A stretch of DNA of 64,000 nucleotides from Chloroflexota bacterium (GTDB lineage: Bacteria; Chloroflexota; UBA11872). The position numbers were made by a program, and so were the translations under genes. Position 1 is the first letter of the stretch, and each line of letters opens with the position of its first letter. The stretch lies in contig OZ244802.1 of the NCBI GenBank assembly GCA_965220135.1, positions 918,499 through 982,498 on the forward strand. Reading direction: 5' to 3'. The notes under the pieces were generated by a model. The model saw nothing but the letters and a program-made list of their open reading frames with translations, made no database searches and was not told the origin of the DNA. Below, piece after piece: positions 1 through 64,000 of this stretch.

Positions 1-1127
1 CGCAACTTCCCTCGCTCCGGGTCCGGCTCCGGCAGCCCCGCATTCGCCAGTTCCTTGCGCAGCGGGTGCTCGCCCCGCTCCAGCGGAAAGTCCACCCGCG
101 ACCGGCTGAAGTGCGAGACCCACGCCCCGTCCATCATCTCCATCACGGCCCGGCCCTCGAACCCGCCGCACTCGTGCTCGCGGTCCTCGTCCAGCACTTG
201 CACCGTTTCCTCGGCCATCCACAGGTCGCCGCCCGCGTGGTCGTAGTAGTCGTGCCCGTGCAGGTACCGGTCCTCGTCGGCCAGCTCGTATCGCTCCCAC
301 GGCGTGTCGTCCACGACCTCGTCGCGCCCGCGTCGGACGAACAGCTCCCGCGAGTTGTACAGGCACAGCGCCCCGTCCTCGCCGTAGATCTTGATGTGCA
401 CCCAGCCGCTGCCCGACACGCTGCGCCGGTGCATTTCGGCGAAGGCAGTCAGGCCGTTCTCGAACTCATAGAGCGCCGAAATGTCCTCGCCCGCCAGCAG
501 CCCGAAGCCGTACGAACCCTCCACGATGTCCGCGGCCGTGGTTGGACGCCCACCGGTCAGGCACATGGCAACCACGCTGCGCGCATTGCCCGCGAACCGG
601 CGCGTGCCGTTCAGCATGTGCGTGCCGATGTTCAGCATGTCGTAGCCGCCGTAGTAGCCCTTACCGCGGATCTTGATCGTCGTCAGCGGACCGATCTCGC
701 CCGCGTTGATCAGCCGGTCCGCCACGTTGAACGTCGGCGTCGTCCGCATCTGGTGATGAATCGCCAGCCGCGTCCCGTTGGCCTCCGCCAGCTCCAGCAT
801 CCGGTCGGCGTCGGTCAGGCTGGTCGCCATTGGCTTTTCCACGATGACGGCCTTCGGCGCCCTGTGTTCAAGCACCCCGATCGTCAGCGGCGCGTGCAGG
901 TCGGTACGCGTCGGAATGTTGACGATGTCCAGGTTCTCCTGGTCCAGCATCGCCCGGAAGTCGCTGTACGTGCGCTCCACCCCGAACTCCGCGGCCGCGT
1001 CACCCAGCCGCTCCGGATCCACGTCGCACAGCGCCGCAATCTCCACCCGCGGATGCAACATGTACGCCCGCGCCTGGCTCAACCCCCGCGGCCCAACCCC
1101 CAAAAACCCCACTCGGTACGTCGTCAT
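1..1127 (-). CDS. Gfo/Idh/MocA family NAD(P)-dependent oxidoreductase (3' end runs off window start)
   Basis: Minus-strand ATG at 1127..1125 preceded by GAGGAG RBS. Translation MTTYRVGFLGVGPRGLSQARAYMLHPRVEIAALCDVD... has a Rossmann GxGxxG motif and EKP motif. The reading frame is open to the window edge, so it is absent from the ORF track (no stop inside the window). The + strand ORF 66..1172 is its antisense shadow. Confidence 0.8.
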   Translation of the reverse strand, partial: MTTYRVGFLGVGPRGLSQARAYMLHPRVEIAALCDVDPERLGDAAAEFGVERTYSDFRAMLDQENLDIVNIPTRTDLHAPLTIGVLEHRAPKAVIVEKPMATSLTDADRMLELAEANGTRLAIHHQMRTTPTFNVADRLINAGEIGPLTTIKIRGKGYYGGYDMLNIGTHMLNGTRRFAGNARSVVAMCLTGGRPTTAADIVEGSYGFGLLAGEDISALYEFENGLTAFAEMHRRSVSGSGWVHIKIYGEDGALCLYNSRELFVRRGRDEVVDDTPWERYELADEDRYLHGHDYYDHAGGDLWMAEETVQVLDEDREHECGGFEGRAVMEMMDGAWVSHFSRSRVDFPLERGEHPLRKELANAGLPEPDPERGKL

Positions 1128-1256
1128 CGCTATCTCCTCGCGGCACGGTCCCCCGTTAGCCGCGAACCGTAGCAGACGCGCCGTTCTCGGCCCGGTTGAC
1201 GTACCAATCCGGTGGGCGCAGCATTCCCTGAGCCATCAGGTTGGGAGTTCCGGTCC

Positions 1257-2684
1257 ATGAACGTCGTCCTCGTCGTCTTCGACACCCTCCGCAAAGACCA
1301 TCTCGGCGCCTACGGCAACGACTGGATCCGCACCCCCCACTTCGACGCCTTTGCCGCTCAGGCCATCCGCTGCACCCGCGCCTTCCCCGAGGCCCTGCCC
1401 ACCCTGCCGTTTCGCCGCGCCCTCCACACCGGCCAGCGAACCTTTCCCTACGTCGGCCACCGCGACTACAAGGGCGACTTCTCCGGCGCCCCCGGCTGGG
1501 GCCCCATCCCCGAAGAGCAGGACACCGTCTCCGAACTGCTGACCGACGCCGGCTACCGCACCGCCCTCTTCACCGACTGCTACCACCAGTTCAAGCCCAG
1601 CAAAAACTTCCACCGCGGCTTCGCCGAGTGGCAGTGGATTCGCGGCCAGGAAACCGACCGCTTCCGCTCAGGCCCTGCGCTTCCGCCCGACGCCATCCGC
1701 CGCCACGTCCCCGAACGCCTGCCCGAAAAGCACCAGCGCCGCGAATTCTTCACCCAGTACCTCACCAACAACCTGTTCCGGCGCGAGGAAGCCGACTACT
1801 ACCCCGCCCGCCTCTTTAACGACGCCGCCCGCTGGATCTATGACAACGACGACGCCGACGATTTCTTCCTCGTCGTCGACTCCTTCGACCCCCACGAACC
1901 CTGGGAGCCCCCCGCCAGCTACCGCCGCCTGTACGACCCGGACGATGACGTCACCGACATCATCCAGTCCCTGTATGCCCCCAACGGCAACGTGCTCAAC
2001 GAGCGCGAAGTCAAGCGCATCCAGGCCAACTACTCTGGCGAGGTCACCCTCTGTGACCGCTGGTTCGGCCACTTCATGGAACAGCTCGAACTCTCCGGCC
2101 GCGCCGACGAGACCATCGTCATCGTCGCCTCCGACCACGGCCACAACCTGCGCTACCCCGACGACAAGGACCTCATCAGCAAGCAGGGTCACCCCCTGAC
2201 TCGCGCCGTGGCCGACCTGGTGCTGCTGGTCCGCTACCCCGACCGCGCCCGCGCTGGTGAGACCTACGACGGCCTTGTCACCAACACCGACATCGCCGCC
2301 ACCGTCCTCGCCGCCGCCGGCGTCCAGGCGTCCACTGAAGGCCGGGACATCGGCCTTGCCCTCCGCGAAAACCTCCCGTCGCACCGCTCCCACGTCAGCA
2401 TCGGCTGGGGCCCGCTCATGACCGTCGTCACCGACGACTGGTGGTGCAACGCCACCATCTGGGGCGAAGAACCGCTCCTGCACAAGCTGCCCGACGACGA
2501 AATGCTCCGCACCAACGTCGCCGACGACCATCCCGACGTTGTCGAGGAACTCATCAACCTCGCCATCGCCGACGCCGGCGGCGAAATCCCCGCCCAATTC
2601 GCCGAGTTCAAAGACCGCCCCGGCTGCACCCCTTACCTCACCGCCATCCAAAAAGGCGACGACTACGTAGCCCGCCGGAGGTAG
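1257..2684 (+). CDS. sulfatase-like hydrolase (alkaline-phosphatase superfamily)
   Basis: MNVVLVVFDTLRKDHLGAYGN... with the SDHGH motif typical of the sulfatase family. GGGAG RBS before the ATG at 1257. The canonical CxPxR formylglycine motif is not evident (LPTLPFRR at the expected position). Confidence 0.75.
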   Translation: MNVVLVVFDTLRKDHLGAYGNDWIRTPHFDAFAAQAIRCTRAFPEALPTLPFRRALHTGQRTFPYVGHRDYKGDFSGAPGWGPIPEEQDTVSELLTDAGYRTALFTDCYHQFKPSKNFHRGFAEWQWIRGQETDRFRSGPALPPDAIRRHVPERLPEKHQRREFFTQYLTNNLFRREEADYYPARLFNDAARWIYDNDDADDFFLVVDSFDPHEPWEPPASYRRLYDPDDDVTDIIQSLYAPNGNVLNEREVKRIQANYSGEVTLCDRWFGHFMEQLELSGRADETIVIVASDHGHNLRYPDDKDLISKQGHPLTRAVADLVLLVRYPDRARAGETYDGLVTNTDIAATVLAAAGVQASTEGRDIGLALRENLPSHRSHVSIGWGPLMTVVTDDWWCNATIWGEEPLLHKLPDDEMLRTNVADDHPDVVEELINLAIADAGGEIPAQFAEFKDRPGCTPYLTAIQKGDDYVARRR

Positions 2685-2687
2685 CGC

Positions 2688-3752
2688 CTAAGCCACGAAC
2701 TCTTCCAACCGCACCGTTCGCCCCTCCTCGCTGCTCCGCACTCCCGCCGCAGCAATGCGGATCGAGTTCAGATTGTCCTGGCTCGACGTCAGCGGTTCCC
2801 GGCCCTCATTCAGCGCCGCCATCAACTCGCCCATGCTCCCGCCGAACGCCTCGGGGAACCACGAACCCTCGATCGGAAACCGCACCCGCCGCTCCGGTTC
2901 GTCGCGCTGCGTCACCTCCACCCACTGCGGCGTCCCCGTAATCGAGCCCTGCGCCCCGTCGATATGCCAGAACTCCGATTGCCCTGCTTTGCTCTGCACG
3001 ATGTTGTTGAAGTGATCGATCGCCGTCAGGTCGCCGCTGTCGAAGTGCAGCGCCAGCGTGTGACTCAACGGTGAGACCGCGTTCTGCCCTTGCATCATCG
3101 CCGTTGTCGCGCTCACCGCGTCCGGCGTGCGTCCGCTGAAGTGACGGATCAGGTCCAGGAAATGCACTCCGTGGTCCACGATGTTGAAATTCACCACGTC
3201 CCGCCACCACTTGTCCGGCTGGTCCTGGTAACTACGACGCACGTGCGCCACGCTGAACAGCGGACCGCAGATGCCCGAGTCGATCAACAGCTTGATCGCC
3301 GCGTGCGCCGGCGCCCAGCGCGCCTGCTGGTTGATCATCAGCGTCACCCCGGCGTCCCGCGCCGAGCTCGACAGCCACGCCGCGTCCTCCCAGGTCATCG
3401 CAAACGGCTTCTGCGACAGGATCGGCTTCCCCGCCTCCAGCAGCGCCGGCCACAGTTCCAGACGAGCGTGCGGATGCACCGCCAGGTCGATCACCTCAAC
3501 CTGCGGGTGCTCCAACACCACCCGCGGATCCGTCCCCGCCGCCTCGATCCCCCACCGCGCCTGCGTGGCTTCCACCGCCGTCCGATCGATGTCGCTGCAC
3601 GCCACCACCTCGTACCCAAAGTCCCGGTACGCCGGCAGGTGAGCCCCGTTCGCAATCCCCCCGCACCCGATCACCCCAATCCGGTAGTGCCGCCCTCGCG
3701 GCGCCTTCGGCCGATAGTCCTCGGGAGTCAGTCGCAAGTCATCCAGGTTCAT
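2688..3752 (-). CDS. Gfo/Idh/MocA family oxidoreductase
   Basis: Start chosen at MNLDDLRLTPEDY...YRIGVIGCGGIANGAHLPAY (ATG 3752..3750). The longer ORF to 4040 reads through a repeat-rich intergenic region and is unlikely to be coding. C-terminal Gfo/Idh/MocA dimerisation domain. Confidence 0.8.
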   Translation of the reverse strand: MNLDDLRLTPEDYRPKAPRGRHYRIGVIGCGGIANGAHLPAYRDFGYEVVACSDIDRTAVEATQARWGIEAAGTDPRVVLEHPQVEVIDLAVHPHARLELWPALLEAGKPILSQKPFAMTWEDAAWLSSSARDAGVTLMINQQARWAPAHAAIKLLIDSGICGPLFSVAHVRRSYQDQPDKWWRDVVNFNIVDHGVHFLDLIRHFSGRTPDAVSATTAMMQGQNAVSPLSHTLALHFDSGDLTAIDHFNNIVQSKAGQSEFWHIDGAQGSITGTPQWVEVTQRDEPERRVRFPIEGSWFPEAFGGSMGELMAALNEGREPLTSSQDNLNSIRIAAAGVRSSEEGRTVRLEEFVA

Positions 3753-3816
3753 ATCCACCGCCTCGGCGCCGATCGACGAGAGATTGCCACGCTCGCCAGG
3801 CGTCACAATTGGCCCG

Positions 3817-3938
3817 CCCCCGCTCGTGGTGAGCCGGGCCGGTGTACTCACCGGACCGTGTCGAACCACCCCCCCGCCGGACCCCACCCCGTTCGTGGTG
3901 AGCCGACCGGGAGTCTTCGGACGGTCGTGTCGAACCAC
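3817..3938 (+). repeat. two tandem imperfect ~50-bp repeats with internal hairpin potential (CG[C/T]TCGTGGTGAGCCG...GTCGTGTCGAACCAC)
   Basis: Direct repeat units at ~3817-3870 and ~3887-3938, each flanked by GTGGT...ACCAC and containing GGTGAG...CTCACC / CCGACC...GGTCG inverted segments. They lie in the non-coding gap between a Gfo gene and the CocE-like gene. Confidence 0.55.
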
Positions 3939-3982
3939 AGAGCCGACAGCACCCAAGCTCTCCCCCTCCCGTCTGGCGTACC

Positions 3983-4008
3983 GGCCGGTTTCTAACCGGC
4001 CTCTTTTG
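3983..4008 (+). terminator. intrinsic-terminator-like hairpin on + strand (GGCCGGTT-TCT-AACCGGCC followed by TCTTTTG)
   Basis: Perfect 8-bp GC-rich stem, 3-nt loop and a downstream T-run on the + strand. No annotated + strand gene ends upstream of it (an orphan terminator). Confidence 0.5.
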
Positions 4009-4208
4009 AGCACCCAACCACCTGACCCCTTCCAGGCCACACCGCCCGCTCAGCCAGATCGAATGCACCCAACCTCCGCCCCCTTCACTCACTCCTCGAT
4101 TACTGTGACAACCGCGCAACGCGGCGCACCATCGACCGACCGCGGCCTGCCCGGCCGGGCATCATGGGACGCGCTAGCGGCGCACGGCTCCAACACTGAG
4201 GTGACGGC

Positions 4209-6086
4209 TTGATCACGAACCGGACCGACTCACGCCAGCCTGACGCTGGATATCAGGGCTCACACCGTGCCTACGACTCGGTCGTAATTCCCGACATCCT
4301 CATTCCGGCGCGAGACGGCGTGCAACTGGCAGCCGACCTCTATCTGCCCGCCCTCGACGGCCGTGCGCTTGAGGCAGAGTTTCCTGCCCTGATTGAGCGC
4401 ACCCCCTACCTCAAGGACTCCGGCCGCTACGCCCGCAAGGCGCACTGGTTCGCTCGTCGCGGCTACGCGGTCATCATCAACGACGTCCGTGGCCGCGGCC
4501 GTTCCGGCGGCGAGTGGTATCCGTTTGCCAAAGAGGCGCCCGACGGCTACGACGCCGTGGAGTGGATCGCGGTCCAGCCCTGGTGCAATGGCCGCGTCGG
4601 CACCATGGGCGCCTCCTACGCCGGGTCCGACCAGAGCGCCCTCGCCACCCTCAACCCGCCCCACCTCCGCGCCCAGCTCGTCGGCCAGGGCACCAGCAAC
4701 TACCTGATTTCTTCAATGCGCCAGGGCGGCGCCCTCGAGCAGCGCTTCATCAGCTACGCCTACCGCATGGCCATCACCAGCCAGGAAGCCGGGGCTGATC
4801 CCGACCTCGAGCGCGTCCTCCGCGCCGAGTTCGATCGCGTTCCCGAGATCCTGGGCCCGCCTCTCCGCTTCCGCCCCGGTCGCACCGCCCTCCGCTTCCT
4901 CCCGCTCTACGAGCAATGGGCCTGGGACATCCTCACCCACGGCGGCAGCGGCCCCTACTGGTCCCAGCGCGGCTACGCCATCGACGAGTACTGGCACGAG
5001 CACGCCGACGTCCCGGTCCTCTTCCAGAGCGGCTGGTATGACACTTATCCCCGCGGCGCCATCGCCAACTTTCACGCCCTGCGGCGTCTCAAGTCAAGCC
5101 CCATGTCCCTGCTCCTCGGGCACTGGCGCCACGGCGAATCCACGACCGAGGAGACGTCCGCCGGCGACGTGGACCTCGGCCTCGAATCCGCGCTGCCCCT
5201 TTACGACGACCTGCGCCTCCGCTTCTTCGATCACCACCTCAAGGACATGGAAACCGGCCTCGACCGCGAGCCGCCCGTCCGCTACTTCGTCATGGGCGGC
5301 CAGCTCGGCCGCTCGCCGGCCGACCTCGAGGGCCGCCTTTGGCACGGCGGCCGTTGGGAAAAGTCCGACCAGTGGCCCCCGCCCGACGCCGCCGAGACCG
5401 CCCTCTTTCTGCAGGCGGATGGCTCCCTCGCCACGAACCCACCCGACGCCTCTACCGACCCGACCCGCTACACCTTTGACCCGCGCAATCCCGTCCCCAC
5501 CACCGGCGGCTCCATCAGCGCCGCCGAGGAGGCGCTGCCCTCCGGCGGCTTCGACCAGCGCGGCCAGCCCGGCCGCTTCCACGGCCACCACGACACCCTC
5601 TCGCTCGCCAGCCGGCCCGACGTGCTCAGCTTCGAGACCCCGCCGTTCGACGAAGCGTTCGAAATCGCCGGCCCCGTCGAGGTCGTGCTCTACGCCTCCA
5701 GCAGCGCTGTCGACACAGATTTCACCGCCAAGCTGCTGGACGTCTACCCGCACAGCCACGAAACGCCCGGCGGCTACGAACTCAACCTGGCCGACAGCAT
5801 CCTCCGCGCCCGCTATCGCAACGGCTTCGACCGCGAGGAGTTCCTCGAGCCCGGGGAAATCTACGAGTTCCGCATCGTCCTCTACCCCACCGCCAACCGC
5901 TTCGCTCCCGGCCACCGCCTGCGCGTGGACATCTCCTCCTCCAACTACCCCCGTTTCGACGCCAACCCCAACACCGGCGAGCCTTTAGGCGAATCGCGGC
6001 GCGTCGAGCCGGCCCACCAGGCCGTCTACCACGACCCCAACCACCCCAGCCGCCTCCTCATCCACGTCCGGCCTGTCGCGGAATGA
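4209..6086 (+). CDS. CocE/NonD family hydrolase (X-Pro dipeptidyl-peptidase S15-like alpha/beta hydrolase)
   Basis: 625 aa. DGVQLAADLYLP...RGRGRSGGEW... and the C-terminal beta-sandwich domain are typical of CocE/NonD. TTG start at 4209 with a GAGGTG RBS 7 nt upstream. Confidence 0.8.
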   Translation: MITNRTDSRQPDAGYQGSHRAYDSVVIPDILIPARDGVQLAADLYLPALDGRALEAEFPALIERTPYLKDSGRYARKAHWFARRGYAVIINDVRGRGRSGGEWYPFAKEAPDGYDAVEWIAVQPWCNGRVGTMGASYAGSDQSALATLNPPHLRAQLVGQGTSNYLISSMRQGGALEQRFISYAYRMAITSQEAGADPDLERVLRAEFDRVPEILGPPLRFRPGRTALRFLPLYEQWAWDILTHGGSGPYWSQRGYAIDEYWHEHADVPVLFQSGWYDTYPRGAIANFHALRRLKSSPMSLLLGHWRHGESTTEETSAGDVDLGLESALPLYDDLRLRFFDHHLKDMETGLDREPPVRYFVMGGQLGRSPADLEGRLWHGGRWEKSDQWPPPDAAETALFLQADGSLATNPPDASTDPTRYTFDPRNPVPTTGGSISAAEEALPSGGFDQRGQPGRFHGHHDTLSLASRPDVLSFETPPFDEAFEIAGPVEVVLYASSSAVDTDFTAKLLDVYPHSHETPGGYELNLADSILRARYRNGFDREEFLEPGEIYEFRIVLYPTANRFAPGHRLRVDISSSNYPRFDANPNTGEPLGESRRVEPAHQAVYHDPNHPSRLLIHVRPVAE

Positions 6087-6111
6087 CCGCCGGCTGCTCG
6101 GAGGAGTGGAA

Positions 6112-6648
6112 ATGACCGATCTAACGGTCGATAAGACCCGTCTGACGCTCGTCTGGGGCGACATCACTGTTCAGAAGGTCGACGCCATCGTGAACGCCGC
6201 CAACTCCGCCCTCAGGGGCGGTGGCGGCGTGGATGGCGCCATCCATCGCGCCGGTGGCCCCGACATCATGGCCGAGTGCCGCCGCATCGGCGGCTGTCCC
6301 ACCGGCCAGGCCGTCCGCACCACCGCCGGCCGCCTCTCCGCCAACCACGTCATTCACACCGTCGGCCCCGTCTGGTCCGGCGGCGATGCCGGCGAGCCCG
6401 ACCTGCTCGCCTCGGCCTACCGCCGCTCCCTCGAAGTGGCCGCCGCCCACGGCGCCCGCACCGTCGCCTTCCCCTCCATCAGCACAGGCGTCTACGGCTA
6501 TCCAAAGGACTTGGCCGCGGAGACCGCGCTGGATGCTGTGACCACCGCCGTCATCAACCTCGACATCGACCAGGTCCGTTTCGTCGTCTTCGGAGACGAC
6601 GACCTCGAGATCTACCAGCGGGCCATGCAGGCACGGGCGTCCGAGTGA
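6112..6648 (+). CDS. macro domain protein, O-acetyl-ADP-ribose deacetylase (YmdB/MacroD-like)
   Basis: LTLVWGDITVQKVDAIVNAANSALRGGGGVDGAIHRAGG...VAFPSISTGVYGYP is the canonical macro-domain signature. ATG at 6112 with a GGAGGAG RBS. Confidence 0.9.
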   Translation: MTDLTVDKTRLTLVWGDITVQKVDAIVNAANSALRGGGGVDGAIHRAGGPDIMAECRRIGGCPTGQAVRTTAGRLSANHVIHTVGPVWSGGDAGEPDLLASAYRRSLEVAAAHGARTVAFPSISTGVYGYPKDLAAETALDAVTTAVINLDIDQVRFVVFGDDDLEIYQRAMQARASE

Positions 6649-7286
6649 CGAACGACGCCGAACAACGCGCCGCTCGCCGCACCCGCGAGCATTGGGAGGC
6701 CAGGTACCAACAGCGCGAAACGCCCTGGGACGACGGCCAACCCTGGCGCCCGCTGCCCGATCTCCTTGCTCGTTTCGCCCCGCCCGGCGGGCGGCTGCTC
6801 GACATCGGCTGCGGCCTCGGCGGCAAAGCCGCGCAGATGGCCGCCCTCGGCTATCGAGTCCTCGGCGTCGACATCTCCCAGGCCGCAATCGACGAGGCCC
6901 AACGCCTGACTGCCGGTCTGGATGGAGTACTCGAATTTCGCCGCGCGAATTTCCTCGAAGAGTTCCCTGACACCCCATTCGACCTCGCTTTCGACCGCAG
7001 CGTCTGGGCCACCTTCGACGAATCGGGCCGCGCCGCGTTCGCCGGCCAGGTGGCCAAATGGCTCGTGCCCGGCGGTTACTGGATCAGCCTCACCGGCTGC
7101 GCCGACAACCGCGATCCCGAAACCGGCAAACCCGACCCGCGCGGCTATCCCAGGCACTCGCTCCAGGTCATCGTCGCCTGCTGCGAGCCCCACTTCGAAA
7201 TCCTCGAAGTCCGCCGCGAACCCTTCGGCGCAACCCCCGACACCGACTTCACCGCCTGGGCGACGGTCATGCGCGTTCGCTCGTAA
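6645..7286 (+). CDS. class I SAM-dependent methyltransferase
   Basis: LLDIGCGLGGKAAQMAALGYRVLGVDIS is the SAM-binding motif I. The GTG start overlaps the macro-domain stop (GTGA), indicating translational coupling. An alternative internal start is possible. Confidence 0.7.
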   Translation: MTNDAEQRAARRTREHWEARYQQRETPWDDGQPWRPLPDLLARFAPPGGRLLDIGCGLGGKAAQMAALGYRVLGVDISQAAIDEAQRLTAGLDGVLEFRRANFLEEFPDTPFDLAFDRSVWATFDESGRAAFAGQVAKWLVPGGYWISLTGCADNRDPETGKPDPRGYPRHSLQVIVACCEPHFEILEVRREPFGATPDTDFTAWATVMRVRS

Positions 7287-7502
7287 GTGCGGCGGGATCC
7301 AAGGACTGCGGGCTGAGGCATGGCTGGAGACTGAGTGGTTTGTCGAGGTTCGTAGACTAAACGGGTCCACGAGAGCCCGAGCCACACGAGAGCCAGAGCC
7401 AATAGTGATTGCATTCCGGATTGCGGTGTGGATGGTCCTCGAGGTGTCGTGCAAGTCGCTGAGAGGAATCGGCGAAGTCGAGACTCCTCGTAGAGTCTCG
7501 GG

Positions 7503-9122
7503 ATGACCGACAGCAGGGTTGGGGAGTTGCGGGCGGCGGCGCGGGCGTTGTGCGTGGAGACGGCGCCGGTGGAGTTCGGGCTGGCGAATTATGACCTGGC
7601 CGGAGCGCTGCTCGAAGGGGATGCGCCGACCGACGAGTTAGAGGAAGCGGCGCAGGCGGCGGCGCGGGCGTTGCTGGTGTTCACGCCGCAAGAGCTTCCT
7701 GACCTCTTTGCAGGAGCAAGTGAACGACTGGGACAGGCGCAGTGGCAGGCCGGGCGCCGCGAGGATGCGCAGCGCACATACACGCAGACAGCTGGGGCGC
7801 TGGGCGCGGTTGGCCACCATGCGCTGCAAGCCCGGCTGCTGGCGGGTTACGCGCGGGCGGCCGGCCAGGCAGCGAAGCTGGACGATCCGTTCAGCGTCCG
7901 ACAGGCAGTTGGGGTCTTCGACGAAGCGATCGCGGCGGCGCGGAAGGCCGAGGCGCGGGGGCTGCTGGTGTCACTGCTGAACGGTTCGGGGCGGCTGCTG
8001 GCGAGCACTCCGGCGTCAGCGGATGAGGCGTTGTCGAGGTTCGACGAAGCGGCCGACGTCGTAAACGACGCCGAGGTGGGCGTAGCGATGGCGGTTCATG
8101 CAAACCGGGCGGCAGCTTACGGGTTGCGGGAGAGGGGCGATCGGGACACGAATCTGCAAGAGGCGATTGCAAGTTATAACCGGGCGCTTCACCTGCCCGG
8201 CATTTCGGAGCATCCAGCGGAAGCGGCGCAGCTTTACCGGGCGCTGGGGACAGCGTGGGGGCAGCGGCCGGGCGGGGACCGGGCGCAGAATCTGCGGCAG
8301 GCCGACAGCGCGTTGCAGACGGCGATCGAGCTGCTGCCGGCCGACGGCCGGGCCGACGAACTTGCGTCAATGTGGAACGAGCGGGGGCTGGCGCAGACGG
8401 AATTGGCACAGCGCGGGATTCCGGGGTCGACCGACGCGGCGGTGAAGGCGTTTCGCGAAGGACTGACGGCGGCCAGCGAGGGCGAGGCGTCGGCGCTGGC
8501 GGCTCAACTGGCGAACAACCTGGGGTCGGCGATCATGACGGCGGCGAACCAGGGGCTGGAGGCGTCGCTACCCGAGGCCACCGCGGCACTGGATCGGGCA
8601 GCGGTCCTGTGGACGTCGCTGGGTCGACCGGAGGACGCGGGAGCGAGCCAGCTGAACGCGGGGCTGGTGTACCTGACATTGCATTCGACAGAGCGGGACG
8701 CAACGTACCTGGACCGGGCAATCGAACGGCTTCAGGCTTCGAGCGTGGCGCGTCCGCTGGCGACGCACCCGGCGCCGCACGCGGTGGCGCAGTTCAACCT
8801 GGGGATGGCGCTGGCATTTCGAGCGCAGGGCCGCAGCGCGCCGGACCTGGCGGCGAGCGTGGATGCGTTTCGGGCAGCGTTGCAAGTGTGGACGGGTCCG
8901 AACGCTCCGCCGCAGGCGGCGGTGGCGCACGCAAACCTGGGGAGCATGTTGTTCGGGATGGCGAAGCAGAACGAGCCCGACTTGCTGCGCGAAGCGGCGT
9001 ATCACTACGAGCAGGCCCTACAGGTGTACACGCCAGACACGAACCCGCAGCAGCACCAGGTAATTTCGAACAACCTGGCGTTGCTTCGACAGCGGCAGGC
9101 GGCGGGCAATGGGGCGGTCTGA
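7503..9122 (+). CDS. TPR-like repeat protein (Ala-rich, hypothetical)
   Basis: 539 aa with repeated A..Y..AL..-type TPR-like helices (AIASYNRALHL, AVKAFREGLTA, AAYHYEQALQVYT). G-ending codon preference matches the downstream housekeeping genes. Confidence 0.65.
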   Translation: MTDSRVGELRAAARALCVETAPVEFGLANYDLAGALLEGDAPTDELEEAAQAAARALLVFTPQELPDLFAGASERLGQAQWQAGRREDAQRTYTQTAGALGAVGHHALQARLLAGYARAAGQAAKLDDPFSVRQAVGVFDEAIAAARKAEARGLLVSLLNGSGRLLASTPASADEALSRFDEAADVVNDAEVGVAMAVHANRAAAYGLRERGDRDTNLQEAIASYNRALHLPGISEHPAEAAQLYRALGTAWGQRPGGDRAQNLRQADSALQTAIELLPADGRADELASMWNERGLAQTELAQRGIPGSTDAAVKAFREGLTAASEGEASALAAQLANNLGSAIMTAANQGLEASLPEATAALDRAAVLWTSLGRPEDAGASQLNAGLVYLTLHSTERDATYLDRAIERLQASSVARPLATHPAPHAVAQFNLGMALAFRAQGRSAPDLAASVDAFRAALQVWTGPNAPPQAAVAHANLGSMLFGMAKQNEPDLLREAAYHYEQALQVYTPDTNPQQHQVISNNLALLRQRQAAGNGAV

Positions 9123-9870
9123 CCCGTACGGCGCGGAGAGTCGAGACCTAGCCTTGTTTTCCAGCATCGCCAGCTCTTGCGAGGCGTTCCGTCCTGCGCA
9201 GCGACGGGGCTGCCGTGACTCGGAGGGCGCTTCCGGCCGACCGTTGATCCGTCTGTGGTTCCGGGCCTTGTGCATCTGAGCCTGGAGTTGGCAGCACTGG
9301 CGGCGGTTGGGACTGATCGTGGTCTCGGAAGTTACGACCGCAGCCGGGTTGCGATCCTCCCTGGCCGACGGCTGCTTGCCGAACGTGAGCTTGCCGTGGG
9401 CGGCGGAGATTGAGGCAGCGCCGGCGAGTTTCTGGCGTCCACGCTGTGTGCTGGCCTTTGTGTCGCTGGAAGGGTTGACTGCAACGCGCGGGCAGGGAAC
9501 GTCGACCAGGCGAGTCGTGGCGGCCCTGGTGGGCTTCGTGGGTCTACTTGACGAGCCGGTGGCACTAATGGTGTTGGCGCTGTAGATCGTCTAGGAGGCC
9601 GGGTGGTTCATTCAGGCGCGACCAGGATGCGTCCCGACGGGTAGCGTAGCGGTACGTGCCGCTTCAGGACCGATTGGAGAGGCGTCGCGGGCTTCGACAG
9701 ATTCCTGATACAGCGAGTCGCGGTGAGCGACGCCGAAGGATTGGAGCTAATGGGGCGGGCTGTTGAAATGCCCGGGACGAGTTCACTAGCGAGCGGGGAC
9801 CGAATGAAAGGCTTGGATGTTGGCGTTCGGTAGTAGCTCGAAGCAGGCCGCCACGAACGGGAGTTGCGCG

Positions 9871-9899
9871 TTGACCGGGGGAGAGGGGCGTGCCAGTAT
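9871..9899 (+). promoter_or_regulatory. sigma70-like promoter for the SRP RNA (-35 TTGACC, 17-nt spacer, -10 CAGTAT)
   Basis: TTGACC at 9871-9876, a 17-nt spacer and CAGTAT at 9894-9899, about 8 nt upstream of the predicted SRP RNA 5' end. Confidence 0.55.
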
Positions 9900-9907
9900 C
9901 GAAATGA

Positions 9908-10176
9908 GGCCGCGCTAGGTGGGGAGCTAGCGGTGCCCTTGAGCCGCAATCCGCTATAGCGGGCTGAATCCCCGCCCGAGGTCCCTCCGCAACGTGTCTG
10001 CCGTCGACGCTCGGTATTGAACGCCGGGCCTCGTGCGACGAAGGCCTTCCAACCCCGTCAGGTCCGAGAGGAAGCAGCGGTACGAAGCCCCCTTCGGGCG
10101 CCGCGAGTCCACCTGGCCGGAGCCGCGGCCCGTCGGTAAGGCGTTGCTGGTGGGTTCGACGGCGGGTGCGCGGCCT
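9908..10176 (+). ncRNA. ffs: signal recognition particle RNA, large Bacillus-type form with Alu domain (4.5S/scRNA)
   Basis: Domain IV motif GTCAGGTCCGAGAGGAAGCAGC is present. The 5' Alu-domain segment GCTAGGTGGGGAGCTAGCGGTGCCC...GCAATCCGCTATAGCGGGCTGAATCCCC closely parallels B. subtilis scRNA. The 5' GGCCGCGC pairs with the 3' GCGCGGCC. It sits directly upstream of dnaX, a conserved synteny. Confidence 0.85.
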
Positions 10177-10187
10177 CTATCTCTATC

Positions 10188-11858
10188 ATGACGCTGCCGT
10201 CATGCCGGGAGGCTTCCGTGGCCGCGTCGCGTCCGCCATCGTTCCAAGCGCTGTATAACCGCTACCGCCCGCAGCGGTTCGACGAGCTAATTGGCCAGGA
10301 ACACGTGGTGCGGACGCTGCAGAACGCTCTGGTGCACAATCGGCTGAGCCATGCGTACCTGTTCTCCGGCGAACGAGGCACAGGCAAGACTACGGCGGCG
10401 CGGCTGCTGGCGAAGGCGGTGAATTGCCTGGAGGGTATCCAGGCGGAGACGTGCGGCAGCTGCGAGCACTGCCAGGCCGTCGCGAACGGGTCGTTCCTGG
10501 ACCTGATCGAGATGGACGCGGCCTCGCACCGGGGAATCGACGATATCCGGGAGATCCGGGAGCTGACGCAGTTTGCGCCAGGGGCGGGGCGCTATCGCGT
10601 ATACATCATCGACGAGGTTCACCAGCTTTCAGCGCCGGCCAAGGACGCGCTGCTGAAGACGCTGGAGGAGCCGCCGCCACAGACGCTTTTCGTGCTAGCG
10701 ACGACGGAGCCGCACCGGGTCCCGGCGACAATCCGGTCGCGGACGCAGCACCTGACATTCCGTCGCATCGGCGTGCTGGAGCTGACCGCTCAGCTGCGCA
10801 GCATTGCCGAGACCGAGGGCGCTGAGATCGAGGAGGCTGCACTACATACGCTGGCTCGCAACGCCGGCGGCAGCGCGCGGGACGCGGTGAGCTTGCTGGA
10901 CCAGGCGCTGGCCTATAGCGATAACGAGGCCACCGCGGATGCCGTGAACTCAATGCTTGGGCTGACGGGCCGCGACGCGGTGATCCAACTGCTCGGCCAC
11001 CTGCTGGACGGCGACGCGGCGTCAGGACTGCAGGCGATCGAACGCGCAATCGAAGACGGCACAAGCCCGAACACGCTGCGACAGCAGATTATCGACATCC
11101 TGCGGGACATCCTGATTCTGAAGACTTCACGCGAATCGACGTCCGTCGGCCACCTGACAGAGGACGAGGCGTTCGAGTTGACGCGGCGCACGGAGAATTC
11201 GAGCCTGCGCGACATCGTGCGCACGCTGGAAGTGTTCGCGGAGCCGGACCCGCCGTCACGGACAGGGGTGGACGCGACGCTGGAGTTGGAACTGGCGTTC
11301 GCGCGGGCGGTACTGGCGATTACGGAGACTTCAACGCCGGCGGTGACCGCCGCACAAGCCCAGGCAACCCGGCAGCCGGTTAGCGCGCCGGCCGCACTGC
11401 CACAGCCCGCGCCCGCCGCCAAAGCACCGGCCACGGACGTTGCCCGGCCGCCGGCACCGCAACCCGTGAGCGCGGCGGATGGCGAAATCACGGCGGCCTC
11501 GATTGCCGCCTGCAAGGACGCGTGGGTTTCGGTGATCCGCCAGGAGTCGCGCGAGATCGCGCCGTACGTTGGCGAAGCCGAGGTGATCGCCTATTCGGAC
11601 GGCACCGTGACCCTGGGCTACCGCAGTGGCTTCCTGTTCGACCGGGTACAGAGGCCCGATGCGCTTCGGCAAGTCGCACGGGCCCTGTCGCAGGTGCTGG
11701 GCCATCCGATTCAGATTCAGAACGAGCAGCGGGGCACAATGGCGCCAACGACACGCCCATCGACCGGGCCGGCTCACAATGACGATCCGGTCGTACGCGT
11801 CGCAATGCGCGAGTATGGAGCCAAACCGATCTCAGACAGTTCCGCCACGGGAGGTTGA
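10188..11858 (+). CDS. dnaX: DNA polymerase III subunit gamma/tau
   Basis: YRPQRFDELIGQEHVVRTLQNAL...LFSGERGTGKTTAARLLAKAVNC (AAA+ Walker A, clamp-loader motifs). An alternative GTG start at 10218 has a better GGGAGG RBS. Confidence 0.9.
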   Translation: MTLPSCREASVAASRPPSFQALYNRYRPQRFDELIGQEHVVRTLQNALVHNRLSHAYLFSGERGTGKTTAARLLAKAVNCLEGIQAETCGSCEHCQAVANGSFLDLIEMDAASHRGIDDIREIRELTQFAPGAGRYRVYIIDEVHQLSAPAKDALLKTLEEPPPQTLFVLATTEPHRVPATIRSRTQHLTFRRIGVLELTAQLRSIAETEGAEIEEAALHTLARNAGGSARDAVSLLDQALAYSDNEATADAVNSMLGLTGRDAVIQLLGHLLDGDAASGLQAIERAIEDGTSPNTLRQQIIDILRDILILKTSRESTSVGHLTEDEAFELTRRTENSSLRDIVRTLEVFAEPDPPSRTGVDATLELELAFARAVLAITETSTPAVTAAQAQATRQPVSAPAALPQPAPAAKAPATDVARPPAPQPVSAADGEITAASIAACKDAWVSVIRQESREIAPYVGEAEVIAYSDGTVTLGYRSGFLFDRVQRPDALRQVARALSQVLGHPIQIQNEQRGTMAPTTRPSTGPAHNDDPVVRVAMREYGAKPISDSSATGG

Positions 11859-11861
11859 CGC

Positions 11862-12158
11862 ATGTCGATGAAGATGTTCCGGCAGTTCCAGAAGCAGATG
11901 GAGAAGGTTCAGGACGAACTGAAGCAGATGACGGTGGAGGCCACGGCGGGCGGCGGCGCGGTCAGGGTGGTTGCCACCGGGGATCAGCGGGTGGTGTCGA
12001 TTGACATCGATTCAGCTGTGATCGATCCGGAGGACGCGGAGTTGCTGTCCGAAATGATCCTGGTGGCCGTGAACGATGCCATGGAGCAGTCGCAGGAACT
12101 GGCCAAGAGCAAACTGGGCGGGCTGACCGGCGGGCTGAAGATTCCGGGCCTGGGCTAG
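11862..12158 (+). CDS. ybaB: YbaB/EbfC family nucleoid-associated protein
   Basis: 98 aa. MFRQFQKQMEKVQDELKQMTVEATAGGGAVRVVATGDQRVVSIDID is the classic YbaB signature. Conserved dnaX-ybaB-recR order. Confidence 0.9.
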   Translation: MSMKMFRQFQKQMEKVQDELKQMTVEATAGGGAVRVVATGDQRVVSIDIDSAVIDPEDAELLSEMILVAVNDAMEQSQELAKSKLGGLTGGLKIPGLG

Positions 12159-12161
12159 CGC

Positions 12162-12764
12162 GTGGCGGACGCGCTGCCCCACGCGGTCACGCGGCTAATC
12201 GAGGAGTTGACGCGACTGCCGACGGTGGGGCCGAAGACGGCGCAGCGGCTGGCGTTCTTCCTGCTGCGCGGATCGTCAGGGCAGGCGCGCACGTTGGGGA
12301 CGGCGATTGAGGCGCTGCACGAGGGGATCCAGACGTGCGAGCGCTGCCGAAATTTCGCGGACAGCAACCCGTGCGCGATCTGCCAGGACCCGACGCGGAA
12401 TACGGCGTTGCTTTGCGTGGTAGAAGATCCTCTGGACTTGGTGGCGGTTGAGAATTCGGGTGGATTCAATGGGCTGTATCACGTGCTGCACGGAGCGATT
12501 TCGCCGCTGGAGGGAATCGGGCCGGACGACCTGACGATCGATCTGCTGGTGCGGCGGGCGGGGCGCGAGCGGATCGGCGAGGTGGTGATTGCGACCAACG
12601 CGACGATCGAGGGCGATGCCACGGCGATGGAGATCCGGCAGCGGCTTGGCGATCTTGGCGTGCGGGTTACTCGACTGGCGCGTGGACTCGCGACGGGCGG
12701 CGACATTGAGTACGTTGACGCCGCAACGATCGCGCAGGCACTGGAGGGTCGGCGTGAACTCTGA
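12162..12764 (+). CDS. recR: recombination protein RecR
   Basis: LPTVGPKTAQRLAFFLL (HhH), the C4 zinc finger CERCRNFADSNPCAIC, and a Toprim domain. GTG start. Confidence 0.9.
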   Translation: MADALPHAVTRLIEELTRLPTVGPKTAQRLAFFLLRGSSGQARTLGTAIEALHEGIQTCERCRNFADSNPCAICQDPTRNTALLCVVEDPLDLVAVENSGGFNGLYHVLHGAISPLEGIGPDDLTIDLLVRRAGRERIGEVVIATNATIEGDATAMEIRQRLGDLGVRVTRLARGLATGGDIEYVDAATIAQALEGRREL

Positions 12765-13470
12765 ACTTTCTGCCCAATCCGGCGACCAGGCGACGCGGCT
12801 GCGCTGGCTGGGTCACGCGACGTTTCTGCTGAGCAGTCCCGGCGGGGTGCAGGTGCTGCTGGACCCGTTTAACGTGGAACTCGGGTATCCAGTGCCTGAC
12901 TTGCCGCCGATTGACCTAGTCGCGGTCAGCCACGAGCACGCCGATCACAACAACGTGGGGCTGGCGCCGGGGACGCCGAAGGTCGTGCGGGGCATCTCGG
13001 ACAGCGGCTGGCATCCGGGCACGGTGACTGTGGGGGACGTGACGCTGAGCATGATCGGCGGGGCGTATCACGACGAATCGCAAGGCCGGGAGCGCGGACG
13101 TACAGCGTTCATGTCGTTTGAGGTGGGCGGGCTACGCCTGCTGCACCTGGGGGACCTGGGGCACCGGTTGGATACGAATCTGCTGGCGCAGTGCCGCGGA
13201 CACCAGGTACTGCTGATCCCGGTGGGTGGTTTCTTCACGATCGACGGCGAGACGGCAGGCGCGACGATGGATGAGATTGGGCCCGCGATCGCGATTCCGA
13301 TGCACTACCGGACGCCGCGCTTACCGGGACATCCCACGGCTCCGCTGAACGAGACCGGATTCCTGGTTGGCCGCGAGGTGCGGCGGGTGGCGGAGACCGA
13401 GATAGCGCTGCGGCCGGAGGAGCTCCCGGCGCTGCCCGAAGTCGTGGTGCCGGCAGTGCCGGGCGGCTAG
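12754..13470 (+). CDS. MBL-fold metallo-hydrolase
   Basis: LRWLGHATFLL...VSHEHADH matches the HxHxDH metallo-beta-lactamase motif. The GTG start overlaps the recR end by 11 nt, with a GGAGGG RBS. Confidence 0.7.
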   Translation: MNSELSAQSGDQATRLRWLGHATFLLSSPGGVQVLLDPFNVELGYPVPDLPPIDLVAVSHEHADHNNVGLAPGTPKVVRGISDSGWHPGTVTVGDVTLSMIGGAYHDESQGRERGRTAFMSFEVGGLRLLHLGDLGHRLDTNLLAQCRGHQVLLIPVGGFFTIDGETAGATMDEIGPAIAIPMHYRTPRLPGHPTAPLNETGFLVGREVRRVAETEIALRPEELPALPEVVVPAVPGG

Positions 13471-14021
13471 GTTCCCGGTTGGCGCGGGGGCAGGCAGGTT
13501 ACTTCGGCATCCTTGGTCAGATCGTCAAAGTACGCCTCGCGGACGTTGCCAACTTCGACGGAGGAAATTCGCGCTGAGACCCGCACGGGTTCGTGGACGA
13601 GGCAGCGAAGGGCCGACTCCCAGCGCAGCGTGACGCCGGCCCGCAGGCGTTCGGGAACCCAGGTCAGCGTCTTGGTTTCGCGAGCACCGCCGCCTACTTC
13701 CCGGCCGCCTTCGTTCGTGATCTTCGCGCGGGTGGTTGGACTGTAGTCCCGGTCCGATCCCGCATTTTCCGCGAGCGTCAGGGAGGTTTCGACCAGGACG
13801 TCGGTTTGACCGATATTGGTCGCCAGCAGAATCACGTTCGTGCGGCTGGGGCCGACTTCCTCCGTCTGAATCTCGAATTTGAGCTCGGGGTCGGGGGTGG
13901 GCGTGGCGAGGGGCTCGACAGTTCCGTCGCACGTCATGGCCGCCAGTCCAAGCGACAGGACGAGCACTAGCGCGATCACGGACGCCGGGCGCCGTCGTAA
14001 GGCAGAGTTCCGCAGGTTCAT
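13467..14021 (-). CDS. hypothetical lipoprotein (signal peptide + lipobox LAAMTC)
   Basis: N-terminal MNLRNSALRRRPASVIALVLVLSLGLAAMTCDG is a signal peptide with a Cys lipobox. No recognisable domain. Confidence 0.55.
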   Translation of the reverse strand: MNLRNSALRRRPASVIALVLVLSLGLAAMTCDGTVEPLATPTPDPELKFEIQTEEVGPSRTNVILLATNIGQTDVLVETSLTLAENAGSDRDYSPTTRAKITNEGGREVGGGARETKTLTWVPERLRAGVTLRWESALRCLVHEPVRVSARISSVEVGNVREAYFDDLTKDAEVTCLPPRQPGT

Positions 14022-14034
14022 GACATAGAGCTTA

Positions 14035-15234
<1,200 letters not shown>

Positions 15235-15406
15235 TTGAGCCGTGCAGTTCCGACGGCCGCTCGGCACATGGGGATCCTGGCCAGTCCTCCGAACTCTCGA
15301 CGGCCAAGGCTCTAGCCGAGCGCGACCGGTTCCGCGCATACTGTAGGCAGCGTGGACGAGGCACCCGGGCTCGGAGCCGGGTGCTCATTCGGGCGGTGGA
15401 GGCCCA

Positions 15407-16690
15407 GTGTCAAGCGCACCGTCCGAGACCGGTTCGTCAGTCAGCCTTGAGCGACCGGCCATCGTGGTCCTTTTGGGCGTATTGCTGGTGGCGGCCATGG
15501 TTACGACGTCGCCCATTGCCTATTGGCTGCTCTATGCGCTGGGCGGCCTTGTGCTTCTCTCCTACGTTTGGACTCGCAATGCCGCGCGGTCGTTGGCACT
15601 GCGTCGACGACTTCGCGGACACCAGATCACTGTTGGCGACGAAGTCCAGGAGGACTTCGAACTCGTCAATATGAGCCGCCTGCCGATTCTGCTTGTGGAA
15701 GTGGATGACCATTCGGAATTGCCCGGCTATCAGGCGTCCGTCGCTGAGAGCCTCGGTCCTCGACAGCGAAAGCGCTGGATCTCACGAGGTCTGGCGGAAC
15801 GCCGCGGACTCTATGGGCTCGGACCGACGGACCTACGCGTTGGCGACCCATTCGGAATTTTCTCCTCGGAGCGTCGGATTGACGTACGCAGGACGATTGT
15901 GGTGTATCCCCCTATATCGATCATGGCGGACGTCGAGATTCCAGCCGGCTCGATGGTGGGCACCTCGCGATCGTCTATACGCACGCACCAGGTGACGTCA
16001 GACGCCGGCGGGATTAGAGAGTTTCAACCTGGCGATCCACTCAAGCGAATTCACTGGCTTTCCAGCGCGCGCAGGTCGCAATTGTTGGTCAAGGAGTTTG
16101 ATCTGGAGCCGACGGCCAATCTCTGGATAGCTCTAGACCTGCATCGGGACGTTCAGGCCGGCTACGGCGATGAGTCCACGGAGGAATACGGCGTCAAGAT
16201 AGTCTCGTCGTTGGCCCATCAATTCGTGCGCGACAACAAAGCGGTTGGCTTTGTTGCCCTGAGCCGGCAGGGGCGGCACTTGATCGAGCCTCAGAAGGGG
16301 CTGAAGCAGCTGTGGCGCATCCTGGAGACGCTGGCGGTCGTTCAGGCCACTGGCACGGCGCCCTTTCACGAGTTTCTTTCCGCCAGCGCGGCCGGGCTGG
16401 GTCGCGGTACGAGCCTCGTGGCGATTACGCCCTCAGCCGACGCACGATGGCTTACGAGCCTGACTCAACTCGGCCACCGCGCGATTTACCCACTGGCAGT
16501 CGCGATTGACGCTGCAACGTTCGGGCCCAGCGAATCGAATGCGAGTCTGCGACCGGCGGCAGCCGCCGCTGGAATCGGATTCGTGGGCGTTGAGCAGGGC
16601 ATGCGTTTTGAACTGCTTAAGGCCGACGGTCAGAACTTCGCCGAGATTGAACGCACCCAGCGGCGCCCCGTGACGCTGGCGCCGGCGTGA
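15407..16690 (+). CDS. DUF58 domain protein (MoxR-system-associated vWA-like)
   Basis: N-terminal TM helices plus GIREFQPGDPLKRIHWLSSARRSQLLVKEFD, the DUF58 core motif. GTG start with a GGTGGAGG RBS. Confidence 0.8.
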   Translation: MSSAPSETGSSVSLERPAIVVLLGVLLVAAMVTTSPIAYWLLYALGGLVLLSYVWTRNAARSLALRRRLRGHQITVGDEVQEDFELVNMSRLPILLVEVDDHSELPGYQASVAESLGPRQRKRWISRGLAERRGLYGLGPTDLRVGDPFGIFSSERRIDVRRTIVVYPPISIMADVEIPAGSMVGTSRSSIRTHQVTSDAGGIREFQPGDPLKRIHWLSSARRSQLLVKEFDLEPTANLWIALDLHRDVQAGYGDESTEEYGVKIVSSLAHQFVRDNKAVGFVALSRQGRHLIEPQKGLKQLWRILETLAVVQATGTAPFHEFLSASAAGLGRGTSLVAITPSADARWLTSLTQLGHRAIYPLAVAIDAATFGPSESNASLRPAAAAAGIGFVGVEQGMRFELLKADGQNFAEIERTQRRPVTLAPA

Positions 16691-16697
16691 GCGCGGC

Positions 16698-19118
16698 GTG
16701 ACCGCCACCGTTGCGAGCCGCCCCCGGCCGCTGGCCCGAGCTTTGCAGCTCCCGCGTACGGCCTGGCTGCCGCTGATCCTGGTTGGGACAGCCACGCTGG
16801 CCCCATTGATCAGTATCCACGCGGTCGGCTGGGCTCCGGGGACGGAGGTGCTGCTTTCGGTCGCGGTCGTGGCCATCGTCTTTGGATTCGCGCTGTCACG
16901 CAGTCGCCTGTCGTCTCGATCGATCATCCTGATCGGAATGATCAGCGATCTGGCCGTGGCATACGTCGTGGCCTCGGAAGCGTTTCCAGGTCCGCTTGAC
17001 GCCGTTCGAAACTTCGTTCTGCTGTTTGGGGACACCGTGGAGTGGGTGCAATTGCGACAAGCCGGCAACCTTGTGCGCGAACAGCCGCTGGCGACGGCGG
17101 TGGGCGAGAGCGCCGGACTGTTTCAGGATCTCTTCTTCCGCCTTGAGTCGTGGTTCCAGGCCGCATTTGCGTTCCAGGTGAGCCGGGACAACGTGGTGTT
17201 CCTATTCTGGATGACCATGGCGGCCTGGGGCATGGGATTCACGGCGGCCTGGGCGGCGTTTCGCCTTCGCAACGCCTATCTGGCAATCGCGCCGGGCACG
17301 CTGGCAATTGCCGTGAACATTACGTACATCGGTCCCGACTGGCCGCCATTCGCAATCTTCCTTATCGCGGCACTGGCCCTGACCGTGCACACGCGGCTGG
17401 CCTCGCTGGAAGCCAGGTGGGAAGACACGCATACCGACTTCTCGGAGGAGCTTGGTCCCACCGTCCTGATCGTGAGCGCACTCCTTATCACGGTTGTGGT
17501 GTTCCTGGCGCTGATCCTTCCGCGCGCTGGAGGAAACCCACTCGCCGAAGCGTTCTGGACGTATATGGGCGATGGATGGGGCAACGTTGAAGCGGGCATT
17601 CAGCGCGTGTTTGGGGGTGTCACCAATCCTTCGGGCTCCACCCTGGCCGGACGCGAAACGCTCGCGCTCTCCGGACCGGAACCGTTTGCACGCAAGGAGA
17701 CGCTGATCATCGAAAGCACGGTTCCGTCATACTGGCGCGGTCAGACCTTCGATACCTATACCGGCCAAGGCTGGCGCAGCACCATGCGGATGCTGGAGGG
17801 ACGCCGAGCCAACGAACCGCTCACCGAGAGCATCAACCTCCGGTCGCGCCTTGCGTCGCGTTCCAACATCGAGATCCTGGACTCGAACTCAGCCATCCTA
17901 TTCGCGCCAGGCGATGCTCTGCGTCTCAATCGCCCGTATCAGATCCAGGTGGTTGAGCGCGAAGTTGCCGTAGACGACTACGCATCAATCCGTGCTACGA
18001 GACGCGTTGGGCAGCGTTTGGTGTATTCCGTGGATTCGACGCTTGCAGCCGCGACGAGCCAACAGCTGCGGGAAGCTCCCACTACGTACCCGGCGTGGGC
18101 CGAACGCTATCGCGAACTCCCCGAATTACCACCCCGCGTCCTGGAGTTTGCCGCGCGGCTGGCCGATACAGGCGACACGGCCCTCGACCGCGCGCGCGCC
18201 GCCGAGTTTTTTATGCGCCGGTTTCCATTCGCCCAGGACACGGAGCCGCTGCCGCCAGACCGGGACGCCACCGACTTCTTCCTGTTTGACCTCCGTCGCG
18301 GTCACTCGACGTTGATTGCCTCGACCATGGCCGTGCTGGTGAGGGCCATGGGGATTCCGGCGCGCGTGGCGGCTGGCTATGCGCAGGGCGTATTTGATCC
18401 GGTTACCCAGCGCTACATCGTGAACCCGAGCGATGCGCACACCTGGGTGGAGGTGTTTTTCCCCACGTATGGATGGGTGCTCTTTGAACCGTCAGGATTC
18501 CGAGCGCCCGAGGTGCGCGGCGGGGCTGCCGAAGGCGTGGACGGCGGCGGCACCCTCAACCCTGACGCCGCCGACCTCTCGATGGTTGATGAGTTCCTTG
18601 ACGAACTCGACGAGTTGGACTCGGCAAACTTTCAACCGCTGGCGCCGACTGACGACCTCAATCCGGTTCAGGAGTTCCTGGGGAACCTGGGGGGAGCGAT
18701 CCTCGCGCTGATTGTTACTGGAGCCGCGCTCATCCTGCTGGCCGCGCTCTACCTGTTTGGCTCGCTGGTCCGCGACGTGCTTCAGAACCCGCGCTCGGCG
18801 GTGAGCCGGCGATACGAGCGCATGGTCAAGTGGGCGGGGCGGGCGGGGTACAATGTTGCCCAGGGGTTCACACCAGCGGAACTTGGCCGCCAATTGACGG
18901 CCGAGTTCTTTCCGACGCCCGCCATGGAATCACCCTCCAGCCGGGCGGCCCCGCCCGAAGTTGTTGCTGAAACGTATGTTCGTGCCACGTACGGCCGCCG
19001 GCAGATTTCACGCTCGGAGCGACGCATGGTTGACAGGGCCTGGCGGCGCGTGCGCCTGAAGCTTGTGGTACGCATGATGCGGCGGCCGGTGCGTCGTCTC
19101 ATTCCTTCTCGAGCCTGA
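16698..19118 (+). CDS. transglutaminase-like domain membrane protein (TgpA/DUF3488-type)
   Basis: Multiple N-terminal TM helices. Core RRGHSTLIASTMAVLVRAMGIPARVAAGY...DAHTWVEVFFPTYGWVLFEPS matches the transglutaminase fold, but the nucleophile Cys is replaced by Ser and the Asp by Glu. Confidence 0.75.
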   Translation: MTATVASRPRPLARALQLPRTAWLPLILVGTATLAPLISIHAVGWAPGTEVLLSVAVVAIVFGFALSRSRLSSRSIILIGMISDLAVAYVVASEAFPGPLDAVRNFVLLFGDTVEWVQLRQAGNLVREQPLATAVGESAGLFQDLFFRLESWFQAAFAFQVSRDNVVFLFWMTMAAWGMGFTAAWAAFRLRNAYLAIAPGTLAIAVNITYIGPDWPPFAIFLIAALALTVHTRLASLEARWEDTHTDFSEELGPTVLIVSALLITVVVFLALILPRAGGNPLAEAFWTYMGDGWGNVEAGIQRVFGGVTNPSGSTLAGRETLALSGPEPFARKETLIIESTVPSYWRGQTFDTYTGQGWRSTMRMLEGRRANEPLTESINLRSRLASRSNIEILDSNSAILFAPGDALRLNRPYQIQVVEREVAVDDYASIRATRRVGQRLVYSVDSTLAAATSQQLREAPTTYPAWAERYRELPELPPRVLEFAARLADTGDTALDRARAAEFFMRRFPFAQDTEPLPPDRDATDFFLFDLRRGHSTLIASTMAVLVRAMGIPARVAAGYAQGVFDPVTQRYIVNPSDAHTWVEVFFPTYGWVLFEPSGFRAPEVRGGAAEGVDGGGTLNPDAADLSMVDEFLDELDELDSANFQPLAPTDDLNPVQEFLGNLGGAILALIVTGAALILLAALYLFGSLVRDVLQNPRSAVSRRYERMVKWAGRAGYNVAQGFTPAELGRQLTAEFFPTPAMESPSSRAAPPEVVAETYVRATYGRRQISRSERRMVDRAWRRVRLKLVVRMMRRPVRRLIPSRA

Positions 19119-19121
19119 ACC

Positions 19122-19406
19122 GTGGATCTGGCAGGCGTTCGCGACATCGCGGTGGTGGTGCTGGCGGCAGTGGCCCTGGTTGCCACGCTTGTGCTTCTCA
19201 TTACTGGAATGCTGGTCTGGCGTCTATTGGCAGCAATCAGGACCGACGTTGCGCCAATCATTCAGTCAGCGCGTGAAACCGTTGACACGGTCAGAGACAC
19301 CACGGAACTCGTGAGCGACGTAGTGAAGGACGGCACCAGTTCAACCTCCGGCGCGGTCAAGAAGTTTCGTCGCGTTCTGCGTATGGCGCTCCGCTGGTGG
19401 AGCTAG
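19122..19406 (+). CDS. small membrane protein (DUF948-like), hypothetical
   Basis: 94 aa. One N-terminal TM helix followed by a charged helix. GTG start 3 nt after the upstream stop. Confidence 0.5.
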   Translation: MDLAGVRDIAVVVLAAVALVATLVLLITGMLVWRLLAAIRTDVAPIIQSARETVDTVRDTTELVSDVVKDGTSSTSGAVKKFRRVLRMALRWWS

Positions 19407-19655
19407 GTGGATGCCACCTTGACCTGGGTCATTATCGGGGCAGCCATTGGGTTCTTTGTCGGGGGAGCCATTGGAACCGTCCTCGCGCCGCAGCGCACGC
19501 AGAGGGTCTTGGACGGGCTGCCGGAACGGTTTAGCGCAATTCGCAACTCGGCGCAGCGGGCGGCCAACGAGGCGGAGGTACGCGTCCGTCGCCGCTCCCA
19601 GCGCTCGCGCGGGCGCCGCCGCCGACGCGGCCGCGGACGCCGCGGTAGGGGCTGA
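19407..19655 (+). CDS. small membrane protein (YtxH/GXXXG-type TM helix, Arg-rich tail), hypothetical
   Basis: 82 aa. IIGAAIGFFVGGAIG TM helix. GTG start directly abutting the previous stop. Confidence 0.45.
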   Translation: MDATLTWVIIGAAIGFFVGGAIGTVLAPQRTQRVLDGLPERFSAIRNSAQRAANEAEVRVRRRSQRSRGRRRRRGRGRRGRG

Positions 19656-19969
19656 TGGAAGCCGCACGGGACATTGCGATCATCGTCCTGGTCGTCCAGG
19701 GGCTGATTATTGGGCTGGCGGCGTTCGTCGCCGGAGTTCTTGGGGCCATCGCCATCGTTGAAGCCACGGTGAACGTACGGCGCGGACTGCGACGGACCGC
19801 CGCGAAGCTGGAGCGGACAAACAAGCGCGTGGACTCGATTGTCGAGACGCGTGTTCTGCCGCCAATCATCCAATACCACCGCGGGCGGGCAGCGGCGCGA
19901 TCCACACTAGAGCAGGCGCGGCGCGCGCTGGAAGATCTGAAACGCACGGCCGGGGTCGGCGGAGGCTAA
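19655..19969 (+). CDS. small membrane protein, paralog of 19122..19406
   Basis: RDIAIIVLVVQGLIIGLAAFVAGVLG resembles RDIAVVVLAAVALVATLVLLITG of the first gene. The ATG overlaps the previous TGA (TGATG). Confidence 0.5.
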   Translation: MEAARDIAIIVLVVQGLIIGLAAFVAGVLGAIAIVEATVNVRRGLRRTAAKLERTNKRVDSIVETRVLPPIIQYHRGRAAARSTLEQARRALEDLKRTAGVGGG

Positions 19970-19993
19970 ACGGCAGGCAGCCGAGGGCGTTGC

Positions 19994-20626
19994 TTACACG
20001 CTGTTGAGCTCGTCCCGCAATGCTCCAAGCCGTCGGTAGCAGCGGACGAGGTCTTCAAACGAGTAGCGCGTGTTCAAACCGCTGGGGCTGGGAACCAGAA
20101 ACACCACCGACGATTCCAGCGCGCGGGCCTGACGTCCCGGCCTGAGACGCGGCGGTGCGGAGAGGCCCTCGCCATACCTGAGGTAGTTGCGGTAGCCGCC
20201 GATGCCCTGAAAGCAGACGATGCAGGGCCGGAAGCGCCTGATCTTCTCCGTGAGGACCGGCACCCAGCGGCGGTAGTCGGCGGCTCGAAGGTCCTTCGCC
20301 GTGGGGGTCGGGCGCTTGACGACATCGGTGAGTCCGATGCCGAACTCAAGGACGCGGGCATCGGTTTCAGGCCCCAAGGGCTCGCCGAACAGGCCCGCCT
20401 GATTGGCGGCGTTCCAGAAGCGGTTGCCGGGCCTGGCGTAGTAGTGGCCGGCCCGAACGGAATACGCGCCGGGATTGATGCCAACCAGCAGGATGTCGAG
20501 GCCGGGCGCGAGGTAGTCCGGCAGCGTGGGCACGGATTCCGCGCATTCGCCGGCTGAGCTTCGGCAAGGCGTTTGCGGCACCACGGCAAGACTCCGCACA
20601 CTTTTCGGAGATCGCCATTGAACCAA
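19994..20626 (-). CDS. mug: G/U mismatch-specific DNA glycosylase (Mug/TDG family)
   Basis: LDILLVGINPGAYSVRAGHYYARPGNRFW matches the Mug active-site region (GINPG...NRFW). The true start is probably an internal GTG giving MPTLPDYLAPGLDILLVG. Confidence 0.8.
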   Translation of the reverse strand: MVQWRSPKSVRSLAVVPQTPCRSSAGECAESVPTLPDYLAPGLDILLVGINPGAYSVRAGHYYARPGNRFWNAANQAGLFGEPLGPETDARVLEFGIGLTDVVKRPTPTAKDLRAADYRRWVPVLTEKIRRFRPCIVCFQGIGGYRNYLRYGEGLSAPPRLRPGRQARALESSVVFLVPSPSGLNTRYSFEDLVRCYRRLGALRDELNSV

Positions 20627-20631
20627 ACGGT

Positions 20632-21234
20632 TTGCAACTCACCGAAGCGTCTCGGGATCTCGTGACATTGGCTAATGCACCGGCGGGCGAAGAGTCCGGC
20701 GTGCCGTTGCCGACGGTGATTTCCGCCGACGCCATTGCACGCCGCGTTCGTGAGCTTGGCGCGGAAATCTCGGAGGCTTACGCGGACCGCGAGCCCGTGT
20801 TGGTGCTGGTGCTGCACGGGGCGTTCATCTTTGCCGCCGATCTCGCGCGCGCCCTGACTACAGCGCATCAAGTGGAGTCGCTGGCGCTCGCCTCATACGA
20901 CGGTCGCGAGTCGAGCGGACAGGTGCAGGTCATCAAGGACCTGGGATGTGACATCGCCGGGCGGGACGTGCTGATCGTGGAGGACATCGTGGATACCGGC
21001 CGCACGGCGGCAGCCGCGCTGGCGTTGCTGGAGTCCCGCGACCCGCGTTCGATCGAAGTGGTGACGCTGCTGGACAAGCCTTCGCGACGAGTACTTGACG
21101 TCACGCCGCGATGGACTGGTTTTGAGATCGAGGACATATTCGTGGTTGGCTACGGGCTCGACCTGGATGGGCGCTTTCGCGGGTTGCCGTATATTGCGAA
21201 CGCCGACGCCCCGGATTTGAAAGGCGAGTCATAG
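20632..21234 (+). CDS. hpt: hypoxanthine phosphoribosyltransferase
   Basis: VLKGAFIFAADLARAL...VLIVEDIVDTGRT (PRPP-binding motif)...LLDKPSRR...FVVGYGLD. Confidence 0.85.
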   Translation: MQLTEASRDLVTLANAPAGEESGVPLPTVISADAIARRVRELGAEISEAYADREPVLVLVLHGAFIFAADLARALTTAHQVESLALASYDGRESSGQVQVIKDLGCDIAGRDVLIVEDIVDTGRTAAAALALLESRDPRSIEVVTLLDKPSRRVLDVTPRWTGFEIEDIFVVGYGLDLDGRFRGLPYIANADAPDLKGES

Positions 21235-21238
21235 CTCA

Positions 21239-22015
21239 ATGCCCCTGGTTACGGTCGACAACCGCAGCGTCTCGCTGAACGTGCGCGGTACCGGCAGCAC
21301 CGTCGTGTTGTTCATCCACGGCGTCGGTCCGGGCGGGGCCGCGTGGGACCTGGTCACCCAAGGTCTGGCCGAAACGTGCCGCGCGTATGTGCTGGACCTT
21401 CCCGGTTTCGGCAAGAGTGAACGCGGGAATGCGACAGGCTCGGTCGACGACGCGGCAACCCTGGTGCATCGCGTGCTGCACGCGCAGGGTCAGACCGAGC
21501 CCCTGGCAATCGTGGGACACGCCTATGGTGGGTTGGCGGCCCTGGCATTTGCCGCTCGCTTTCCGAGCCATGTGACCAAGCTGGCGCTCGTTTCGACCGC
21601 CGGATTCGACAACAATCCGGCGGCAACACTAGGGCGACGGGACAGAATCACCGAGGCTGGATGGGACACCGGCACGGCCGAGGACTGGCTTCGCGCAGGC
21701 CTGGTTGAGGACCTGGCCGAGGCGCACTTTGACGCCATGCGCGACGCCGCGGCCGAGGTGGACGCGGAGGTGGTTTCCGGCTGTTTCGCGAGCAGCGCTC
21801 GACGGGTGTTGCTGGAGGAAGCCTGCGCGATCGAGGCGCCCACGCTGCTCGTACGCGGCTCAGATGACCCGCTGGTAAGCGAGAACGACCTGCAGATCCT
21901 GGCCGCCCGACTGGCCGGCGCGGAGGTGGTTTCGACTCCGGGCGTCGGCCACTGGCCGAGCCTGGAAGCGCCCGACGAATTGCGGGCCGAACTGGTGCGA
22001 TTCTTCGGCCTCTGA
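21239..22015 (+). CDS. alpha/beta hydrolase fold protein (nucleophile Ser replaced by Ala)
   Basis: VVLFIHGVGPGGAAWD...LDLPGFGKS...AIVGHAYGGLAALAFAARFP. The GxSxG motif reads GHAYG. Confidence 0.75.
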   Translation: MPLVTVDNRSVSLNVRGTGSTVVLFIHGVGPGGAAWDLVTQGLAETCRAYVLDLPGFGKSERGNATGSVDDAATLVHRVLHAQGQTEPLAIVGHAYGGLAALAFAARFPSHVTKLALVSTAGFDNNPAATLGRRDRITEAGWDTGTAEDWLRAGLVEDLAEAHFDAMRDAAAEVDAEVVSGCFASSARRVLLEEACAIEAPTLLVRGSDDPLVSENDLQILAARLAGAEVVSTPGVGHWPSLEAPDELRAELVRFFGL

Positions 22016-22075
22016 CCGGGAGCACGTAGTGCTAGCCTTCCCGCTAACACGCGCACCACACGACGGATCCTCGGC

Positions 22076-22900
22076 ATGAAATTCGTTCGTTACGCGACTG
22101 AATCCGGGCCGGCCCTTGGCTCTCTGAAGGAGTCGGGCGCCGTTTACGCCGTCAGCGGCGACATGTTCGGCGACTACGAGGTGGGGGCGCAGGTCGGCAC
22201 AGTGGACGACCTGGAATTGCTGGCGCCGGTGGATCCCGGCAACGTGATCGCCGTTGGGGCCAACTACCTGGCGCACATCCTGGAAGGCCACGACGAAGAC
22301 GCCATTCCAAAGTTTCCAATGCTCTTCATGAAGCCGAAGTCGGCCATCACCGGCCCCGGAGCGCCGATCGTGCTGCCGGACCCCGCAAACTTCACCCAGT
22401 CAATGAATGATCCGGACCTGCAAAAGGACCCGTTCGGCGAGGTGCACTACGAGGCCGAGCTGGTGGCGGTGATCGGGAAGACCTGCCGAAACGTCTCGGA
22501 GGACGAAGCGCTGGACTACGTGCTGGGCTACAGCTGCGGCAACGATGTCAGCGCACGCGGCCTGCAGGTGAAGGAAATGGCGACCGGCGTGCTGCTGATG
22601 AGCAAGGGGATGGACACGTTTGCGCCGCTGGGGCCGTGCATTGCCACCGATCTTGACCCCTCCAACCTCGAGATCATGGCGCGGCTGAATGGCGAGGTGA
22701 AGCAACACAGCAGCACGGACGATCTGCTGTTCGGCGTGGCCGCCCTGATTGCCTACACGTCGCAGGGTGTGACGCTCAGGCCGGGCGACTGCATATACAC
22801 GGGCACGTGCGCCGGGCCGTCGGCGCTGTCGCCGGGCGACGTGATCGAGATCGAGGTGGAAGGCGTGGGGGTGCTGAGCAATCCGGTGGTGGCGGCCTAG
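22076..22900 (+). CDS. fumarylacetoacetate hydrolase (FAH) family protein
   Basis: PKFPMLFMKPKSAITGPGAPIVLP...EAELVAVIGK...YVLGYSCGNDVSAR is the FAH-fold signature. Confidence 0.8.
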   Translation: MKFVRYATESGPALGSLKESGAVYAVSGDMFGDYEVGAQVGTVDDLELLAPVDPGNVIAVGANYLAHILEGHDEDAIPKFPMLFMKPKSAITGPGAPIVLPDPANFTQSMNDPDLQKDPFGEVHYEAELVAVIGKTCRNVSEDEALDYVLGYSCGNDVSARGLQVKEMATGVLLMSKGMDTFAPLGPCIATDLDPSNLEIMARLNGEVKQHSSTDDLLFGVAALIAYTSQGVTLRPGDCIYTGTCAGPSALSPGDVIEIEVEGVGVLSNPVVAA

Positions 22901-22921
22901 CGGGCCACCGGTACCAGCGGC

Positions 22922-24187
22922 ATGATCCGCAGATTTGACCTTCCGTACGGCGAAGAGTCGCTGGCTGTCCGCGCAGCCGGGGTGGACCTGGCGGGTATCT
23001 ACGCGCCGCGTCCGACTCCGCCGGCGCTCGCTCCCAAGGCGCTGATCCGGGAAGCGCTGGACAACCCGATTGGGTCGGCGCCGCTGCGCGAGGCGGCTCG
23101 CGGCAAGTCTCGAGCTCTTGTGCTGATCGACGACATCACGCGGGAGACGCCGGCGGACTTGTTGCTGCCGCCGATCCTGGACGACCTGGAGACGGCGGGA
23201 ATCGCGGCGGACGACATCGTGGTGATGATCGCCCTGGGCACGCACCGGCCGATGACGGAGGCCGAGATCACGCACAAGGTCGGGGACGAGGTGCTGGCGC
23301 GGGTACGAGTGACGCAGCACGACCACCGCACGGCGCCCTTGCGCGACCTGGGAGTGACGCCGAGCGGGACGCCGATCGAGGTCAACGAGCACCTGTTCGA
23401 GGCCGACATCGTGATTGGGACCGGCGCCGTGGTGCCTCACCACATAGCCGGGTTCTCGGCGGGCGCCAAGATCGTGCAGCCGGGAGTTTCGGGCGCCGCC
23501 ACGACGGCGGCCACGCACATGTTCAGCGCCAGGGCGCGGACGCCGCTGCTGGGCCGGGTCGACACGCCGGTACGGGCCGAGATGGAGCTAATTGCCGAGC
23601 GCTGCGGCATGAAGCACGTGCTGAACGTGACGCTTAACGCCGACGGGCAGATCGTGACCGCGCGCTTTGGCGCGACGCGGCCTACGTACCGACGGGCCGT
23701 CGAGGACGCCCGGCGCATCTACGGCGTTCGCGCGCCGGCGGGACTAGACGCGGTGGTGGCCGGGTCGCACCCCTGCGACATCGAGTTCTGGCAGGCGCAC
23801 AAGAGCCTGTATCCGGCGATGCTGATGGTGCGGCCGGGCGGAACCATCATCGTGGTCACGCCGTGCCCCGAAGGGGTGGCCGTGACGCACCCGGACATGC
23901 TCGAGTACACGGCGCAGCCAGCGGATGAGTTGTTGCGACGCTATGAGGGCAACGAAATCGACGACCGGGTGGCCGCATCGCTGGCCGTGGCCTGGGCCAG
24001 GGTGCGGGAATTTGCGCGCGTGGTGCTGGTATCGGACGGGATCGCCCCGCATGAGGCGGCGGCGCTGGGGTTCGATACGGCGGCGGACGTGGAGACCGCG
24101 CTGTCGACGCTGGCACGGACGAGCGGACCGGCTCCCAGAGTTGGCGTCCTGACGCACGCACCGGACACGCTGCCGCTGGTGGCCTGA
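22922..24187 (+). CDS. LarA-family (lactate racemase-like, DUF2088) putative alpha-hydroxyacid racemase/epimerase
   Basis: RALVLIDDITRETP...IVVMIALGTHRPMTEAEI...AGFSAGAKIV parallels the LarA N-terminal domain motifs, including the His and Lys that tether the nickel-pincer cofactor. Confidence 0.7.
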   Translation: MIRRFDLPYGEESLAVRAAGVDLAGIYAPRPTPPALAPKALIREALDNPIGSAPLREAARGKSRALVLIDDITRETPADLLLPPILDDLETAGIAADDIVVMIALGTHRPMTEAEITHKVGDEVLARVRVTQHDHRTAPLRDLGVTPSGTPIEVNEHLFEADIVIGTGAVVPHHIAGFSAGAKIVQPGVSGAATTAATHMFSARARTPLLGRVDTPVRAEMELIAERCGMKHVLNVTLNADGQIVTARFGATRPTYRRAVEDARRIYGVRAPAGLDAVVAGSHPCDIEFWQAHKSLYPAMLMVRPGGTIIVVTPCPEGVAVTHPDMLEYTAQPADELLRRYEGNEIDDRVAASLAVAWARVREFARVVLVSDGIAPHEAAALGFDTAADVETALSTLARTSGPAPRVGVLTHAPDTLPLVA

Positions 24188-24190
24188 GGC

Positions 24191-25420
24191 GTGGAGCGTT
24201 GGGCCGTCATTGCCGACGACTTGACCGGAGCACTCGATACCGCGCTGCAATTCCGGAAGGCCCGTCAGCAGACCATGGTTTCGACCCGTCCCGGGGTCTG
24301 GCCGTCGCGCGGACCGGTGGTAGCCATGAGCACCGAATCCAGGCACGTTGCGGCCGCCAGCGCCGCCGAGAGCGTGAAGGACGCGTATCAGGCGCTGCAA
24401 GACCGAGCGTCGGCACGGATCTATAAGAAGACCGACTCGCTGCTGCGCGGGAATATAGGAGCCGAGCTACGGGCGCTCTGCGACACCGCCGGTTCGGGTC
24501 CGCTGGTATTTGCGCCCGCCTATCCGACCGGCGGCCGCACGACGATCGATGGAATACACCGGCTGGACGGCCAACCCGTTGCGGAGGCCGCGCCGGGACG
24601 CGATCCACTGACTCCGGTTGTGGAGTCGCATATCCCAACCCTGCTGCGGGACAGCGGCGGCCTTCGGGCCCGGGACGTGCCGCTCGACGTTGTGCGCGGA
24701 GGTCAGGAGGCGCTGGTAGGGGCGCTGACCAGGGCACGCCGAAATGGCGTTGAGGTCGTGGCGCCCGATGTCGAGACCGACGATGACTTGCAAGCGATAG
24801 CGTCGGCGCTTGGCGCGTGGGCCGGCGGGCGCATAAGCGCGGGGTCGGCCGGGCTGGCGGAGAACCTGGCGCGGCCCGATCGAGGCTCAGCCAAGCCTGA
24901 GGGTCTGGGACGATCGGCGTTCGTGGCGGCCGTGGTGGGCACGCCGAGCGCGCATACCCGGGAGCAGGTCGAGCGCGCGCTAGTCACGGGGTTTGCACGG
25001 CGTGTCCAGATTCGAAGCCATACGGACATCGAAGCCGCGGTTCGAGAGATTCGCCTCAACCAGTCGAATGACCGGATGACGATATTCGACACGACGCTTG
25101 AAGGAACGGCGCCGCGGCCGGAGGAACGCCGGCAGCAGTTACGGTGCGTCGGCGATCTTTGCCGAGCCATCGTTGACGCGGTCGATCAGCCGGGACTGAT
25201 TCTCACCGGCGGGGATACCGCACGCGCCGCGCTGGATGCGCTGGAGGTTGATGCGATCGAGGTTCTGGGGGAGATCGAGTGGGGCGTGCCCGGCGGGCAT
25301 GCCCTGCGCGGCACTCGCCGGGTGGCGTCTGTGGTGACCAAGGGTGGGAATATGGGAGGTCCCGAGGCGCTGACGACCGCCTTTCGAAGCCTCTCCTCCA
25401 AGGTGAGCCAAGCCGCATGA
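24191..25420 (+). CDS. four-carbon acid sugar kinase family protein (DUF1537; OtnK/DtnK-like)
   Basis: N-terminal WAVIADDLTGALDTAL is the DUF1537 kinase signature. C-terminal GGDTARAAL...VVTKGGNMGGPEAL. Confidence 0.8.
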   Translation: MERWAVIADDLTGALDTALQFRKARQQTMVSTRPGVWPSRGPVVAMSTESRHVAAASAAESVKDAYQALQDRASARIYKKTDSLLRGNIGAELRALCDTAGSGPLVFAPAYPTGGRTTIDGIHRLDGQPVAEAAPGRDPLTPVVESHIPTLLRDSGGLRARDVPLDVVRGGQEALVGALTRARRNGVEVVAPDVETDDDLQAIASALGAWAGGRISAGSAGLAENLARPDRGSAKPEGLGRSAFVAAVVGTPSAHTREQVERALVTGFARRVQIRSHTDIEAAVREIRLNQSNDRMTIFDTTLEGTAPRPEERRQQLRCVGDLCRAIVDAVDQPGLILTGGDTARAALDALEVDAIEVLGEIEWGVPGGHALRGTRRVASVVTKGGNMGGPEALTTAFRSLSSKVSQAA

Positions 25421-26445
25421 CCTCACGTTCTGCCATCCAGCGTCCGCTGATCGCCGTCACCATGGGGGATCCGGCGGGTGTCGGTCCCGAGATCACGGCG
25501 AAAGCCCTGGCGAACCCGAAGATTCGAGCCATATGCCGCGCCGTGGTGGTGGGTGACTTGGGGACGATGGATAGGGCCGCCGGTGCGGTGGGCGTCAACG
25601 TCGCCGCCGCGGATCCGGACGCGTTGGACCGGGAGATTGATGAAATTCAGGTCCATGACCCCTGGAGACGCGATCTGCGTGAGGCGCCAGTAGGGACGGT
25701 TGACGCCAGGTCAGGCGCGGCGGCGGCGGAGGCGGTCATCGAGGCGACGAAACTGGCACTCAAGGGGCGTGTGGCGGCCATCGTCACGGCACCGATCAAC
25801 AAGGCCGCCATCAACGCCGCCGGGTTTCACTACGCGGGGCACACCGAGTTGCTGGCCGACCTGACGGACTCGCCCGGCGCGCGCATGTTGCTGGTGGCGC
25901 CGGGCCTGCGGGTGATCCACAACAGCACACACGTATCGCTTCGCGAGGCCATTGACCGGGTGACGCGGGAAAACGTGCGCCACGTGATTGGCCTGCTGGA
26001 CGAGACGCTGCGGATGATGGCCATCGAGCGTCCGCGCCTGGCCGTCTGCGGTCTGAATCCGCACGCGGGCGAGGGCGGTCTATTCGGCCACGAGGATGAC
26101 GCGTTCATTCGGCCAGCCATTGACGACGCGCGCAACGACGGCCTGGACGTGACGGGGCCCGAGCCGGGCGACACCGTGTTCAACAGGGCGCGTAACGGGG
26201 CGTTCGATGGGGTAGTGGCGATGTATCACGACCAGGGACACGTGGCGGTGAAGGTGGCCGGGTTCTTTGACGGCATCAACGTGTCGGTCGGTTTGCCCAT
26301 CATCCGGACGAGTGTGGACCATGGCACGGCATTCGATATTGCCGGGCAGGGCATCGCGCGGGCGGATAGTATGGAGATGGCCATTGAGACTGCCGCCACC
26401 ATGGCCGTTAGTACCCTACGCGCGGCGGCCCCGGAGACTGCCTGA
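25417..26445 (+). CDS. PdxA family (PdxA2-type) 4-phospho-hydroxyacid dehydrogenase, decarboxylating
   Basis: RPLIAVTMGDPAGVGPEI...GHTELLA...GLNPHAGEGGLFG...IVAMYHDQGH is the PdxA signature. The ATG overlaps the kinase stop (ATGA). Confidence 0.85.
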   Translation: MTSRSAIQRPLIAVTMGDPAGVGPEITAKALANPKIRAICRAVVVGDLGTMDRAAGAVGVNVAAADPDALDREIDEIQVHDPWRRDLREAPVGTVDARSGAAAAEAVIEATKLALKGRVAAIVTAPINKAAINAAGFHYAGHTELLADLTDSPGARMLLVAPGLRVIHNSTHVSLREAIDRVTRENVRHVIGLLDETLRMMAIERPRLAVCGLNPHAGEGGLFGHEDDAFIRPAIDDARNDGLDVTGPEPGDTVFNRARNGAFDGVVAMYHDQGHVAVKVAGFFDGINVSVGLPIIRTSVDHGTAFDIAGQGIARADSMEMAIETAATMAVSTLRAAAPETA

Positions 26446-26449
26446 TCTG

Positions 26450-26671
26450 ATGAATGCGCCGTTGCAGCTTGCCCAGTTGGTGCTTTCCGTGATCGTGATT
26501 GCCGCGGTTCTGATCCAGTTGCGGAACACGGGGATGGGCTCGGCTTTGGGCGGCAGCGACAGTTCGTTCTTTCATGCCCGGCGAGGGGTCGACCGGCTGA
26601 CGTTCAACTTCACAATCGGTGCTTCGGCCCTTTTCTTCCTCGTTTCAATCCTGGCCGCCGTCCTCCAGTAG
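26450..26671 (+). CDS. secG: preprotein translocase subunit SecG
   Basis: 73 aa: MNAPLQLAQLVLSVIVIAAVLIQLRNTGMGSALGGSDSSFFHARRG...LTFNFTIGASALFFLVSIL. Confidence 0.8.
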   Translation: MNAPLQLAQLVLSVIVIAAVLIQLRNTGMGSALGGSDSSFFHARRGVDRLTFNFTIGASALFFLVSILAAVLQ

Positions 26672-27511
26672 GTCGTCGCGCACGAGGGACGCGTCGCAGA
26701 TCTGTCCGTAGGGACAACGGCGACATATCTGAGGGTCCACGGCCCGATTCGGCGCTTGCCAGAACGGATCGAACTGGCTCGCCTCAATGCCACGCACGAT
26801 GTCGGCAGCCCGAGAGGCAAAATACTCGAGGTCGTCGCGGCCGTACGTCCCGTTTAACTGCTGGACGAATGGCGGATCTTCGCGCACCAGCACGTCCACC
26901 CGTACCTGGGGAATGAAGAACGGCGCGGGCAGGTTGCCCGGACGAATCCGCGATCCGGCCCTGAAGACTCCGTAGCCGATCGCGTAGCACTGGAGTTGGA
27001 GGTCCCGATCCGGATATGACTCGGGGTAAGCCCGCCACGAGGTCTTGTGGTCGATCACCACGCCGTTCCGGTCGATGAGGTCGACGGTGCCGACGAGTTG
27101 GACCTGGACACCTGGAATATCGAATCTGAATCGATGCTCTACCAGATGCGGCGTGACGCCGGGCGCCACTTCCGTCAGGTAGAGATCCAGGACCGATTGA
27201 CCTGACGCGTAGGCCTCCTCGAACTGGTCTGACAATGGCCCCGATGCAGTCCCGGGCGGAAGTCGGGAATACCAAACGTCGTCGTAGATCTCAGCGGCCT
27301 CGTCCACATCCAGGTCATACCCGTTGCGGCGTTTCTCCAGGAAGTTGCGCTCCAGGGCGGCGTGGACCGCCTGGCCGACGAGCGACGCCGGCGAGTCGGT
27401 GGTTGGCACCCGATCCACGTAGCGCATCCGATACTGGAGCGGGCAGGTGTCGTAGGTGCGTAGCTGTGTGGGAGAGATTGACCGGAGCTGCCGTTGCATG
27501 TCGACTCGCAT
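26645..27511 (-). CDS. PD-(D/E)XK nuclease family protein, Cas4/RecB-like with Fe-S cysteine cluster (standalone)
   Basis: TYDTCPLQY (N-terminal Cys), VDLIDRNGVVIDHKTS (D...D/ExK), LQLQCYAIGY (QxxxY) and C-terminal CRRCPYGQIC. Start chosen at MRVDMQRQ. The upstream 340 codons of the ORF are the antisense of the GT2 gene. Confidence 0.7.
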   Translation of the reverse strand: MRVDMQRQLRSISPTQLRTYDTCPLQYRMRYVDRVPTTDSPASLVGQAVHAALERNFLEKRRNGYDLDVDEAAEIYDDVWYSRLPPGTASGPLSDQFEEAYASGQSVLDLYLTEVAPGVTPHLVEHRFRFDIPGVQVQLVGTVDLIDRNGVVIDHKTSWRAYPESYPDRDLQLQCYAIGYGVFRAGSRIRPGNLPAPFFIPQVRVDVLVREDPPFVQQLNGTYGRDDLEYFASRAADIVRGIEASQFDPFWQAPNRAVDPQICRRCPYGQICDASLVRDDLLEDGGQD

Positions 27512-27595
27512 GCTGAGAAGTTCTTGCGCAATCCTAAACGCGGTCCGTCGAGGGCATTTGAGCGCTGGGACAGCCGACAGGCCAAGACTGTGTGC

Positions 27596-28630
27596 ATGGT
27601 GAGCGACCAGCCCGAAGCCTCGGTCGTGATCGTGACCTGGAATGGGTTGTACCACTTGCAGCGATGCCTGCCGGCGCTGCGCGACCAGACCGGGGTGAGG
27701 TTCGAGACCATCGTCGTCGAGAACGGCAGCACGGACGGCACAGCCGAATGGATTGCCCGGGAGTATCCGCGGATCGTGCTGGAGCGCCTGGACTCGAATC
27801 ACGGGTTCGCCGCGGCCAACAACATCGGCTTTGGACTGGCGCGGGCGGACCTGGTTGCAACCCTCAACAACGACGCGGTTCCCGATCCAGACTGGCTGCA
27901 CTCGCTGGTTCAAACCGCACAGGAGCATCCCGAGGCCGGGTCGTTCGCCAGCCGGATCGTGCTGGACCGGGATCCCAACATCATCGATTCCGCCGGCGTG
28001 GTGACGGACGTGCTGGGCATCGCGTGGGACCGACACAACGCAGAGCCGGTTGGTTCGGACGAGGGTGGCGAGGTCTTCGGCGCGTGCGCCGGGGCCGCGC
28101 TGTACCGGAAGGCGTTGCTGGACGAGACCGGCGGGTTCGACCCGGCGTTCTTCGCCTACCTCGAGGACGTGGACCTGGCGTGGCGCGCGCGCTGGCTGGG
28201 CTGGACCGCGTGCTATGTCCCGGAAGCGCGGGTGGTGCATGCGCACTCGGGCACGGGGACCGAGGAGTCGCCGTTCAAGACGTTTCACCTGGGTCGCAAC
28301 AAGGTCTGGACGATTGCCAAGAACCACCCCACGCGCGCGCTCTTGACGTACGGGCCGCTGTTGGTGGCTTACGACCTGGCCTCGCTGCCAATCACGATGA
28401 CGCGCCAGCGGAGCCTGGCGGCGCTGCGCGGGCGGCTGGCCGGGCTGCGAACTCTTGGCCGGGTTCTCCAGCAGCGAAAGCGCGAGGAGGCCCGCCGGCG
28501 AGTTGCCTGGGATGACATTCGTCCGCATGTCGCCGGCCCGTCGTGGCCGTGGGACATTTGGCGCCGGCAGCGGCGTTTACGGCAGGCGGTGGCGACTGGG
28601 GGTCCGAGAACGAGCCTGGACGCTCGCTGA
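27596..28630 (+). CDS. glycosyltransferase family 2
   Basis: MVSDQPEASVVIVTWNGLYHLQRCLPAL...TIVVENGSTDGT...LDSNHGFAAANNIGF...ATLNNDAVPD covers the GT2 DxD/ED region. Confidence 0.85.
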   Translation: MVSDQPEASVVIVTWNGLYHLQRCLPALRDQTGVRFETIVVENGSTDGTAEWIAREYPRIVLERLDSNHGFAAANNIGFGLARADLVATLNNDAVPDPDWLHSLVQTAQEHPEAGSFASRIVLDRDPNIIDSAGVVTDVLGIAWDRHNAEPVGSDEGGEVFGACAGAALYRKALLDETGGFDPAFFAYLEDVDLAWRARWLGWTACYVPEARVVHAHSGTGTEESPFKTFHLGRNKVWTIAKNHPTRALLTYGPLLVAYDLASLPITMTRQRSLAALRGRLAGLRTLGRVLQQRKREEARRRVAWDDIRPHVAGPSWPWDIWRRQRRLRQAVATGGPRTSLDAR

Positions 28631-28644
28631 TAGACTCGCGCACT

Positions 28645-28721
28645 CGGGGCGTGGCGCAGGCTGGTAGCGCACCTGACTGGGGGTCAGGAGGTCGCCGGTT
28701 CAAATCCGGCCGCCCCGACCA
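28645..28721 (+). tRNA. tRNA-Pro (anticodon GGG)
   Basis: Cloverleaf: acceptor CGGGGCG/CGCCCCG, D-arm GCGC-AGGCTGGTA-GCGC, anticodon arm CCTGA-CTGGGGG-TCAGG (GGG at 34-36), variable AGGTC, T-arm GCCGG-TTCAAAT-CCGGC, discriminator A and an encoded CCA. Confidence 0.85.
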
Positions 28722-28796
28722 GCATCCGAACCCGTTACGTGACGGCCACATTGCACCGGCCTTGTCGCGCGGAATCCGAAATGGGCCGCTCTGGGG

Positions 28797-29987
28797 CTAG
28801 GCGGCTTGGCTCCAGCTTGCGATGAAGTCGTCCAGGTCAAAATCGGCGGGCATGTGCTCTTGCGCCCAACGCGAAGGTTTGCTGGCGAGGCTTGGCACGA
28901 AGTGCTCGGTCTCCGTTTGGAGCCGGGCGTCCAACGGTGCAAAGCGCTGTCCAAGCAGCTTCGTTTCAACGGCGGTGAATCGCCGTGCCAGCGCCTCGAG
29001 GTTGCCGATGCTGAAGGTCTGCTCGCCCACGGCTGACGCGCGCTCGCGTTCTGGCAGGTTTGCCAGTTCCGGGCGCTTCAGTTCGCCGATCCGGCGAGCC
29101 AGTTTCGACAGGAGGACTACGCAGACCATCCGTCCAGTGTGGCCTGGATGCAGCAAGGCCAGCGCCTGCCGGAAGGCTTGCGGATCCCGCTCGAGAATCG
29201 CGCGATAGAAGGCTTCGATCCGATTGTCCTCGCGTTCAGCCAGTTCCATAAACCGATGGAAGGCCGCTTGTCCCTCCGGCGACAGATGCCTGACGAAACC
29301 CGGCTCCCAGAGGAAGCGGGAGCCGTACGGATACAGCCGGCCACCGAACGAGGTGTACCTGAGATGGATGATGCGCCGCAGCCTGGTGCTGTAGTTGCTG
29401 GGCCAATGCAGGATGGTGTTGATGTAGATCACGCCGTCGCCGGCCTCGAGCTTGACCTGTCTACAGTCCGACAGCTTGGCGCGTGGGTCCTTCAGAAGCT
29501 CCCGGTTCTCCCGCGAGGTGTTCAGACGGCGATGACTTCCGGGGACGACCCACAGCACATCGTCGTCATACAGGGGGATGTTCCACTGCACGGAGCTTGG
29601 ACCGTTGGCCAGCATGTCGGCCTGTAAACCCGCCAGGGGAGCGTTGTTTGTTGGCCCGTGGCTTACATCGCGATGCCACAAGTCAGGCCCATAGGCGACC
29701 TCCGGGTTGCACAGGAGAATCATCTGCTTCAGGCCCACGTCGCGGGCGCCAAGCGCTTGCCGGCTGACACCGAGCGTGTTCTCGTGGAGACAGAACTCCA
29801 CCGTGTTGGCCGTCGCGGCATCAATGACGGACTGAAACGCGAGTCGAGGCTGCTTGGACGCGTAGGCGAAGCAGCCCGGGTCGTCGCGATCACGCGCCCA
29901 GTTAGCCTGCTGGCGGTCCACCAGCGTTTCGAAGCTGGCGCGCAATTCGTCCAGCCGTTCGGGCGGAACGACGTTCTTCAGAATCAC
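28797..29987 (-). CDS. phytanoyl-CoA dioxygenase (PhyH) family Fe(II)/2OG-dependent oxygenase-like protein
   Basis: DLWHRDVSHG (HxD), VVPGSHRR and IHLRYT are PhyH-like motifs. 396 aa. Confidence 0.55.
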   Translation of the reverse strand: MILKNVVPPERLDELRASFETLVDRQQANWARDRDDPGCFAYASKQPRLAFQSVIDAATANTVEFCLHENTLGVSRQALGARDVGLKQMILLCNPEVAYGPDLWHRDVSHGPTNNAPLAGLQADMLANGPSSVQWNIPLYDDDVLWVVPGSHRRLNTSRENRELLKDPRAKLSDCRQVKLEAGDGVIYINTILHWPSNYSTRLRRIIHLRYTSFGGRLYPYGSRFLWEPGFVRHLSPEGQAAFHRFMELAEREDNRIEAFYRAILERDPQAFRQALALLHPGHTGRMVCVVLLSKLARRIGELKRPELANLPERERASAVGEQTFSIGNLEALARRFTAVETKLLGQRFAPLDARLQTETEHFVPSLASKPSRWAQEHMPADFDLDDFIASWSQAA

Positions 29988-30163
29988 GAAGCCGTCGTCG
30001 AGAAGCTGCTCGGTATCGATCTGGATGGGCTGGGCTCCGGCGGCGCGGCCGCGTCAGTCTAGACCGGGCGTGCGGCTTCAAATGGCCAGCCAGGGCGAGT
30101 CCCTGCCCTCGCCTCTCCCGGTGTGGCCACAATGCTGGCCGGTAGTCGACCGATCAGGCTCCG

Positions 30164-31297
30164 CTAGCGACCGTAGGTTCGGCCCTTCCAGCCGCCGCCA
30201 ACGCCGGCGTAGTGCCGGCGCGCCGAGTCCAGGGTCATGGCGACGTAGATGACGGCCGACAGCGGCAACGTGACAGCCCGAAACATCGTGCCGCCGTACC
30301 AGCGGGTCATCGGTACGTAGCTAAACGTCATCAGTCCCCATCCAAGGATTCCAGCGGCGAGTGCCACCAACGACGGCTCAATGGCGGCTCCAGCCACGAG
30401 CCCTACGCCCCCGACAACTACCGCGATCGGCGCCGCGACAAAGGCCAGGAGCAGAGCGACGACTGTGCCCAGGAGTCGCATGGGCGAGTAGGCCAGCTGG
30501 GTGTAGGCCGTGCGCGCCACGACATGCCAGACGCCGGCTAGCCCGGCGTAGCCGCGAACGCTGTAGACATCGCGCCCCAGTCCCAGCCAGGTCCGGCCGC
30601 CGGCCTGCTTGATGCGGGCGGCCAAGGCGCAGTCGTCGATGATCTCGCCACGGATCGATTCGAAACCACCGATCCGCTCGAACGCGCGACGCTGTACCAG
30701 CACGCACCCACCCGCGGCGGCCGCCGTGCTGCGGTTGGGATCATTCGACCAGCGGAACGGGTAGAGCAGGCCAAAGAAGTAGACGAACGCCGGTACCAGC
30801 AACCGCTCGAAGGGCGTGACCGCCCTCAGGTTCGCCATTACCGACGCAAGGTCCACTTCGCGGTGTCGAGCCAGCCCGACCAGCCGCCGCAGGAGGTCGG
30901 GTGGATGGGCGATGTCCGAGTCGGTCAGGAGGATGTATTCGCAACGTCGAGCCGAATCCGAGGTCGCGCCGGTGTGCATGGCCCAGACCTTGCCGGCCCA
31001 TCCATCCGGGAGTTGAGGGGCCGCGACGAGGTGTACTCCGGGGCCCGTAGAACCAGCGCCAATGCCTTCGGCAACCTCCGTTGTGCCGTCAGTGCTGGAG
31101 TCGTCCACCACGACGATCTCGAAACGGCCGGGATAGTCCTGGTCCAATAGCGTGGGAAGCGTTCGCGGAAGGACCGCCGCCTCGTTTCGTGCCGGTATCA
31201 CGACTGTCACGGACGGCCAGTCGCGGGAAGCAGCGTCGCGGGGAGAATCCGGAAGTTGCACATTGACTCGCCAGTACCACCCGCGACCGAGAAGCAA
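30164..31297 (-). CDS. glycosyltransferase family 2 with C-terminal TM helices
   Basis: SVTVVIPARNEAAVLPRTLPTLLDQDYPG..EIVVVDDSSTDGT. The first start codon is TTG at 31297. The 90 nt upstream, to the WD40 stop, are in frame and encode a TM-like helix but contain no ATG/GTG/TTG. Confidence 0.75.
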   Translation of the reverse strand: MLLGRGWYWRVNVQLPDSPRDAASRDWPSVTVVIPARNEAAVLPRTLPTLLDQDYPGRFEIVVVDDSSTDGTTEVAEGIGAGSTGPGVHLVAAPQLPDGWAGKVWAMHTGATSDSARRCEYILLTDSDIAHPPDLLRRLVGLARHREVDLASVMANLRAVTPFERLLVPAFVYFFGLLYPFRWSNDPNRSTAAAAGGCVLVQRRAFERIGGFESIRGEIIDDCALAARIKQAGGRTWLGLGRDVYSVRGYAGLAGVWHVVARTAYTQLAYSPMRLLGTVVALLLAFVAAPIAVVVGGVGLVAGAAIEPSLVALAAGILGWGLMTFSYVPMTRWYGGTMFRAVTLPLSAVIYVAMTLDSARRHYAGVGGGWKGRTYGR

Positions 31298-31387
31298 CCA
31301 GACCCACGCGGCAGCAGCGACGGCCGTCAGCCCCGTGAGGACCGTCAGCCAGATGTCGATGTGCGCTCGTCGCCAGACCCGACGCGG

Positions 31388-33802
31388 TCAGTCCGCGCGG
31401 GCGATCCAGAATCGCAGCGCCCGGTCGTCGCCGACTGTGGCAAGCAAAGCACCGTCGGGACTGTAGGCCAGCGCTCGGATCCAGTCGATGTGGGCATCGA
31501 TGGCGCGTCCTAGTTTGAGGCGGCCGGTGGGATCGCGCAGGAGCGCGCGTTGATACGCGCCAATGGCCAGTTCGTCGCCGTACGGCCGATAGGCCAACGA
31601 GGTGATGAGACCCGCCTCCGGCTCGATCTCTCGCATGAGGCTATTGGAGCCGCTTGCCAGGATCTTGATCGTCTTGCCGTCCGCCAGCGCCATTTCGGCG
31701 ACCTGCGGATCGAAGCGAATTGCCCGGATCCAGTCGTCGAATCCCGTCAGCCGCAATCGCTCGACTCCCGTCCCCGCATCCAATAGCAAGACCTCCTGGT
31801 ACGTGCCGACCGCGGCAAGGCCCACGCCATCCGTTGCAATGGACGTTACGGGTCCCAATCCCATTACCACCCAGTTCTCAGCGCCATTGCTCGGATCCAG
31901 CCTTCGTACGACACTGCGGGCGTCGCCGGCCAACAGGTAACCGTCCGCCGCGAACGCCAGGGCGGTCACGCTATCCGGAACTGTCGGCGCTTCGGCCAAC
32001 AGCATCCCGTGCTGCGCGTCCCACAGCCGCACCCGGCCATCGTCTCCGCCGGAGGCGAGCACTCGTCCGTCCGGCGAATAGGCCACGGCGCGCGCCGGTC
32101 GGTCGTGGGCGGCTATGGAGGCGCGCATCGCGCCGTCGGTCCCGACGATCACGAGCGAGCCGTCATCCAGGGCGGCCGCAACCGACGTACCGAGGGGACT
32201 GGAGTCCACGGCATTGACGGGCGCGGGCAGGGTGGCTTCGGCGGCCAGTTCCGAGAGCGCCGTGGACCACACACCGACGTCTCCGTCCCAGCTCCCCGAA
32301 AGCAGGATTTCGCCGTCCGGACTGAAGCTGAGCCCCTGCACGTCGGTCGTGTGGCCGGTCAGGCTGTACAACCGTCTCGCGGTGGCGACATCCCAGACAC
32401 CCACCGTTCCGTCGCTTGAGGACGTGGCCAGCCGTCGCCCGTCCGGGCTGAAGGCCACCTGCCAGACGGAGTCGTTGTGGCCCGCGAGCGTCGCCAGTGT
32501 CGATCCGTCCGTTGCATCCCACAGCACGGCGGTGTTGTCGTCGGCGCCCGTTGCCAGGCGGGTGCCGTCGGAACTGATGGCGAGAGAAAGCACAGCCCGC
32601 GAGTGCTGGTCGACGAACTCGAGCAGACGCTCTCCCGTTGCCATGTCCCAGATATCGGCTCTGGCCCAACCGGTGGTTATCAGGCCTCCGCCGTCCGGTA
32701 AAAAGGCGACGCCATTTGACCAGGCGTCAATATCGTCGAACTTGGCAAGGTGCTCACCGGTTTCCACATTCCACACATGGGCCGCTGCGTAGGTCGTCGC
32801 AGCGACCAGGGTTCCGTCTGGACTAAAGGCCACGCTCGTAAACCACCGCTCGTCGGCTTGGAGCACCTGCAACTGTTCGCCAGAGCGTGCATCCCAGAGC
32901 CGCACGGTGTCGTCCTCCGAAGCGCTGGCAACCAGCGAGCCGTCGGGCGAATAGGCGACTTCGTAGATGCCGTCGAAGTGGCCCTCGAGTTCATGAATCG
33001 GCGTCAGGGTCGCGCGGTCCCAGATCACGACTCGGCGGTCATAGCCACCGGTGGCGAACGTGGAGCCTGATGGATCGAACGCCACGCTGGTTACCAGGGG
33101 ACTGTGGGCTTCCACGAGCTGTCGTGGAATGGGCGGCGGGGCCACCGGGATGGTTGCCGCCAGGGGAATCATCCCGGCCTGTTTGAAGTGGTCGCCGGCC
33201 GGGGCCAGTTGTACCTGACCGTTGTTCAGACGCAAGACGGCTCGCTGAGCCCGGAGCACACCTCCGTCCGGCGCCGACGCATATCCGAGCGGCAGCCCAA
33301 ATCGAACAAGGGCATTCGGAGCGGTTCGCCAGAAGTCTGTGATTTCCGAGGCAGCGGCCAGCGCTTCCAGGCGGGTCAGCGGGCCGGCGTCGGGAGGCAA
33401 GTATGTGCCGGGCGGTACGCCCTTGAAGTCGAGTAACCACGAGTCGTGTCCCGCCGTGGACATCTCGTCATAGATGTTGGCCGGACGAATGCCGCCGTCG
33501 GCGTCAGCCTGAAGTACAGCCCGTTGAAAGGCCTGGTAGACGAACGGCGCTTCGTGCCAGGGCTGCGAGATCGGAAAACCAAGCGTCTCGTGACCTCCGA
33601 GTTCCTCGTATGCGGTCCAGAATTGAGCGTCGCGGTCGTCGACAACCGGGTAGCCAAGACCACCCCCGCCGCCGGTCTGCGTGTAGAAAAAGCCGTGCTC
33701 GAGCGGAAAGCTTGCGGGAGTGGACGCGGCCCCAACTGTTGGCAATGCAAGCAGCGCGAGGGCCAGCAGCACTGCGATGCCACCACGAAGCTGTCTGCCC
33801 AT
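31388..33802 (-). CDS. secreted WD40 repeat protein with N-terminal LGFP-like repeat region
   Basis: Signal peptide MGRQLRGGIAVLLALALLALPTVGAAS. LGFP-like segments (GLGYPV..., ETLGFPISQPW, RFGLPLGYA). Then about 14 WD40 blades (GH..V..VAFSPDG..LAT.S.D.TV.LWD). Start set at the internal Met; the ORF extends to 33856. Confidence 0.8.
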   Translation of the reverse strand: MGRQLRGGIAVLLALALLALPTVGAASTPASFPLEHGFFYTQTGGGGGLGYPVVDDRDAQFWTAYEELGGHETLGFPISQPWHEAPFVYQAFQRAVLQADADGGIRPANIYDEMSTAGHDSWLLDFKGVPPGTYLPPDAGPLTRLEALAAASEITDFWRTAPNALVRFGLPLGYASAPDGGVLRAQRAVLRLNNGQVQLAPAGDHFKQAGMIPLAATIPVAPPPIPRQLVEAHSPLVTSVAFDPSGSTFATGGYDRRVVIWDRATLTPIHELEGHFDGIYEVAYSPDGSLVASASEDDTVRLWDARSGEQLQVLQADERWFTSVAFSPDGTLVAATTYAAAHVWNVETGEHLAKFDDIDAWSNGVAFLPDGGGLITTGWARADIWDMATGERLLEFVDQHSRAVLSLAISSDGTRLATGADDNTAVLWDATDGSTLATLAGHNDSVWQVAFSPDGRRLATSSSDGTVGVWDVATARRLYSLTGHTTDVQGLSFSPDGEILLSGSWDGDVGVWSTALSELAAEATLPAPVNAVDSSPLGTSVAAALDDGSLVIVGTDGAMRASIAAHDRPARAVAYSPDGRVLASGGDDGRVRLWDAQHGMLLAEAPTVPDSVTALAFAADGYLLAGDARSVVRRLDPSNGAENWVVMGLGPVTSIATDGVGLAAVGTYQEVLLLDAGTGVERLRLTGFDDWIRAIRFDPQVAEMALADGKTIKILASGSNSLMREIEPEAGLITSLAYRPYGDELAIGAYQRALLRDPTGRLKLGRAIDAHIDWIRALAYSPDGALLATVGDDRALRFWIARAD

Positions 33803-33900
33803 CAGCGTCGCCCGATCCCGCGGTTGCGCCGTCGGCCGCCACTCGCGGAGCACCAAGGCACTGCCTTTCGGCAGCCAGGCGTCATGCGAAGTCCCCGCGG

Positions 33901-34806
33901 CTAGGCCGGCCGAAGGGCTGCGCGAAGCGCCGGTGCGAGTAGGGGCCGCTGGAATTCATAGCCAGTGTCCAGGAGCTTACGCGGGATGACCCGCTGGCTG
34001 GAGAGCAGCGCTTCCCGCGCAAAACCGCCAAGCGCCGCCCGAAGGATTGGCGCGGGTATCGGAAGCACCGCCGCGCGGTGTAATTCGCGGGCCATTGTCT
34101 TTACAAACTCGCGGTTGGTCACGGTTTCCGGCGCCGCCACGACGATGGGGCCGCTCAGCGTCTCCCGCGCGATCGCCAGGCGAATAGCTCCAATCACATC
34201 CGCCAGGTCAACCCACGGCCAGTAGTGCCGGCCGGACCCAAACCAACCGCCGATTCCCAGCATGATGGGCAAACGCATTCGAGCCACGACGGGCGACCGG
34301 GAGTCGATTACGGGCGCCAGGCGGACAATGGCAACGCGAACTCCGGCGTCGGCGGCCGGTTGTGTCGCCGCTTCCCACTGGGTGGATACCCGGGGCAGGA
34401 ACCCTTCGCCGGGCGGGCTGATCTCGTCGAGCAGTTCTTCGCCGCGATCTCCATAGATGCCCGTGGCGCCGGCGCAAACGAGTATCGAAGGCCTTTGTGA
34501 CAAGCCCGCGATGGCTCTCGCCAGCGTCTCGGTGCCGCGCACGCGGCTTTCCCGGATTCGTTGACGCTTTTGGGTCGTCCACCGCAACGCGCTGATCGTC
34601 TCGCCGGCCAGGTGCACCACGGCATCCGTACCCTCCAGCCCAGAGTGATCGATGTCTCCGGTCTGCGGGTCCCAGCGAATATCGCCAGGCTGCACGCTCC
34701 TGGTGGCCGGTCGTACCAGGCGGACGACTTCGAGCCCGTCAGCGCGAAGGTCGGCGACGAGGGCCGCACCGACCAACCCGGTCGAGCCGCTGACGGCGAC
34801 GCGCAT
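33901..34806 (-). CDS. TIGR01777 family NAD-dependent epimerase/dehydratase-like protein (YfcH-type, DUF1731 C-terminus)
   Basis: MRVAVSGSTGLVGAALVADL (Rossmann)...GRHYWPWVDLADV is typical of TIGR01777. Confidence 0.75.
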   Translation of the reverse strand: MRVAVSGSTGLVGAALVADLRADGLEVVRLVRPATRSVQPGDIRWDPQTGDIDHSGLEGTDAVVHLAGETISALRWTTQKRQRIRESRVRGTETLARAIAGLSQRPSILVCAGATGIYGDRGEELLDEISPPGEGFLPRVSTQWEAATQPAADAGVRVAIVRLAPVIDSRSPVVARMRLPIMLGIGGWFGSGRHYWPWVDLADVIGAIRLAIARETLSGPIVVAAPETVTNREFVKTMARELHRAAVLPIPAPILRAALGGFAREALLSSQRVIPRKLLDTGYEFQRPLLAPALRAALRPA

Positions 34807-34822
34807 TTATGTCAACTCTCGG

Positions 34823-35761
34823 TTAGACAGTACGGGCGCCTTCGTCATATACGTGCGCCGGCGGACGTCGCAAGTCCCAGATCAACCCGGTCCAACTCAA
34901 CATCGTGAGCAGGTAGTGGGTCACGTCGATCTCCCACCAGAAGAATCCATTGCGCTCAGAGCCCGGGTACCGGTGATGGTTGTTATGCCAGCCCTCGCCC
35001 AGCGTGATCAGCGCCAGCAGGAGGTTGTTTCGACTCGTGTCCTTCGTGGGGAATCGCCGGCTGCCCCACATATGCGCGCCGGAGTTTATGAGGTACGTGG
35101 TGTGCAGCAGCATGACGGTGCTCGCCAGGAAGCACCATACGAATACCTGCAGCCAGGTCACGCCCGTAGAAGGGAATGCGCGCTCGAGCCAGAAACCCAA
35201 GGAAATCGTGCCGCCGGCGTAAAGCAGGGTGCTGCCGAAGTACCAGCGGTCGAGCCAGCGAAGTTCGGGGAAGCGGACCAGGTCCTTGACTTCTTCCCAG
35301 CGCGTGTCGTCGCGGTTGTAGGCGAGCAACCAGCCCATGTGCGCCCACCAGAATCCGCCCTTGAGCGGGGAGTGCACATCCTCCTCCTCGTCGGAGTGCC
35401 GGTGATGAAAGCGATGATGTCCGGCCCACCACAAGGGCCCCTTTTGAATCCCAAACGTGCCCAGCAGCGCCATGACAGCCTGGAAAACCCGCGTGGTCTG
35501 GAAGGTGCGGTGGGAGAAATAGCGGTGATAGAAGCCGGTAATGAAGAAGACGCGCATCCAATAGAACGCCAGGCAGGCCACGACGGCCGGCCAGCTCACG
35601 CCCACGATGAACGCCGCGAGTACTCCCAGATGCAGGGCAATGAACCCCCAGTTGTGCCGAATGGCCTGCCAGGCGGTATAGCGCTGTTCGACCCGAGTCG
35701 GCAGCTTGATCTTCTCCAGCTTCAGACCCTCCGGCGAAGCCTCAAGGCTTGTTTCGCTCAC
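34823..35761 (-). CDS. acyl-CoA desaturase (stearoyl-CoA 9-desaturase family)
   Basis: His boxes HRYFSHR, HHRFHHRHSD and HNNHH, with 4 TM helices. Confidence 0.85.
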   Translation of the reverse strand: MSETSLEASPEGLKLEKIKLPTRVEQRYTAWQAIRHNWGFIALHLGVLAAFIVGVSWPAVVACLAFYWMRVFFITGFYHRYFSHRTFQTTRVFQAVMALLGTFGIQKGPLWWAGHHRFHHRHSDEEEDVHSPLKGGFWWAHMGWLLAYNRDDTRWEEVKDLVRFPELRWLDRWYFGSTLLYAGGTISLGFWLERAFPSTGVTWLQVFVWCFLASTVMLLHTTYLINSGAHMWGSRRFPTKDTSRNNLLLALITLGEGWHNNHHRYPGSERNGFFWWEIDVTHYLLTMLSWTGLIWDLRRPPAHVYDEGARTV

Positions 35762-35943
35762 CAGCCAGTCATCTCCCTATGTGTCGCGCCGCTTGCGCGG
35801 CGGCCACGATACGTCCAAATCGAGGATGCGCAAAGCGCGGGTTGCTGACAACCCCGGCAGGCCACGCAGGCAAGGAGCATCAGCTCGGTCGGACCTGGGA
35901 CCGGCACGCCTCAGTCGGGATGCTGCAGGTGCAATTCTGGCGG

Positions 35944-37185
35944 CTATGAGCCGGTGGAAGCGGCCGACGTTGGGGACTCGGCGCGCTCGATGAGCACCTG
36001 GACGTCGCGAATCGTCCTTGTCTCGAAGCTCGCGGCGCAGGATGCGAGGTAGAAGTCCCACATCCGAATGAAGCGCTCGTCAAACCCAAGCGCCCGCACA
36101 CGCTTTTCAGCCTGCCAGAAGCGACGCCGCCATTCATCCAGCGTCCGAACATAGTGAGGGCCGATTTCCTCGATAGCGCGAACCGCCAGCGCCTGCCCGC
36201 CCCGCCGCACGGACTGCCGAATCTCGACCACCGCCGGCAGGACGCCCCCGGGAAAGATGTACTTGCTGATCCAGCCGGAGGCGCGCATACCTGAGGAGGC
36301 ATCGCGGTCCTGGATTCCGATCGTCTGCAGCAGCATCGTTCCCCCGGGTCGCATGACTCGTGAACAGGTAGCAAAGAACTCGTCCCAATACTCCTGGCCG
36401 ACGGCCTCGAACATCTCGATCGACACGACCTTGTCGAACGTGCCCTCGACGTCGCGGTAGTCCGAGTAGACGATCTCGACTCGGTCCTCCAGTCCGGCAG
36501 CCACGACCCGCTGCCTGGCCAGGCGATGTTGCTCGCGCGATACCGTGATGCCGACTACCCGGCAGCCTGTGGTCTCGGCCGCGTGGATTGCGAATCCACC
36601 CCAGCCACAACCGATTTCAAGCACCCGATCCCCGGGGCCCAGGTTCAGCTTGCGGCACACGAGGTCGAACTTTGCCTGCTGTGCCGCGCTCAAGTCCTGG
36701 CAACCGTCCCAGATCGCGCACGAGTAGGCCAGCGATTCGTCGAGAAACAAGCTGAAGAACTCGTTCCCGAGGTCGTAGTGGGCGTGGATGTTCTGTTCGC
36801 TTCCCGAGCGCGTATTCCGCCGTCGTGCGTGGCGCCACAGGTCCACCAGCCGTCGTGGCAAAGACATCGCGGCATCCAGCCGTACCCGTCGCGCATTGGC
36901 CAGCGCGCCGCGCAATACGGCCCGAAGATCGGGGCTGGACCACAGCCCCTCCATGTAGGCCTCGCCGGCGCCCGTCGATCCACCAATCAGGATCTGGGTG
37001 AAGGCACGGTCGTCGTGAATGTGGATCCGTGCGACGTCACCCTGCGCTGCATCGCCAAACGATTTTTCGGAACCGTCCGGCAGACGTGCCTCAAGCCGCC
37101 CGTGGCGCCAGCCTCGAAGCTGGCTCACGACGAGCGTGCGGGCAATTCGGTCAATCGCGCGGGCGAGAATCAGACGACCGGACAC
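35944..37185 (-). CDS. cfa: cyclopropane-fatty-acyl-phospholipid synthase family SAM-dependent methyltransferase
   Basis: VLEIGCGWGGFAIHAAETTGCRVVGITVS plus the CFA-synthase N-terminal region (YDLGNEFFSLFLD). Confidence 0.85.
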   Translation of the reverse strand: MSGRLILARAIDRIARTLVVSQLRGWRHGRLEARLPDGSEKSFGDAAQGDVARIHIHDDRAFTQILIGGSTGAGEAYMEGLWSSPDLRAVLRGALANARRVRLDAAMSLPRRLVDLWRHARRRNTRSGSEQNIHAHYDLGNEFFSLFLDESLAYSCAIWDGCQDLSAAQQAKFDLVCRKLNLGPGDRVLEIGCGWGGFAIHAAETTGCRVVGITVSREQHRLARQRVVAAGLEDRVEIVYSDYRDVEGTFDKVVSIEMFEAVGQEYWDEFFATCSRVMRPGGTMLLQTIGIQDRDASSGMRASGWISKYIFPGGVLPAVVEIRQSVRRGGQALAVRAIEEIGPHYVRTLDEWRRRFWQAEKRVRALGFDERFIRMWDFYLASCAASFETRTIRDVQVLIERAESPTSAASTGS

Positions 37186-37224
37186 ATCTTGCGGACTACT
37201 AATTCTGCCACTCGCGCCGCCGGG

Positions 37225-37857
37225 CTACGGCGGGCCGTCGGCTACAACCCTTCCGGCCAGCATGATCACACGGTCGCACGTCTCCGCTTCCTCAAGATGA
37301 TGCGTGCTCAGGACAACCAGGCGCCCGGCTTCGCGCTCATCGTCAATGACATTGAGGATCCGGAATTGGCTGGCAAGGTCTAATCCGGTAATCGGCTCGT
37401 CGAGCATTAGGCACGGAGCATCGGCGGCCAGGGCAGCGGCCATTCGCACTCGTTGACACTGGCCGCCCGAGAGTTCGCCGAAACTCCGGTCAAACAGGTC
37501 ATCAATCTCCAGCCGCGAACTCGCATCCGAGATTCGGCGTCGATCAGCGCCACGCAACGGTCCCAACAGGCCGCGATGGCGGTACTGCGACATAGCCAGG
37601 ACCTCGCCCACGGTAAGCGGCATCCACGGATTGGTGCTGACATGCTGGGAGACATAGGCCACTTCACGTGGCCTGGGACCGCGTCGGGTTCCAAACGTCG
37701 GTTTGAGCAAGCCGGCCAATATCCGGAGCAGCGTCGTCTTGCCGGAGCCGTTGGGGCCTGTGAGCGCAACGCTCGTGCCGGCCTCAAATGACAACGTTGT
37801 CGACTCCAAGACACGCCGACCGTCAAACTCCACGGTTACGTCGTTGAGTTCGATCAC
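37225..37857 (-). CDS. znuC: metal (Zn/Mn) ABC transporter ATP-binding protein
   Basis: Walker A GPNGSGKTT, signature LSGGQCQRV, Walker B LMLDEP. Start set at the GTG giving MIELNDVTVEF. The ORF extends to 37938. Confidence 0.75.
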   Translation of the reverse strand: MIELNDVTVEFDGRRVLESTTLSFEAGTSVALTGPNGSGKTTLLRILAGLLKPTFGTRRGPRPREVAYVSQHVSTNPWMPLTVGEVLAMSQYRHRGLLGPLRGADRRRISDASSRLEIDDLFDRSFGELSGGQCQRVRMAAALAADAPCLMLDEPITGLDLASQFRILNVIDDEREAGRLVVLSTHHLEEAETCDRVIMLAGRVVADGPP

Positions 37858-37961
37858 AGATCTGCAGCCAGATTGAGCACGAGGAGCAACTTTAGTACAT
37901 TCTCGCCACGTCTCCGTGCAACTGGATTCACCCAGCAAGAGATTTAGCCGAAGTACTTCTT

Positions 37962-38972
37962 ATGCCGCCAGTGCAACGAGTCTTCGTCGGAAGGATCGGA
38001 AGGATTGGACTGGCGGCCTCAATTCTCGCGCTGAGCCTGGCCCTTGCCGCTTGCGGCGAGGCCGACACCGATTCGCCGGAACAAGGTTCGGCGCTCCCGA
38101 CGGTTCTAGCCAGCACCAGCATCTGGGGCGATGTGGTTGCCAACGTGGCCTGCAACGGTCTGGCCGCGGTTGACGTGCTGACTCCGCCGGGCGCCGACCC
38201 TCACGATTTCGAGCCGTCGCTGGCGGACCGTGGCCGGCTTGAGGCAGCGGCACTCGTGGTCGCCAATGGGCTCGGACTGGAAGAGCGCTTCGAAGACACG
38301 CTCGAATCCGTCGAGTCCTCTGGTACGCCGGTGTTCTACATCGCCGAGCACATCGACACGATTGAAATTGCCGACGATGGGCATTCCCATGATCACGGCC
38401 AGGCCGGGGGGCACACCCACGATGACGGACACGCCCACGAAGGCGATGATCCGCACGTGTGGTTCGACCCGCTTCGCGTGTCGGCCTCGCTGCCGCTCCT
38501 GGCCGAGCACCTAGTGGAAGACGCTGGGCTTGACGCCGACGCCGTCGACGACTGCATGACGGCCTATCAGCGTGAGCTCGAGGAAGTTCACCACGAGCTC
38601 GAGCACCTGTTCGAGGAGATTCCCGAGGCTCGTCGATTACTGGTAACGAACCACGATGCGCTGGGCTACCTGGCGGACCGCTACGGATTCCAGGTGGTTG
38701 GCACGGTTATTCCATCAACGTCCAGCCTCGCCGAGCCCAACGCGGCGGAACTGGAAGAACTGGCCAAGGCGATTGAGGCCGACGGGATTCCAGCGGTCTT
38801 TACCGAGGCCTTGCACTCCAAGGAAGTCGTCGATGCGCTGGCCACGCGAGTCGGGAATATCCAGGTTGTGATTCTGTACACCGATGCGCTGGGCGAGCCC
38901 GGCAGCGGCGCTGAGACGTATATCGACCTGTTGCGAACCAATGCAACGCGCATTCGCGATGCCCTCAGCTAA
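37962..38972 (+). CDS. znuA: metal ABC transporter substrate-binding lipoprotein (ZnuA/TroA cluster-9 family) with His-rich loop
   Basis: Lipobox LALAAC. His/Asp-rich loop HSHDHGQAGGHTHDDGHAHEGDDPH typical of Zn-specific ZnuA. DPHVWFDP motif. Confidence 0.8.
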   Translation: MPPVQRVFVGRIGRIGLAASILALSLALAACGEADTDSPEQGSALPTVLASTSIWGDVVANVACNGLAAVDVLTPPGADPHDFEPSLADRGRLEAAALVVANGLGLEERFEDTLESVESSGTPVFYIAEHIDTIEIADDGHSHDHGQAGGHTHDDGHAHEGDDPHVWFDPLRVSASLPLLAEHLVEDAGLDADAVDDCMTAYQRELEEVHHELEHLFEEIPEARRLLVTNHDALGYLADRYGFQVVGTVIPSTSSLAEPNAAELEELAKAIEADGIPAVFTEALHSKEVVDALATRVGNIQVVILYTDALGEPGSGAETYIDLLRTNATRIRDALS

Positions 38973-39022
38973 GAGAGTATCGGTCCGCGAGACTCGCGTG
39001 GGCTACGCGAGCGCTTGACTGT

Positions 39023-39895
39023 ATGGACTTTATTACGGATCCCTTCGGCTGGTGGGTCGATCCCTTCATATCAAACCAGTTCATGCGGAACGCTCTATTC
39101 GCGGGCGTACTGGCTGTGCTGACAACTTCGAGCGTCGGCACCTGGGTTGTGCTGCGCAGCATGAGTTTCTTGGGCGAAGCGCTGGCCCACGGCGTGCTTC
39201 CCGGTATTGCCATCTCCTTCATCATTGGCGGCGACACCGCAGCCGGCGCTCTGATTGCGGCAATCGTGATGGTGTTGGGCGTCAACCTGATTCGGGCACA
39301 TTCACCGCTGCCCACGGACACCTCGATCGGTGTTCTGTTTGTAGGGTTTCTTGCGCTCGGCGTGGTGATTATGTCAAGCCAGGCGGGCTCGTATGTCGGC
39401 GATCTCAGCCGCTTTCTCTTCGGATCTATCACCGGCGTCGAGACCGATGACTTGGTGCGCCAAGGCGTCGCCGCCGTAATCACCGTCGGCGGCGCTCTGA
39501 TCTTCTACCGCGCTTTTCTGGTTCTCACATTCGACGAAACGCAAGCACAACTCCTGGGTTTGCGACCCAGGTTGGCCCATGTGGCCTTGCTTGTCCTGAT
39601 TGCAATAGCTGTCGTCGCTTCGTTTGAGGCGGTCGGCAGCCTGCTGGTCGTCGCGTTTCTGATCGCGCCGGCCGCCACGGCCACCATGCTGCTTCGACGC
39701 GTGCCCGTAATCATTGGGACCGCCATTGGCATCGGCTTGCTGTCGGTCGTCGTTGGCCTGCTGGTGAGCTATCACTACGACACGGCGGCCGGCGCGACAA
39801 TGGCGCTGGCTGCCGTGTCGACCTTCATGGTGGCGCTGGTGGGGCGAACGATCAGGCAGAACGTCGTCCGACTGCGTCGCAGCCAGTCCACCTAA
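39023..39895 (+). CDS. znuB: metal ABC transporter permease (ZnuB-like)
   Basis: 8-TM ABC-3 family permease: FMRNALFAGVLAVLTTSSVGTWVVLRSMSFLGEALAHGVLPG. Confidence 0.8.
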   Translation: MDFITDPFGWWVDPFISNQFMRNALFAGVLAVLTTSSVGTWVVLRSMSFLGEALAHGVLPGIAISFIIGGDTAAGALIAAIVMVLGVNLIRAHSPLPTDTSIGVLFVGFLALGVVIMSSQAGSYVGDLSRFLFGSITGVETDDLVRQGVAAVITVGGALIFYRAFLVLTFDETQAQLLGLRPRLAHVALLVLIAIAVVASFEAVGSLLVVAFLIAPAATATMLLRRVPVIIGTAIGIGLLSVVVGLLVSYHYDTAAGATMALAAVSTFMVALVGRTIRQNVVRLRRSQST

Positions 39896-40024
39896 CGCTC
39901 GAGCGGTCACGCCGGCCACTTTGATGTCGCGCCACCCTCCCGGACTTGCCAAGCCGACCGATCAAGTCGTTCACTTGTGCAGAGCACGATGTCGAGAGGT
40001 ACGCACCGGGCCAGGAGGAATGGC

Positions 40025-41023
40025 ATGTCGGAGATGATGCGAGTCGCGACGGGCCAGTTCAGCGAGCCCACGCCGGACATCCTGCAGTTCGCCGCGCAGA
40101 TGGGTGTCAGCGGCATCGTCCTCAACAGCCCACGCCTACCAGGCGGCGAACGCTGGGAAGTCGAGGACCTGGTGCGCCTCCGCCAGCGAGTCGAGGCGCA
40201 TGGCCTGAAGATCGAGTCGATCGAGAATGTGCCGCATCATTTCTATGACCTGGCGATGTTGGGCCTTGAAGGGACTGACCGGCAGATTGCCAACTACCAG
40301 GCCACCGTCCGCCACATAGGCGAGGCCGGAATCCCGATTCTCGGCTACCACTGGATGCCGAACGGCGTGTGGCGCACGGAACCCAAAGTGATCCGCGGCG
40401 GCGCCGTGGCCACCGCCTTTGACGCCGCCACCGTTACCTGCGACTCGCCCACCCACGGCCGAGTCTTCACCGCGGATGAAATGTGGGACAGCTACGCGCG
40501 CTTTACCGACGCCGTGCTACCCGTGGCCGAGGCCAGCGGGGTTCGGCTGGCCCTACATCCAGACGACCCACCAGTGCCATCGCTGGGCGGCGTGGCCCGG
40601 TTGATGCGCTCGTTCGAGGGATTCAAGCGAGCCATGGATATCGCTGACAGCCCCAACAACGGGTTGGACTTCTGCATGGGTTGCTGGTCGGAGATGGGCG
40701 AGGACGTGCTGGCCGCCATGCATCACTTCGTGACCGAAGACCGCCTGTTCTACGTGCACTTCCGCGACGTGCAGGGCACGGTTCCGGTCTTCAACGAGTG
40801 TTTCCTCGGTGAAGGCAACGTGGATATCGCGGCCGCCATGCGAACCCTCTATCACGGAGGCTTCACCGGCTTCCTGATCGACGACCACGTGCCCAAGATG
40901 GTGGACGACACACCCTGGGGACATCGCGGCCGAGCCCTGGCAACGGGCCAGATGATGGGACTGCTGGAGGCGATCAAGGCGGAGGGTCCACCGCGCGCCT
41001 CCAAGGTGCCGGCGAAAGTCTGA
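40025..41023 (+). CDS. uxuA: mannonate dehydratase (UxuA) family protein (xylose-isomerase-like TIM barrel)
   Basis: GVSGIVLNSP...WEVEDLVRLRQRVEAHGLKIESIENVPHHF...GIPILGYHWMPNGVWRT parallels UxuA. Start at the ATG with an AGGAGGAA RBS. Confidence 0.65.
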   Translation: MSEMMRVATGQFSEPTPDILQFAAQMGVSGIVLNSPRLPGGERWEVEDLVRLRQRVEAHGLKIESIENVPHHFYDLAMLGLEGTDRQIANYQATVRHIGEAGIPILGYHWMPNGVWRTEPKVIRGGAVATAFDAATVTCDSPTHGRVFTADEMWDSYARFTDAVLPVAEASGVRLALHPDDPPVPSLGGVARLMRSFEGFKRAMDIADSPNNGLDFCMGCWSEMGEDVLAAMHHFVTEDRLFYVHFRDVQGTVPVFNECFLGEGNVDIAAAMRTLYHGGFTGFLIDDHVPKMVDDTPWGHRGRALATGQMMGLLEAIKAEGPPRASKVPAKV

Positions 41024-41049
41024 CCCTAGACCTCGGAGGTAACAGCGCC

Positions 41050-42249
41050 GTGCGGATTACTCAGGTACGTACCGTCAACGTGAACATTCCGCGGACACCT
41101 CCAACTTCACAGCCGCGGCGACCGGGGTGGAACTCTCACGCGCGCCGCGCGCTGCCCATCAACAAGTACCCGGAGTTCTCTCGAATGCACGGGCGAATGC
41201 CGGGCGCCAATACCTGGGAGCGCGTGTGGGTGCAGGTGACGGCCGAGGATGGAACCTGGGGCCTGGGCGAGTGCAGCTTTGGCGAACCCGTGGCTGCCCT
41301 GGTCGATTTCCACTTCGGGCCGCTACTGGAGGGACGAGACTGCCTGGCGCTGGAGTTCCTGAACGATTTGATGTGGCGATCGACCCAGCGATTCGGCGCC
41401 GGTGGCATCGCGACCGTCGCGCAGTCGGGAATCGACCTCGCGTTGTGGGACCTGAAGGGCAAGTTGCTGGGTCAGCCGGTGTACTCGCTGATCGGCGGTC
41501 CCTGCCGCGAGAAGGCGCTGGTGTATTGCACGTCAGACGATCTGGACTGGTCGCAGGAACTTGGATTCACGTGCTTCAAGGTCTCGAATCCGGCGCACTA
41601 CGACGAGGGCATCGACGGAATCAATCTCGTCGAGGAGCACATAGCGAAGGCGCGCGAAGCGGTCGGTCCAAATGCCGAACTCATGTACAACCCGGTCATG
41701 AGCTTCAACGTGGAGTTCACCATCAGGCTGGCCGAGCGCCTGCGGCCGTACAACCTGCGGTGGCTGGAAGAGCCGTTGATACCGACCGACCTCGAAGGCC
41801 ACATCGAGCTACGCAAGGCCATCAACTGGGTGCCGCTGGCGACCGGCGAGGACCACCACGGGCGTTGGACGTTCCGGCAGCTCGTGGAACACCGTGCGGT
41901 GGACGTGCTGCAGCCCGACATGATGTGGTGCGGCGGTCTGTCGGAAGCGCTAAAGATCTACACCATTGGTGAGGCGGCGGGGCTTATCACGATTCCGCAC
42001 GCGGCGGTTGCCACACCCTGGGGTCAGCACTTTGCGATCTCAATGCCGGAGTCGCCGATGGCCGAGTTCTGGATGGGTAGTAGTCCAGGTATTCCGCTCG
42101 AAGAGGTGTGGCCGATTCCAGGCTTGGCTGTACCCAACGACGGCTACATCAGACCCAATAACGCCCCGGGCTGGGGCATGGAGATTGACGAAGATTGGAT
42201 CACGCCGTGGGATCACGCGGCAGCACCCAGAGCGCGAGGGTTGATCTGA
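41050..42249 (+). CDS. enolase-superfamily acid-sugar dehydratase, L-rhamnonate dehydratase (RhamD)-like
   Basis: PYNLRWLEEP, TGEDHHGRWTF, LQPDMMWCGGLS and IPHAA parallel E. coli RhamD/YfaW (PYNLKWIEE, SGEHHGT, MQPDVGWCGGLT, VPHGS). GTG start with a GGAGGT RBS. Confidence 0.75.
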   Translation: MRITQVRTVNVNIPRTPPTSQPRRPGWNSHARRALPINKYPEFSRMHGRMPGANTWERVWVQVTAEDGTWGLGECSFGEPVAALVDFHFGPLLEGRDCLALEFLNDLMWRSTQRFGAGGIATVAQSGIDLALWDLKGKLLGQPVYSLIGGPCREKALVYCTSDDLDWSQELGFTCFKVSNPAHYDEGIDGINLVEEHIAKAREAVGPNAELMYNPVMSFNVEFTIRLAERLRPYNLRWLEEPLIPTDLEGHIELRKAINWVPLATGEDHHGRWTFRQLVEHRAVDVLQPDMMWCGGLSEALKIYTIGEAAGLITIPHAAVATPWGQHFAISMPESPMAEFWMGSSPGIPLEEVWPIPGLAVPNDGYIRPNNAPGWGMEIDEDWITPWDHAAAPRARGLI

Positions 42250-42407
42250 GGGCCCCGCAGAGAACGCGAGTCCCAGGCGCATGGATCAATTCGCCAAAGA
42301 ATGTGAACTTATAAGCACTTGATGGCCTCCGAGCACTTGACGTGTGGCTAGCGTATTCATCACGGGTTCGAAGCTAATCTGATACAAAAGGGCTTCCAGG
42401 TTTTCGT

Positions 42408-42424
42408 TTCACAGCATCTGTGAA
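42408..42424 (+). promoter_or_regulatory. perfect palindrome TTCACAG-cat-CTGTGAA upstream of aqpZ, putative operator
   Basis: 7-bp inverted arms with a 3-bp spacer, 27 nt upstream of the aqpZ start and inside an AT-richer 200-bp leader. A nearby direct repeat AGCACTTGA x2 lies at ~42313-42334. Confidence 0.4.
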
Positions 42425-42450
42425 CGGCAAGAGCCAATTGGAGGCAGTAC

Positions 42451-43134
42451 ATGAGAATTGAACCACGCGCCTGGCTGGCCGAGTTCGTCGGCACGCTGAC
42501 GCTCATCTTCATCGGCTCCCTGAGCGCGGCGGTCGCGTTCGAAGCGCTTGACGGCGGCACGGGCGGCGTCGTGTTGGCCGGCCTGGCTCACGGTCTCATC
42601 CTGGTCGCGTTGATCTACGGAATCGGCTCCGCCTCTGGCTGCCATATCAACCCGGCCGTGAGCATCGCATTGGCCGCCATTGGCAAGTTTGACTGGCGAT
42701 CACTTCCCGGCTACATCGTGGCGCAACTTGCCGGCGCGGTCGTTGGCGCCTTGCTGCATGCCGCGGTTCGCGCCAAGGGTGCAACGCACTATGGGCTCCC
42801 CCTGCCGGGAGCCGACGTCGGCGCCGGACAGGCGCTTCTACTCGAAGCAGTGCTCACGTTCTTCCTCGTGTCCGTCATCATTGGCGCCGCGGTGAGTGGC
42901 AAGGCCACGAAGGGCTTTCACGGGCTTGCCATCGGTCTCACGCTGGCCGCCAGCTGGCTCGTCGGTGGAACCCTGACCGGGGCCGCGCTAAATCCCGCGC
43001 GGTCCTTCGGCCCCGCCATCGTGGCCCTAAACTTTGATTCGATCTGGATCTACTGGGTTGGGCCAATCGTGGGCGGGCTGATCGCTGCCGGCGCTGGGCT
43101 CTATCTGCACAACCTCAACCAGGAAAGCGAATAG
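42451..43134 (+). CDS. aqpZ: aquaporin Z (MIP family water channel)
   Basis: Two NPA boxes (HINPAVS, NPARSFGPAI). Overall the protein parallels E. coli AqpZ. Confidence 0.9.
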   Translation: MRIEPRAWLAEFVGTLTLIFIGSLSAAVAFEALDGGTGGVVLAGLAHGLILVALIYGIGSASGCHINPAVSIALAAIGKFDWRSLPGYIVAQLAGAVVGALLHAAVRAKGATHYGLPLPGADVGAGQALLLEAVLTFFLVSVIIGAAVSGKATKGFHGLAIGLTLAASWLVGGTLTGAALNPARSFGPAIVALNFDSIWIYWVGPIVGGLIAAGAGLYLHNLNQESE

Positions 43135-43150
43135 GGTTGAACGCAATCGG

Positions 43151-43182
43151 GCGCCGCGCCTTCCGACACGAAGGCGCGGCGC
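43151..43182. terminator. strong GC-rich hairpin between convergent aqpZ and aminotransferase genes (bidirectional terminator candidate)
   Basis: GCGCCGCGCCTTC-cgacac-GAAGGCGCGGCGC: perfect 13-bp stem, 6-nt loop, and no U-tract. Confidence 0.45.
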
Positions 43183-43205
43183 TAGCCTGGTCCGGAAAGA
43201 TGCCC

Positions 43206-44147
43206 TCAGGCGATCAGGTCGCCGTAGCGCCTGGCCTGGGCGATGAAGTCCACGCCTACATCCTCGCTGAACGCATCCGCCAGGCGTCGATAGATCGCCC
43301 CGACGTTGCCATCGCCGATTGGCGCTCCGTTGAAGCGCGTGGCAGGGATCAGGCAGTACGGCGTGGTGGTGAAGAAGGCTTCTTCGGCCGTAGCAACGTC
43401 GTACGGCTCGAAGTCGGCCTCGCGCGCGGGAATGCCAAGCTCGCTGGCGAGCGCCAGGGTCGTGTCGCGGGTGACGCCTCGAAGCACGCTGTGGCCGCGC
43501 GAGGTCAGCAGCTCGCCGCTGCGCACGATGAAGAAATTCGAGCCGGTGCCCTCGGTGATGAAGCCGTCTTCGCCTTGCAGTACCACAAAGGTGTCGGCCG
43601 CTTGCGCTGCGATTTCGTGATTGGCCACCTGGTAGTGCAGGCGCGACCGGCTCTTGATCTTGGGATCCAGCAGCCGGGACGGAATGGCGCGCTGCCGCGG
43701 CACGACGGCGTTCAGTCCCTCGTCGTAGAGGTAGGCGGATTCGCCCAACATGCCGTCGAGCGGATAGGTGTAAATCAACACCGAGGGGCCAGTGTGGGCG
43801 ACCGAACTTCGGTAGCGCCCCAAGACCCCTGGGGAAATCTGGTGCACGATCGAGAAGTCGATCTCGGGATCGTAGGCCGCTCGGTTTCGCTGGATGAGTT
43901 CGCCGGTTAGGTCAGCGAGTTCGTCCATCGAAAGGTCGCAGGGCACACCCGAGGCCTTTAGTGACGCATCCAGTCTTTCCAAGTGCGCGTGCAGTCGGAA
44001 AGGCTCGTGGAGGAACGTGCGCGTGGTTTCGAATACCGCGTCGCCCCAGACGAGGGACGAGTCAAAGATCGATATTGCGGCGTCGCGCTCGAGAATCCAT
44101 GCGCCGTTGAGATAGACGACTCGCTCGGGTGCAGCCTCTTGGCTCAT
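43206..44147 (-). CDS. class IV aminotransferase (branched-chain/D-amino-acid aminotransferase family)
   Basis: [32 protein letters not shown]...[10 protein letters not shown]...LRGVTRD is the fold-type IV PLP signature. Confidence 0.8.
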
Positions 44148-45103
44148 GCGCCATACTCCGCGGTGTAGATGTCCTGCACGACCTGCAAGGCGCGCAGGCT
44201 CGGCAGAACGTCGCCGATGGTGGGATCGGGTGCTCGCTGCTCATCGAGCGCGTCGAAAAACTCGCGGTCCTGGGCGGTGATGACGTCGTGCGGCACGACT
44301 TCGGTCATGCCGGCGTCGAAGATCACCCCGTCCTTGCCCACCAGCGTGCCCGTCGCGTAGTTGGCCGATATCGTGTCCTCTTCGCCGATGAACAACGCGT
44401 CGTCGAGCGGCTGGTGGGTGTTGTAGGACAGCGAGATGCTGCCGACGACACCGCTAGACGTCTTCAGGGCTATCGAGATGTCCATCGGGATCTTGAGGTG
44501 GTGGTGCGGCGGGCCCAGCTTGGCGGAGACCTCCGCTTCAGTAACACCCAACACCCACATCCACGCGTCCATGGCATGCCCGCCGTGATGCCAGATCAGG
44601 TTGTCGGTCCAACTTCGCTCGTAGCCAACCCAGTTGACGTTGAGTCGACGAATGAAGCCGTAGCGCTGCACGGCGTGATGCACGGTCAGCGAGCCATCGG
44701 CCACCATGGCGCGCATCCGCAGCATGGCCGGCTGAAAGCGTCGCGTGTGGGCCGCCATTACCGGCGTGTCCGCGGCCCGAGCAGCCTCGTCAACGGCGAT
44801 GGCGTCGGCCAGCGATGTGGCCACCGGAATCTCCAGGAGTGTCGGCAGCTTGCGCTCAAGCGCCGCCTCGGCGTGTGCGCGGTGAAAGTCGCTGGGCGAC
44901 GTGATGATGACGGCGTCCACGGCCGGATCGTCCAGCCCGCGTTCCAGGTCGATGCCATGCCGTTCATAGCCCGCTTCGGCGGCAAACTCCGATACCTGCG
45001 ACTCACGGCGCCCGACCATGTGGTAGAGGGAGTGGCCCAACTCGCGAATGGCGCGGGAGTGAAATCCCGCGATGCTGCCGGACCCCACCATCAGTACGTT
45101 CAC
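44144..45103 (-). CDS. Gfo/Idh/MocA family oxidoreductase
   Basis: [18 protein letters not shown]...[30 protein letters not shown]. Overlaps the aminotransferase start by 4 nt. Confidence 0.8.
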
Positions 45104-45150
45104 TACGGCGTCTTCCTTCAGAGCGACGGCAACTCAATCCATAGCCTAGG

Positions 45151-46368
45151 ATGAGCCGTTCGCAGCAGCGTCAGCCTACCGTGCCCCCTCGACTCTCCGT
45201 TTGGGCCTACCCCTGGGACCTCGCCGACGAAGGCGTCGACTCGGCCCTGGACTGGCTGGCGGCGCACGGGTTCGACGCGATCGAACTCTGCCCCAATTAC
45301 CACGCAATCTCGACCTTCTCGCCTCGGAATCGCCGTCGCTCGCAGTTCTATTCGGAGCAGGGCGCCGTGTACTTTCCCGCCCGGGCTGAGCGATACAGCC
45401 GGATCAAGCCCGCGCTCTTTGACGAACCTGAGGTCTTGGCGGTCTACGAGCAGACTTCCCGAGGCGCCGAGTGCCGAGGGATGCAGCTCAACGCCTGGGT
45501 CATTGGGATGTTCCAGCCGTGGCTTGCGCGTGCCTATCCGGATACGGCCGTCGAAAACGCGTTCGGGCACCGCAGCTTTTCGGCGACGTGCCCGGCCCAT
45601 CCGGACATCCAGACCTACCTGCCCGAAATGCTGGCCGACTTTTGCGACCAGTATTCGATTAGCGGCCTGACGCTGGAAAACGTGGGTCATCCGGACTTCA
45701 CCTACGGGTGGGTACGCCCGCGCATCCTGGTGCACATGGACGCGTGGACGCAGTTTCTGGCGGGACTGTGCTTCAACGAGCACTCCATGTCGGCGGCTCG
45801 CGCCCACGGCGTCGATCCCGAGGACGTTCGCTCGTCCGTGGCCGGTGAACTTCGCGAACGCCTCGAAGCCGTACCGGATCCGGATGCGGCTGACGAAGAC
45901 CTGCCTGCGCAAGTCGCGGAACGCTGCGAGGCCGACGAGGAGTTTCGCGGCTACCTGGAAGCGCGCGAGCAGGCGGCAATCGGACTGGTGAAAGCCATTC
46001 GTTACGAGTTACGGCGCAGCGGCGTGCGGGTGGGCGTCAGCGAGGCATCGCTCGGCTGGGCCAACCACGGACTGCGCCTCGCCGACCTGCTGGACACGAT
46101 CGGCGCGCTCATGATTTCGGATCCCATGAATAACGCCGAAGTCGCCGACGCGCAGGTGCGAACGGTGCGTGATAGCGGCGCCGACATCGAGATCACGGTC
46201 AATCAGACAGCTCATCATGAAGTCGATCCGCACGGCCCGGGCTTCACGGCACGGGCACGCCGACTACGCGAGATCGAGCCGGATCGCGTGATGGTGTACA
46301 ACTTCGGCCTCTTGGCCCCGGCCACGCTCGCGCACGCCGGCTCGGTTCTACGCGAACACCTGGGATAG
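45151..46368 (+). CDS. hypothetical protein (possible TIM-barrel glycoside-hydrolase-like)
   Basis: 405-aa ORF with coding-like codon usage. No motif recognised with confidence. Confidence 0.5.
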   Translation: MSRSQQRQPTVPPRLSVWAYPWDLADEGVDSALDWLAAHGFDAIELCPNYHAISTFSPRNRRRSQFYSEQGAVYFPARAERYSRIKPALFDEPEVLAVYEQTSRGAECRGMQLNAWVIGMFQPWLARAYPDTAVENAFGHRSFSATCPAHPDIQTYLPEMLADFCDQYSISGLTLENVGHPDFTYGWVRPRILVHMDAWTQFLAGLCFNEHSMSAARAHGVDPEDVRSSVAGELRERLEAVPDPDAADEDLPAQVAERCEADEEFRGYLEAREQAAIGLVKAIRYELRRSGVRVGVSEASLGWANHGLRLADLLDTIGALMISDPMNNAEVADAQVRTVRDSGADIEITVNQTAHHEVDPHGPGFTARARRLREIEPDRVMVYNFGLLAPATLAHAGSVLREHLG

Positions 46369-46401
46369 CCGACCGCCGCCAGACCCCCGAAAGGAAACGC
46401 G

Positions 46402-46761
46402 ATGCCGCAGTACGTTTCAATTCGCTTCTACAAGCTACGCGACGACGCCGATCCGGCAGCTTTCGAAGAGGCGTTTCGAGAAGCGCCGCCAACCTGGGGC
46501 ATTGAGCGAATCCTGCTGCTGCGCGGGTTCAAGGCCGACACCCACGCGCTGGCGCCAAGCGAATACGACTACGGCAGCATTCACATCTATTCGGATCTTG
46601 ACGATGCGGTGAAGACTGTGGGTTTGGCGGGCGACATGGCGGCGCAGGAAGACATCCCCGACGCCCTGCGTCCGTTCATCCGGTTCTGGCAAACCGCGCA
46701 CGCCGGCCCGATCGACGAAGGCGTAGTCAACGGCTTCACGCTGATTTCAGAATCGCCCTAG
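46402..46761 (+). CDS. hypothetical small protein
   Basis: 119 aa. GAAAGGAAACGCG-ATG RBS and coding-like composition. Confidence 0.45.
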   Translation: MPQYVSIRFYKLRDDADPAAFEEAFREAPPTWGIERILLLRGFKADTHALAPSEYDYGSIHIYSDLDDAVKTVGLAGDMAAQEDIPDALRPFIRFWQTAHAGPIDEGVVNGFTLISESP

Positions 46762-46783
46762 ACGCCTCAGCACCCGATAGCAG

Positions 46784-47551
46784 CTAGAGTCCCAGCGCCT
46801 GCAGTACCGGTCCGAGCGCCGCCTGAAACTCCGTGGCGTCGACACCCCGGGCGTTGTCCGGCGGTGCGACCGGGGTGCTGGCCGTCCAGTCGATCTCAAT
46901 CTCGCCGGCCGCCCGCATGCCGGGTCGCGCCAGTCGAATATGCACAGGGCGGTACGACTGCGAGTCGACAAAAAGGCTGGCGAATTCGTAGCCGGGATTC
47001 GTAAGCACAACGCAGGTTCCGGTCGAGGGGCACGGTTCAGCGCCTTGCTCGGCCCAACCCTCAGCGCGAACCGTTCCGACGACGTCCCCGACCACTGGAA
47101 AGGCTGCAGCCAGGGACTCGACGCTGGATATTTCGGTGTCGGCGGCGCTGCGGTCAACGGAGATCCACTCGCTATCGGCGTCTGCCGGTCCCTCTCGGAA
47201 GTAGGCCGTTCCGCCGACTTCGATCAATTCGAAAGCCACCTGCCCGGATTCGCGAATAATCGAGACGGCCAGGCGGATTGTCGTGTCTGCCGGACGTCGA
47301 TCAACTTCGACCCGCACGTCGCCGTCACCGTCATTCGTCGGCGATGTCAGGCGAGCCGATACGGACACTTCATCGCCAGCGATCGTCGCGTCGAACGCCG
47401 AGCGGTCGAACGCGGCGGCCATGAGCTCAGCAGAGTCCTCAGTCGTCGCCGCGCTCTCGCCGCACCCGGCCAGCAGCCCAGCGGCCACCGTCACCGAAAT
47501 AATCATCAGGTTCAGGCTGAGAAACCACAGTCGCCGGGGATTCGGTGCCAC
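46784..47551 (-). CDS. hypothetical lipoprotein
   Basis: Signal peptide with lipobox LLAGCG. Acidic, secreted-type composition. Confidence 0.5.
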   Translation of the reverse strand: MAPNPRRLWFLSLNLMIISVTVAAGLLAGCGESAATTEDSAELMAAAFDRSAFDATIAGDEVSVSARLTSPTNDGDGDVRVEVDRRPADTTIRLAVSIIRESGQVAFELIEVGGTAYFREGPADADSEWISVDRSAADTEISSVESLAAAFPVVGDVVGTVRAEGWAEQGAEPCPSTGTCVVLTNPGYEFASLFVDSQSYRPVHIRLARPGMRAAGEIEIDWTASTPVAPPDNARGVDATEFQAALGPVLQALGL

Positions 47552-47553
47552 CG

Positions 47554-48696
47554 CTAGATGAACGCGAGCATGCCGTCCGCCTTGGTGGGACGGCCTCGGC
47601 GCCAGGGCCGGTAGGGGTATTTCTCAAGGATCCCATCGCTCAGTTCCACGCCCAGTCCGGGTCGGTCCGGGATGGACACGTACCCATCCGCCAGCTGGAT
47701 CGGCTCGTCTAGCACCTCGGCCCGAACTCCCGAGTCGTCGGCGTGGTACTCGAGGATCAGGAAGTTGGGCGCCGTCGCCGCAAAGTGGACGTTCACGGCC
47801 GTGGCCAGCGGTCCGAGCGGATTGTGCGGCGCGACGCTTACGTAATGCGCTTCGGCCATGGCCGCGATTTTATTCATTTCGGTCAGGCCGCCGGTCACGC
47901 AGACGTCTGGCTGAATGATGTCGGCGGCGCCGGTGGCGAGCAGCCGCTGGAACTCGAATTTCGTGTAGAGACACTCTCCGGTGGCGATGGGAATCGGCGA
48001 TTTGCGAGCCAGCTTGGCCAGCGGTTCAAACTGCTCGGGCCTCACCGGCTCTTCAAAGAAAAAGGGCCGATACGGGCTGATGCGCTCAGCCATTTCCAGG
48101 GCACGCGCAGGTTCGAGGATCTTTGCGTGCGGGTCGACGCCGATATCAATGGCGTCACCCACCGCCGCGCGCACAGCGGCCATTCGCCGCTCGGCTGTAT
48201 CCAGCTGAACGCCCCAGGGATCAGCATCGCCGTTTGGTGCGGAGGGACCGATCTTCAGCGCCGTATAGCCGTAAGTCTCGATGAGCCGTTTGCCGTGTTC
48301 GCCCATGGCCTCGGGTGTAGCACCGTGCGCCGACTGGTACACACGCACTCGGTCACGCACTTTGCCACCCAGCAACTGGTACACCGGGGTTTCAAGGGCC
48401 TTGCCCTTGATGTCCCAGAGCGCCTGGTCAATCCCGCTGATCGCCGCCGTGATGATCGAACCGGTCGGAAAACGGCTGCCGGCATACAGCTCGTGCCAGA
48501 TTCGTTCGCCGTCGAATGGGTCAAATCCAAGCACCCAGTCTTCAAAGTAACGGACGGTCTCGGCGACCGCCTTGTCAGGGCCGACCGGATAAGCCTCACC
48601 GATTCCCGTGATGCCGGCATCCGTCATCACGCGCACGATCGGCCAGTTTCGTGAGCCGTCGTTAATGAAGTCGCAGGCCAGACCTGTGATTTTCAA
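47554..48696 (-). CDS. mandelate racemase/muconate lactonizing enzyme family protein (enolase superfamily, probable acid-sugar dehydratase)
   Basis: MKITGL...IVRVMTDAGITGIGEA...ALWDIKGKALETPVYQLLGG...IQPDVCVTGGLTE are enolase-superfamily capping and barrel motifs. Confidence 0.8.
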   Translation of the reverse strand: MKITGLACDFINDGSRNWPIVRVMTDAGITGIGEAYPVGPDKAVAETVRYFEDWVLGFDPFDGERIWHELYAGSRFPTGSIITAAISGIDQALWDIKGKALETPVYQLLGGKVRDRVRVYQSAHGATPEAMGEHGKRLIETYGYTALKIGPSAPNGDADPWGVQLDTAERRMAAVRAAVGDAIDIGVDPHAKILEPARALEMAERISPYRPFFFEEPVRPEQFEPLAKLARKSPIPIATGECLYTKFEFQRLLATGAADIIQPDVCVTGGLTEMNKIAAMAEAHYVSVAPHNPLGPLATAVNVHFAATAPNFLILEYHADDSGVRAEVLDEPIQLADGYVSIPDRPGLGVELSDGILEKYPYRPWRRGRPTKADGMLAFI

Positions 48697-48756
48697 CGTC
48701 TCGATCTCCCTACCACGCCGAGAATGAGCCTAGCGCGGCCAAGTGTCTTTGCGCCG

Positions 48757-49506
48757 CTAGAGCACAACGAACAAGAGCACGAAGTACGCGCCGACGAGAA
48801 GTACCGGCGGCATCAGTCCAAGCACGAAGACGCTGAGCAATCCTCGACGAGCGGGCGGCACAAGTGTGTGTAGGGCGGCGAAGCTGGTCAGGTGAGCAAG
48901 TACAAGCAGACCAGTGCTGACCGCAATGGAACCCGGATTGCTCACCCACCATGCAGGCAGGCGCGTGGCTAGGGACTGGCGGCGTAGCAGCTGATAGACC
49001 AGATCCTGTCCCTCAGGCGCCGGATCACCTTGCATGTAGAGCTGTCCCTCAGGATTCGTGTCACCGCCGACCGCCGCAAGAAAAACCGGCCAGCGAGTTC
49101 CGCGCGGAATGTCGAATTCGACGAAATATGTCTTTTCGGCCGACAGCGTCTCTGAGAATCGGAATAGCACCATCTCAAACCTGCGATGGGTCGACACGAC
49201 TGTAGTGCTCGCGGATTCGGCGACGGTCGAACCGCGCGGGCCTTCAAGTCGTAGGCGGGTGCCCAATACCGCAGCACTGTCCAGAGGGCCTCCAACGCGC
49301 ACCGGCGCCGCCAGCGTGTCAAACGGCTCCGCAGCCGTGAACACCTGGCCTGGCTGCACGTCGGCTGAGACGGGTCCCAGGGGAAAGACTGCGGTTTCCT
49401 TCTGATAGGTGGTCGAAGGCCAATCGACCGGGACGAGCATCACTGCGCACCAAATCCCCGCAACCACAATGGCCACGAGGGTGTTGCCGATGTGGCGTCT
49501 AGCCAT
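48757..49506 (-). CDS. hypothetical membrane protein
   Basis: N- and C-terminal TM helices. Overlaps the upstream gene by 8 nt (operon). Confidence 0.5.
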   Translation of the reverse strand: MARRHIGNTLVAIVVAGIWCAVMLVPVDWPSTTYQKETAVFPLGPVSADVQPGQVFTAAEPFDTLAAPVRVGGPLDSAAVLGTRLRLEGPRGSTVAESASTTVVSTHRRFEMVLFRFSETLSAEKTYFVEFDIPRGTRWPVFLAAVGGDTNPEGQLYMQGDPAPEGQDLVYQLLRRQSLATRLPAWWVSNPGSIAVSTGLLVLAHLTSFAALHTLVPPARRGLLSVFVLGLMPPVLLVGAYFVLLFVVL

Positions 49507-51499
49507 CGTCGTCGCCCACCACGCGATAGATCACCCGGGCACCGCCCGGACTGGTAAACACCGGCGCAAGCCGGTCGTGCGCCACTGCCCGGTCAAGCAC
49601 GGTCTGCTGTGCGGGACTCAGGTGGTTCTGCGCGGTATAGACGAGATCGATTCCTAATGTGCTGAGATCTTCGGGGGCGAGTTCGTCCTGAGCCCGTGCA
49701 TAGACATCGGCATACCGCTCGCGCGAGCCCCTGTTGTCGAAACCCATCGGAACCTGCAGCCGGCCAAACGTCACGGCGTACTTGTGCATGCCGTCAGCCA
49801 TGCTGCTGCTTAGTTCGATGAAGGTTCGCGGTCCGGGGAGCAGGAGAGCGCGTTGAGGATAGTCAAGCTCGGCCGCGAAACGTGCTGCCGCGAGCTCCTC
49901 CGCAAGCACCGGGCTCTCGGGCGTTCGCACTACACCGGGCAGCAAGGAAAGACTTACCAGCCAGGTGCCGGCAGCCAGTGCGACCAGACCACACGCCACG
50001 AGACGCGCGAGCCAAGTCCCGGTACGCCGCCAATGCCACAGGGCAGTGATCAAGATCGCTAGCGCCGGCGCCGAGAGCAGCAGGCCGACCTGGGTGAAGC
50101 GCCAGGTATTCCACGGGTTAAGTTCGTCATTCAGAACGCCCGGTATGAGCAGCGCGAATAGCCCGATGGCCGCAGGAGCCGCGAGGCCGATGCGGCGCTT
50201 AAGCGCAGCCACAACCACTGATCCGGCGATGGCTATCAGCGACCACCCGAACCCTTTCCAGGTCACCGGATCCAACACGCCCGCGCGCGTCACGGGAACC
50301 GTGGACATAAAGAGCGAGGGTTCAGAAAACAGCCCGTGCGTCGGAACTGTGAAGAGGTCCCTGGTGTCTAGGCGGAGAAATCCAGCTCGGTCGGGGCCGC
50401 GAGCGAATTCAGCCAGCGGGCCTTCGGGCACAAGCGCCATCAAGGATGCGGTGAGAACCAGACCAACGAGCGCCAGTGCCTCTTTTCGTCGCTCCGACAG
50501 CACGAGCACGGGCACAGGCAGGAGCAGACCCACCGCGATCACCGGAAACACGTGCTCGGCCGTAACGCCTATTCCGGCAAACGCAAGACTGCCAACCAAC
50601 AAGCTGGGCGGAAGACGGGTATGCCCGCCGGACATGGCAACCGCCAAAGCACCAACTCCCGCCGCGGCCGCCAATCCCACGACGAGGGTGTAGCTGAACG
50701 GGATTAGCTGCTGAAAGGACTCGCTGAGCACATAGCCCTCTTGTAGACGGGCCGGCCCGATGTCGACGAGCTTCTGGGCACTCGAAGCCGTCAGTTCGCC
50801 GAAGGGTGCGTTCGGAAGCGCGAGAAAATTCTGCGGACCAGCGACCGCGACGAGGAGTCCAGCCAACAGGCCGGTGGACTTGTCCGTGAGCAGCGTCACA
50901 GCTGCCGCAACGCCCCACAGGCACGCCAGTACGCTGACCAAAGTCACCGAGAGACTGGCCGCGAACACGTCGGCGCCACCGAGCCGTGCGACTGCCGCCG
51001 TCCAGAGTGGCCCACCAAATCGGTAGAAGAAGATTGTGTCCGGTTCCCATGGATGCGCCGGCGGCCAGTTGCCCGCCAGGAAGTGAGCGGCCAGTCCAAG
51101 TCGGATCAGCAGGTTCTCGTGCGTATTGGCGTGCCAGATGCTGGAAACAAACTCGACGCCACTAATGAACAGAACGAGCAGCAGCAACGAGCCGACTAGC
51201 CATAGCCACTTGCCGAGGTCTACGCGTAGCGGATCGCGCCGCCATTGCCAGGCAAGCCGCGCGGCCAAGACAGCGCAAGCGGCGTTGACTGCGGCCCCAG
51301 CGACTAGCAGGGGGACAACCTGCACGAGCGCGGCGATCCCAAACGTCACCAGGCCAATGCCCACCCCAAGGCCCACACCGCCCACGACCAAGAGCCGACG
51401 CTCATGTGGAAGCAACCAGCGAGCAATCTGCAGACCTGCCGCGCACGGAAGCAGCGCAATCAGCAGTGTCGAGAGGTACTCGTAGGGTTCAGCGATCAA
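49499..51499 (-). CDS. large polytopic integral membrane protein (possible GT-C-type glycosyltransferase), hypothetical
   Basis: 666 aa, more than 12 predicted TM helices, with a C-terminal soluble domain. Confidence 0.55.
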   Translation of the reverse strand: MIAEPYEYLSTLLIALLPCAAGLQIARWLLPHERRLLVVGGVGLGVGIGLVTFGIAALVQVVPLLVAGAAVNAACAVLAARLAWQWRRDPLRVDLGKWLWLVGSLLLLVLFISGVEFVSSIWHANTHENLLIRLGLAAHFLAGNWPPAHPWEPDTIFFYRFGGPLWTAAVARLGGADVFAASLSVTLVSVLACLWGVAAAVTLLTDKSTGLLAGLLVAVAGPQNFLALPNAPFGELTASSAQKLVDIGPARLQEGYVLSESFQQLIPFSYTLVVGLAAAAGVGALAVAMSGGHTRLPPSLLVGSLAFAGIGVTAEHVFPVIAVGLLLPVPVLVLSERRKEALALVGLVLTASLMALVPEGPLAEFARGPDRAGFLRLDTRDLFTVPTHGLFSEPSLFMSTVPVTRAGVLDPVTWKGFGWSLIAIAGSVVVAALKRRIGLAAPAAIGLFALLIPGVLNDELNPWNTWRFTQVGLLLSAPALAILITALWHWRRTGTWLARLVACGLVALAAGTWLVSLSLLPGVVRTPESPVLAEELAAARFAAELDYPQRALLLPGPRTFIELSSSMADGMHKYAVTFGRLQVPMGFDNRGSRERYADVYARAQDELAPEDLSTLGIDLVYTAQNHLSPAQQTVLDRAVAHDRLAPVFTSPGGARVIYRVVGDDDG

Positions 51500-51583
51500 G
51501 ACTGGGTCGCGCAGACATGAACCGAGCCAGCCTAACCCGAGGCCGCGATCTGTCGGTCCCGGCTATGCTCACCCTCCACGGCT

Positions 51584-52453
51584 ATGCCGGAGTCCGACAT
51601 GATTGATTTCTCGCGATCCTTCCTGACCTGGACGCACCATCCTCATGAGCCCGACCCGATTTACAAATACACCGGCGGATTGCTGGCCGATCGTGGTGAC
51701 GTGATCTGCGTACGTCTGAAGGCGGACGCGCGACTGACGATCACTCCCGACACCGGCGAGCCCTTTACCTGCTACGTCATCGCTCCCTGCCGGGCCGAAT
51801 ACACGATCGTCAGCGATAACCTGTTCCAGATTCCGAGCGGCGAGTACCGGGCCGTGTTCTCCGAGACGCTCGGCATTCCCATCGGAAGGCAACCCTCCGA
51901 CGAAAACGAGAACCTCAGTCGCCAGTTGCTGGCTGAGAACTACGCCAGGTTCGATGTCGACATTCGGCACTTTGCGCACGCCGAGCCGTTGGCATCAGTT
52001 CTCGAGGTAATCGAGGCCACTCGGGCCGGTGCGCTGATGAACGCATCCTGTACCTACCGCGACGAGGCCCGGCAACTGGCCGTGACCATCGAGTTCCCAG
52101 TCGAGTTGATCAACTTCGACGAAGAGAACGGGAAGTTTCAGGTCTGTACCGAGCCCGTGATCCTGCCTGACCTGGCCACCTGGGACGGTCACGGACTTGA
52201 TCGCGTCTTTCTGGCTGGCGTGGCTTTCAGCGATTTCGAGCACGTGGAGTTCATTCTGCAGCGCGCAATCGAGCCGGCGGCCAGCGAACTGTCCTGGTTC
52301 CACGAAGTTCGCGGGCGCGACCGCAACGAAGTTCGTGCAGGAGCCGTCGAGCCACCCGGTGTAACCCGTGGGCGGCCGAAACCGCTGGTGTTCAACGAGG
52401 TCTGGATGCGCGACGCCGAAATCACGATCGCGCGCGTGTCTGGCGAGGGATAG
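51584..52453 (+). CDS. hypothetical protein
   Basis: 289-aa ORF divergent from the membrane-protein operon. No recognised domain. Confidence 0.5.
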   Translation: MPESDMIDFSRSFLTWTHHPHEPDPIYKYTGGLLADRGDVICVRLKADARLTITPDTGEPFTCYVIAPCRAEYTIVSDNLFQIPSGEYRAVFSETLGIPIGRQPSDENENLSRQLLAENYARFDVDIRHFAHAEPLASVLEVIEATRAGALMNASCTYRDEARQLAVTIEFPVELINFDEENGKFQVCTEPVILPDLATWDGHGLDRVFLAGVAFSDFEHVEFILQRAIEPAASELSWFHEVRGRDRNEVRAGAVEPPGVTRGRPKPLVFNEVWMRDAEITIARVSGEG

Positions 52454-52518
52454 CCAGGCGGGGCACACTGCCGCCAGCACTTCGCCGCGATTCGCGGCGC
52501 ACCCGTCGGGAGCCTGCT

Positions 52519-53607
52519 GTGAGCGATTCGCTGCGCGTCGCGCTGATCATTGAACCCACCGGCAATCACCTGGGGTCCCTGTACGCCGCGGCTCAGAATC
52601 CCGAAGTTGGGGAAGTCGCGGTGCTTGACGCCACCGGTGAAATGTTCGACGCCGCCAAAGAGGCCGTGGGCGACCGGGTAACAGCCACCTATACCGACCC
52701 TGACGCCCTGTTCAGCGACTTCAACCCAGCCGCCACCCTGGTGACGCTGGAAGCGTGGCGGATGCCGGCCATGATCGAGGCGTCGCTGGATGCAGGTTGC
52801 CACGTCTGGCACGAGAAGCCGGGATTCGCCGATCTGGACGACTACCGTCGCATCTACGGCAAGGCTCAGGCCGCGGGCCTGAACTTCTCAATTGCGTACG
52901 TAAGCCGCCAGCGGGCCATCGTGCAAGAGGCTCGACGCATCGTGGCCGAGGGTCTGCTGGGCGACCTGTTCGCCTGTCAGGCGTGGTTCATTGCCGATCA
53001 TGATCGAACGCACCAGTGGGCCACGCTGCAGGGCGGCTGGATTTTCGATAAGGCGCGATCGGGCGGCGGGTACCTGACGTTCCTCGGCTGCCACTATCTC
53101 GACCTGATGCGGTTCGTCACTGGAGACGACTTTGCCTCGGTCAGCGCAGTGACCGGCGTTGTGGGCGGCGAGCCGCTGCCGGTTGAGGACGCGGCCTCTG
53201 TGACAGTCGGATTCAAGAGCGGGATGGTCGGCAACTTGAGCGCCGGGTACTACGTATCGCGGCCTGAGTACGGTTCCGGTCGGCATTCCGGATTCATCCT
53301 CTGGGGTCACGACGGATGGCTTCGGTTCAATCCCGGCGGAACGCGCCGCGGCGAACCGCTGGAATGGATGTCGCATCAGGGCGCTCACGCCGGATCGCCG
53401 CACAAGTCCTGGTCATTCAGTGACGAGGACGCCAGAAACGACGAGTACAACCTGATGACCAGCGCGTTCTTCCAGTCGTGCCTGTCCGGCAGTCCGCCCC
53501 CGCTGGAAAACGAAGCCGGGATGTGGGTGAACGAAGCCGTGCAGGCGGCCTATCGCTCCTCGGATACGGGCATGCGGCAGGCCGTTTCGATTCCCGAGAC
53601 GCCGTAG
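52519..53607 (+). CDS. Gfo/Idh/MocA family oxidoreductase
   Basis: LRVALIIEPTGNHLGSLYAAAQ...MIEASLDAGCHVWHEKP has the EKP motif. GTG start. Confidence 0.75.
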   Translation: MSDSLRVALIIEPTGNHLGSLYAAAQNPEVGEVAVLDATGEMFDAAKEAVGDRVTATYTDPDALFSDFNPAATLVTLEAWRMPAMIEASLDAGCHVWHEKPGFADLDDYRRIYGKAQAAGLNFSIAYVSRQRAIVQEARRIVAEGLLGDLFACQAWFIADHDRTHQWATLQGGWIFDKARSGGGYLTFLGCHYLDLMRFVTGDDFASVSAVTGVVGGEPLPVEDAASVTVGFKSGMVGNLSAGYYVSRPEYGSGRHSGFILWGHDGWLRFNPGGTRRGEPLEWMSHQGAHAGSPHKSWSFSDEDARNDEYNLMTSAFFQSCLSGSPPPLENEAGMWVNEAVQAAYRSSDTGMRQAVSIPETP

Positions 53608-53612
53608 ACCGG

Positions 53613-54404
53613 CTAGACGCAGCCGTCGAACGAGCGGCCGCGAATCTGTAGCGGGGGCGGAACCCTGGGCGCCTCCAGAGCAGCGGTGCGGCGGGATTCG
53701 GCTCGCATATAGTGGACGGCGTAGCCCCGGCGGCGGGCGGTGCTGGTGTTGGCGCGGCTGGCGTGCCAGGTGAGGCTGTGGTGGAAGCTGACGCTGCCTG
53801 AGCGCAGCGGCCCGGGGTCCGGCATGAACGCGGGGTCGCTGCCAATGAGTGAGCGGTGCTCGTCCATTTGTTCGTTGCTCAGGAGGCCCCAGCGGTGGCT
53901 GCCTGAGACGAATTCGAGGCAGCCGTTCTCCAGGGTGGAATCGTCGATGGCGGCCCAGGCGGTTACTAGGTCCATGGGGTAGATGTCGATGAACGACTTG
54001 GAGTCCTGGTGCCAGGGTTGGGCGGCTCCGATGGCCGGGGGCTTCATGAAAAGCTGGTCGGCGTAGAGCTTGATGTCATCGGAGTCGAGCAGGTCGGCGA
54101 TGACGTCGACGATCGCTGGATGACGGGCATGGTCTTGGAGCACGTTGTCCTCGCCGGCCAGCCAGTAGAGCTTTCGGACCTCCAGTTCGCGGGCGGCGGC
54201 CGTGGCCTCGCCTTCGCGAATGACCTTTTCGGCCTGCACTCGCTCCGGGGCGGCGTCCGTCTCGCCACGGGCGATCTGGTCGGCGCGTTGGCCGAGCCGC
54301 GAAACGTCGTCCGGTGACAGCAGGTCTTCGACAACCAGCCAGCCGTTCCGCCAAAAGCTCTCCACTTCTTCGGTGCTGAGTGTGCGGTGCGGAGAACTCA
54401 TCAA
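53613..54404 (-). CDS. phytanoyl-CoA dioxygenase (PhyH) family protein
   Basis: WRNGWLVVEDLL...AQPWHQDS (HxD)...SGSHRWG...VSFHHSLTWHAS. Confidence 0.8.
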   Translation of the reverse strand: MMSSPHRTLSTEEVESFWRNGWLVVEDLLSPDDVSRLGQRADQIARGETDAAPERVQAEKVIREGEATAAARELEVRKLYWLAGEDNVLQDHARHPAIVDVIADLLDSDDIKLYADQLFMKPPAIGAAQPWHQDSKSFIDIYPMDLVTAWAAIDDSTLENGCLEFVSGSHRWGLLSNEQMDEHRSLIGSDPAFMPDPGPLRSGSVSFHHSLTWHASRANTSTARRRGYAVHYMRAESRRTAALEAPRVPPPLQIRGRSFDGCV

Positions 54405-54432
54405 TGCCCCCTCGTTTAGAGCGCCTCGCCAG

Positions 54433-55233
54433 TCACACGCGGCCGGGGAACGAGCGCCCGCGGACCTGTTTGAACGGAGGCATCTTGGGCGCGTCAGTCA
54501 CTTCCTCGTCCTTGTAGGAGCTGGCCCGCATGAAGTGGGTGGCGTAGCCCCGGCGGCGCATGCCGGAGGTATTGGCGTTGCTCTGATGCAGCACCAGACT
54601 GTGGTGGAAGCTGACGCTGCCCGGGCCCAACGGCGCGGCCCGAACTGGCCATTCGTCAGTGCCCAGGTCGGGCAGCAACGGCTCAAGGCGGGGTCGAGTG
54701 AGCATGCCCCATCGGTGGGTGCCGGGGGCGAAATTGAGGCACCCGTTTTGGGTGGTGGCGTGGTCGATGGAGGTCCAGGCGGTAACGAGGTCCATCGGCA
54801 GGATGTCGCGCCAGGACGCGGAGTCCTGGTGCCAGTCCTGGGCGGCGCCGATTTCGGGGGGTTTCATGAAGAGTTGGTCGCCGTAGAGCTTGATGTCGTC
54901 GGTACCCATCAGGTCGGCGATGACATCGACAATCTTGGGGTTGGTGACGTGGCCCCAGAGAAGGTCATCGTAGACCGCGAGGTTGAAGAGTTTGCGGACG
55001 GAGAGGACCTGGTTTTCGACTTCGCGCTCGCCTTCGCGGAAAACTCGTTCCAGCTGGATGCTGGTTTCGGGGATGTGATCGGCCTTGCCGGCGGCGATAA
55101 GGTCGGCGCGTTCGGCGAGGTCGGCGACTTCGTCGGCGTCCAGCAGATTGTGGATCGCGAGGTAACCGTCAATGTGGAACTGGTCGACCTGGTCGCGGGT
55201 GAGTGTGCGTAGTTGTGGCTCCGCCACTGCCAT
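54433..55233 (-). CDS. phytanoyl-CoA dioxygenase (PhyH) family protein, tandem paralog
   Basis: About 55% identical to the neighbour (AQDWHQDS, PGTHRWG, VSFHHSLVLHQS). Confidence 0.8.
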   Translation of the reverse strand: MAVAEPQLRTLTRDQVDQFHIDGYLAIHNLLDADEVADLAERADLIAAGKADHIPETSIQLERVFREGEREVENQVLSVRKLFNLAVYDDLLWGHVTNPKIVDVIADLMGTDDIKLYGDQLFMKPPEIGAAQDWHQDSASWRDILPMDLVTAWTSIDHATTQNGCLNFAPGTHRWGMLTRPRLEPLLPDLGTDEWPVRAAPLGPGSVSFHHSLVLHQSNANTSGMRRRGYATHFMRASSYKDEEVTDAPKMPPFKQVRGRSFPGRV

Positions 55234-55605
55234 TCGAGTCCCCCTGCCGCCGTCAGCGTATTGCCGAAACCCGTGTGGCGATGCTACACGGTTTGGGCCG
55301 AGAGAACGAAGGCCAATAGCCAGACGCTACCTGGCGCTGAGCGGATCGGCGGTGCTTCCAGGACGGCATTGCGTCCCGACTGTCGAGGATCGTCGGAGGT
55401 GTAGGCAGACCTCGGGATGGCCGTCGTAATCGGCGGCCGGGCGAGGAACTCGCGCCTATCAGAGTTTGGAGGAATGAGGCCCAATGCACCCGTATTGTCG
55501 ACGGCCGACACTTCTCGGAGATGTGGTGGTCGGCAGCTCGTAGTTCGATTCCCGAACGAGAGGGGTGTTTCGTGGCCAAAGCAGTCCACCGACCGTCGCT
55601 GAATC

Positions 55606-55640
55606 TTGCGGGACAAATGGCCGACACGGTATAACGTACC
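55606..55640 (+). promoter_or_regulatory. candidate promoter for the ABC-transporter operon (-35 TTGCGG, 18-nt spacer, -10 TATAAC)
   Basis: Sequence CTTGCGGGACAAATGGCCGACACGGTATAACGTACC lies about 35 nt upstream of the SBP start codon. Confidence 0.35.
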
Positions 55641-55673
55641 CGAAGAGATTTAGGTGAAAGACAAAGGGCTGCC

Positions 55674-56849
55674 ATGGGAATTTCATTCATCAAACGACTT
55701 GTAGCATTCTCACTTCTGGCCGTACTTGTGGTGGTGGCCGCAGGGTGCGGCGAGGAAGAAAAAGGGCCATTTCGAATCGGAGTGATGGAGTCGGTTACCG
55801 GAGCCGGTGAGACTTACGGCACCGTGGCGGTACAGGCGAAGCAACTGGCCGTGGACGAGATCAACGCAGCAGGCGGAATCAACGGTCGCATGCTGGAGCT
55901 CGTTGTTGAGGATTCCAAGTGCAACGCTCAGGACGCCATCACCGCCTACAACAAGCTGACTGACGTGGATGAGGTAAAGATCATCCTCGGCACGTCGTGC
56001 AGCGGGGCGATGCTGGGGGCGGCGCCGCTAGCCGAGAGGGAAGGCGTGGTGATGTTCTCCGGCTTGGCCACGAATCCGGACATTGCCGAGGCCGGGGATT
56101 ACATCTTCCGCACGTCATTGAGCGACGCCACGGTTGGCGTGGACACGGGCAACGTGCTCTGGGCCGACGGGATTCGCAATCTGGCAACCATCAATGAATC
56201 CACCGACTACGCCGAGGGCGTGCGACGAACGACCACGGCGCAGTTTGAGAAGCTGGGCGGTCAGATCGTGGCTGCGGAGAGCTACCCGTCCGACACCACC
56301 GACTACAGAACACAATTGACCAAGATTCTGAACGCGACCCCCGATGCTCTGCACATCGCAGCACAGGCCGAGGCCAGCGGCGGCACCATCATCAAGCAGG
56401 TTCGCGAGTTGGGCTATGACGGACCGATCTACGCCGACGTGGTACCGATCGGTACGACGGCCCTTGAGATCGCCGGCGAGGCAGCAACAGGCGTTAAGGC
56501 CATTACGCCCGATCTGGACCCGGCTAACGCCAAGGCCCAGGAAGTGCTGGCAGCCTTCAGAGAGGAATACGACTACGTAACGTTGCCCTGGTTCCTGGGC
56601 TCCGCGTACGACAACGTATACATCGCCGCTGAGTGCCTGAAGAAGACCGGCGACGACCAGGATGCCGATGGCTTCCGCGACTGTCTGTACGACATCACGT
56701 GGAGCGGCACGATCGGCGTGGACTACAGCTTTGACGAGAAGGGCGAAGTCGTAGGACTGTCCAATGCGGTGCTGGAGGTGCTGCCCGTGGCCGAACGAAC
56801 CGAGGAGAACGGGGGCTACAGAGTTCTGGGCGCCGCGCCGAGCAACTGA
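55674..56849 (+). CDS. ABC transporter substrate-binding protein, branched-chain amino acid (LivJ/K, HAAT) family
   Basis: Lipobox VVAAGCG. Type I periplasmic binding fold: FRIGVMESVTGAGETYG...AVDEINAAGGINGR. Confidence 0.8.
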   Translation: MGISFIKRLVAFSLLAVLVVVAAGCGEEEKGPFRIGVMESVTGAGETYGTVAVQAKQLAVDEINAAGGINGRMLELVVEDSKCNAQDAITAYNKLTDVDEVKIILGTSCSGAMLGAAPLAEREGVVMFSGLATNPDIAEAGDYIFRTSLSDATVGVDTGNVLWADGIRNLATINESTDYAEGVRRTTTAQFEKLGGQIVAAESYPSDTTDYRTQLTKILNATPDALHIAAQAEASGGTIIKQVRELGYDGPIYADVVPIGTTALEIAGEAATGVKAITPDLDPANAKAQEVLAAFREEYDYVTLPWFLGSAYDNVYIAAECLKKTGDDQDADGFRDCLYDITWSGTIGVDYSFDEKGEVVGLSNAVLEVLPVAERTEENGGYRVLGAAPSN

Positions 56850-57000
56850 GTCTGATCTAGTGGTTCTTACAACCGTGGGGTTGGTCCGCAGGGCATGGGC
56901 CAACCCCACGGTTGCGTACCGACCAGTGACGGTCCCCGCCGGGACGTCGAAATCGCCCGCTGGCAAGGCGAGCGAGCCTGCGCCCCAACACTAGTCCGCC

Positions 57001-58386
57001 ATGAGTCTCGCCCAACTGAGCGGTTTCATGCTCGGCAGTCTGCTGCGCCTTCGCGAGCACCAGAGCCGGCTCCTGGCCACGGCTCTCGCCGTGGCCGTCG
57101 TGGCCTATATCGGCTGGAAGATCGTCCAATCGCCTGACCAGGCCCTGCAGTTTGCATTCAACGGGCTGGCGGTCGGCGCGGTCTACGCGCTGCTGGCCAT
57201 GGGCTTTACGCTCGTTTATAGCACCGTCTGGTTCTTCGACCTCTACTACGGCGCGGCCGCGGCAATCGGCGCATACGGCGTTTTCTACCTGCGATCGCAC
57301 GATGTCCTGGGGGGGCAGTACGCAGTCAACAGTGGTCCGGTGAACGTGTTATTCGCGGTCGTCACGGCCGGCGTTGCCGCCTGGGCGCTGCACGTCCTGC
57401 TCTATCGCCGCTTGCTCAGGCGTGTATCGCCCAAAGCTCTGCTGGTAGTTGGCGGACTACTGGCGACGGCGATCGGCGTCTACACCGGCCTGGTCTTGGC
57501 CAATCCTGCCGAACTTCACGTGGTCCTTAGTCCCCTGGTCGCGCTCCTGGTGGCGGGGGTGGCGTATTGGGGCCTTGGACACGCCTATCGTCAGCTGGTC
57601 GACAGCACCGGCCGCCGTCCGATAGCAGCCATCGCTGCGGCGGCTATCGTCCTGGGCGCTTTCGTCGCCGTCCTGGTCGCCAATACTCCAAGCCTGGGCC
57701 TGTACCTGAGTTGGGGCGTCGCTTGCCTGCTGTCGGGGACCGTAAGCCTGGCGCTGTATCGCGGTCTCTACGTGACCATGCGAGAACGGGCTAACTCGCC
57801 GCTGATCATGCTGGTGGCGTCACTGGGGATTCTGCTGGCGATCACGGCGTTCATCACCATCGTGTTTCGGAGCGCGCCCCGGCCGCTACCGGACACCTTT
57901 GGCAGTGAGCCGTGGACTATCGGCGGTGCCAACATCAAGGGATTCAATGTCTTTGCGATCGGCCTGGCACTGGCCGGCTTCAGCATTCTCCTGTTCATGG
58001 TCAAGAAGACTGCCTTTGGCAAGGCGGTACGGGCGATCGGCGATGACGAGGAAGTGGCGAAGGTCGTCGGCATCAACACCACGGTCGTCATCGCCATCGT
58101 GTTCTTCATCGGCGCGGTTTACGCGGCTCTGGCCGGGCTCGTGAGCGGCCACGACACGGCGATTCAGCCACGAATGGGGTTGCTGTTGCTGTTGAAGGGC
58201 TGGATTGCGTCCGTTGTCGGCGGCATCGGAAGTCTGTACGGCGCCATCGTCGGAGGCTTTGCGCTGGGCATGCTGGAACAGTTCGGCATTTGGGATTTGG
58301 CCGGCGAATGGCGTGATGTGATCTCGTTCATTGTGTTGATCGTTTTCCTGTCGTTCTGGCCGCAAGGCCTGATACCGAGGAAATAG
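57001..58386 (+). CDS. branched-chain amino acid ABC transporter permease (LivH-like, extended)
   Basis: FNGLAVGAVYALLAMGFTLVYS...LLKGWIASVVGGIGSLYGAIVGGFALGMLE. The true start may be internal. Confidence 0.75.
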   Translation: MSLAQLSGFMLGSLLRLREHQSRLLATALAVAVVAYIGWKIVQSPDQALQFAFNGLAVGAVYALLAMGFTLVYSTVWFFDLYYGAAAAIGAYGVFYLRSHDVLGGQYAVNSGPVNVLFAVVTAGVAAWALHVLLYRRLLRRVSPKALLVVGGLLATAIGVYTGLVLANPAELHVVLSPLVALLVAGVAYWGLGHAYRQLVDSTGRRPIAAIAAAAIVLGAFVAVLVANTPSLGLYLSWGVACLLSGTVSLALYRGLYVTMRERANSPLIMLVASLGILLAITAFITIVFRSAPRPLPDTFGSEPWTIGGANIKGFNVFAIGLALAGFSILLFMVKKTAFGKAVRAIGDDEEVAKVVGINTTVVIAIVFFIGAVYAALAGLVSGHDTAIQPRMGLLLLLKGWIASVVGGIGSLYGAIVGGFALGMLEQFGIWDLAGEWRDVISFIVLIVFLSFWPQGLIPRK

Positions 58387-58390
58387 CCGG

Positions 58391-59446
58391 GTGAGCATCG
58401 CCACCGGAGCGATTCGAGGCCTGCAGGAGGTCGCGCGCGATCCAGGATCATGGTGGCGACGCTCGAAGGGCAGCGTCGAGCTGTGGGCCAACCTGATCGT
58501 TCTCGGCTGGGCGCTTGTGTTCATGCTCTGGCGAGGCGGCGGCTTTGCGATCACCGTCGGCAGTGTGTTCGCCATCTGGGCAGTTTTGGCCGTCAGCCTG
58601 AATCTCGTCGTCGGTTACACAGGTTTGCTCTCGGTGGGACACATCGGCTTCTTCGGCATCGGCGCTTATGCGATGGCGGTGCTCACCTCAAGTGCCTCCT
58701 ACGAGCAGTTGCGCACGGAGGCAATTCCGACCTTCGGTTGGCCATTCTTCGCCGCGCTGCCGATCAGTGTGGTCCTCGCCGGCCTCGTGGCCTTGGTGGT
58801 GGGCGTCGCATTCAACCGCTTCCGTGACGACATTTATGTCCTGGTCTCGTTCGGATTCGCGGTCATCGCCTTTACCACGTTCCTGAGCTGGCGAAACCTG
58901 ACCAGGGGCGCCTTTGGAATCCACCAAGTCGCCCGGCCGGCCATCGGTCCGTTGGTCTTTGACGGCGAATTGGAGTTTCTGGCGCTGCTGCTCGTCTTCC
59001 TGGGGCTGGTGGTACTGATCTCATGGCTCATCGTTACGTCTTCGTTCGGACGGGTTCTCACAGCCATCCGCGAGGACGAAGAGGCCATCGAAGTCTTCGG
59101 CTACCGCACGACTCACTACAAGCTTGCCATCTGGGTCATCTCGGCCATGATGGCCGGATTGGCTGGCGCCCTCCTCGCAAGCTGGAGCACGTTTATCGAC
59201 CCGAACTCTTTCGTTCTGCTGGAATCGGTCCTCCTTGTTTCCATCGTAATCCTGGGAGGGTTGGCCAGCATCTGGGGATCGCTGCTTGGGGCCCTGGCAT
59301 TCGTGATGTTGGAAGAGGGCATGCGCTTCGTCCCATTCCTACCATCCGAATTCATCGGCCAGATTCGACAGATGATTCTGGGAATCCTCCTGGTCCTGCT
59401 GATGCTGTTCAGGCCCCAGGGCCTGGTCGGGAGGTTCAAGCTTTGA
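58391..59446 (+). CDS. branched-chain amino acid ABC transporter permease (LivM-like)
   Basis: LNLVVGYTGLLSVGHIGFFGIGAYAMAVL is the LivM signature. Confidence 0.8.
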   Translation: MSIATGAIRGLQEVARDPGSWWRRSKGSVELWANLIVLGWALVFMLWRGGGFAITVGSVFAIWAVLAVSLNLVVGYTGLLSVGHIGFFGIGAYAMAVLTSSASYEQLRTEAIPTFGWPFFAALPISVVLAGLVALVVGVAFNRFRDDIYVLVSFGFAVIAFTTFLSWRNLTRGAFGIHQVARPAIGPLVFDGELEFLALLLVFLGLVVLISWLIVTSSFGRVLTAIREDEEAIEVFGYRTTHYKLAIWVISAMMAGLAGALLASWSTFIDPNSFVLLESVLLVSIVILGGLASIWGSLLGALAFVMLEEGMRFVPFLPSEFIGQIRQMILGILLVLLMLFRPQGLVGRFKL

Positions 59447-60198
59447 GCACCGAGGTCGATCCCCGCGTCTACGTGCTGGAGACGCGCGATGTCTCAAAGA
59501 GTTTCGGGGCCGTTAAGGCCATTGACCAACTGTCGATCAACATCTTGCGGGAGTGGATCACCTGCATCGTCGGGCCAAACGGATCCGGCAAGTCAACCCT
59601 GATCAATCTCCTGAGCGGCTTGCTTCCGCTGGATGGAGGAATCGTGGTTGTCGACAACGTCGGCCTCCGGGTGGTGAAGGCGCATGACTCGCCGGACCAC
59701 GGCATCACGCGCACCTTCCAGGAAGTTCGGCTCTTCGACCAGATCAGCGTCTGGGACAACATCATGGTGGTCTTGACGGAACGCCGCGTGTTTCCGGCGC
59801 TGTTGGAACGTACGAAGCCAAGCCACAAGGAAGAGGCGGAGAGGATCCTGAAAAGCGTGGGCATGTGGGAGAAGCGCGACGCCATGGCCCAGGATCTGTC
59901 CTACGGCCAGCGAAAGCTCCTGGAAATCGGGCGCGCCATGGCGATGGACGTGCAGATCTACCTGTTCGACGAGCCATTTGCCGGGCTCTTTCCCCGGATG
60001 CTGGAGCAGGTCAAGTCAATCTTGAAGGACATGCGAGAGCAACAGCGCAGCATTGTGTTTGTGTCTCACAACATGGACATCGTTCGAGAGTTGTCCGACC
60101 ACCTCTTTGTCCTTGACAGCGGCGCCCTGCTCGCTGCAGGCGAGGTCGAGGAAGTGCTTGGCAGGTCGTCAGTCATCGATGCTTACCTTGGCAACTAG
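59443..60198 (+). CDS. ABC transporter ATP-binding protein (LivG-like)
   Basis: Walker A GPNGSGKST, LSYGQRKLLEIGRA, and FDEPFAG (LivG-type). The TTG start overlaps the LivM stop and has a GGGAGG RBS. Alternative GTG at 59473. Confidence 0.75.
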   Translation: MSTEVDPRVYVLETRDVSKSFGAVKAIDQLSINILREWITCIVGPNGSGKSTLINLLSGLLPLDGGIVVVDNVGLRVVKAHDSPDHGITRTFQEVRLFDQISVWDNIMVVLTERRVFPALLERTKPSHKEEAERILKSVGMWEKRDAMAQDLSYGQRKLLEIGRAMAMDVQIYLFDEPFAGLFPRMLEQVKSILKDMREQQRSIVFVSHNMDIVRELSDHLFVLDSGALLAAGEVEEVLGRSSVIDAYLGN

Positions 60199-60949
60199 CG
60201 TGGATCCGAACGGAACAATGCTCCTCGAGTTGGTCGATATCTCGGTCCGCTACGGCCAGGTGCGCGCTCTCACCAAGGTGTCGCTTGGCGTCAGCAAGGG
60301 TGAAATCGCGGCCGTGATGGGTCCAAATGGCGCCGGCAAATCCACCGTGCTGAAGGCGGTCATGGGACTAGCGCCCGTCGTGGATGGGCATGTGAATTGG
60401 CGTCAGAACCCGCTCACCGCGCCGACACACGAGATCGTGCGCGAGGGCATTGCCTTTGTGCCGCAGGGCCGGCGCGTGTTCACCCATCTGACGATTGAAG
60501 AAAACCTGGAGATGGGCTGCCTCTATCTAAACGACGCAGCTGAGAAGCAACGGCGCCTGGACACGGTGCTAGAGCTCTTCCCGGTCTTGCACGAAAAGCG
60601 GCGCGACCTGGCCAGCCAAATGTCGGGCGGGCAGCAGCAGATGCTCGCGCTGGGACGCGGATTGATGGCCGGGCCGGAGGTATTGCTGCTGGATGAGCCG
60701 ACGCTGGGGCTGGCGCCGATCGTCGTGAAGGAAGTGTTTCAGAAGGTCGCGGAGATTAGCGAGAAGCTGAATACCACGATCATGGTGGTAGAGCACAACA
60801 TCAAGGGTGTGCTGGATATCGTGGATCGGGCGTACGTGCTGGACATGGGGCGGGTGGTGCACGACGGTACGCCGGAGTCGATCCAGGAAACCGACATCTT
60901 GACGCAGGTGTTCCTCGGAAAGCTCGACACCGGCGAGGACGACGCGTAG
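60179..60949 (+). CDS. ABC transporter ATP-binding protein (LivF-like)
   Basis: GPNGAGKSTVLKAVMG, LSGGQQQMLALGRGL, LLLDEPTLGLAP. Alternative start ATG at 60218 (MLLELVDISVRYG). Confidence 0.8.
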   Translation: MLTLATSVDPNGTMLLELVDISVRYGQVRALTKVSLGVSKGEIAAVMGPNGAGKSTVLKAVMGLAPVVDGHVNWRQNPLTAPTHEIVREGIAFVPQGRRVFTHLTIEENLEMGCLYLNDAAEKQRRLDTVLELFPVLHEKRRDLASQMSGGQQQMLALGRGLMAGPEVLLLDEPTLGLAPIVVKEVFQKVAEISEKLNTTIMVVEHNIKGVLDIVDRAYVLDMGRVVHDGTPESIQETDILTQVFLGKLDTGEDDA

Positions 60950-60999
60950 CAATCGGGCACTATTCCCAGCGCTTGCGTTTCAGGCTCCAGATGTGCTGT

Positions 61000-61440
61000 T
61001 CAGGAACTCAAATGGGACTTCAGTCTCTCGAAGAAGGCCGGCCAGCCTGACTCGGCACCTTCCAAGTAGCTGTCCCATTCGTCGATGTCCGAAGACATGC
61101 GGTGCTCAACGCGGACAACGCAGTTGGCATCGCTCACTTTGCGCACGTTCCATTCGGTGGTCACGGGTGGGCCGTTGGGGATGAAGTTGGGGCTTTGGAC
61201 GGTGAAGCGTCGCGGGGGTTGCCAGGCGGTGATGGTGACGGTGTCGGTGTGGGCGGGCGAAAAGGTGAAGGTGATTTGGTTGGGTGTTCCGTTGGGGTTC
61301 AGCGCGAATGTTGTCGGAACGAACCAGGACGAAATCCCTTCGGGGGTGGCGATGGCGGCCCAGACCCGGTCGGGTAGGCCGGGGACCTGGACTTCGACCG
61401 CTACCGAACGGCGGCCGGAAGGGCCGACGTGGACGGGCAA
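61000..61440 (-). CDS. SRPBCC family protein (AHSA1/polyketide-cyclase-like)
   Basis: 146 aa with a Bet v1-like fold pattern (WFVPT...NCVVRVEHRMSSD). Confidence 0.6.
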   Translation of the reverse strand: MPVHVGPSGRRSVAVEVQVPGLPDRVWAAIATPEGISSWFVPTTFALNPNGTPNQITFTFSPAHTDTVTITAWQPPRRFTVQSPNFIPNGPPVTTEWNVRKVSDANCVVRVEHRMSSDIDEWDSYLEGAESGWPAFFERLKSHLSS

Positions 61441-61444
61441 CGGG

Positions 61445-62590
61445 CTATTGGAGACCTTTGGGCGCCAGGTCGCCTATTGAGCTTTCGAGTTCGTCGGTAT
61501 CCCCGAGGCGGACGCGGCTGGCGGTGGATGGCAGGGGGGTGTCGTACTGGTAATCGGGGTCGGTTTGCTGGCGTTCCCAGGTGTCCAGCATCTCGCGCCA
61601 GGCGCTGCGCAGGGTGCGAGGCACCGGCATGTCGTGGGCGACTTCCTGGTGCAGCTTCTTGAGGTTGTAGCAAGGGACGCCGGCGTACATGTGGTGTTCC
61701 AGGTGCCAGTTCATCCGCCAGTAGAGGAACTCGAGAATCGGAATCAGCGTGTTCGAGCGAACGCATTTGCGGAAGTCGGGGACGTTGTCCCGCAGGCCAC
61801 AGTGCTGGGGCAATCCGCAGAAGTAGGCCGCCCAGCCCGCAGTGAACGAGACGAACGTGAGCAAGAACGGCCAGATCCACTGGCCGGAAACAATGGCAAA
61901 GACGATGACCGCCGCGTGGAAGGTCAGTTGCGCGCGCGCCCACCAGATAGAGCGCCGGTGCTGGTCCGGCTGATCGGCGTGCAGCGAGTTCAGCCACTCC
62001 GCCTTGGTGGGATCCGGCTTGCCCGGCGTGCCAAGGGCTGACCGAATCGTGAAGAAAATCGTCGGGATCAAGCCTTTACCGCCGAGCGTGCGCCCGCGCT
62101 GGGTCCAGATGTTGAACGTGAACATCTGGAGCAGGAAGGTCTTGCCGGTCGTGGGTCTGATTGGAAGCAGAACCTCGCGGTCGCCCTCGGGGTGCAGCGT
62201 GTAGCGGTGGTGGTAGGTATGGCTGCTGGCGTAGTCAAAGACGTCCCACCAACTCAGCAGGCTGAACAGGTAGAGGAAAACCTTGTTGAGGATCTTGGTC
62301 CGGAAGACGGAGCCATGGGCCAGTTCGTGGGGGGCGACGCCCCGGAAGAAGGTCCCGACCGTTCCGTGAAGGAAAAGGCCAACGACAACGCCTACCCAGA
62401 TCTGCTGTAGCCAAAAGAAGTAGGTGAGAGCGCCGGTCATCAGGAATAGGGCCAGGTGACCGCCTGCTTGATACCAGCCCTGCAAGTCGCTGCGGCGGGA
62501 AAGCTCGCGCAGCCTGGCGCCGTCGATTGGGCAGCGATACCACTCGACGCGGAGATCTTTACGTACTTCGTCAAGCGGCCGGTAGCTCAT
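61445..62590 (-). CDS. membrane fatty acid desaturase family protein
   Basis: His boxes HELAHG, HTYHHRY and HLEHHMYAGVP. More than 4 TM helices. Confidence 0.8.
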   Translation of the reverse strand: MSYRPLDEVRKDLRVEWYRCPIDGARLRELSRRSDLQGWYQAGGHLALFLMTGALTYFFWLQQIWVGVVVGLFLHGTVGTFFRGVAPHELAHGSVFRTKILNKVFLYLFSLLSWWDVFDYASSHTYHHRYTLHPEGDREVLLPIRPTTGKTFLLQMFTFNIWTQRGRTLGGKGLIPTIFFTIRSALGTPGKPDPTKAEWLNSLHADQPDQHRRSIWWARAQLTFHAAVIVFAIVSGQWIWPFLLTFVSFTAGWAAYFCGLPQHCGLRDNVPDFRKCVRSNTLIPILEFLYWRMNWHLEHHMYAGVPCYNLKKLHQEVAHDMPVPRTLRSAWREMLDTWERQQTDPDYQYDTPLPSTASRVRLGDTDELESSIGDLAPKGLQ

Positions 62591-62642
62591 GGCTTCTCCT
62601 CCCAGCGCCTTTGAACCAAGGGATTCATCGTGCCTTGCACAG

Positions 62643-63791
62643 CTATCTCAGACCCTTCGGCGCGAGGTCTCCGATCGAGCTCTCCAGCGCGGTGGATTCA
62701 TCCTCGCGGATGCGCTGCGCGGTGGCGGGCAGCGGGGTGTCGCACTGGTAGTCGGGGTCGGTTTGCTGGCGTTCCCAGGTGTCCAGCATTTCGCGCCAGG
62801 CGCTGCGGAGGGTTCGGGGTTCCGGCATGTCGTGGGCGACTTCACGGTAGAGTTTTTTCAGGTTGTAGCAGGGAACGCCGGCGTACATGTGGTGTTCGAG
62901 GTGCCAGTTCATTCGCCAGTAGAGGAACTCGAGGATCGGAACCAGGGTGTTCGAGCGCACGCACTTGCGGAAGTCGGGGACGTTGTCCCGCAGGCCGCAG
63001 TGCTGGGGCATGCTGACCAGGTACGAAGCCAGGTTGGCGATAAACGGAAAGACGCTCACCAGGAAAATCCAGATCCATTGGCCGGTCACCATCGATACCA
63101 CCCAGACGGCGGCGTGGTAGGCCAACTGCGCGCGCGACCACCAGAGTGAGCGGCGGTACTGTTCCGGCTGGTCGTAATTCAAGGCGTTCCACCACTCCGA
63201 CTTGGACGTATCCGGCGAGCCGGGCGTCGAAAAGGCCGATCGGACCGTGGCGATGATGGTGGGGATGAGGCCGCCGCCGCGGCCAAAGGTTCGGCCTTTC
63301 TGCGTCCAGAGGTTGATGGTGCAGATCTGGAGCAGGAAAGTCTTGCCGACGGTCGGTTTGAGGGGAAGCAGAACCTCGCGGTCGCCCTCGGGGTGCAGGG
63401 TGTAGCGGTGGTGATAGGTGTGGCTGCTGGCGTAGTCGAAGGAATCAAACCAGCCCACGAGACCGAAGAAGTACAAGAAGAACTTGTTCAGAAACTTGGT
63501 TCGAAAGACCGAGCCGTGGACAAGCTCGTGACTCGCCACACCGCGCAAGAACGATCCCACGGTTCCGTGGAAGAAGAGCCCGATGACGACGCCGACCCAG
63601 ACTTGCTGCAGCCAGAAGAAGTAGGTGATGGCGCCGGTCGTTAGAAACAGCGCCAGGTGGCCGCCAGCCTGGAACCAGCCCTGGAGGTCGCTGCGGCGGG
63701 AGAGTTCGCGCAGCTTCGAGCCTTCGATGGGGCAGCGGTACCACTGGACCCGCAGGTCTTTGCGAACGTCAGCCAGCGGCCGGTAACTCAT
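62643..63791 (-). CDS. membrane fatty acid desaturase family protein, tandem paralog
   Basis: About 75% aa identity to 61445..62590 with the same His boxes (HELVHG, HTYHHRY, HLEHHMYAGVP). Long near-identical DNA stretches. Confidence 0.8.
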   Translation of the reverse strand: MSYRPLADVRKDLRVQWYRCPIEGSKLRELSRRSDLQGWFQAGGHLALFLTTGAITYFFWLQQVWVGVVIGLFFHGTVGSFLRGVASHELVHGSVFRTKFLNKFFLYFFGLVGWFDSFDYASSHTYHHRYTLHPEGDREVLLPLKPTVGKTFLLQICTINLWTQKGRTFGRGGGLIPTIIATVRSAFSTPGSPDTSKSEWWNALNYDQPEQYRRSLWWSRAQLAYHAAVWVVSMVTGQWIWIFLVSVFPFIANLASYLVSMPQHCGLRDNVPDFRKCVRSNTLVPILEFLYWRMNWHLEHHMYAGVPCYNLKKLYREVAHDMPEPRTLRSAWREMLDTWERQQTDPDYQCDTPLPATAQRIREDESTALESSIGDLAPKGLR

Positions 63792-64000
63792 GGCCGTTTC
63801 TCCCCGCGTTGCCGGATCTGCAAACCCGTCATCCTTCGGAGTCGAATGAGGCTAGCACTGCCGTCGGCGGCGGTCGATATGGGCAGGCAAAACACAGGTG
63901 GCATTAGCTGCCGGAGATGGACCACTGCGATTGTTCCGAAGGGGTGTCGGGGACGTAGGCGGCGAGTTCGGACTGGTGGGTTTGGATCTTCTCGATGGCG

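What the first reader, a model, noticed from the sequence alone, without database searches (positions are those of the whole stretch)
6645..9122. Abrupt inversion of third-codon-position strand bias inside the 216-bp gap 7287-7502
To the left of ~7300, + strand genes are almost purely C-ending at the wobble position: GCC, CCC, ACC, CTC, CGC and GGC in the sulfatase-like, CocE-like, macro-domain and methyltransferase genes. Minus-strand genes there are G-ending, as seen in both Gfo/Idh/MocA genes. The + DNA strand is therefore strongly C-enriched at wobble positions. From the TPR gene at 7503 onward, + strand genes switch to GCG/CTG/CCG/ACG/CGG and minus-strand genes lean to C-ending codons, so the + strand becomes G-enriched. 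A sign flip of GC skew this sharp, localised to one intergenic region, is the classic signature of a replication origin or terminus, of a recent inversion breakpoint, or of an assembly chimera. The gap is lower-GC and has a TGTGGATGG near-DnaA-box. A perfect CGAGACTC-ctcgta-GAGTCTCG hairpin abuts the TPR start codon.
Basis: seen in the sequence. Interest (0 to 1): 0.7.

Follow-up and report, generated by a model that had tools for sequence, protein, structure and literature searches.

The report
Sharp GC-skew switch; probable replication origin
The strand bias really does flip within about 55 bases at the end of a methyltransferase gene, at the same spot in five assemblies of related uncultured Chloroflexota. 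It is most likely where chromosome replication starts, although the usual origin signals are missing.

Summary
The cumulative GC skew of the window has its minimum at 7256, and the G/C change-point has a support interval of 7238-7293. At four-fold degenerate sites the + strand skew is -0.48 to -0.73 on the left, whatever the gene strand. It is +0.67 in the first gene on the right. The same switch, about 30 nt before the methyltransferase stop codon, is found in five assemblies of at least three species. One is a genome whose genes beyond the TPR-like gene differ and whose dnaX lies 286 kb away. An assembly chimera is excluded. An inversion still carrying its old skew is strongly disfavoured: the left-arm bias has not decayed since the species split, and C-to-G and G-to-C changes are roughly balanced. 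The polarity is that of an origin, with the G-rich strands running away from the site. The dnaX cluster keeps its coding strand on the G-rich strand on whichever side it sits. The best reading is therefore the chromosomal replication origin (confidence 0.6). There is no DnaA-box cluster, AT-rich stretch or nearby dnaA. Only one 19-nt element is conserved (7349-7367). The patchy skew on the right arm remains unexplained.

The parts
1..7256 (.). Left arm. The + strand is strongly C-rich, with bulk skew about -0.2 and four-fold-site skew -0.48 to -0.73, in genes on both strands (Gfo/Idh/MocA, sulfatase, Gfo/Idh/MocA, S15 peptidase, macro domain, methyltransferase).
   Evidence: It continues at least 2.4 kb further left in L001. 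In scaffold_49 it continues to about 23 kb from the switch.
6645..7286 (+). Class I SAM-dependent methyltransferase gene (TPMT / Methyltransf_25). Its last ~30 nt hold the switch point.
   Evidence: Pfam. The gene is adjacent to the switch in window, L001, L003, L094 and L096.
7238..7293 (.). Support interval of the G/C change-point, with the best estimate at 7256. This is where the strand bias changes sign.
   Evidence: The homologous positions are L001 9754 and L003 6917, L094 13048 and L096 1900.
7287..7502 (.). Intergenic gap of 216 bp, 59.7% G+C and already G-rich (+0.26). It is poorly conserved between species apart from one element.
7349..7367 (+). The only conserved non-coding element, TTCGTAGACTNANCGGNTC. 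It is single-copy and lies 55-63 nt after the methyltransferase stop in every genome that has the junction. Its function is unknown; a TPR-gene promoter or regulatory site, or an origin-linked site, are possibilities.
   Evidence: It was not called as a sigma-70 promoter by the consensus scan.
7368..7401 (+). Tandem duplication of a 17-nt unit, CACGAGAGCC(C/A)GAGCCA. There is one copy only in L003.
7427..7435 (-). It is not conserved and occurs at chance density.
7479..7500 (+). Perfect 8-bp stem with a 6-nt loop, ending 2 nt before the ATG. It is only partly kept in L003 and absent in L094 and L096.
   Evidence: The fold of 7349-7520 is not better than shuffles (z = -1.3).
7503..9122 (+). Alanine-rich helical-repeat protein of 539 aa. 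It has only sub-threshold TPR hits. It is the first gene of the G-rich arm (four-fold skew +0.67) and is conserved next to the switch (90% identity in L003, 75-76% in L094).
9123..9909 (.). Non-coding stretch of 787 bp, G-rich (+0.20). The first ~200 bp are conserved with L003. The middle ~530 bp cannot be aligned, and this is the synteny breakpoint with other genera. The last 42 nt are the conserved SRP RNA promoter region.
9910..10173 (+). Signal recognition particle RNA (bacterial large type). It starts the conserved SRP RNA-dnaX-ybaB-recR block.
   Evidence: (148 bits).
10188..12764 (+). dnaX (10188-11858), ybaB (11862-12158) and recR (12162-12764). This block lies on the G-rich strand here, and on the G-rich or unbiased strand in every relative examined, whichever side of the switch it sits.
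7257..28700 (.). Right arm, where the + strand is G-rich in genes of both strands (+0.05 to +0.67 at four-fold sites). Beyond 28.8 kb the bias is near zero, with positive islands at 53.6-55.2 kb and 60-64 kb.

Best explanation
The switch marks the place where the two replication forks of this Chloroflexota chromosome set off in opposite directions. That makes it the chromosomal replication origin, at or within a few tens of bases of the methyltransferase stop codon and the 216-bp gap.

In this lineage replication imposes an unusually strong strand-specific mutation bias. The strand made as leading strand becomes G-rich, and slightly A-rich, at neutral sites. DNA to the left therefore has C on the + strand and DNA to the right has G.

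**Shown**
- The sign change, its sharpness and its independence from gene orientation.
- Its conservation at one homologous position in several species.
- Its persistence over time.

**Inferred**
- That the asymmetry is caused by replication direction.
- That the site is the origin rather than some other fixed boundary.
For: 1. **Sharp change-point of origin polarity.** It lies at 7256, with a support interval of 7238-7293.
2. **The bias follows the DNA strand, not the gene strand, and is also present in non-coding DNA**.
3. **Long reach.**
   - At least 9.7 kb to the left in the window's species.
   - About 23 kb in scaffold_49.
   - The homologous block remains strongly biased for another ~13 kb in a 3.55-Mb chromosome.
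   - On the right the sign never turns clearly negative over 57 kb.
4. **Same position in five assemblies of at least three species**. This includes scaffold_49, where the genes beyond the TPR homologue are unrelated yet read +0.49 to +0.72.
5. **Steady state.**
   - Four-fold divergence between the window and L003 is 0.166, which gives a per-lineage memory factor of about 0.75.
   - A wrongly oriented block should therefore have fallen to about -0.35. It stands at -0.69 and -0.74.
   - Polarised C>G against G>C counts are 13:6 and 15:7.
6. **The SRP RNA-dnaX-ybaB-recR block changes sides but keeps its orientation.**
   - It lies 2.6 kb to the right of the switch here.
   - In scaffold_49 it lies 286 kb to the left.
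   - In the 3.65-Mb chromosome it lies about 140 kb across from the ArgG block.
   - It always points away from the switch and sits on the G-rich or unbiased strand.
   - From established knowledge, this is the pattern left by rearrangements that pivot on an origin.
7. **In chromosome CBDHGI010000006.1** the skew in contig orientation is negative at 224-234 kb and positive at 370-391 kb. An origin-type switch therefore lies between the same two blocks there too.
Against: - There is no cluster of DnaA boxes within 1 kb of the switch in any of four genomes. Density is at background.
- No k-mer is repeated in the gaps of the three species compared, the window, L003 and L094.
- There is no AT-rich stretch. 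The minimum is 50-52% G+C in 40-50 nt, which is not exceptional for the locus.
- No dnaA, dnaN, gyrB or parAB gene lies within the 64-kb window or the fetched flanks.
- The gap is poorly conserved apart from one 19-nt element.
- The skew on the right arm is much weaker on average (about +0.05) than on the left (-0.2) and is patchy. The orthologous dnaX block is unbiased in some relatives.
- In chromosome OY282448.1 no clear switch is seen between the two blocks.
- No whole chromosome could be read, so it is not shown that this is the global skew minimum.
Confidence: 0.6

Rival explanations
1. The switch is an old rearrangement junction, from an inversion or translocation. It joined two segments that had been replicated in opposite directions. 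The skew is a scar rather than a mark of present replication.
For: Gene order breaks just to the right of the TPR gene when compared with other genera. The dnaX block sits in different places relative to the ArgG block in different genomes. No origin hallmarks are found at the site.
Against: - The switch is at the methyltransferase/TPR junction, not at the synteny break.
- It stays there in scaffold_49, where the right-hand neighbours are different and also strongly G-rich.
- The junction predates the window-L003 split, yet neither arm has decayed.
- C>G and G>C fluxes are near balance once parsimony bias is allowed for.
- Both arms next to the junction have the largest skews seen anywhere in the data.
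Confidence: 0.12
2. The site is a fixed boundary of a strand-asymmetric process other than a canonical DnaA/oriC origin. Examples are an initiation site that does not use DnaA boxes, or a locally acting mutational process whose strength falls off with distance. This would give a strongly biased domain around the junction and little bias elsewhere.
For: - Skew strength is patchy and seems highest around the junction.
- Distant conserved blocks are unbiased in the same genome. In scaffold_49 the dnaX block, 286 kb away, is about 0.
- Origin motifs are absent and a single conserved 19-nt element is present.
Against: - No such process is known in bacteria (own knowledge).
- Left-arm bias shows no decline over 23-36 kb.
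- Strongly biased islands recur far from the junction, at 53.6-55.2 kb and 60-64 kb.
- DUF58 and TgpA genes are low in every genome, which points to gene-specific history rather than distance.
Confidence: 0.2
3. The site is the replication terminus in a lineage in which the leading strand is C-rich rather than G-rich.
For: There is no direct evidence. Only the lack of origin motifs at the site leaves it open.
Against: - A G-rich leading strand is the general rule in bacteria (own knowledge).
- SRP RNA, dnaX-ybaB-recR and tRNA-Pro lie on the G-rich strand, as expected if that strand is the leading one.
- There is no dif-like core.
Confidence: 0.04
4. The switch is an assembly chimera that joins contigs from two places or two organisms.
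For: None beyond the abruptness of the switch.
Against: The same junction is present in independent assemblies from different samples, assemblers and species. These are an ENA scaffold and a Logan contig, a GenBank MAG, a second ENA scaffold and Logan contig, and a JGI contig. G+C content and codon-position G+C are alike on both sides.
Confidence: 0.01

Closest known systems
Bacterial chromosomal origin located by the cumulative GC-skew minimum (Lobry / Grigoriev type analysis; oriC)
   Same: The skew changes from minus to plus and the cumulative skew has a minimum. The bias follows the DNA strand rather than the gene strand. The position is conserved among relatives. Essential and highly expressed genes (SRP RNA, dnaX) point away from the site.
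   Different: - There is no DnaA-box cluster, AT-rich unwinding element or adjacent dnaA/dnaN.
- The intergenic DNA is poorly conserved.
- The skew is several times stronger than usual. Here the G-C excess is about 0.13 per nucleotide on the left arm, computed. SkewDB gives about 2.5% as typical (PMC8941118).
- The switch can be placed to within about 55 nt.
Firmicute-type discordant skew (G and A both enriched on the leading strand)
   Same: At four-fold sites A goes with G. The right arm has A 107 and T 71. The left arm has T 78 and A 65 on the + strand. SkewDB describes discordant GC/TA skew for Firmicutes within the Terrabacteria (PMC8941118).
   Different: This organism is a Chloroflexota MAG with 65-68% G+C. 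The bias here is seen at synonymous sites of genes on both strands, so it does not come from gene-strand bias.
Skew anomalies caused by inversions, horizontal transfer or misassembly
   Same: An abrupt local sign change next to a synteny breakpoint.
   Different: The switch is conserved across species and stationary in time. It is not at the synteny breakpoint itself.

Membership tests
DnaA-dependent bacterial oriC | GC-skew polarity switch from minus to plus (cumulative skew minimum) at the site | tested here: met
   The minimum is at 7256 and the change-point interval is 7238-7293. The same is seen in L001, L003, L094 and L096. It has been shown only locally, within the 64-kb window and +/-10-kb loci, not for a whole chromosome.
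DnaA-dependent bacterial oriC | Cluster of DnaA boxes (TTATCCACA-like 9-mers) | tested here: not met
   There are no boxes with up to 1 mismatch in the gap or in 9123-9909. There is one box with 2 mismatches, at a background density of about 0.9 per kb, and it is not conserved. No shared repeated k-mer is found in three species. A lineage-specific box of different sequence cannot be excluded.
DnaA-dependent bacterial oriC | AT-rich DNA unwinding element | tested here: not met
   The lowest G+C near the switch is 50-52% per 40-50 nt, equal to the 1st percentile of the locus and above its minimum.
DnaA-dependent bacterial oriC | Neighbourhood of dnaA/dnaN or other origin-linked genes | tested here: not met
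   Pfam scans of the window's genes and the precomputed domains of flanking loci show no DnaA, DnaN, GyrB or ParAB. The SRP RNA-dnaX-ybaB-recR cluster is 2.6 kb away here, but it is not linked to the switch in scaffold_49. Adjacency to dnaA is common but not obligatory (own knowledge).
DnaA-dependent bacterial oriC | Position conserved among related genomes | tested here: met
   The same homologous nucleotide position is found in at least three species.
DnaA-dependent bacterial oriC | Replication demonstrably starts there (marker frequency, 2-D gels, autonomous replication) | not testable with these tools
   No reads or experiments are available.
Replication terminus / dif | Plus-to-minus skew switch | tested here: not met
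   The polarity is the opposite.
Replication terminus / dif | 28-bp XerC/D dif site with a CATAA-N6-TTATG-like core | tested here: not met
   There is no match with up to 2 mismatches within 40 kb of the switch.
Recent inversion breakpoint | Skew out of equilibrium, with a net flux that erodes the bias of the mis-oriented segment | tested here: not met
   The skew is undecayed since the window-L003 split. C>G:G>C is 13:6 and 15:7. The overall flux away from C (45:11) is of the size expected from parsimony bias plus the general GC-to-AT mutation pressure. That expectation is my own estimate.
Recent inversion breakpoint | Junction absent from close relatives | tested here: not met
   The junction is present in every relative that has the methyltransferase and TPR genes.

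The most novel reading that the evidence does not exclude
This uncultured Chloroflexota genus starts chromosome replication at a compact site that lacks recognisable DnaA boxes and an AT-rich unwinding element. The site is marked only by a conserved 19-nt element between a methyltransferase gene and a TPR-like gene. Its replication machinery imposes one of the strongest strand mutation biases seen in bacteria, with 72-79% of neutral sites being one base. That bias is strong enough to place the fork divergence point to within about 55 nt from sequence alone.
Probability: 0.2. Interest if true: 0.7.

Novelty: new member of a known kind. Interest (0 to 1): 0.5.

Why it matters
If this is the origin, it gives a near-nucleotide map of where replication forks diverge in a bacterial group that has never been grown. 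It would also show that an origin can lie far from dnaA and carry none of the motifs that origin-finding programs rely on.

The strength of the bias makes this lineage a natural system for studying replication-linked mutation. Up to 79% of four-fold sites are C on one strand, and the bias differs between orthologous blocks in sister genera.

Practically, the result shows that this abrupt skew change is not a misassembly. Genome curators often use such changes as an error flag.

Tried and rejected
- **DnaA-box searches.** I searched with the E. coli and high-GC consensus at 0-2 mismatches in the window and in four genomes. Only background density was found.
- **Shared repeats.** A search for any k-mer repeated in the gaps of three species found nothing meaningful.
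- **dif-like core.** None near the switch.
- **Rfam.** A permissive threshold on 7100-9950 returned only the SRP RNA.
- **Promoter and terminator scan of 7100-10300.** Nothing found.
- **RNA fold of 7349-7520.** Not better than shuffles.
- **Conservation downstream of the TPR gene.** None between the window genus and scaffold_49.
- **Walking to the window's own source contig.** Exact look-up of its S15 peptidase found nothing on record. The window is a strain 96-98% identical to L001 and L002.
- **Metagenome scan with the TPR protein.** No relatives. The scan with the methyltransferase gave one useful short contig.
- **Polymorphism flux.** Polarised changes between the window and L001 proved hard to read. 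The differences are clustered, which indicates recombination patches, and parsimony is biased at skewed composition. I used only the C>G:G>C ratio.
- **Gene-orientation bias.** It was too weak to inform polarity. About 61% of right-arm genes and about 35% of left-arm genes are co-oriented with the origin model, counted.
- **dnaA.** I could not locate it in any relative, because the tools gave no way to search those chromosomes for it.
Full report

Yes. In 2-kb windows the GC skew of the + strand is -0.18 to -0.27 from base 1 to 7000. It is +0.15 to +0.17 from 7001 to 10000. The cumulative skew of the whole 64-kb window has its minimum at 7256.

A maximum-likelihood change-point analysis on G against C places the switch at 7256. 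The 2-log-likelihood support interval is 7238-7293, and the gain over a no-change model is 136 log-likelihood units. The next largest step between adjacent 3-kb windows anywhere in the window is 0.16, against 0.35 here.

I called genes by codon-position G+C and measured skew at four-fold degenerate sites.

| Feature | Gene strand | Four-fold skew on the + strand |
|---|---|---|
| Five left-arm genes | both | -0.48 to -0.73 |
| TPR-like gene (7503-9122) | + | +0.67 |
| dnaX | + | +0.37 |
| ybaB | + | +0.30 |
| MBL-fold gene | + | +0.46 |
| Minus-strand gene 13467-14021 | - | +0.14 |

Pooled four-fold sites on the + strand are as follows.

| Region | C | G | A | T |
|---|---|---|---|---|
| Left arm | 963 | 222 | 65 | 78 |
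| 7.5-14 kb | 210 | 595 | 107 | 71 |

Non-coding DNA shows the same sign: +0.26 in the gap and +0.20 in 9123-9909. The bias therefore tracks the DNA strand, not gene families and not the coding strand.

- The switch lies about 30 nt inside the 3' end of the methyltransferase gene, at the left edge of the gap, rather than inside the gap.
- The G-richness on the right is not uniform. It is about 0 between 28.8 and 53.6 kb, with positive islands at 53.6-55.2 kb and 60-64 kb.
- The gap is only modestly lower in G+C, at 59.7%.

**2. What surrounds it?**

The genes left of the switch are a Gfo/Idh/MocA oxidoreductase (minus strand), a sulfatase (+), a second Gfo/Idh/MocA (minus), an S15 peptidase (+), a macro-domain protein (+) and a class I methyltransferase (+, 6645-7286).

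To the right the order is:
- the 216-bp gap;
- a 539-aa alanine-rich helical-repeat protein with only sub-threshold TPR hits;
- 787 bp of non-coding DNA;
- the SRP RNA (9910-10173, 148 bits);
- dnaX, ybaB, recR and an MBL-fold gene.

No DnaA, DnaN, gyrase or ParAB gene is in the window. The organism is an uncultured Chloroflexota bacterium.

**3. Not a chimera.**

The exact TPR protein is encoded on an ENA scaffold (L001, 224 kb) and on a Logan contig (L002). Both carry the same junction and are 96-98% identical to the window. A GenBank MAG of another species (L003) has the same gene order from sulfatase to DUF58, with DnaX 92% and TPR 90% identical. Its change-point is at the homologous position, 6917.

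**4. The switch belongs to the methyltransferase/TPR junction, not to dnaX.**

In genomes whose DnaX is about 82% identical (L004-L006), gene order matches the window only from the SRP RNA promoter rightwards. I used homologues of ArgG, FmdA and DnaX, and cluster members of the S15 peptidase, to place the blocks on long contigs.

| Contig | Location of the switch | Position of dnaX relative to it |
|---|---|---|
| Window genus | methyltransferase/TPR junction (window 7256) | 2.9 kb to the right (SRP RNA at 2.6 kb); ArgG 8.4 kb to the left in L001 |
| NGUY21-1 scaffold_49 (427 kb) | about 304.2 kb, locus L094 13048 (13030-13075), again ~30 nt before the methyltransferase stop | 17-19 kb on the minus strand, 286 kb to the left, pointing away |
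| CBDHGI010000006.1 (3.65 Mb) | not read directly; skew is negative at 224-234 kb and positive at 370-391 kb | dnaX at 222-224 kb (minus strand); FmdA at 380 kb (plus strand) |
| ERZ25068585 contig_1 (3.55 Mb) | not reached | dnaX and FmdA blocks 148 kb apart, same orientation and same skew sign, so one replication arm |

Further points:
- In scaffold_49 the gene to the right is the TPR homologue (75% identity), but the genes beyond it are unrelated to the window's. They are a halogenase-like flavoprotein, a solute-binding protein, an N-acetyltransferase and a Gfo/Idh/MocA enzyme. On both strands they read +0.49 to +0.72 at four-fold sites.
- The left arm there is -0.45 to -0.83 out to about 23 kb from the switch, apart from a toxin-antitoxin pair near zero and one DUF429 gene at -0.26.
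- A fifth assembly, a 2.3-kb JGI contig (L096), has the change-point at the same place.
- In CBDHGI010000006.1 a methyltransferase of the same 90% cluster is on that chromosome.

**5. Not a decaying inversion scar.**

The junction is shared by the window and L003, so it is older than their split. Their four-fold-site divergence on the left arm is 0.166. With the observed base composition this corresponds to a per-lineage memory factor of about 0.75 under an F81-type model.

Suppose a block with skew -0.7 had been placed against the replication direction at or before that split. It should by now stand at about -0.35 or closer to zero. The observed values are -0.69 (window) and -0.74 (L003). These match the 0.6-0.8 seen for the same genes in scaffold_49 and contig_1.

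Polarised changes tell the same story:
- Window against L001, with L003 as outgroup: C>G 13, G>C 6.
- Window/L001 against L003, with scaffold_49 as outgroup: C>G 15, G>C 7.
- A mis-oriented block would give a ratio above 20:1. Equilibrium gives 1:1, inflated to roughly 2:1 by parsimony error at this composition (my estimate).
- The overall excess of changes away from C (45:11) consists mostly of C>T. It is of the size expected from that same error plus the general GC-to-AT mutation pressure.

**6. Polarity and the origin reading.**

The G-rich strand runs away from the site on both sides. By the general rule for bacteria (own knowledge) this marks an origin, not a terminus. Two independent facts support the polarity. 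The SRP RNA, dnaX-ybaB-recR and tRNA-Pro lie on the G-rich strand. The dnaX cluster keeps that relation in every relative examined, whichever side of the switch it lies on. Blocks that change arm but keep their orientation relative to fork movement are what rearrangements pivoting on an origin produce (own knowledge). No dif-like core is present.

**7. What argues against a canonical oriC.**

- No DnaA box with up to one mismatch lies in the gap or in 9123-9909.
Such matches occur at 0.8-0.9 per kb throughout.
- That box is TTTGGGTGC in L003 and absent in L094 and L096.
- No k-mer is repeated in the gaps of all three species compared.
- The lowest G+C near the switch is 50-52% per 40-50 nt, which is unexceptional.
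- The hairpin at 7479-7500 is real but not conserved.
- The only conserved non-coding sequence is a single 19-nt element, TTCGTAGACTNANCGGNTC (7349-7367). It lies 55-63 nt after the methyltransferase stop in all genomes with the junction, and nowhere else in the window or the other loci. Its role is unknown. It could simply be the promoter or operator of the TPR gene.

**8. What remains unexplained.**

Skew strength is uneven.
- The window's right arm averages about +0.05, against -0.2 on the left.
- The DUF58 and TgpA-like genes are near zero in every genome, even where their neighbours are +0.5 to +0.7.
- The orthologous dnaX block is unbiased in L004-L006 and scaffold_49, intermediate in the window, L003 and L091, and strong in L007 and contig_1.
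- In chromosome OY282448.1 the two blocks keep the divergent arrangement, but no clear switch is visible.

These facts fit a fast-evolving bias combined with frequent transfer, recombination and relocation of blocks. The window-L001 differences are strongly clustered, which indicates recombination patches. The facts do not prove that explanation, and they leave room for a process whose strength varies along the chromosome.

**9. How unusual is it?**

SkewDB describes GC skew as typically about 2.5%, and notes that G and T usually go together except in Firmicutes (PMC8941118). Here the G-C excess on the left arm is about 0.13 per nucleotide (skew 0.2 times G+C 0.68). Between 72 and 79% of four-fold sites carry one base. 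A goes with G.

**10. Verdict.**

Chimera and terminus are rejected, and a recent inversion is strongly disfavoured. The most likely explanation is the chromosomal replication origin of this Chloroflexota genus, or the point where its forks diverge, at confidence 0.6. The open caveats are that no canonical origin motif is present and that no whole chromosome could be examined.

It is a new member of a known kind of feature. Three points are unusual: the extreme bias, the 55-nt resolution and the missing DnaA-box cluster. They deserve a check on the complete chromosomes named in the next steps.

Noticed in passing
window 7349-7367 (also L001 9847, L003 7010, L094 13133, L096 1988): A single-copy 19-nt element, TTCGTAGACTNANCGGNTC, is the only conserved sequence in the otherwise fast-diverging methyltransferase/TPR intergenic region. 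It always lies 55-63 nt after the stop codon.
   Followed up: partly
window 15407-19118 (DUF58 and TgpA-like transglutaminase genes); same genes in L003, L004-6, L088, L089, L091: These two syntenic genes have near-zero four-fold GC skew (0.02-0.23) in every genome. This holds even where the genes on both sides are +0.5 to +0.7. Their G+C at third positions is also lower here (0.69-0.74).
   Followed up: partly
window 28797-53607: A 25-kb stretch has essentially no strand bias. It holds glycosyltransferases, an 822-aa WD40 protein (31388-33856), a desaturase, a cyclopropane-fatty-acid synthase-like gene, sugar-acid enzymes, an aquaporin and others. Biased DNA lies on both sides. It may be recently acquired or relocated DNA.
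   Followed up: no
window 53613-55233 (minus strand): Two adjacent PhyH-family dioxygenase paralogues are strongly biased (+0.45 and +0.51 on the + strand). They form an island in an unbiased neighbourhood.
   Followed up: no
window 1-19118 compared with L001: Divergence between the window and its closest strain is mosaic. There are 0-3 differences per 500 bp from 6.5 to 17.5 kb, but 20-48 per 500 bp in much of 1-3 kb, 5-6 kb and 17.5-19 kb. This suggests patches of homologous recombination.
   Followed up: partly
window 7284-7286: The methyltransferase stop codon TAA is AAA in L001 and L002, which extends the protein there from 213 to 223 aa.
   Followed up: no
window 7368-7401: A 17-nt unit, CACGAGAGCC(C/A)GAGCCA, is tandemly duplicated in the window. 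L003 has a single copy.
   Followed up: no
window 9330-9860: About 530 bp of G-rich non-coding DNA upstream of the SRP RNA cannot be aligned with L003, whose spacer is longer. It has no Rfam hit, and its only ORF (9307-9585) has no Pfam hit. This is where gene order with other genera breaks.
   Followed up: partly
four-fold sites, window 1-14021: The TA skew is discordant with the GC skew. A accompanies G on the presumed leading strand (A 107 : T 71 on the right; T 78 : A 65 on the + strand on the left). SkewDB describes this pattern for Firmicutes.
   Followed up: partly
L001 1604-2282; L083 3776-9448; L092 5864-9899; L091 1-9319: The space between ArgG and the Gfo/Idh/MocA-sulfatase genes, and the space upstream of dnaX, hold different small cassettes in different genomes. 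They include FitA/PIN and PemK toxin-antitoxin pairs, DUF429, a HicB-like antitoxin, DUF4411 with an M78 peptidase, and an Eco57I-like restriction-modification gene. These look like insertion hotspots.
   Followed up: no
window 37186-39022 and 49658-51583: Two stretches of about 1.8-1.9 kb had no gene by my codon-position caller. The second lies in a region of strong A-over-T excess (AT skew +0.19 to +0.22 at 49-52 kb). I did not examine them.
   Followed up: no

What the first reader, a model, noticed from the sequence alone, without database searches (positions are those of the whole stretch)
22076..26445. LarA-family racemase/epimerase homolog clustered with a DUF1537 four-carbon acid-sugar kinase and PdxA2 dehydrogenase
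DUF1537 kinases paired with PdxA2-type oxidative decarboxylases form the established threonate/erythronate to DHAP catabolic route. Here the pair is tightly linked (ATGA overlap) and is preceded by a LarA homolog. The LarA family is a nickel-pincer-cofactor enzyme family, recently shown to include diverse alpha-hydroxyacid racemases and C2-epimerases. An FAH-family gene lies just upstream. This suggests an undescribed variant pathway in which a LarA-type enzyme epimerises or racemises a tetronate or other hydroxy-acid to feed the kinase. LarB, LarC and LarE, needed to make the cofactor, are not in this window.
Basis: partly seen in the sequence, partly recalled or inferred. Interest (0 to 1): 0.6.

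Follow-up and report, generated by a model that had tools for sequence, protein, structure and literature searches.

The report
Nickel epimerase joined to sugar-acid pathway
Three adjacent genes (a nickel-cofactor LarA-type epimerase, a DUF1537 sugar-acid kinase and a PdxA2-type dehydrogenase) form a module that recurs in at least five bacterial phyla in several gene orders, which points to an undescribed, still untested variant of the route that converts small sugar acids into the glycolytic intermediate DHAP.

Summary
On the + strand lie FAH (22076-22900), a LarA homolog (22922-24187), a DUF1537 kinase (24191-25420) and a PdxA2-like dehydrogenase (25417-26445, ATGA overlap), in a sponge-associated Chloroflexota genome.

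The LarA homolog keeps every cofactor and catalytic residue: the Lys tether, the Ni-binding His and both catalytic His. These are invariant in 86 of 86 relatives. dN/dS is about 0.1, and the predicted fold matches LarA (TM 0.88). Its substrate-pocket signature fits none of the characterised lactate, malate, 2-hydroxyglutarate or gluconate enzymes.

The linkage is not local synteny. Among 48 relatives at about 50% identity from at least 5 phyla, 29 carry the kinase and/or PdxA on the same strand, in orders PAK, KPA, AKP, AK and PA. Bacillota versions add a TRAP transporter and a sigma-54 regulator, which indicates catabolism.

The best reading is a nickel-pincer C2-epimerase of a small acid sugar, most simply D-erythronate/D-threonate. 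It would feed a DtnK-like kinase and PdxA2 to give DHAP and CO2.

Three things remain open or unsupported:
- The FAH gene is only a lineage-specific neighbour.
- larBCE are absent from the window and from all 85 related loci; their presence elsewhere in the genome could not be tested.
- No held paper describes the association.

This is a good enzymology lead, with no biochemical test yet.

The parts
22922..24187 (+). LarA-family homolog (421 aa), a member of a distinct uncharacterised subfamily; predicted nickel-pincer-nucleotide-dependent C2-epimerase of a small acid sugar
   Evidence: Pfam Lar_N plus LarA_C. Best NCBIfam hit is the LarAH6 malate racemase model, 298 bits against a cutoff of 500, so it is not a member. 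PDB LarA homologs match at 3e-56 over the full length. AlphaFold pLDDT 87; TM 0.88 to 9EID and 5HUQ. D71, R74, H108, H173, K183, H199, Q291 and K294 are invariant in 86/86 relatives. dN/dS about 0.1.
24191..25420 (+). DUF1537-family acid-sugar kinase (409 aa, GTG start), of a divergent DtnK-like type
   Evidence: Pfam SBD_N plus NBD_C. Best NCBIfam hit is D-threonate kinase, 196 bits against a cutoff of 450; 3-oxo-tetronate kinase scores 120 against 350. PDB DUF1537 structures 4XFR, 4XFM and 3DQQ match. It starts 3 nt after the LarA stop. It is adjacent to the LarA homolog in most related loci.
25417..26445 (+). PdxA2-type NAD-dependent oxidative decarboxylase (342 aa)
   Evidence: Pfam PdxA 2e-103. 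PDB 2HI1 (PdxA2) scores 294 bits and 6E85 (D-threonate 4-phosphate dehydrogenase) 284 bits, against 188 bits for E. coli PdxA. The conserved motifs GHTE, NPHAGE, YHDQGH and DHGTAFDIA are all aligned. ATGA overlap with the kinase.
22076..22900 (+). FAH-family protein (274 aa). It is an immediate upstream neighbour and possibly in the same transcript, but is probably not a member of the conserved module.
   Evidence: Pfam FAA_hydrolase plus Rv2993c-like_N; it falls below every NCBIfam cutoff. It lies 21 nt from the LarA start. In the UBA6622 clade three genes (DUF5069, an HpcH/HpaI aldolase and an EcKL kinase) sit between FAH and LarA. It is absent from nearly all distant loci.
26450..26671 (+). 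secG (73 aa), a housekeeping gene directly downstream. It marks the module as embedded in a conserved housekeeping block (hpt, hydrolase, FAH, module, secG) and is not part of the module.
   Evidence: Its translation is nearly identical to the L001 gene annotated PF03840 SecG.

Best explanation
The LarA homolog, the DUF1537 kinase and the PdxA2-type dehydrogenase form one catabolic module for a small acid sugar that has hydroxyls at C2 and C3 and a terminal CH2OH.

Proposed steps:
1. The LarA homolog uses the tethered nickel-pincer nucleotide cofactor to invert C2 of the free acid. It does so by the family's proton-coupled hydride-transfer mechanism, through a transient 2-oxo intermediate.
2. 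This converts the available epimer into the one the kinase accepts.
3. The DtnK-like kinase phosphorylates the terminal hydroxyl.
4. PdxA2 oxidises C3 and decarboxylates.

For a tetronate the sequence would be D-erythronate <-> D-threonate, then 4-phospho-D-threonate, then DHAP plus CO2. The epimerase would let one kinase/dehydrogenase pair use both C2 epimers.

Shown here: gene identities, intact LarA active-site residues, purifying selection, and gene linkage across phyla.

Inferred: the reaction, the order of steps, the substrate and the stereochemistry.
For: (1) Linkage survives rearrangement. 35 of 37 loci of the window's lineage have A-K-P (A = LarA homolog, K = kinase, P = PdxA). Of 48 loci at 47-53% LarA identity, 13 are P-A-K, 7 K-P-A, 2 A-K-P, 6 A-K and 1 P-A. 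These come from Chloroflexota classes, Bacillota (including Neomoorella carbonis), Acidobacteriota, Hydrogenedentota and Syntrophaceae. All genes are on one strand, mostly with gaps under 100 bp.

(2) In a neighbour-joining tree the subfamily is a clade apart from Mar2, LarA(Ip) and L. plantarum LarA. Linked members occur in almost all sub-clades, so the linkage is ancestral.

(3) All cofactor and catalytic residues are invariant in 86/86 sequences. Pocket positions are polar or small: F175->His, V297->His, T353->Asp, Y294->Trp, W358->Ser/Ala/Gly. This suits a polyhydroxy acid and differs from the LAR, MAR, HGR and GntE signatures listed in PMC11770544.

(4) The partner kinases of five distant loci all score best against the D-threonate kinase model rather than the oxo-tetronate kinase model. 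The dehydrogenase is PdxA2-like. DUF1537 plus PdxA2 is the published acid-sugar catabolic pair (PMC9997740 and PMC7954711, both citing Zhang 2016).

(5) Bacillota loci add a DctPQM TRAP transporter and a sigma-54 PrpR-like activator (sequences printed, families read by eye). Acidobacteriota loci put a GntP-type permease next to the LarA homolog without a kinase. Together these suggest an imported free carboxylate.

(6) In one locus a second, different LarA paralog sits directly upstream of DUF1537-PdxA.

(7) LarA-family enzymes already epimerise 2,3-dihydroxybutyrates, that is 4-deoxy-threonate and 4-deoxy-erythronate (PMC11770544).
Against: - No enzyme was assayed, and all three proteins fall below the NCBIfam equivalog cutoffs.
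- 19 of 48 distant loci show the LarA homolog alone.
- A sister Chloroflexota clade keeps LarA plus kinase but has no PdxA in the locus.
- In the window there is no transporter or regulator next to the module, and its neighbours are housekeeping genes.
- Some loci carry IlvD/Edd-type or enolase-superfamily dehydratases, which hints at longer sugar acids.
- larB, larC and larE are not within 10 kb in any of the 85 loci. Their presence in this genome is unverified.
- Known DtnK/PdxA2 and DenK/PdxA2 pathways work without an epimerase, so the need for one is an inference.
Confidence: 0.55

Rival explanations
1. The module has the same architecture but acts on a longer acid sugar (a pentonate or hexonate). 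C2-epimerisation, terminal phosphorylation and C3-oxidative decarboxylation would then give a tetrulose 4-phosphate or pentulose 5-phosphate rather than DHAP.
For: IlvD/Edd-family dehydratases occur in L042, L047, L078 and L083. Enolase-superfamily proteins occur in L042, L080 and L083. GntP-type permeases lie next to the LarA homolog. DUF1537-type kinases and their decarboxylases were recently shown to accept C5/C6 3-oxo acids (PMC12994016). Known LarA-family sugar-acid epimerases act on gluconate and mannonate (PMC7583248). The pocket has a small residue at the W358 position, as GntE does.
Against: The kinases score best against the D-threonate kinase model and the dehydrogenase against PdxA2/D-threonate-4-P dehydrogenase. 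The GntE signature E-V-A-H is not present. The dehydratases are found in only a few loci.
Confidence: 0.15
2. The LarA homolog acts after the kinase. It would interconvert 4-phospho-D-erythronate and 4-phospho-D-threonate, or other phosphorylated 2-hydroxy acids, for PdxA2.
For: The LarA homolog is most tightly coupled to the kinase: they are adjacent in 28 of the 29 linked distant loci, and A-K pairs persist where PdxA is missing. Extra His and Asp residues in the pocket could bind a phosphate.
Against: There is no conserved extra Arg or Lys among the pocket positions examined. Permease-LarA pairs without a kinase occur in Acidobacteriota, and the same pocket signature is found in unlinked members, which both favour the free acid. 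All characterised LarA enzymes use unphosphorylated acids (PMC11770544; PMC13524815).
Confidence: 0.1
3. The cluster serves vitamin B6 metabolism. The DUF1537 kinase would phosphorylate 4-hydroxy-L-threonine (or make 4-phosphoerythronate) and PdxA/PdxA2 would feed PdxJ. The LarA homolog would supply or correct the precursor.
For: PdxA2 can catalyse the PdxA reaction, and DUF1537 kinases can phosphorylate 4-hydroxythreonine (PMC9997740 and PMC7954711, both citing Thiaville 2016). The protein passes the generic TIGR00557 pdxA cutoff. In the window lineage the module sits among housekeeping genes, with no transporter or regulator nearby.
Against: 4-Hydroxythreonine is an amino acid, not a 2-hydroxy acid, so a LarA enzyme has no obvious role. 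Bacillota versions carry a TRAP importer and a sigma-54 activator, which is typical of catabolism. The protein is closer to PdxA2 than to PdxA. No pdxJ, pdxB or serC lies in the window.
Confidence: 0.07
4. The LarA homolog is a malate, lactate or glycerate racemase that is functionally independent of the kinase/PdxA2 pair.
For: Its best NCBIfam models are the malate racemases LarAH6 and LarAH5, followed by lactate racemase. In one locus (L084) a glycerate-kinase-like gene lies next to the subfamily member (family read by eye). 19 of 48 distant loci lack the pair.
Against: Its scores are far below the cutoffs: 298 against 500, 268 against 462, and 238 against 460. The malate racemase signature (H/Q then K at positions W358/T359) and the lactate racemase signature (F, F, W, E/Q) are both absent; the subfamily has H, I, S/A/G, L. 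Linkage to K/P in five arrangements across phyla is not expected for an unrelated enzyme.
Confidence: 0.05
5. The adjacency is inherited synteny with no shared function, or the LarA homolog is a cofactor-less relic.
For: Within the window's lineage the whole block from hpt to secG is syntenic. No larBCE gene lies near any locus.
Against: The linkage persists in unrelated phyla with different flanking genes and different gene orders. dN/dS is about 0.1, and the cofactor-binding residues are invariant in 86/86 sequences.
Confidence: 0.03

Closest known systems
D-threonate and D-erythronate catabolism by DtnK/DenK (DUF1537) plus PdxA2 (Zhang et al. 2016 PNAS, cited in PMC9997740, PMC7954711 and PMC12994016)
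   Same: An adjacent, translationally coupled DUF1537 kinase and a PdxA2-type dehydrogenase. The kinase scores best against the DtnK model. The dehydrogenase scores best against solved PdxA2 and D-threonate-4-P dehydrogenase.
   Different: A LarA-family gene is an integral, conserved third member. Both proteins fall well below the equivalog cutoffs (196 against 450; 319 against 583). No published version of the pathway found in the held library includes an epimerase.
NPN-dependent gluconate 2-epimerases GntE1/GntE2 (LarAH19/20; Desguin 2020, PMC7583248)
   Same: A LarA-family enzyme in a sugar-acid catabolic cluster, inverting C2 of an aldonate to feed a downstream kinase or dehydratase. It has a small residue at the W358 position.
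   Different: It belongs to a different clade and has a different pocket signature (H, I, S/A/G, L rather than E, V, A, H). Its partners are DUF1537 and PdxA2 rather than sugar kinases and uronate enzymes. The best NCBIfam matches are racemase models, not the hexonate epimerase model, which scores 71 bits.
Malate racemase Mar2 (LarAH6, PDB 6D6Z) and the broad-spectrum racemase LarA(Ip) (PDB 9EID)
   Same: These are the closest characterised sequences and structures: about 30-32% identity, E-values of 1e-50 to 1e-56, and TM 0.88 to 9EID. The cofactor and catalytic residues are identical.
   Different: The second-carboxylate-binding Lys/His of the malate racemases and the hydrophobic pocket of LarA(Ip) are replaced by His174, His293, Asp348 and a small residue at position 353. 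It forms a separate clade.
Four-step and three-step L-threonate/D-erythronate routes through oxo-tetronates (LtnD/OtnI/OtnK/OtnC; PMC12994016)
   Same: The end point is a DUF1537-family kinase followed by decarboxylation to DHAP. In both cases different tetronate stereoisomers are funnelled into one pathway.
   Different: Those routes erase C2 stereochemistry by NAD-dependent oxidation to 2-oxo-tetronate. Here a redox-neutral nickel-pincer epimerase is predicted to invert C2 instead. No LtnD, OtnI or OtnC homolog lies in the window.

Membership tests
LarA superfamily (NPN-dependent 2-hydroxyacid racemases/epimerases) | Lar_N plus LarA_C domain architecture and the LarA fold | tested here: met
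   Pfam PF09861 at 9e-56 plus PF21113. AlphaFold pLDDT 87. Foldseek TM 0.88 to 9EID and 5HUQ, E = 5e-38.
LarA superfamily (NPN-dependent 2-hydroxyacid racemases/epimerases) | Cofactor-tethering Lys184, Ni-ligand His200, and NPN-binding Arg75/Asp72 (L. plantarum numbering) | tested here: met
   K183, H199, R74 and D71 are invariant in 86/86 subfamily sequences.
LarA superfamily (NPN-dependent 2-hydroxyacid racemases/epimerases) | Two catalytic histidines (His108, His174) and the carboxylate-binding Gln295/Lys298 | tested here: met
   H108, H173, Q291 and K294 are invariant in 86/86 sequences.
LarA superfamily (NPN-dependent 2-hydroxyacid racemases/epimerases) | The cofactor biosynthesis genes larB, larC and larE are present in the same genome | not testable with these tools
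   They are absent from the 64-kb window and from +-10 kb of all 85 related loci; the positive control worked.
LarA superfamily (NPN-dependent 2-hydroxyacid racemases/epimerases) | Racemase or epimerase activity on a 2-hydroxy acid | not testable with these tools
   This needs an enzyme assay.
Malate racemases (LarAH5/LarAH6) | H/Q and K at the positions of W358/T359, and an NCBIfam equivalog score above the cutoff | tested here: not met
   The subfamily has S/A/G and L at these positions. It scores 298 bits against a cutoff of 500 and 268 against 462.
Lactate racemases (LarA sensu stricto) | F, F, W, E/Q at positions 175/176/358/359, and NF033504 above the cutoff | tested here: not met
   The residues are H, I, S, L. 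The score is 238 bits against a cutoff of 460.
Gluconate 2-epimerases (GntE) | E, V, A, H at positions 175/176/358/359 | tested here: not met
   The residues are H, I, S/A/G, L.
DUF1537 four-carbon acid-sugar kinases | An SBD_N plus NBD_C two-domain architecture | tested here: met
   PF07005 at 7e-51 plus PF17042 at 3e-19. PDB DUF1537 structures match at up to 5e-30.
D-threonate kinase DtnK / 3-oxo-tetronate kinase OtnK (equivalogs) | A score above the curated NCBIfam cutoff | tested here: not met
   DtnK scores 196 bits against 450 and OtnK 120 against 350. Partner kinases in five other loci score 189-260 bits, also below the cutoff.
PdxA2 (4-phospho-D-threonate/erythronate dehydrogenase, decarboxylating) | A PdxA-family protein that is closer to PdxA2 than to housekeeping PdxA, and is encoded next to a DUF1537 kinase | tested here: met
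   2HI1 scores 294 bits and 6E85 284 bits, against 188 bits for 1PS6. There is an ATGA overlap with the kinase.
PdxA2 (4-phospho-D-threonate/erythronate dehydrogenase, decarboxylating) | The NCBIfam equivalog NF002891 above its cutoff | tested here: not met
   It scores 319 bits against a cutoff of 583. Only the generic TIGR00557 model is passed, 361 against 290.

The most novel reading that the evidence does not exclude
This LarA subfamily would be a new class of nickel-pincer enzyme: a tetronate (or small aldonate) 2-epimerase. Together with a DtnK-like DUF1537 kinase and PdxA2 it would form a previously undescribed three-gene route to DHAP. The route is widespread in Chloroflexota (including sponge symbionts), Acidobacteriota, Bacillota and other phyla. 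It would use a redox-neutral nickel-dependent inversion in place of the NAD-dependent 2-oxo-tetronate detour of the known pathways.
Probability: 0.45. Interest if true: 0.65.

Novelty: new variant of a known kind. Interest (0 to 1): 0.55.

Why it matters
About half of the LarA superfamily still has no assigned substrate (PMC11770544), and known LarA chemistry is limited to a handful of 2-hydroxy acids. A conserved genomic partnership with the DUF1537/PdxA2 pair gives a concrete, testable substrate hypothesis for a large, mostly uncultured subfamily. The scan matched more than 500 loci.

If confirmed, it would add:
- a new entry point to tetronate and acid-sugar catabolism;
- a new physiological use for the nickel-pincer cofactor in aerobic or symbiotic Chloroflexota;

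Tried and rejected
- **larBCE in the genome.** I obtained LarB, LarC and LarE seeds from an L. plantarum plasmid (L086) and a Rhodovastum plasmid (L088). tblastn found nothing in the window or in 85 loci, although the seeds detect each other across phyla. A protein-database search with distant seeds would only list relatives of the seed, so it was not run.
- **Papers not held.** The DUF1537 paper (Zhang 2016) and the TRAP solute-binding-protein screen (Vetting 2015) are not held. What I say about them comes from citing papers or from memory.
- **TRAP binding protein.** The DctP of the Neomoorella locus best matches PDB 4PDH, then 4OVT, 4P9K and 4PDD (146-140 bits). From memory, 4PDH, 4PDD and 4P9K are D-erythronate complexes. 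I could not verify this and the scores are nearly tied, so it is only a lead.
- **ORF clustering.** My greedy longest-ORF clustering of neighbours missed genes in these GC-rich loci because antisense ORFs won. Counts therefore rest on tblastn.
- **secG.** A first Pfam scan was out of frame. This was corrected by translation and comparison with L001.
- **Promoters and terminators.** The scan shows nothing above the shuffled expectation, so it neither proves nor refutes an operon.
- **Rfam.** No riboswitch was found near the cluster.
- **FAH as a pathway member.** Rejected, as explained above.
- **CinA in the Moorella loci.** Considered as a link to the cofactor precursor and rejected as a housekeeping neighbour.


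Full report
**What is there**

The window is GC-rich (62-68%). Its closest relatives are sponge- and marine-derived Chloroflexota MAGs, with LarA protein identity up to 94%. A run of closely spaced genes lies on the + strand:

| Gene | Coordinates |
|---|---|
| hpt | 20632-21234 |
| alpha/beta hydrolase | 21239-22015 |
| FAH-family protein | 22076-22900 |
| LarA homolog | 22922-24187 |
| DUF1537 kinase | 24191-25420 |
| PdxA-family dehydrogenase | 25417-26445 |
| secG | 26450-26671 |

The gaps from FAH onward are 21, 3, -4 (ATGA overlap) and 4 nt. No terminator-like site lies between the genes on the + strand, but the scan is uninformative overall.

**The LarA homolog**

It matches solved LarA-family structures over its full length: 9EID at 3e-56, Mar2 6D6Z at 2e-50 and L. 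plantarum LarA at 2e-36. An AlphaFold model (pLDDT 87) superposes on 9EID and 5HUQ with TM 0.88.

Every residue that defines the family is present:
- the Lys that tethers the nickel-pincer cofactor (K183);
- the Ni-binding His (H199);
- Arg and Asp that bind the cofactor (R74, D71);
- the two catalytic His (H108, H173);
- the carboxylate-binding Gln and Lys (Q291, K294).

All are invariant in 86 of 86 subfamily sequences. dN/dS against four relatives is about 0.1, lower than for the kinase at 0.15-0.24. This is a working gene with a cofactor site under selection.

It is not a member of any characterised specificity group. It falls far below all NCBIfam equivalog cutoffs; the best is the LarAH6 malate racemase model at 298 bits against 500. 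PMC11770544 uses four positions (F175, F176, W358, T359 of L. plantarum LarA) to assign function. At these the subfamily has His, Ile, Ser/Ala/Gly and Leu, unlike lactate racemases (F, F, W, E/Q), malate racemases (-, -, H/Q, K), 2-hydroxyglutarate racemases (Y, F, H/Q, T) or gluconate epimerases (E, V, A, H). Other pocket positions are also distinctive and invariant: Y294->Trp and V297->His in 86/86, and T353->Asp in 83/86. A roomier pocket with more polar residues suits a polyhydroxy acid. This last point is an inference.

**The partners**

The kinase has the two DUF1537 domains. Its best curated model is D-threonate kinase (196 bits against a cutoff of 450), ahead of 3-oxo-tetronate kinase (120 bits). 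The dehydrogenase is nearer to solved PdxA2 and D-threonate-4-phosphate dehydrogenase than to E. coli PdxA (294 and 284 bits against 188), and it aligns with PdxA2 through the conserved PdxA motifs (GHTE, NPHAGE, YHDQGH). Papers in the library describe PdxA2 as a catabolic paralog that works with DUF1537 kinases on acid sugars. They also note that the pair can act on 4-hydroxythreonine.

**Is the linkage meaningful?**

This was the key test. A scan of one genome per species returned 80 loci with 10-kb flanks, and five more came from exact-protein look-ups.

In the window's own lineage (37 loci, 64-94% identity) the order LarA-kinase-PdxA-secG is always kept, except where a contig ends. That alone could be synteny.

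The 48 loci at 47-53% identity are more telling. They come from several classes of Chloroflexota, from Bacillota (including the cultured Neomoorella carbonis), Acidobacteriota, Hydrogenedentota and Syntrophaceae. Their flanking genes are unrelated, yet 29 of them carry the kinase and/or PdxA on the same strand:

| Order (A = LarA homolog, K = kinase, P = PdxA) | Loci |
|---|---|
| P-A-K | 13 |
| K-P-A | 7 |
| A-K-P | 2 |
| A-K | 6 |
| P-A | 1 |
| A alone | 19 |

In a neighbour-joining tree the subfamily is separate from Mar2, LarA(Ip) and LarA, and linked members are spread through nearly all its branches. Both partner families are rare in genomes, so chance co-location of this kind is negligible (inference). 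One Acidobacteriaceae locus even places a second, different LarA paralog directly upstream of kinase-PdxA.

**Other neighbours**

In four Bacillota loci the trio sits with a DctPQM TRAP transporter and a sigma-54 PrpR-type activator. In Acidobacteriota a GntP-type permease precedes the LarA homolog. A few loci add IlvD/Edd or enolase-superfamily dehydratases or an SDR. I read these families by eye from the sequences printed, together with the maps. This points to catabolism of an imported carboxylate, and it leaves the chain length of that carboxylate open.

The FAH gene is not part of the conserved set. In the UBA6622 clade three genes are inserted between FAH and LarA, and FAH is almost absent from the distant loci. 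Desguin 2020 did note COG0179 near two other LarA groups, so a loose association cannot be excluded.

**Mechanism proposed**

The LarA homolog inverts C2 of a free acid sugar, by established family chemistry (proton-coupled hydride transfer to the nickel-pincer cofactor). The kinase phosphorylates the terminal hydroxyl. PdxA2 oxidises C3 and decarboxylates.

PdxA-type enzymes act on the D (3R) configuration. C2 is the only centre a LarA enzyme can invert, and it is also the centre lost on decarboxylation. The simplest scheme is therefore D-erythronate <-> D-threonate, then 4-phospho-D-threonate, then DHAP plus CO2. This stereochemical reasoning is my own and is not a tool result.

LarA-family enzymes are already known to epimerise the 4-deoxy analogues of threonate and erythronate. 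I give 0.55 to the general scheme and roughly 0.3 to this particular substrate pair.

**Caveats**

- Nothing was assayed.
- 19 of 48 distant loci have the LarA homolog alone.
- A sister Chloroflexota clade (L041, L046, L058, L066, L077) keeps LarA-kinase-secG without PdxA in the locus.
- larBCE are never within 10 kb in 85 loci, although the seeds cross-detect between Lactobacillus and an alphaproteobacterium. In Desguin's survey several other LarA groups show 28-64% linkage to these genes.
- Genome-wide presence in this organism could not be tested. The invariant cofactor residues argue indirectly that the cofactor is available.

**Novelty**

None of the following returned a description of this module:
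- full-text searches for LarA/DUF2088 together with DUF1537, PdxA/PdxA2, threonate/erythronate or tetronate;
- the COG context table of Desguin 2020;
- the 2024 JBC and mBio papers.

A 2026 paper still states that LarA-family reactions are limited to racemisation and epimerisation of hydroxy acids. The original DUF1537 paper is not held, so I cannot exclude a passing mention there.

I rate this a new variant of a known kind. It consists of known enzyme families and known chemistry in a new, conserved combination, with a new predicted substrate class for the nickel-pincer enzymes.

Noticed in passing
85 related loci (L001-L085) and the window: No larB, larC or larE lies within 10 kb of any member of this LarA subfamily (0/85), although the seeds detect each other across phyla. 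Desguin 2020 reports 28-64% linkage for several other LarA groups. The subfamily seems systematically unlinked from its cofactor genes.
   Followed up: partly
L041, L046, L058, L066, L077 (about 10001-12500 in each): A sister Chloroflexota clade keeps the hydrolase-LarA-DUF1537-secG synteny but has no PdxA gene in the locus. The LarA-kinase pair is therefore the tightest unit, and the dehydrogenase step may be encoded elsewhere or replaced.
   Followed up: partly
L084:10001-16660: An Acidobacteriaceae locus reads: subfamily LarA homolog, a 471-aa protein that looks like a MOFRL-type glycerate kinase (by eye), a second LarA paralog (best model lactate racemase, 345 bits against a cutoff of 460), DUF1537, PdxA. 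That puts two different LarA enzymes in one cluster.
   Followed up: partly
L068:10001-16080: In a Firmicutes MAG, PanB (ketopantoate hydroxymethyltransferase) and a PanE/ApbA reductase lie between the LarA homolog and the TRAP transporter genes. Pantoate is itself a 2,4-dihydroxy acid. This is a single case, so it may be coincidence.
   Followed up: no
L088:249-9034 (Rhodovastum atsumiense plasmid NZ_OW485604.1): A tidy annotated operon: sigma-54 regulator, 2-keto-3-deoxygluconate permease, larA, larC, larE-like, larB, glycerate kinase. This is another LarA-plus-kinase catabolic design, probably for glycerate.
   Followed up: no
window:42451-43134 (+): A MIP/aquaglyceroporin gene with 32% identity to LarD, the lactic-acid channel of the L. 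plantarum lar operon. It lies 16 kb from the LarA homolog and is probably unrelated.
   Followed up: partly
window:39977-42249 (+) and 47554-48696 (-): A UxuA-type mannonate dehydratase lies next to an enolase-superfamily (MR_MLE) protein, and there is a second MR_MLE gene. These are further sugar-acid catabolic genes in the same window.
   Followed up: no
window:28797-29987, 53613-54404, 54433-55233 (-); 34823-35761, 61445-62590, 62643-63791 (-): Three PhyH-family dioxygenases and three fatty-acid desaturase genes. With a sulfatase (1212-2684) and several GFO/IDH/MocA oxidoreductases, this gene content is typical of marine or sponge Chloroflexota.
   Followed up: no
window:9910-10173 (+) and 28645-28721 (+): Signal recognition particle RNA (Rfam 148 bits) and a tRNA-Pro (GGG).
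   Followed up: yes
window:7503-9122 (+), 45151-46368 (+), 49499-51499 (-), 51584-52453 (+): Long ORFs with coding-type GC3 but no Pfam match at 1e-6.
   Followed up: no
L048:7743-8771: The DctP binding protein of the Neomoorella carbonis cluster best matches PDB 4PDH, with 4P9K and 4PDD also among the top five. From memory these are D-erythronate complexes, but I could not verify that and the scores are nearly tied with other sugar-acid binders.
   Followed up: partly

What the first reader, a model, noticed from the sequence alone, without database searches (positions are those of the whole stretch)
30164..33856. Secreted LGFP+WD40 protein and GT2 glycosyltransferase in the same frame, separated by one TGA with no start codon for 90 nt
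The WD40 ORF stop (TGA at 31388-31390) and the GT2 ORF are in the same reading frame. The 30 codons after the TGA encode a convincing positively charged segment plus a TM helix (RRAHIDIWLTVLTGLTAVAAAAWVWLLLGRGWYW), yet contain no ATG, GTG or TTG. The first possible start (TTG 31297) would truncate that helix. Possible explanations are a nonsense mutation or sequencing error splitting an originally fused WD40-TM-GT2 protein, programmed stop-codon read-through, a non-canonical start codon, or a GT2 starting further inside.
Basis: seen in the sequence. Interest (0 to 1): 0.5.

Follow-up and report, generated by a model that had tools for sequence, protein, structure and literature searches.

The report
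hpnB gene with conserved ATC start
The glycosyltransferase gene is not fused to the WD40 gene and is not read through from it; it is a separate hpnB gene that most likely starts at a rare ATC codon kept across a whole group of uncultured Chloroflexota, which is why gene finders cut off its membrane anchor.

Summary
The junction is as described. On the minus strand the WD40 ORF ends at TGA 31390..31388. The GT2 ORF is in the same frame. The next 30 codons hold no ATG, GTG or TTG, yet they encode a TM helix.

The GT2 is HpnB (TIGR03469, 476 bits against a cutoff of 379), and the family profile covers that helix. I compared 27 junctions (the window plus 26 relatives, 62-95% HpnB identity):
- The WD40 stop is TGA, TAA or TAG.
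- The 27-nt spacer evolves neutrally (pN/pS 1.02). Two relatives carry an extra in-frame stop in it, and three carry a 1-nt length change that breaks the frame. One of those three is the closest relative.
- Codon 10 after the stop is ATC in 24, GTG in 2 and ATG in 1. Twelve nearby outgroups have ATG or GTG at exactly this position.
- Purifying selection begins there (pN/pS 0.39).

Best reading: hpnB starts at ATC 31360..31358 and gives a 398-aa protein. Fusion, sequencing error and programmed read-through are not supported. No Shine-Dalgarno signal stands out. The "LGFP" label has no Pfam support. This is a new example of a known kind, near-cognate start codons. Its practical consequence is that hpnB is truncated in many public annotations.

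The parts
31388..33856 (-). Gene for an exported WD40 beta-propeller protein (822 aa from TTG 33856; an ATG at 33802 directly precedes the signal-peptide-like segment). Residues 1 to about 250 match no known family.
   Evidence: ORF. Pfam WD40 and beta-propeller families. No Pfam or PDB match for residues 1-250. Hydrophobic segment at residues 22-48. Conserved directly upstream of hpnB in all 26 clade loci, 58-93% identity.
31388..31390 (-). Stop codon (TGA) of the WD40 gene, a genuine terminator.
   Evidence: Among the 24 junctions with the stop in frame (window included), this position is TGA in 14, TAA in 9 and TAG in 1.
31361..31387 (-). 27-nt non-coding spacer between the WD40 stop and the hpnB start. 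It reads as PRRVWRRAH in frame.
   Evidence: pN/pS 1.02, against 0.12 (WD40 end) and 0.39 (hpnB start) on its flanks. Extra in-frame stops in L013 and L110. Length 28 nt in L009 and L109, 26 nt in L016, and 27 nt in the rest. Anti-SD pairing is no better than in coding controls. No supported conserved RNA structure.
31358..31360 (-). ATC, the proposed initiation codon of hpnB.
   Evidence: ATC in 24 of 27 junctions, GTG in L015 and L016, ATG in L111. Ten outgroup loci have ATG and two have GTG at this exact position, 25 codons before the R of the RG.FW motif. This is also the modal annotated N-terminus of HpnB homologues. The coding signature starts here.
30164..31360 (-). hpnB coding sequence as re-annotated here: 398 aa plus TAG stop, a GT2 glycosyltransferase of the HpnB family.
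   Evidence: TIGR03469 HpnB 476.4 bits against cutoff 379.25, profile positions 2-384 of 386. PF00535, 79 bits. 20 clade orthologues are exactly 398 codons from this column; whole-gene pN/pS is 0.29.
31286..31354 (-). N-terminal transmembrane helix of HpnB (residues 3-25, IWLTVLTGLTAVAAAAWVWLLLG).
   Evidence: Hydropathy. Covered by the family profile. Leu codon 14 varies only synonymously: CTG, TTG, CTA, TTA.
31346..31354 (-). Other near-cognate codons in the window that could contribute to initiation: ATC 31354..31352 and CTG 31348..31346.
   Evidence: Neither column is conserved as a start-capable codon. Column 12 is ATC, ATT, CTC, GTC, GCC or CCC. Column 14 is CTA or TTA in 4 loci.
31295..31297 (-). 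First canonical start-type codon (TTG). It lies inside the helix and is probably just an internal Leu codon.
   Evidence: A start here would remove 21 residues and most of the TM helix. The column is CTG in 3 of the 24 in-frame junctions.
31382..31398 (-). GC-rich hairpin-capable sequence (GCGCGG-ACUGA-CCGCGU) with the stop codon in its loop. It is present but not shown to be selected.
   Evidence: 85% of cells pair across 23 sequences, but covariation is not above shuffles (85-136 of 500 shuffles reach the observed values). RNAalifold did not choose it.

Best explanation
These are two separate, co-oriented genes. The WD40 gene terminates normally at TGA 31390..31388. After a 27-nt non-coding spacer, hpnB initiates at the near-cognate codon AUC (ATC 31360..31358), presumably decoded as fMet by initiator tRNA. 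The product is a 398-aa membrane glycosyltransferase beginning (M)DIWLTVLTGLTAVAAAAWVWLLLGRGWYW, with its N-terminal TM helix intact.

The ancestral ATG or GTG at this position was replaced by ATC in the ancestor of a clade of uncultured Chloroflexota. ATC has been retained through their diversification, with two reversions to canonical starts. The shared reading frame with the WD40 gene is a by-product of the conserved 27-nt spacer length.

Shown here: the separate genes, the neutral spacer, the positional equivalence of ATC to canonical starts, the onset of coding constraint at that codon, and purifying selection on the gene.

Inferred, not shown: that ribosomes really initiate at AUC, that this gives low expression (AUC gives 1-2% of AUG in E. 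coli reporters), and that traffic from the upstream WD40 ORF may help.
For: 1. The GT2 is HpnB, and the family profile covers the helix from residue 18 after the stop.
2. In 27 junctions, column 10 after the stop is ATC in 24, GTG in 2 and ATG in 1. It is never another codon, whereas the neighbouring hydrophobic column 12 shows ATC, ATT, CTC, GTC, GCC and CCC.
3. All 67 outgroup loci have a canonical start at least 18 codons before the RG.FW motif. In 12 of them, including the nearest Chloroflexota/Dehalococcoidia outgroups (L017-L020, L023, L027-L029, L033, L037, L040), ATG (10) or GTG (2) sits at exactly -25, which is column 10.
4. The modal annotated N-terminus of HpnB homologues is also 25 residues before that R: 31 of 61. 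One example is P0110, MDVLLGVLTAV..., against the window's (I)DIWLTVLTGL.
5. pN/pS is 1.02 in spacer columns 1-9, 0.39 in columns 11-14 and 11-30, and 0.44 in columns 31-60. Leu14 changes only synonymously, including CTG to TTA, so it is translated, and no canonical start lies upstream of it.
6. In an NJ tree the GTG (L015) and ATG (L111) states are nested among ATC lineages. Changes at this codon are therefore only to start codons.
7. The gene is intact and constrained: 20 orthologues have exactly 398 codons and whole-gene pN/pS is 0.29.
8. In 14 of 27 junctions, window included, the furthest-upstream canonical start-type codon is only 4 codons before the R (13 junctions) or absent altogether (L116). 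Gene callers produced truncated 348-, 353- and 365-aa products in many relatives.
9. AUC supports initiation with N-terminal Met at 1-2% of AUG in E. coli (bioRxiv 10.1101/063800).
Against: - There is no direct evidence of initiation: no proteomics or ribosome profiling, and the organisms are uncultured.
- No Shine-Dalgarno signal stands out. Mean anti-SD duplex energy is -4.25 kcal/mol, against -3.93 +/- 2.19 in coding controls.
- Invariance of ATC over ATT/ATA is only weakly informative in a 65% GC genome where ATC is the preferred Ile codon.
- The 24 ATC sequences are related, so they may represent a single substitution event.
- In the window, a second ATC (column 12) and a CTG (column 14) are also near-cognate codons and could share initiation. 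In L016 a second GTG at column 14 was the annotated start.
- A 27-nt gap is longer than the distances at which termination-reinitiation works in E. coli and Haloferax (about 20 nt nearly abolishes it; PMC10666635). The suggested help from upstream translation is therefore weak.
Confidence: 0.8

Rival explanations
1. Programmed stop-codon read-through (or UGA recoding) makes a WD40-TM-GT2 fusion protein, possibly alongside the separate WD40 protein.
For: The two ORFs are in frame in the window and in 23 of 26 relatives. The topology would be self-consistent: exported propeller, TM helix, cytoplasmic GT2. The base after the stop is usually C.
Against: - The stop codon is TGA, TAA or TAG, so it is not UGA-specific.
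- Spacer pN/pS is 1.02.
- L013 and L110 carry a second in-frame stop in the spacer.
- L009, L016 and the closest relative L109 (95% HpnB identity) have a 1-nt length difference that breaks the frame.
- No conserved downstream RNA structure was found, and Rfam has no hit there.
- None of the 120 best homologues exceeds 474 aa or carries a WD40 Pfam domain.
Confidence: 0.03
2. A recent nonsense mutation or an assembly or sequencing error split an originally fused gene, or destroyed the start codon, in this one assembly.
For: A single-base change could in principle create the TGA or turn ATG into ATC.
Against: The same organisation (stop, 27-nt spacer, ATC) is found in 23 other independent assemblies from different samples and sequencing technologies. 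These span 72-95% HpnB identity. No relative has a fused ORF.
Confidence: 0.01
3. HpnB starts at an internal canonical codon (TTG 31297 or GTG 31261) and lacks the N-terminal helix. Alternatively, in the window, initiation occurs mainly at the other near-cognate codons (ATC 31354, CTG 31348) rather than at ATC 31360.
For: TTG at column 31 is present in 21 of the 24 in-frame junctions. Gene callers chose such internal starts. Column 14 is TTG in L007, L009 and L110 and GTG in L016.
Against: - Columns 11-30 are under purifying selection (pN/pS 0.39) with synonymous-only change at Leu14.
- The helix is part of the HpnB family profile and of the annotated N-termini in outgroups.
- Column 31 is CTG in three loci, and L116 has no canonical start-type codon at all in the open stretch before the RG.FW motif.
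- Column 14 is CTA or TTA, which are not start-capable, in four loci. Column 12 is not conserved.
Confidence: 0.12
4. hpnB lost its start codon and is a decaying pseudogene in this clade.
For: There is no canonical start codon in front of the conserved N-terminus, and no evident SD.
Against: The ORF is intact at exactly 398 codons in 20 lineages. Whole-gene pN/pS is 0.29 at pS 0.45. Synteny is conserved.
Confidence: 0.03

Closest known systems
infC (translation initiation factor IF3) and pcnB of E. coli, the confirmed bacterial genes with a near-cognate AUU start
   Same: A conserved AUH codon stands in the place of AUG, GUG or UUG, while orthologues elsewhere use canonical starts. Low intrinsic initiation efficiency is expected. 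pcnB start codons also alternate between species (bioRxiv 10.1101/063800).
   Different: The codon here is AUC, not AUU. The gene is a membrane glycosyltransferase with no link to the translation apparatus, so the IF3 autoregulatory logic of infC has no obvious counterpart. No experimental evidence exists here.
Reporter measurements of initiation from AUC in E. coli (Hecht et al., bioRxiv 10.1101/063800)
   Same: They show that AUC can initiate with N-terminal Met, at 1-2% of the AUG level. That makes the proposed mechanism feasible.
   Different: The reporter was synthetic, with a strong ribosome-binding site, in a proteobacterium. Here the gene is natural, lacks a clear SD and is in Chloroflexota.
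HpnB, hopene-associated glycosyltransferase family (TIGR03469)
   Same: There is a full-length match above the curated cutoff, a GT2 domain, an N-terminal TM helix and C-terminal TM segments.
   Different: No hopanoid genes were seen in the flanking genes or large ORFs scanned in this window. The neighbours are a CFA-synthase-like methyltransferase, a desaturase, a TIGR01777 oxidoreductase, a WD40 protein and a PhyH-like protein. The start codon is non-canonical.
Translational coupling by termination-reinitiation in closely spaced gene pairs (PMC10666635, PMC12548453)
   Same: The genes are co-oriented with a short spacer of conserved length. The weak downstream start could benefit from upstream ribosome traffic.
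   Different: The gap is 27 nt. Experiments show that about 20 nt already nearly abolishes reinitiation. Typical coupled pairs overlap by 1 or 4 nt.

Membership tests
HpnB (TIGR03469, hopene-associated glycosyltransferase) | Whole-protein score above NCBIfam's curated cutoff with near full-length profile coverage | tested here: met
   476.4 bits against cutoff 379.25; profile positions 2-384 of 386
HpnB (TIGR03469, hopene-associated glycosyltransferase) | GT2 catalytic domain | tested here: met
   PF00535 79 bits, PF13641 70 bits
HpnB (TIGR03469, hopene-associated glycosyltransferase) | Genomic association with hopanoid biosynthesis genes (squalene-hopene cyclase, hpnA, hpnH) | tested here: not met
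   The neighbouring epimerase scores 30 bits on HpnA against a cutoff of 368 and is TIGR01777 instead. No cyclase was found among the 10 large ORFs scanned. Only part of the 64-kb window was examined, not the genome.
HpnB (TIGR03469, hopene-associated glycosyltransferase) | Biochemical activity on a hopanoid substrate | not testable with these tools
   NCBIfam labels the family a hypothetical equivalog.
Genes with a near-cognate (non-AUG/GUG/UUG) initiation codon, such as infC and pcnB | No canonical start codon upstream of a conserved, translated N-terminus | tested here: met
   13 of 27 junctions have only the helix-internal TTG, and L116 has none.
Genes with a near-cognate (non-AUG/GUG/UUG) initiation codon, such as infC and pcnB | The codon occupies the position of a canonical start in orthologues | tested here: met
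   ATG or GTG at the same column in L015, L016, L111 and 12 outgroup loci. It is also the modal annotated N-terminus.
Genes with a near-cognate (non-AUG/GUG/UUG) initiation codon, such as infC and pcnB | Coding constraint begins at that codon | tested here: met
   pN/pS is 1.02 upstream and 0.39 downstream.
Genes with a near-cognate (non-AUG/GUG/UUG) initiation codon, such as infC and pcnB | Ribosome-binding signal (SD) at the appropriate distance | tested here: not met
   Anti-SD duplex energy is indistinguishable from coding controls.
Genes with a near-cognate (non-AUG/GUG/UUG) initiation codon, such as infC and pcnB | Experimental N-terminus (fMet/Met at the near-cognate codon) | not testable with these tools
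   Needs proteomics, initiation-site ribosome profiling or reporters.
Programmed stop-codon read-through or selenocysteine recoding | Conserved stop-codon identity, conserved frame, and downstream sequence under coding constraint | tested here: not met
   Stops are TGA 14, TAA 9 and TAG 1. The frame is broken in L009, L016 and L109. L013 and L110 have extra stops. Spacer pN/pS is 1.02.
Programmed stop-codon read-through or selenocysteine recoding | Stimulatory RNA structure downstream of the stop (e.g. SECIS) | tested here: not met
   No supported consensus structure. The hairpin across the stop has no covariation above shuffles. No Rfam hit.
Fused WD40-GT2 protein | At least some orthologues with an uninterrupted ORF | tested here: not met
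   0 of 26 related loci. The 120 best homologues are at most 474 aa and have no WD40 domain.
LGFP-repeat proteins (Pfam PF08310) | Match to the LGFP repeat profile | tested here: not met
   No Pfam family at E<=10 for residues 1-250 of the WD40 protein.
Termination-reinitiation coupled gene pair | Overlap or very short gap (about 10 nt or less) between the stop and the downstream start | tested here: not met
   The gap is 27 nt. Published distance dependence is in PMC10666635.

The most novel reading that the evidence does not exclude
The AUC start may be a selected, deliberately weak initiation site rather than a tolerated defect. It appears only in the lineage where hpnB lies a fixed 27 nt behind the exported WD40 gene. 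HpnB synthesis might therefore depend on ribosomes translating the WD40 mRNA (unmasking or local delivery at the membrane). That would tie a low dose of the glycosyltransferase to the propeller protein as a two-part envelope-lipid module. It might also make HpnB output sensitive to IF3 level, as with infC.
Probability: 0.15. Interest if true: 0.5.

Novelty: new member of a known kind. Interest (0 to 1): 0.33.

Why it matters
1. Annotation. In this clade hpnB is systematically mis-called. Public products of 348, 353, 365, 377 or 388 aa lack part or all of the membrane anchor, because gene finders only allow ATG, GTG and TTG. The correct product is 398 aa.
2. Evolution. The case documents an ATG or GTG start codon replaced by ATC and then kept through diversification down to about 71% protein identity. 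The gene stays under purifying selection, and there are two reversions to canonical starts. Natural AUC starts outside the translation-factor genes are rarely documented.
3. Interpretation. It removes a tempting but wrong reading, a WD40-GT2 fusion or read-through protein.

It does not open a major question, and the mechanism belongs to a known kind.

Tried and rejected
- Shine-Dalgarno support. A GGACGA-like motif 6 nt upstream looked promising by eye. Anti-SD duplex energies were no better than random coding windows, so I dropped it as evidence.
- Conserved RNA structure at the junction. RNAalifold gave -11.95 kcal/mol, with a covariation term of -0.89 and one compensatory pair. A hairpin spanning the stop codon pairs in 85% of cells but has no covariation above shuffles. 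It is not claimed.
- Rfam scan of the whole window. Only SRP RNA and a tRNA were found, nothing at the junction.
- Metagenome scan for more relatives. It yielded only one extra clade member, L081.
- Source contig. I looked for it through the 365-aa and 377-aa versions of the product; neither is on record.
- LGFP and other identities for the N-terminal 250 aa of the WD40 protein. There were no Pfam or PDB sequence matches.
- Termination-reinitiation as the main mechanism. I down-weighted it because published work shows a gap of about 20 nt nearly abolishes it.
- Literature search for natural AUC start codons. It returned nothing specific. My recollection that some infC genes use AUC is from memory and was not verified.


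Full report
**Observation**

All features are on the minus strand.
- The 822-aa WD40 ORF runs 33856..31388 and ends with TGA at 31390..31388.
- The downstream GT2 ORF ends at 30164. 31388-30164 = 1224 nt, so the two share a frame.
- The 30 codons after the TGA (31387..31298) translate to PRRVWRRAHIDIWLTVLTGLTAVAAAAWVW and contain no ATG, GTG or TTG.
- The first canonical start-type codon is TTG at 31297, inside a hydrophobic helix.

The core observation is therefore correct. On its own it is not improbable. About 6% of in-frame codons in these genes are ATG, GTG or TTG, so a 30-codon gap has P of about 0.16, and a shared frame has P of 1/3.

The "LGFP" label is not supported. The first 250 residues of the WD40 protein match no Pfam family at E<=10 and no PDB sequence. 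The WD40 propeller itself is clear. A signal-peptide-like segment is present at residues 22-48.

**What the GT2 is**

The read-through translation matches NCBIfam TIGR03469, HpnB (hopene-associated glycosyltransferase), with 476.4 bits against a cutoff of 379.25. Profile positions 2-384 of 386 align from residue 18 after the stop. Pfam GT2 domains are also present. The helix that lies in the start-free stretch is thus part of the family, and the real start must be upstream of TTG 31297.

**Comparative data**

A protein search found many close Chloroflexota homologues. Their annotated lengths are oddly scattered (348, 353, 365, 377, 388, 393, 398 aa), which suggests that gene callers struggled with the start.

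I collected DNA for 26 related loci. These came from genome representatives, one metagenome contig and contigs encoding nine homologues. They span 62-95% HpnB identity.

In all of them an orthologue of the WD40 gene (58-93% identity) lies directly upstream of hpnB. In the more distant loci (about 51% HpnB identity or less) no WD40 orthologue lies directly upstream; two cyanobacterial loci show only weak (30-33%) opposite-strand WD40 hits. The block desaturase, TIGR01777 oxidoreductase, WD40, HpnB, PhyH-like is syntenic across the clade.

**The junction in 27 sequences**
1. No relative has a fused ORF.
2. Among the 24 junctions with the stop in frame, it is TGA in 14, TAA in 9 and TAG in 1.
3. 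The spacer is 27 nt in 24. It is 28 nt in L009 and in the closest relative L109 (95% identity), and 26 nt in L016, so the frame is broken in those three.
4. L013 (TGA) and L110 (TAG) carry a second in-frame stop inside the spacer.
5. Pairwise Nei-Gojobori counts give these pN/pS values:

| Segment | pN/pS |
|---|---|
| Last 30 WD40 codons | 0.12 |
| Nine spacer codons | 1.02 |
| Columns 11-14 | 0.39 |
| Columns 11-30 | 0.39 |
| Columns 31-60 | 0.44 |

6. Column 14 is always Leu but uses CTG, TTG, CTA and TTA. It is therefore translated as Leu, although no canonical start lies upstream of it.
7. Column 10 after the stop is ATC in 24 sequences (window included), GTG in L015 and L016, and ATG in L111. 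No other codon occurs there. The neighbouring hydrophobic column 12 shows six different codons.

**Position of column 10 in the wider family**
- Among annotated HpnB homologues, the modal N-terminus lies 25 residues before the R of the conserved RG.FW motif (31 of 61). That is exactly column 10.
- In a survey of 93 loci, all 67 outgroup loci have a canonical start at least 18 codons before that R.
- In 12 outgroup loci, including the nearest Chloroflexota/Dehalococcoidia outgroups, ATG (10) or GTG (2) sits at exactly -25.
- Inside the clade, 13 of 27 junctions have only the helix-internal TTG. L116 has no canonical start-type codon at all in the open stretch.
- An NJ tree places L016 (GTG) outside an ingroup that is ATC throughout. 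L015 (GTG) and L111 (ATG) are nested as reversions.
- The gene is not decaying. Twenty orthologues have exactly 398 codons from this column, and whole-gene pN/pS is 0.29 at pS 0.45.

**Interpretation**

The best explanation is that hpnB is a separate gene initiating at the near-cognate codon AUC (31360..31358). Its product is a 398-aa protein with an N-terminal TM helix at residues 3-25 and a cytoplasmic GT2 domain. The ATC replaced an ancestral ATG or GTG and has been retained across the clade. The shared frame with the WD40 gene follows from the conserved 27-nt spacer and has no coding meaning. The "positively charged segment" lies in the neutral spacer.

AUC is known to initiate with Met at 1-2% of the AUG level in E. 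coli reporters. The only confirmed natural non-canonical starts in E. coli are the AUU codons of infC and pcnB (bioRxiv 10.1101/063800). Actual initiation at AUC in these organisms is inferred, not shown.

**What does not support it, and open points**
- I found no Shine-Dalgarno signal above background. Mean anti-SD duplex energy is -4.25 kcal/mol, against -3.93 +/- 2.19 for coding controls.
- I found no supported conserved RNA structure.
- A GC-rich hairpin with the stop codon in its loop (31398..31382) pairs in 85% of cells but shows no covariation beyond shuffles.
- Rfam has nothing at the junction.
- The constant spacer length, and the fact that ATC occurs only where hpnB follows the WD40 gene, hint at help from upstream translation. 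Published work, however, shows that a gap of about 20 nt nearly abolishes termination-reinitiation (PMC10666635). I rate coupling as a minority possibility.
- In the window, a second ATC (31354) and a CTG (31348) could share initiation. Neither column is conserved as start-capable.

**Rivals**

| Rival | Main evidence against | Confidence |
|---|---|---|
| Programmed read-through or recoding | Variable stop identity, neutral spacer, extra stops, broken frames | 0.03 |
| Split fusion or sequencing error | 23 independent assemblies share the same state; no fused orthologue | 0.01 |
| Internal canonical start or other near-cognate start | Selection on the helix codons; family N-terminus | 0.12 |
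| Pseudogene | Purifying selection on an intact ORF | 0.03 |

**Context**

No squalene-hopene cyclase or true hpnA was seen among the neighbours or the ten large ORFs scanned. HpnB membership therefore rests on sequence only. The neighbours suggest membrane-lipid modification: a CFA-synthase-like methyltransferase, a desaturase, a TIGR01777 oxidoreductase and a PhyH-like protein.

**Verdict**

Of the four interpretations offered, the non-canonical start is the supported one. This is a new example of a known phenomenon. Its practical value is correcting a systematically truncated annotation, and it has modest evolutionary interest as a long-retained AUC start. Interest is about 0.33.

Noticed in passing
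window 33107-33856 (-), residues 1-250 of the WD40 protein: After the signal-peptide-like segment, the N-terminal ~230 residues match no Pfam family (E<=10) and no PDB sequence. They are nevertheless conserved across the clade along with the propeller. This is an uncharacterised exported domain.
   Followed up: partly
window 28797-37185 (-) and L109-L117: There is a conserved syntenic block: a CFA-synthase-like methyltransferase, a fatty-acid desaturase, a TIGR01777/YfcH oxidoreductase, the WD40 protein, HpnB and a PhyH-like dioxygenase, followed by a divergent GT2, PDDEXK_1, SecG and PdxA. It looks like a membrane-lipid modification cluster, and no hopanoid cyclase is nearby.
   Followed up: partly
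window 31382-31398 (-): A GC-rich inverted repeat (GCGCGG/CCGCGT) places the WD40 stop codon in a 5-nt loop. It is pairable in 85% of cells across relatives, but covariation is no better than in shuffles.
   Followed up: yes
window 28645-28721 (+) and 9910-10173 (+): A tRNA-Pro (anticodon GGG) lies immediately after the divergent GT2 ORF. A bacterial large SRP RNA (148 bits) is also present.
   Followed up: no
window 26645-28528 (-): This 627-aa ORF overlaps the plus-strand GT2 gene (27494-28630). It is probably mostly a GC-rich artefact. Relatives annotate only a ~260-aa PDDEXK_1 protein here.
   Followed up: no
L015 (OZ253587.1) and L116 (ERZ25072076 ctg245646): In L015 hpnB ends early at 361 aa with an aberrant C-terminus. 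In L116 the WD40 gene is split into two ORFs. These are likely indel errors in long-read assemblies rather than biology.
   Followed up: no
window 49499-51499 (-), 7503-9122 (+), 45151-46368 (+): Three large ORFs (666, 539 and 405 aa) have no Pfam match at E<=1e-8.
   Followed up: no
L110 (JGI Ga0393978_000107) 4001: The JGI annotation starts hpnB at a TTG four codons after the conserved ATC and writes the first residue as L. Other pipelines chose GTG or TTG codons 13 to 50 residues further in. Start calls for this gene are inconsistent across databases.
   Followed up: yes
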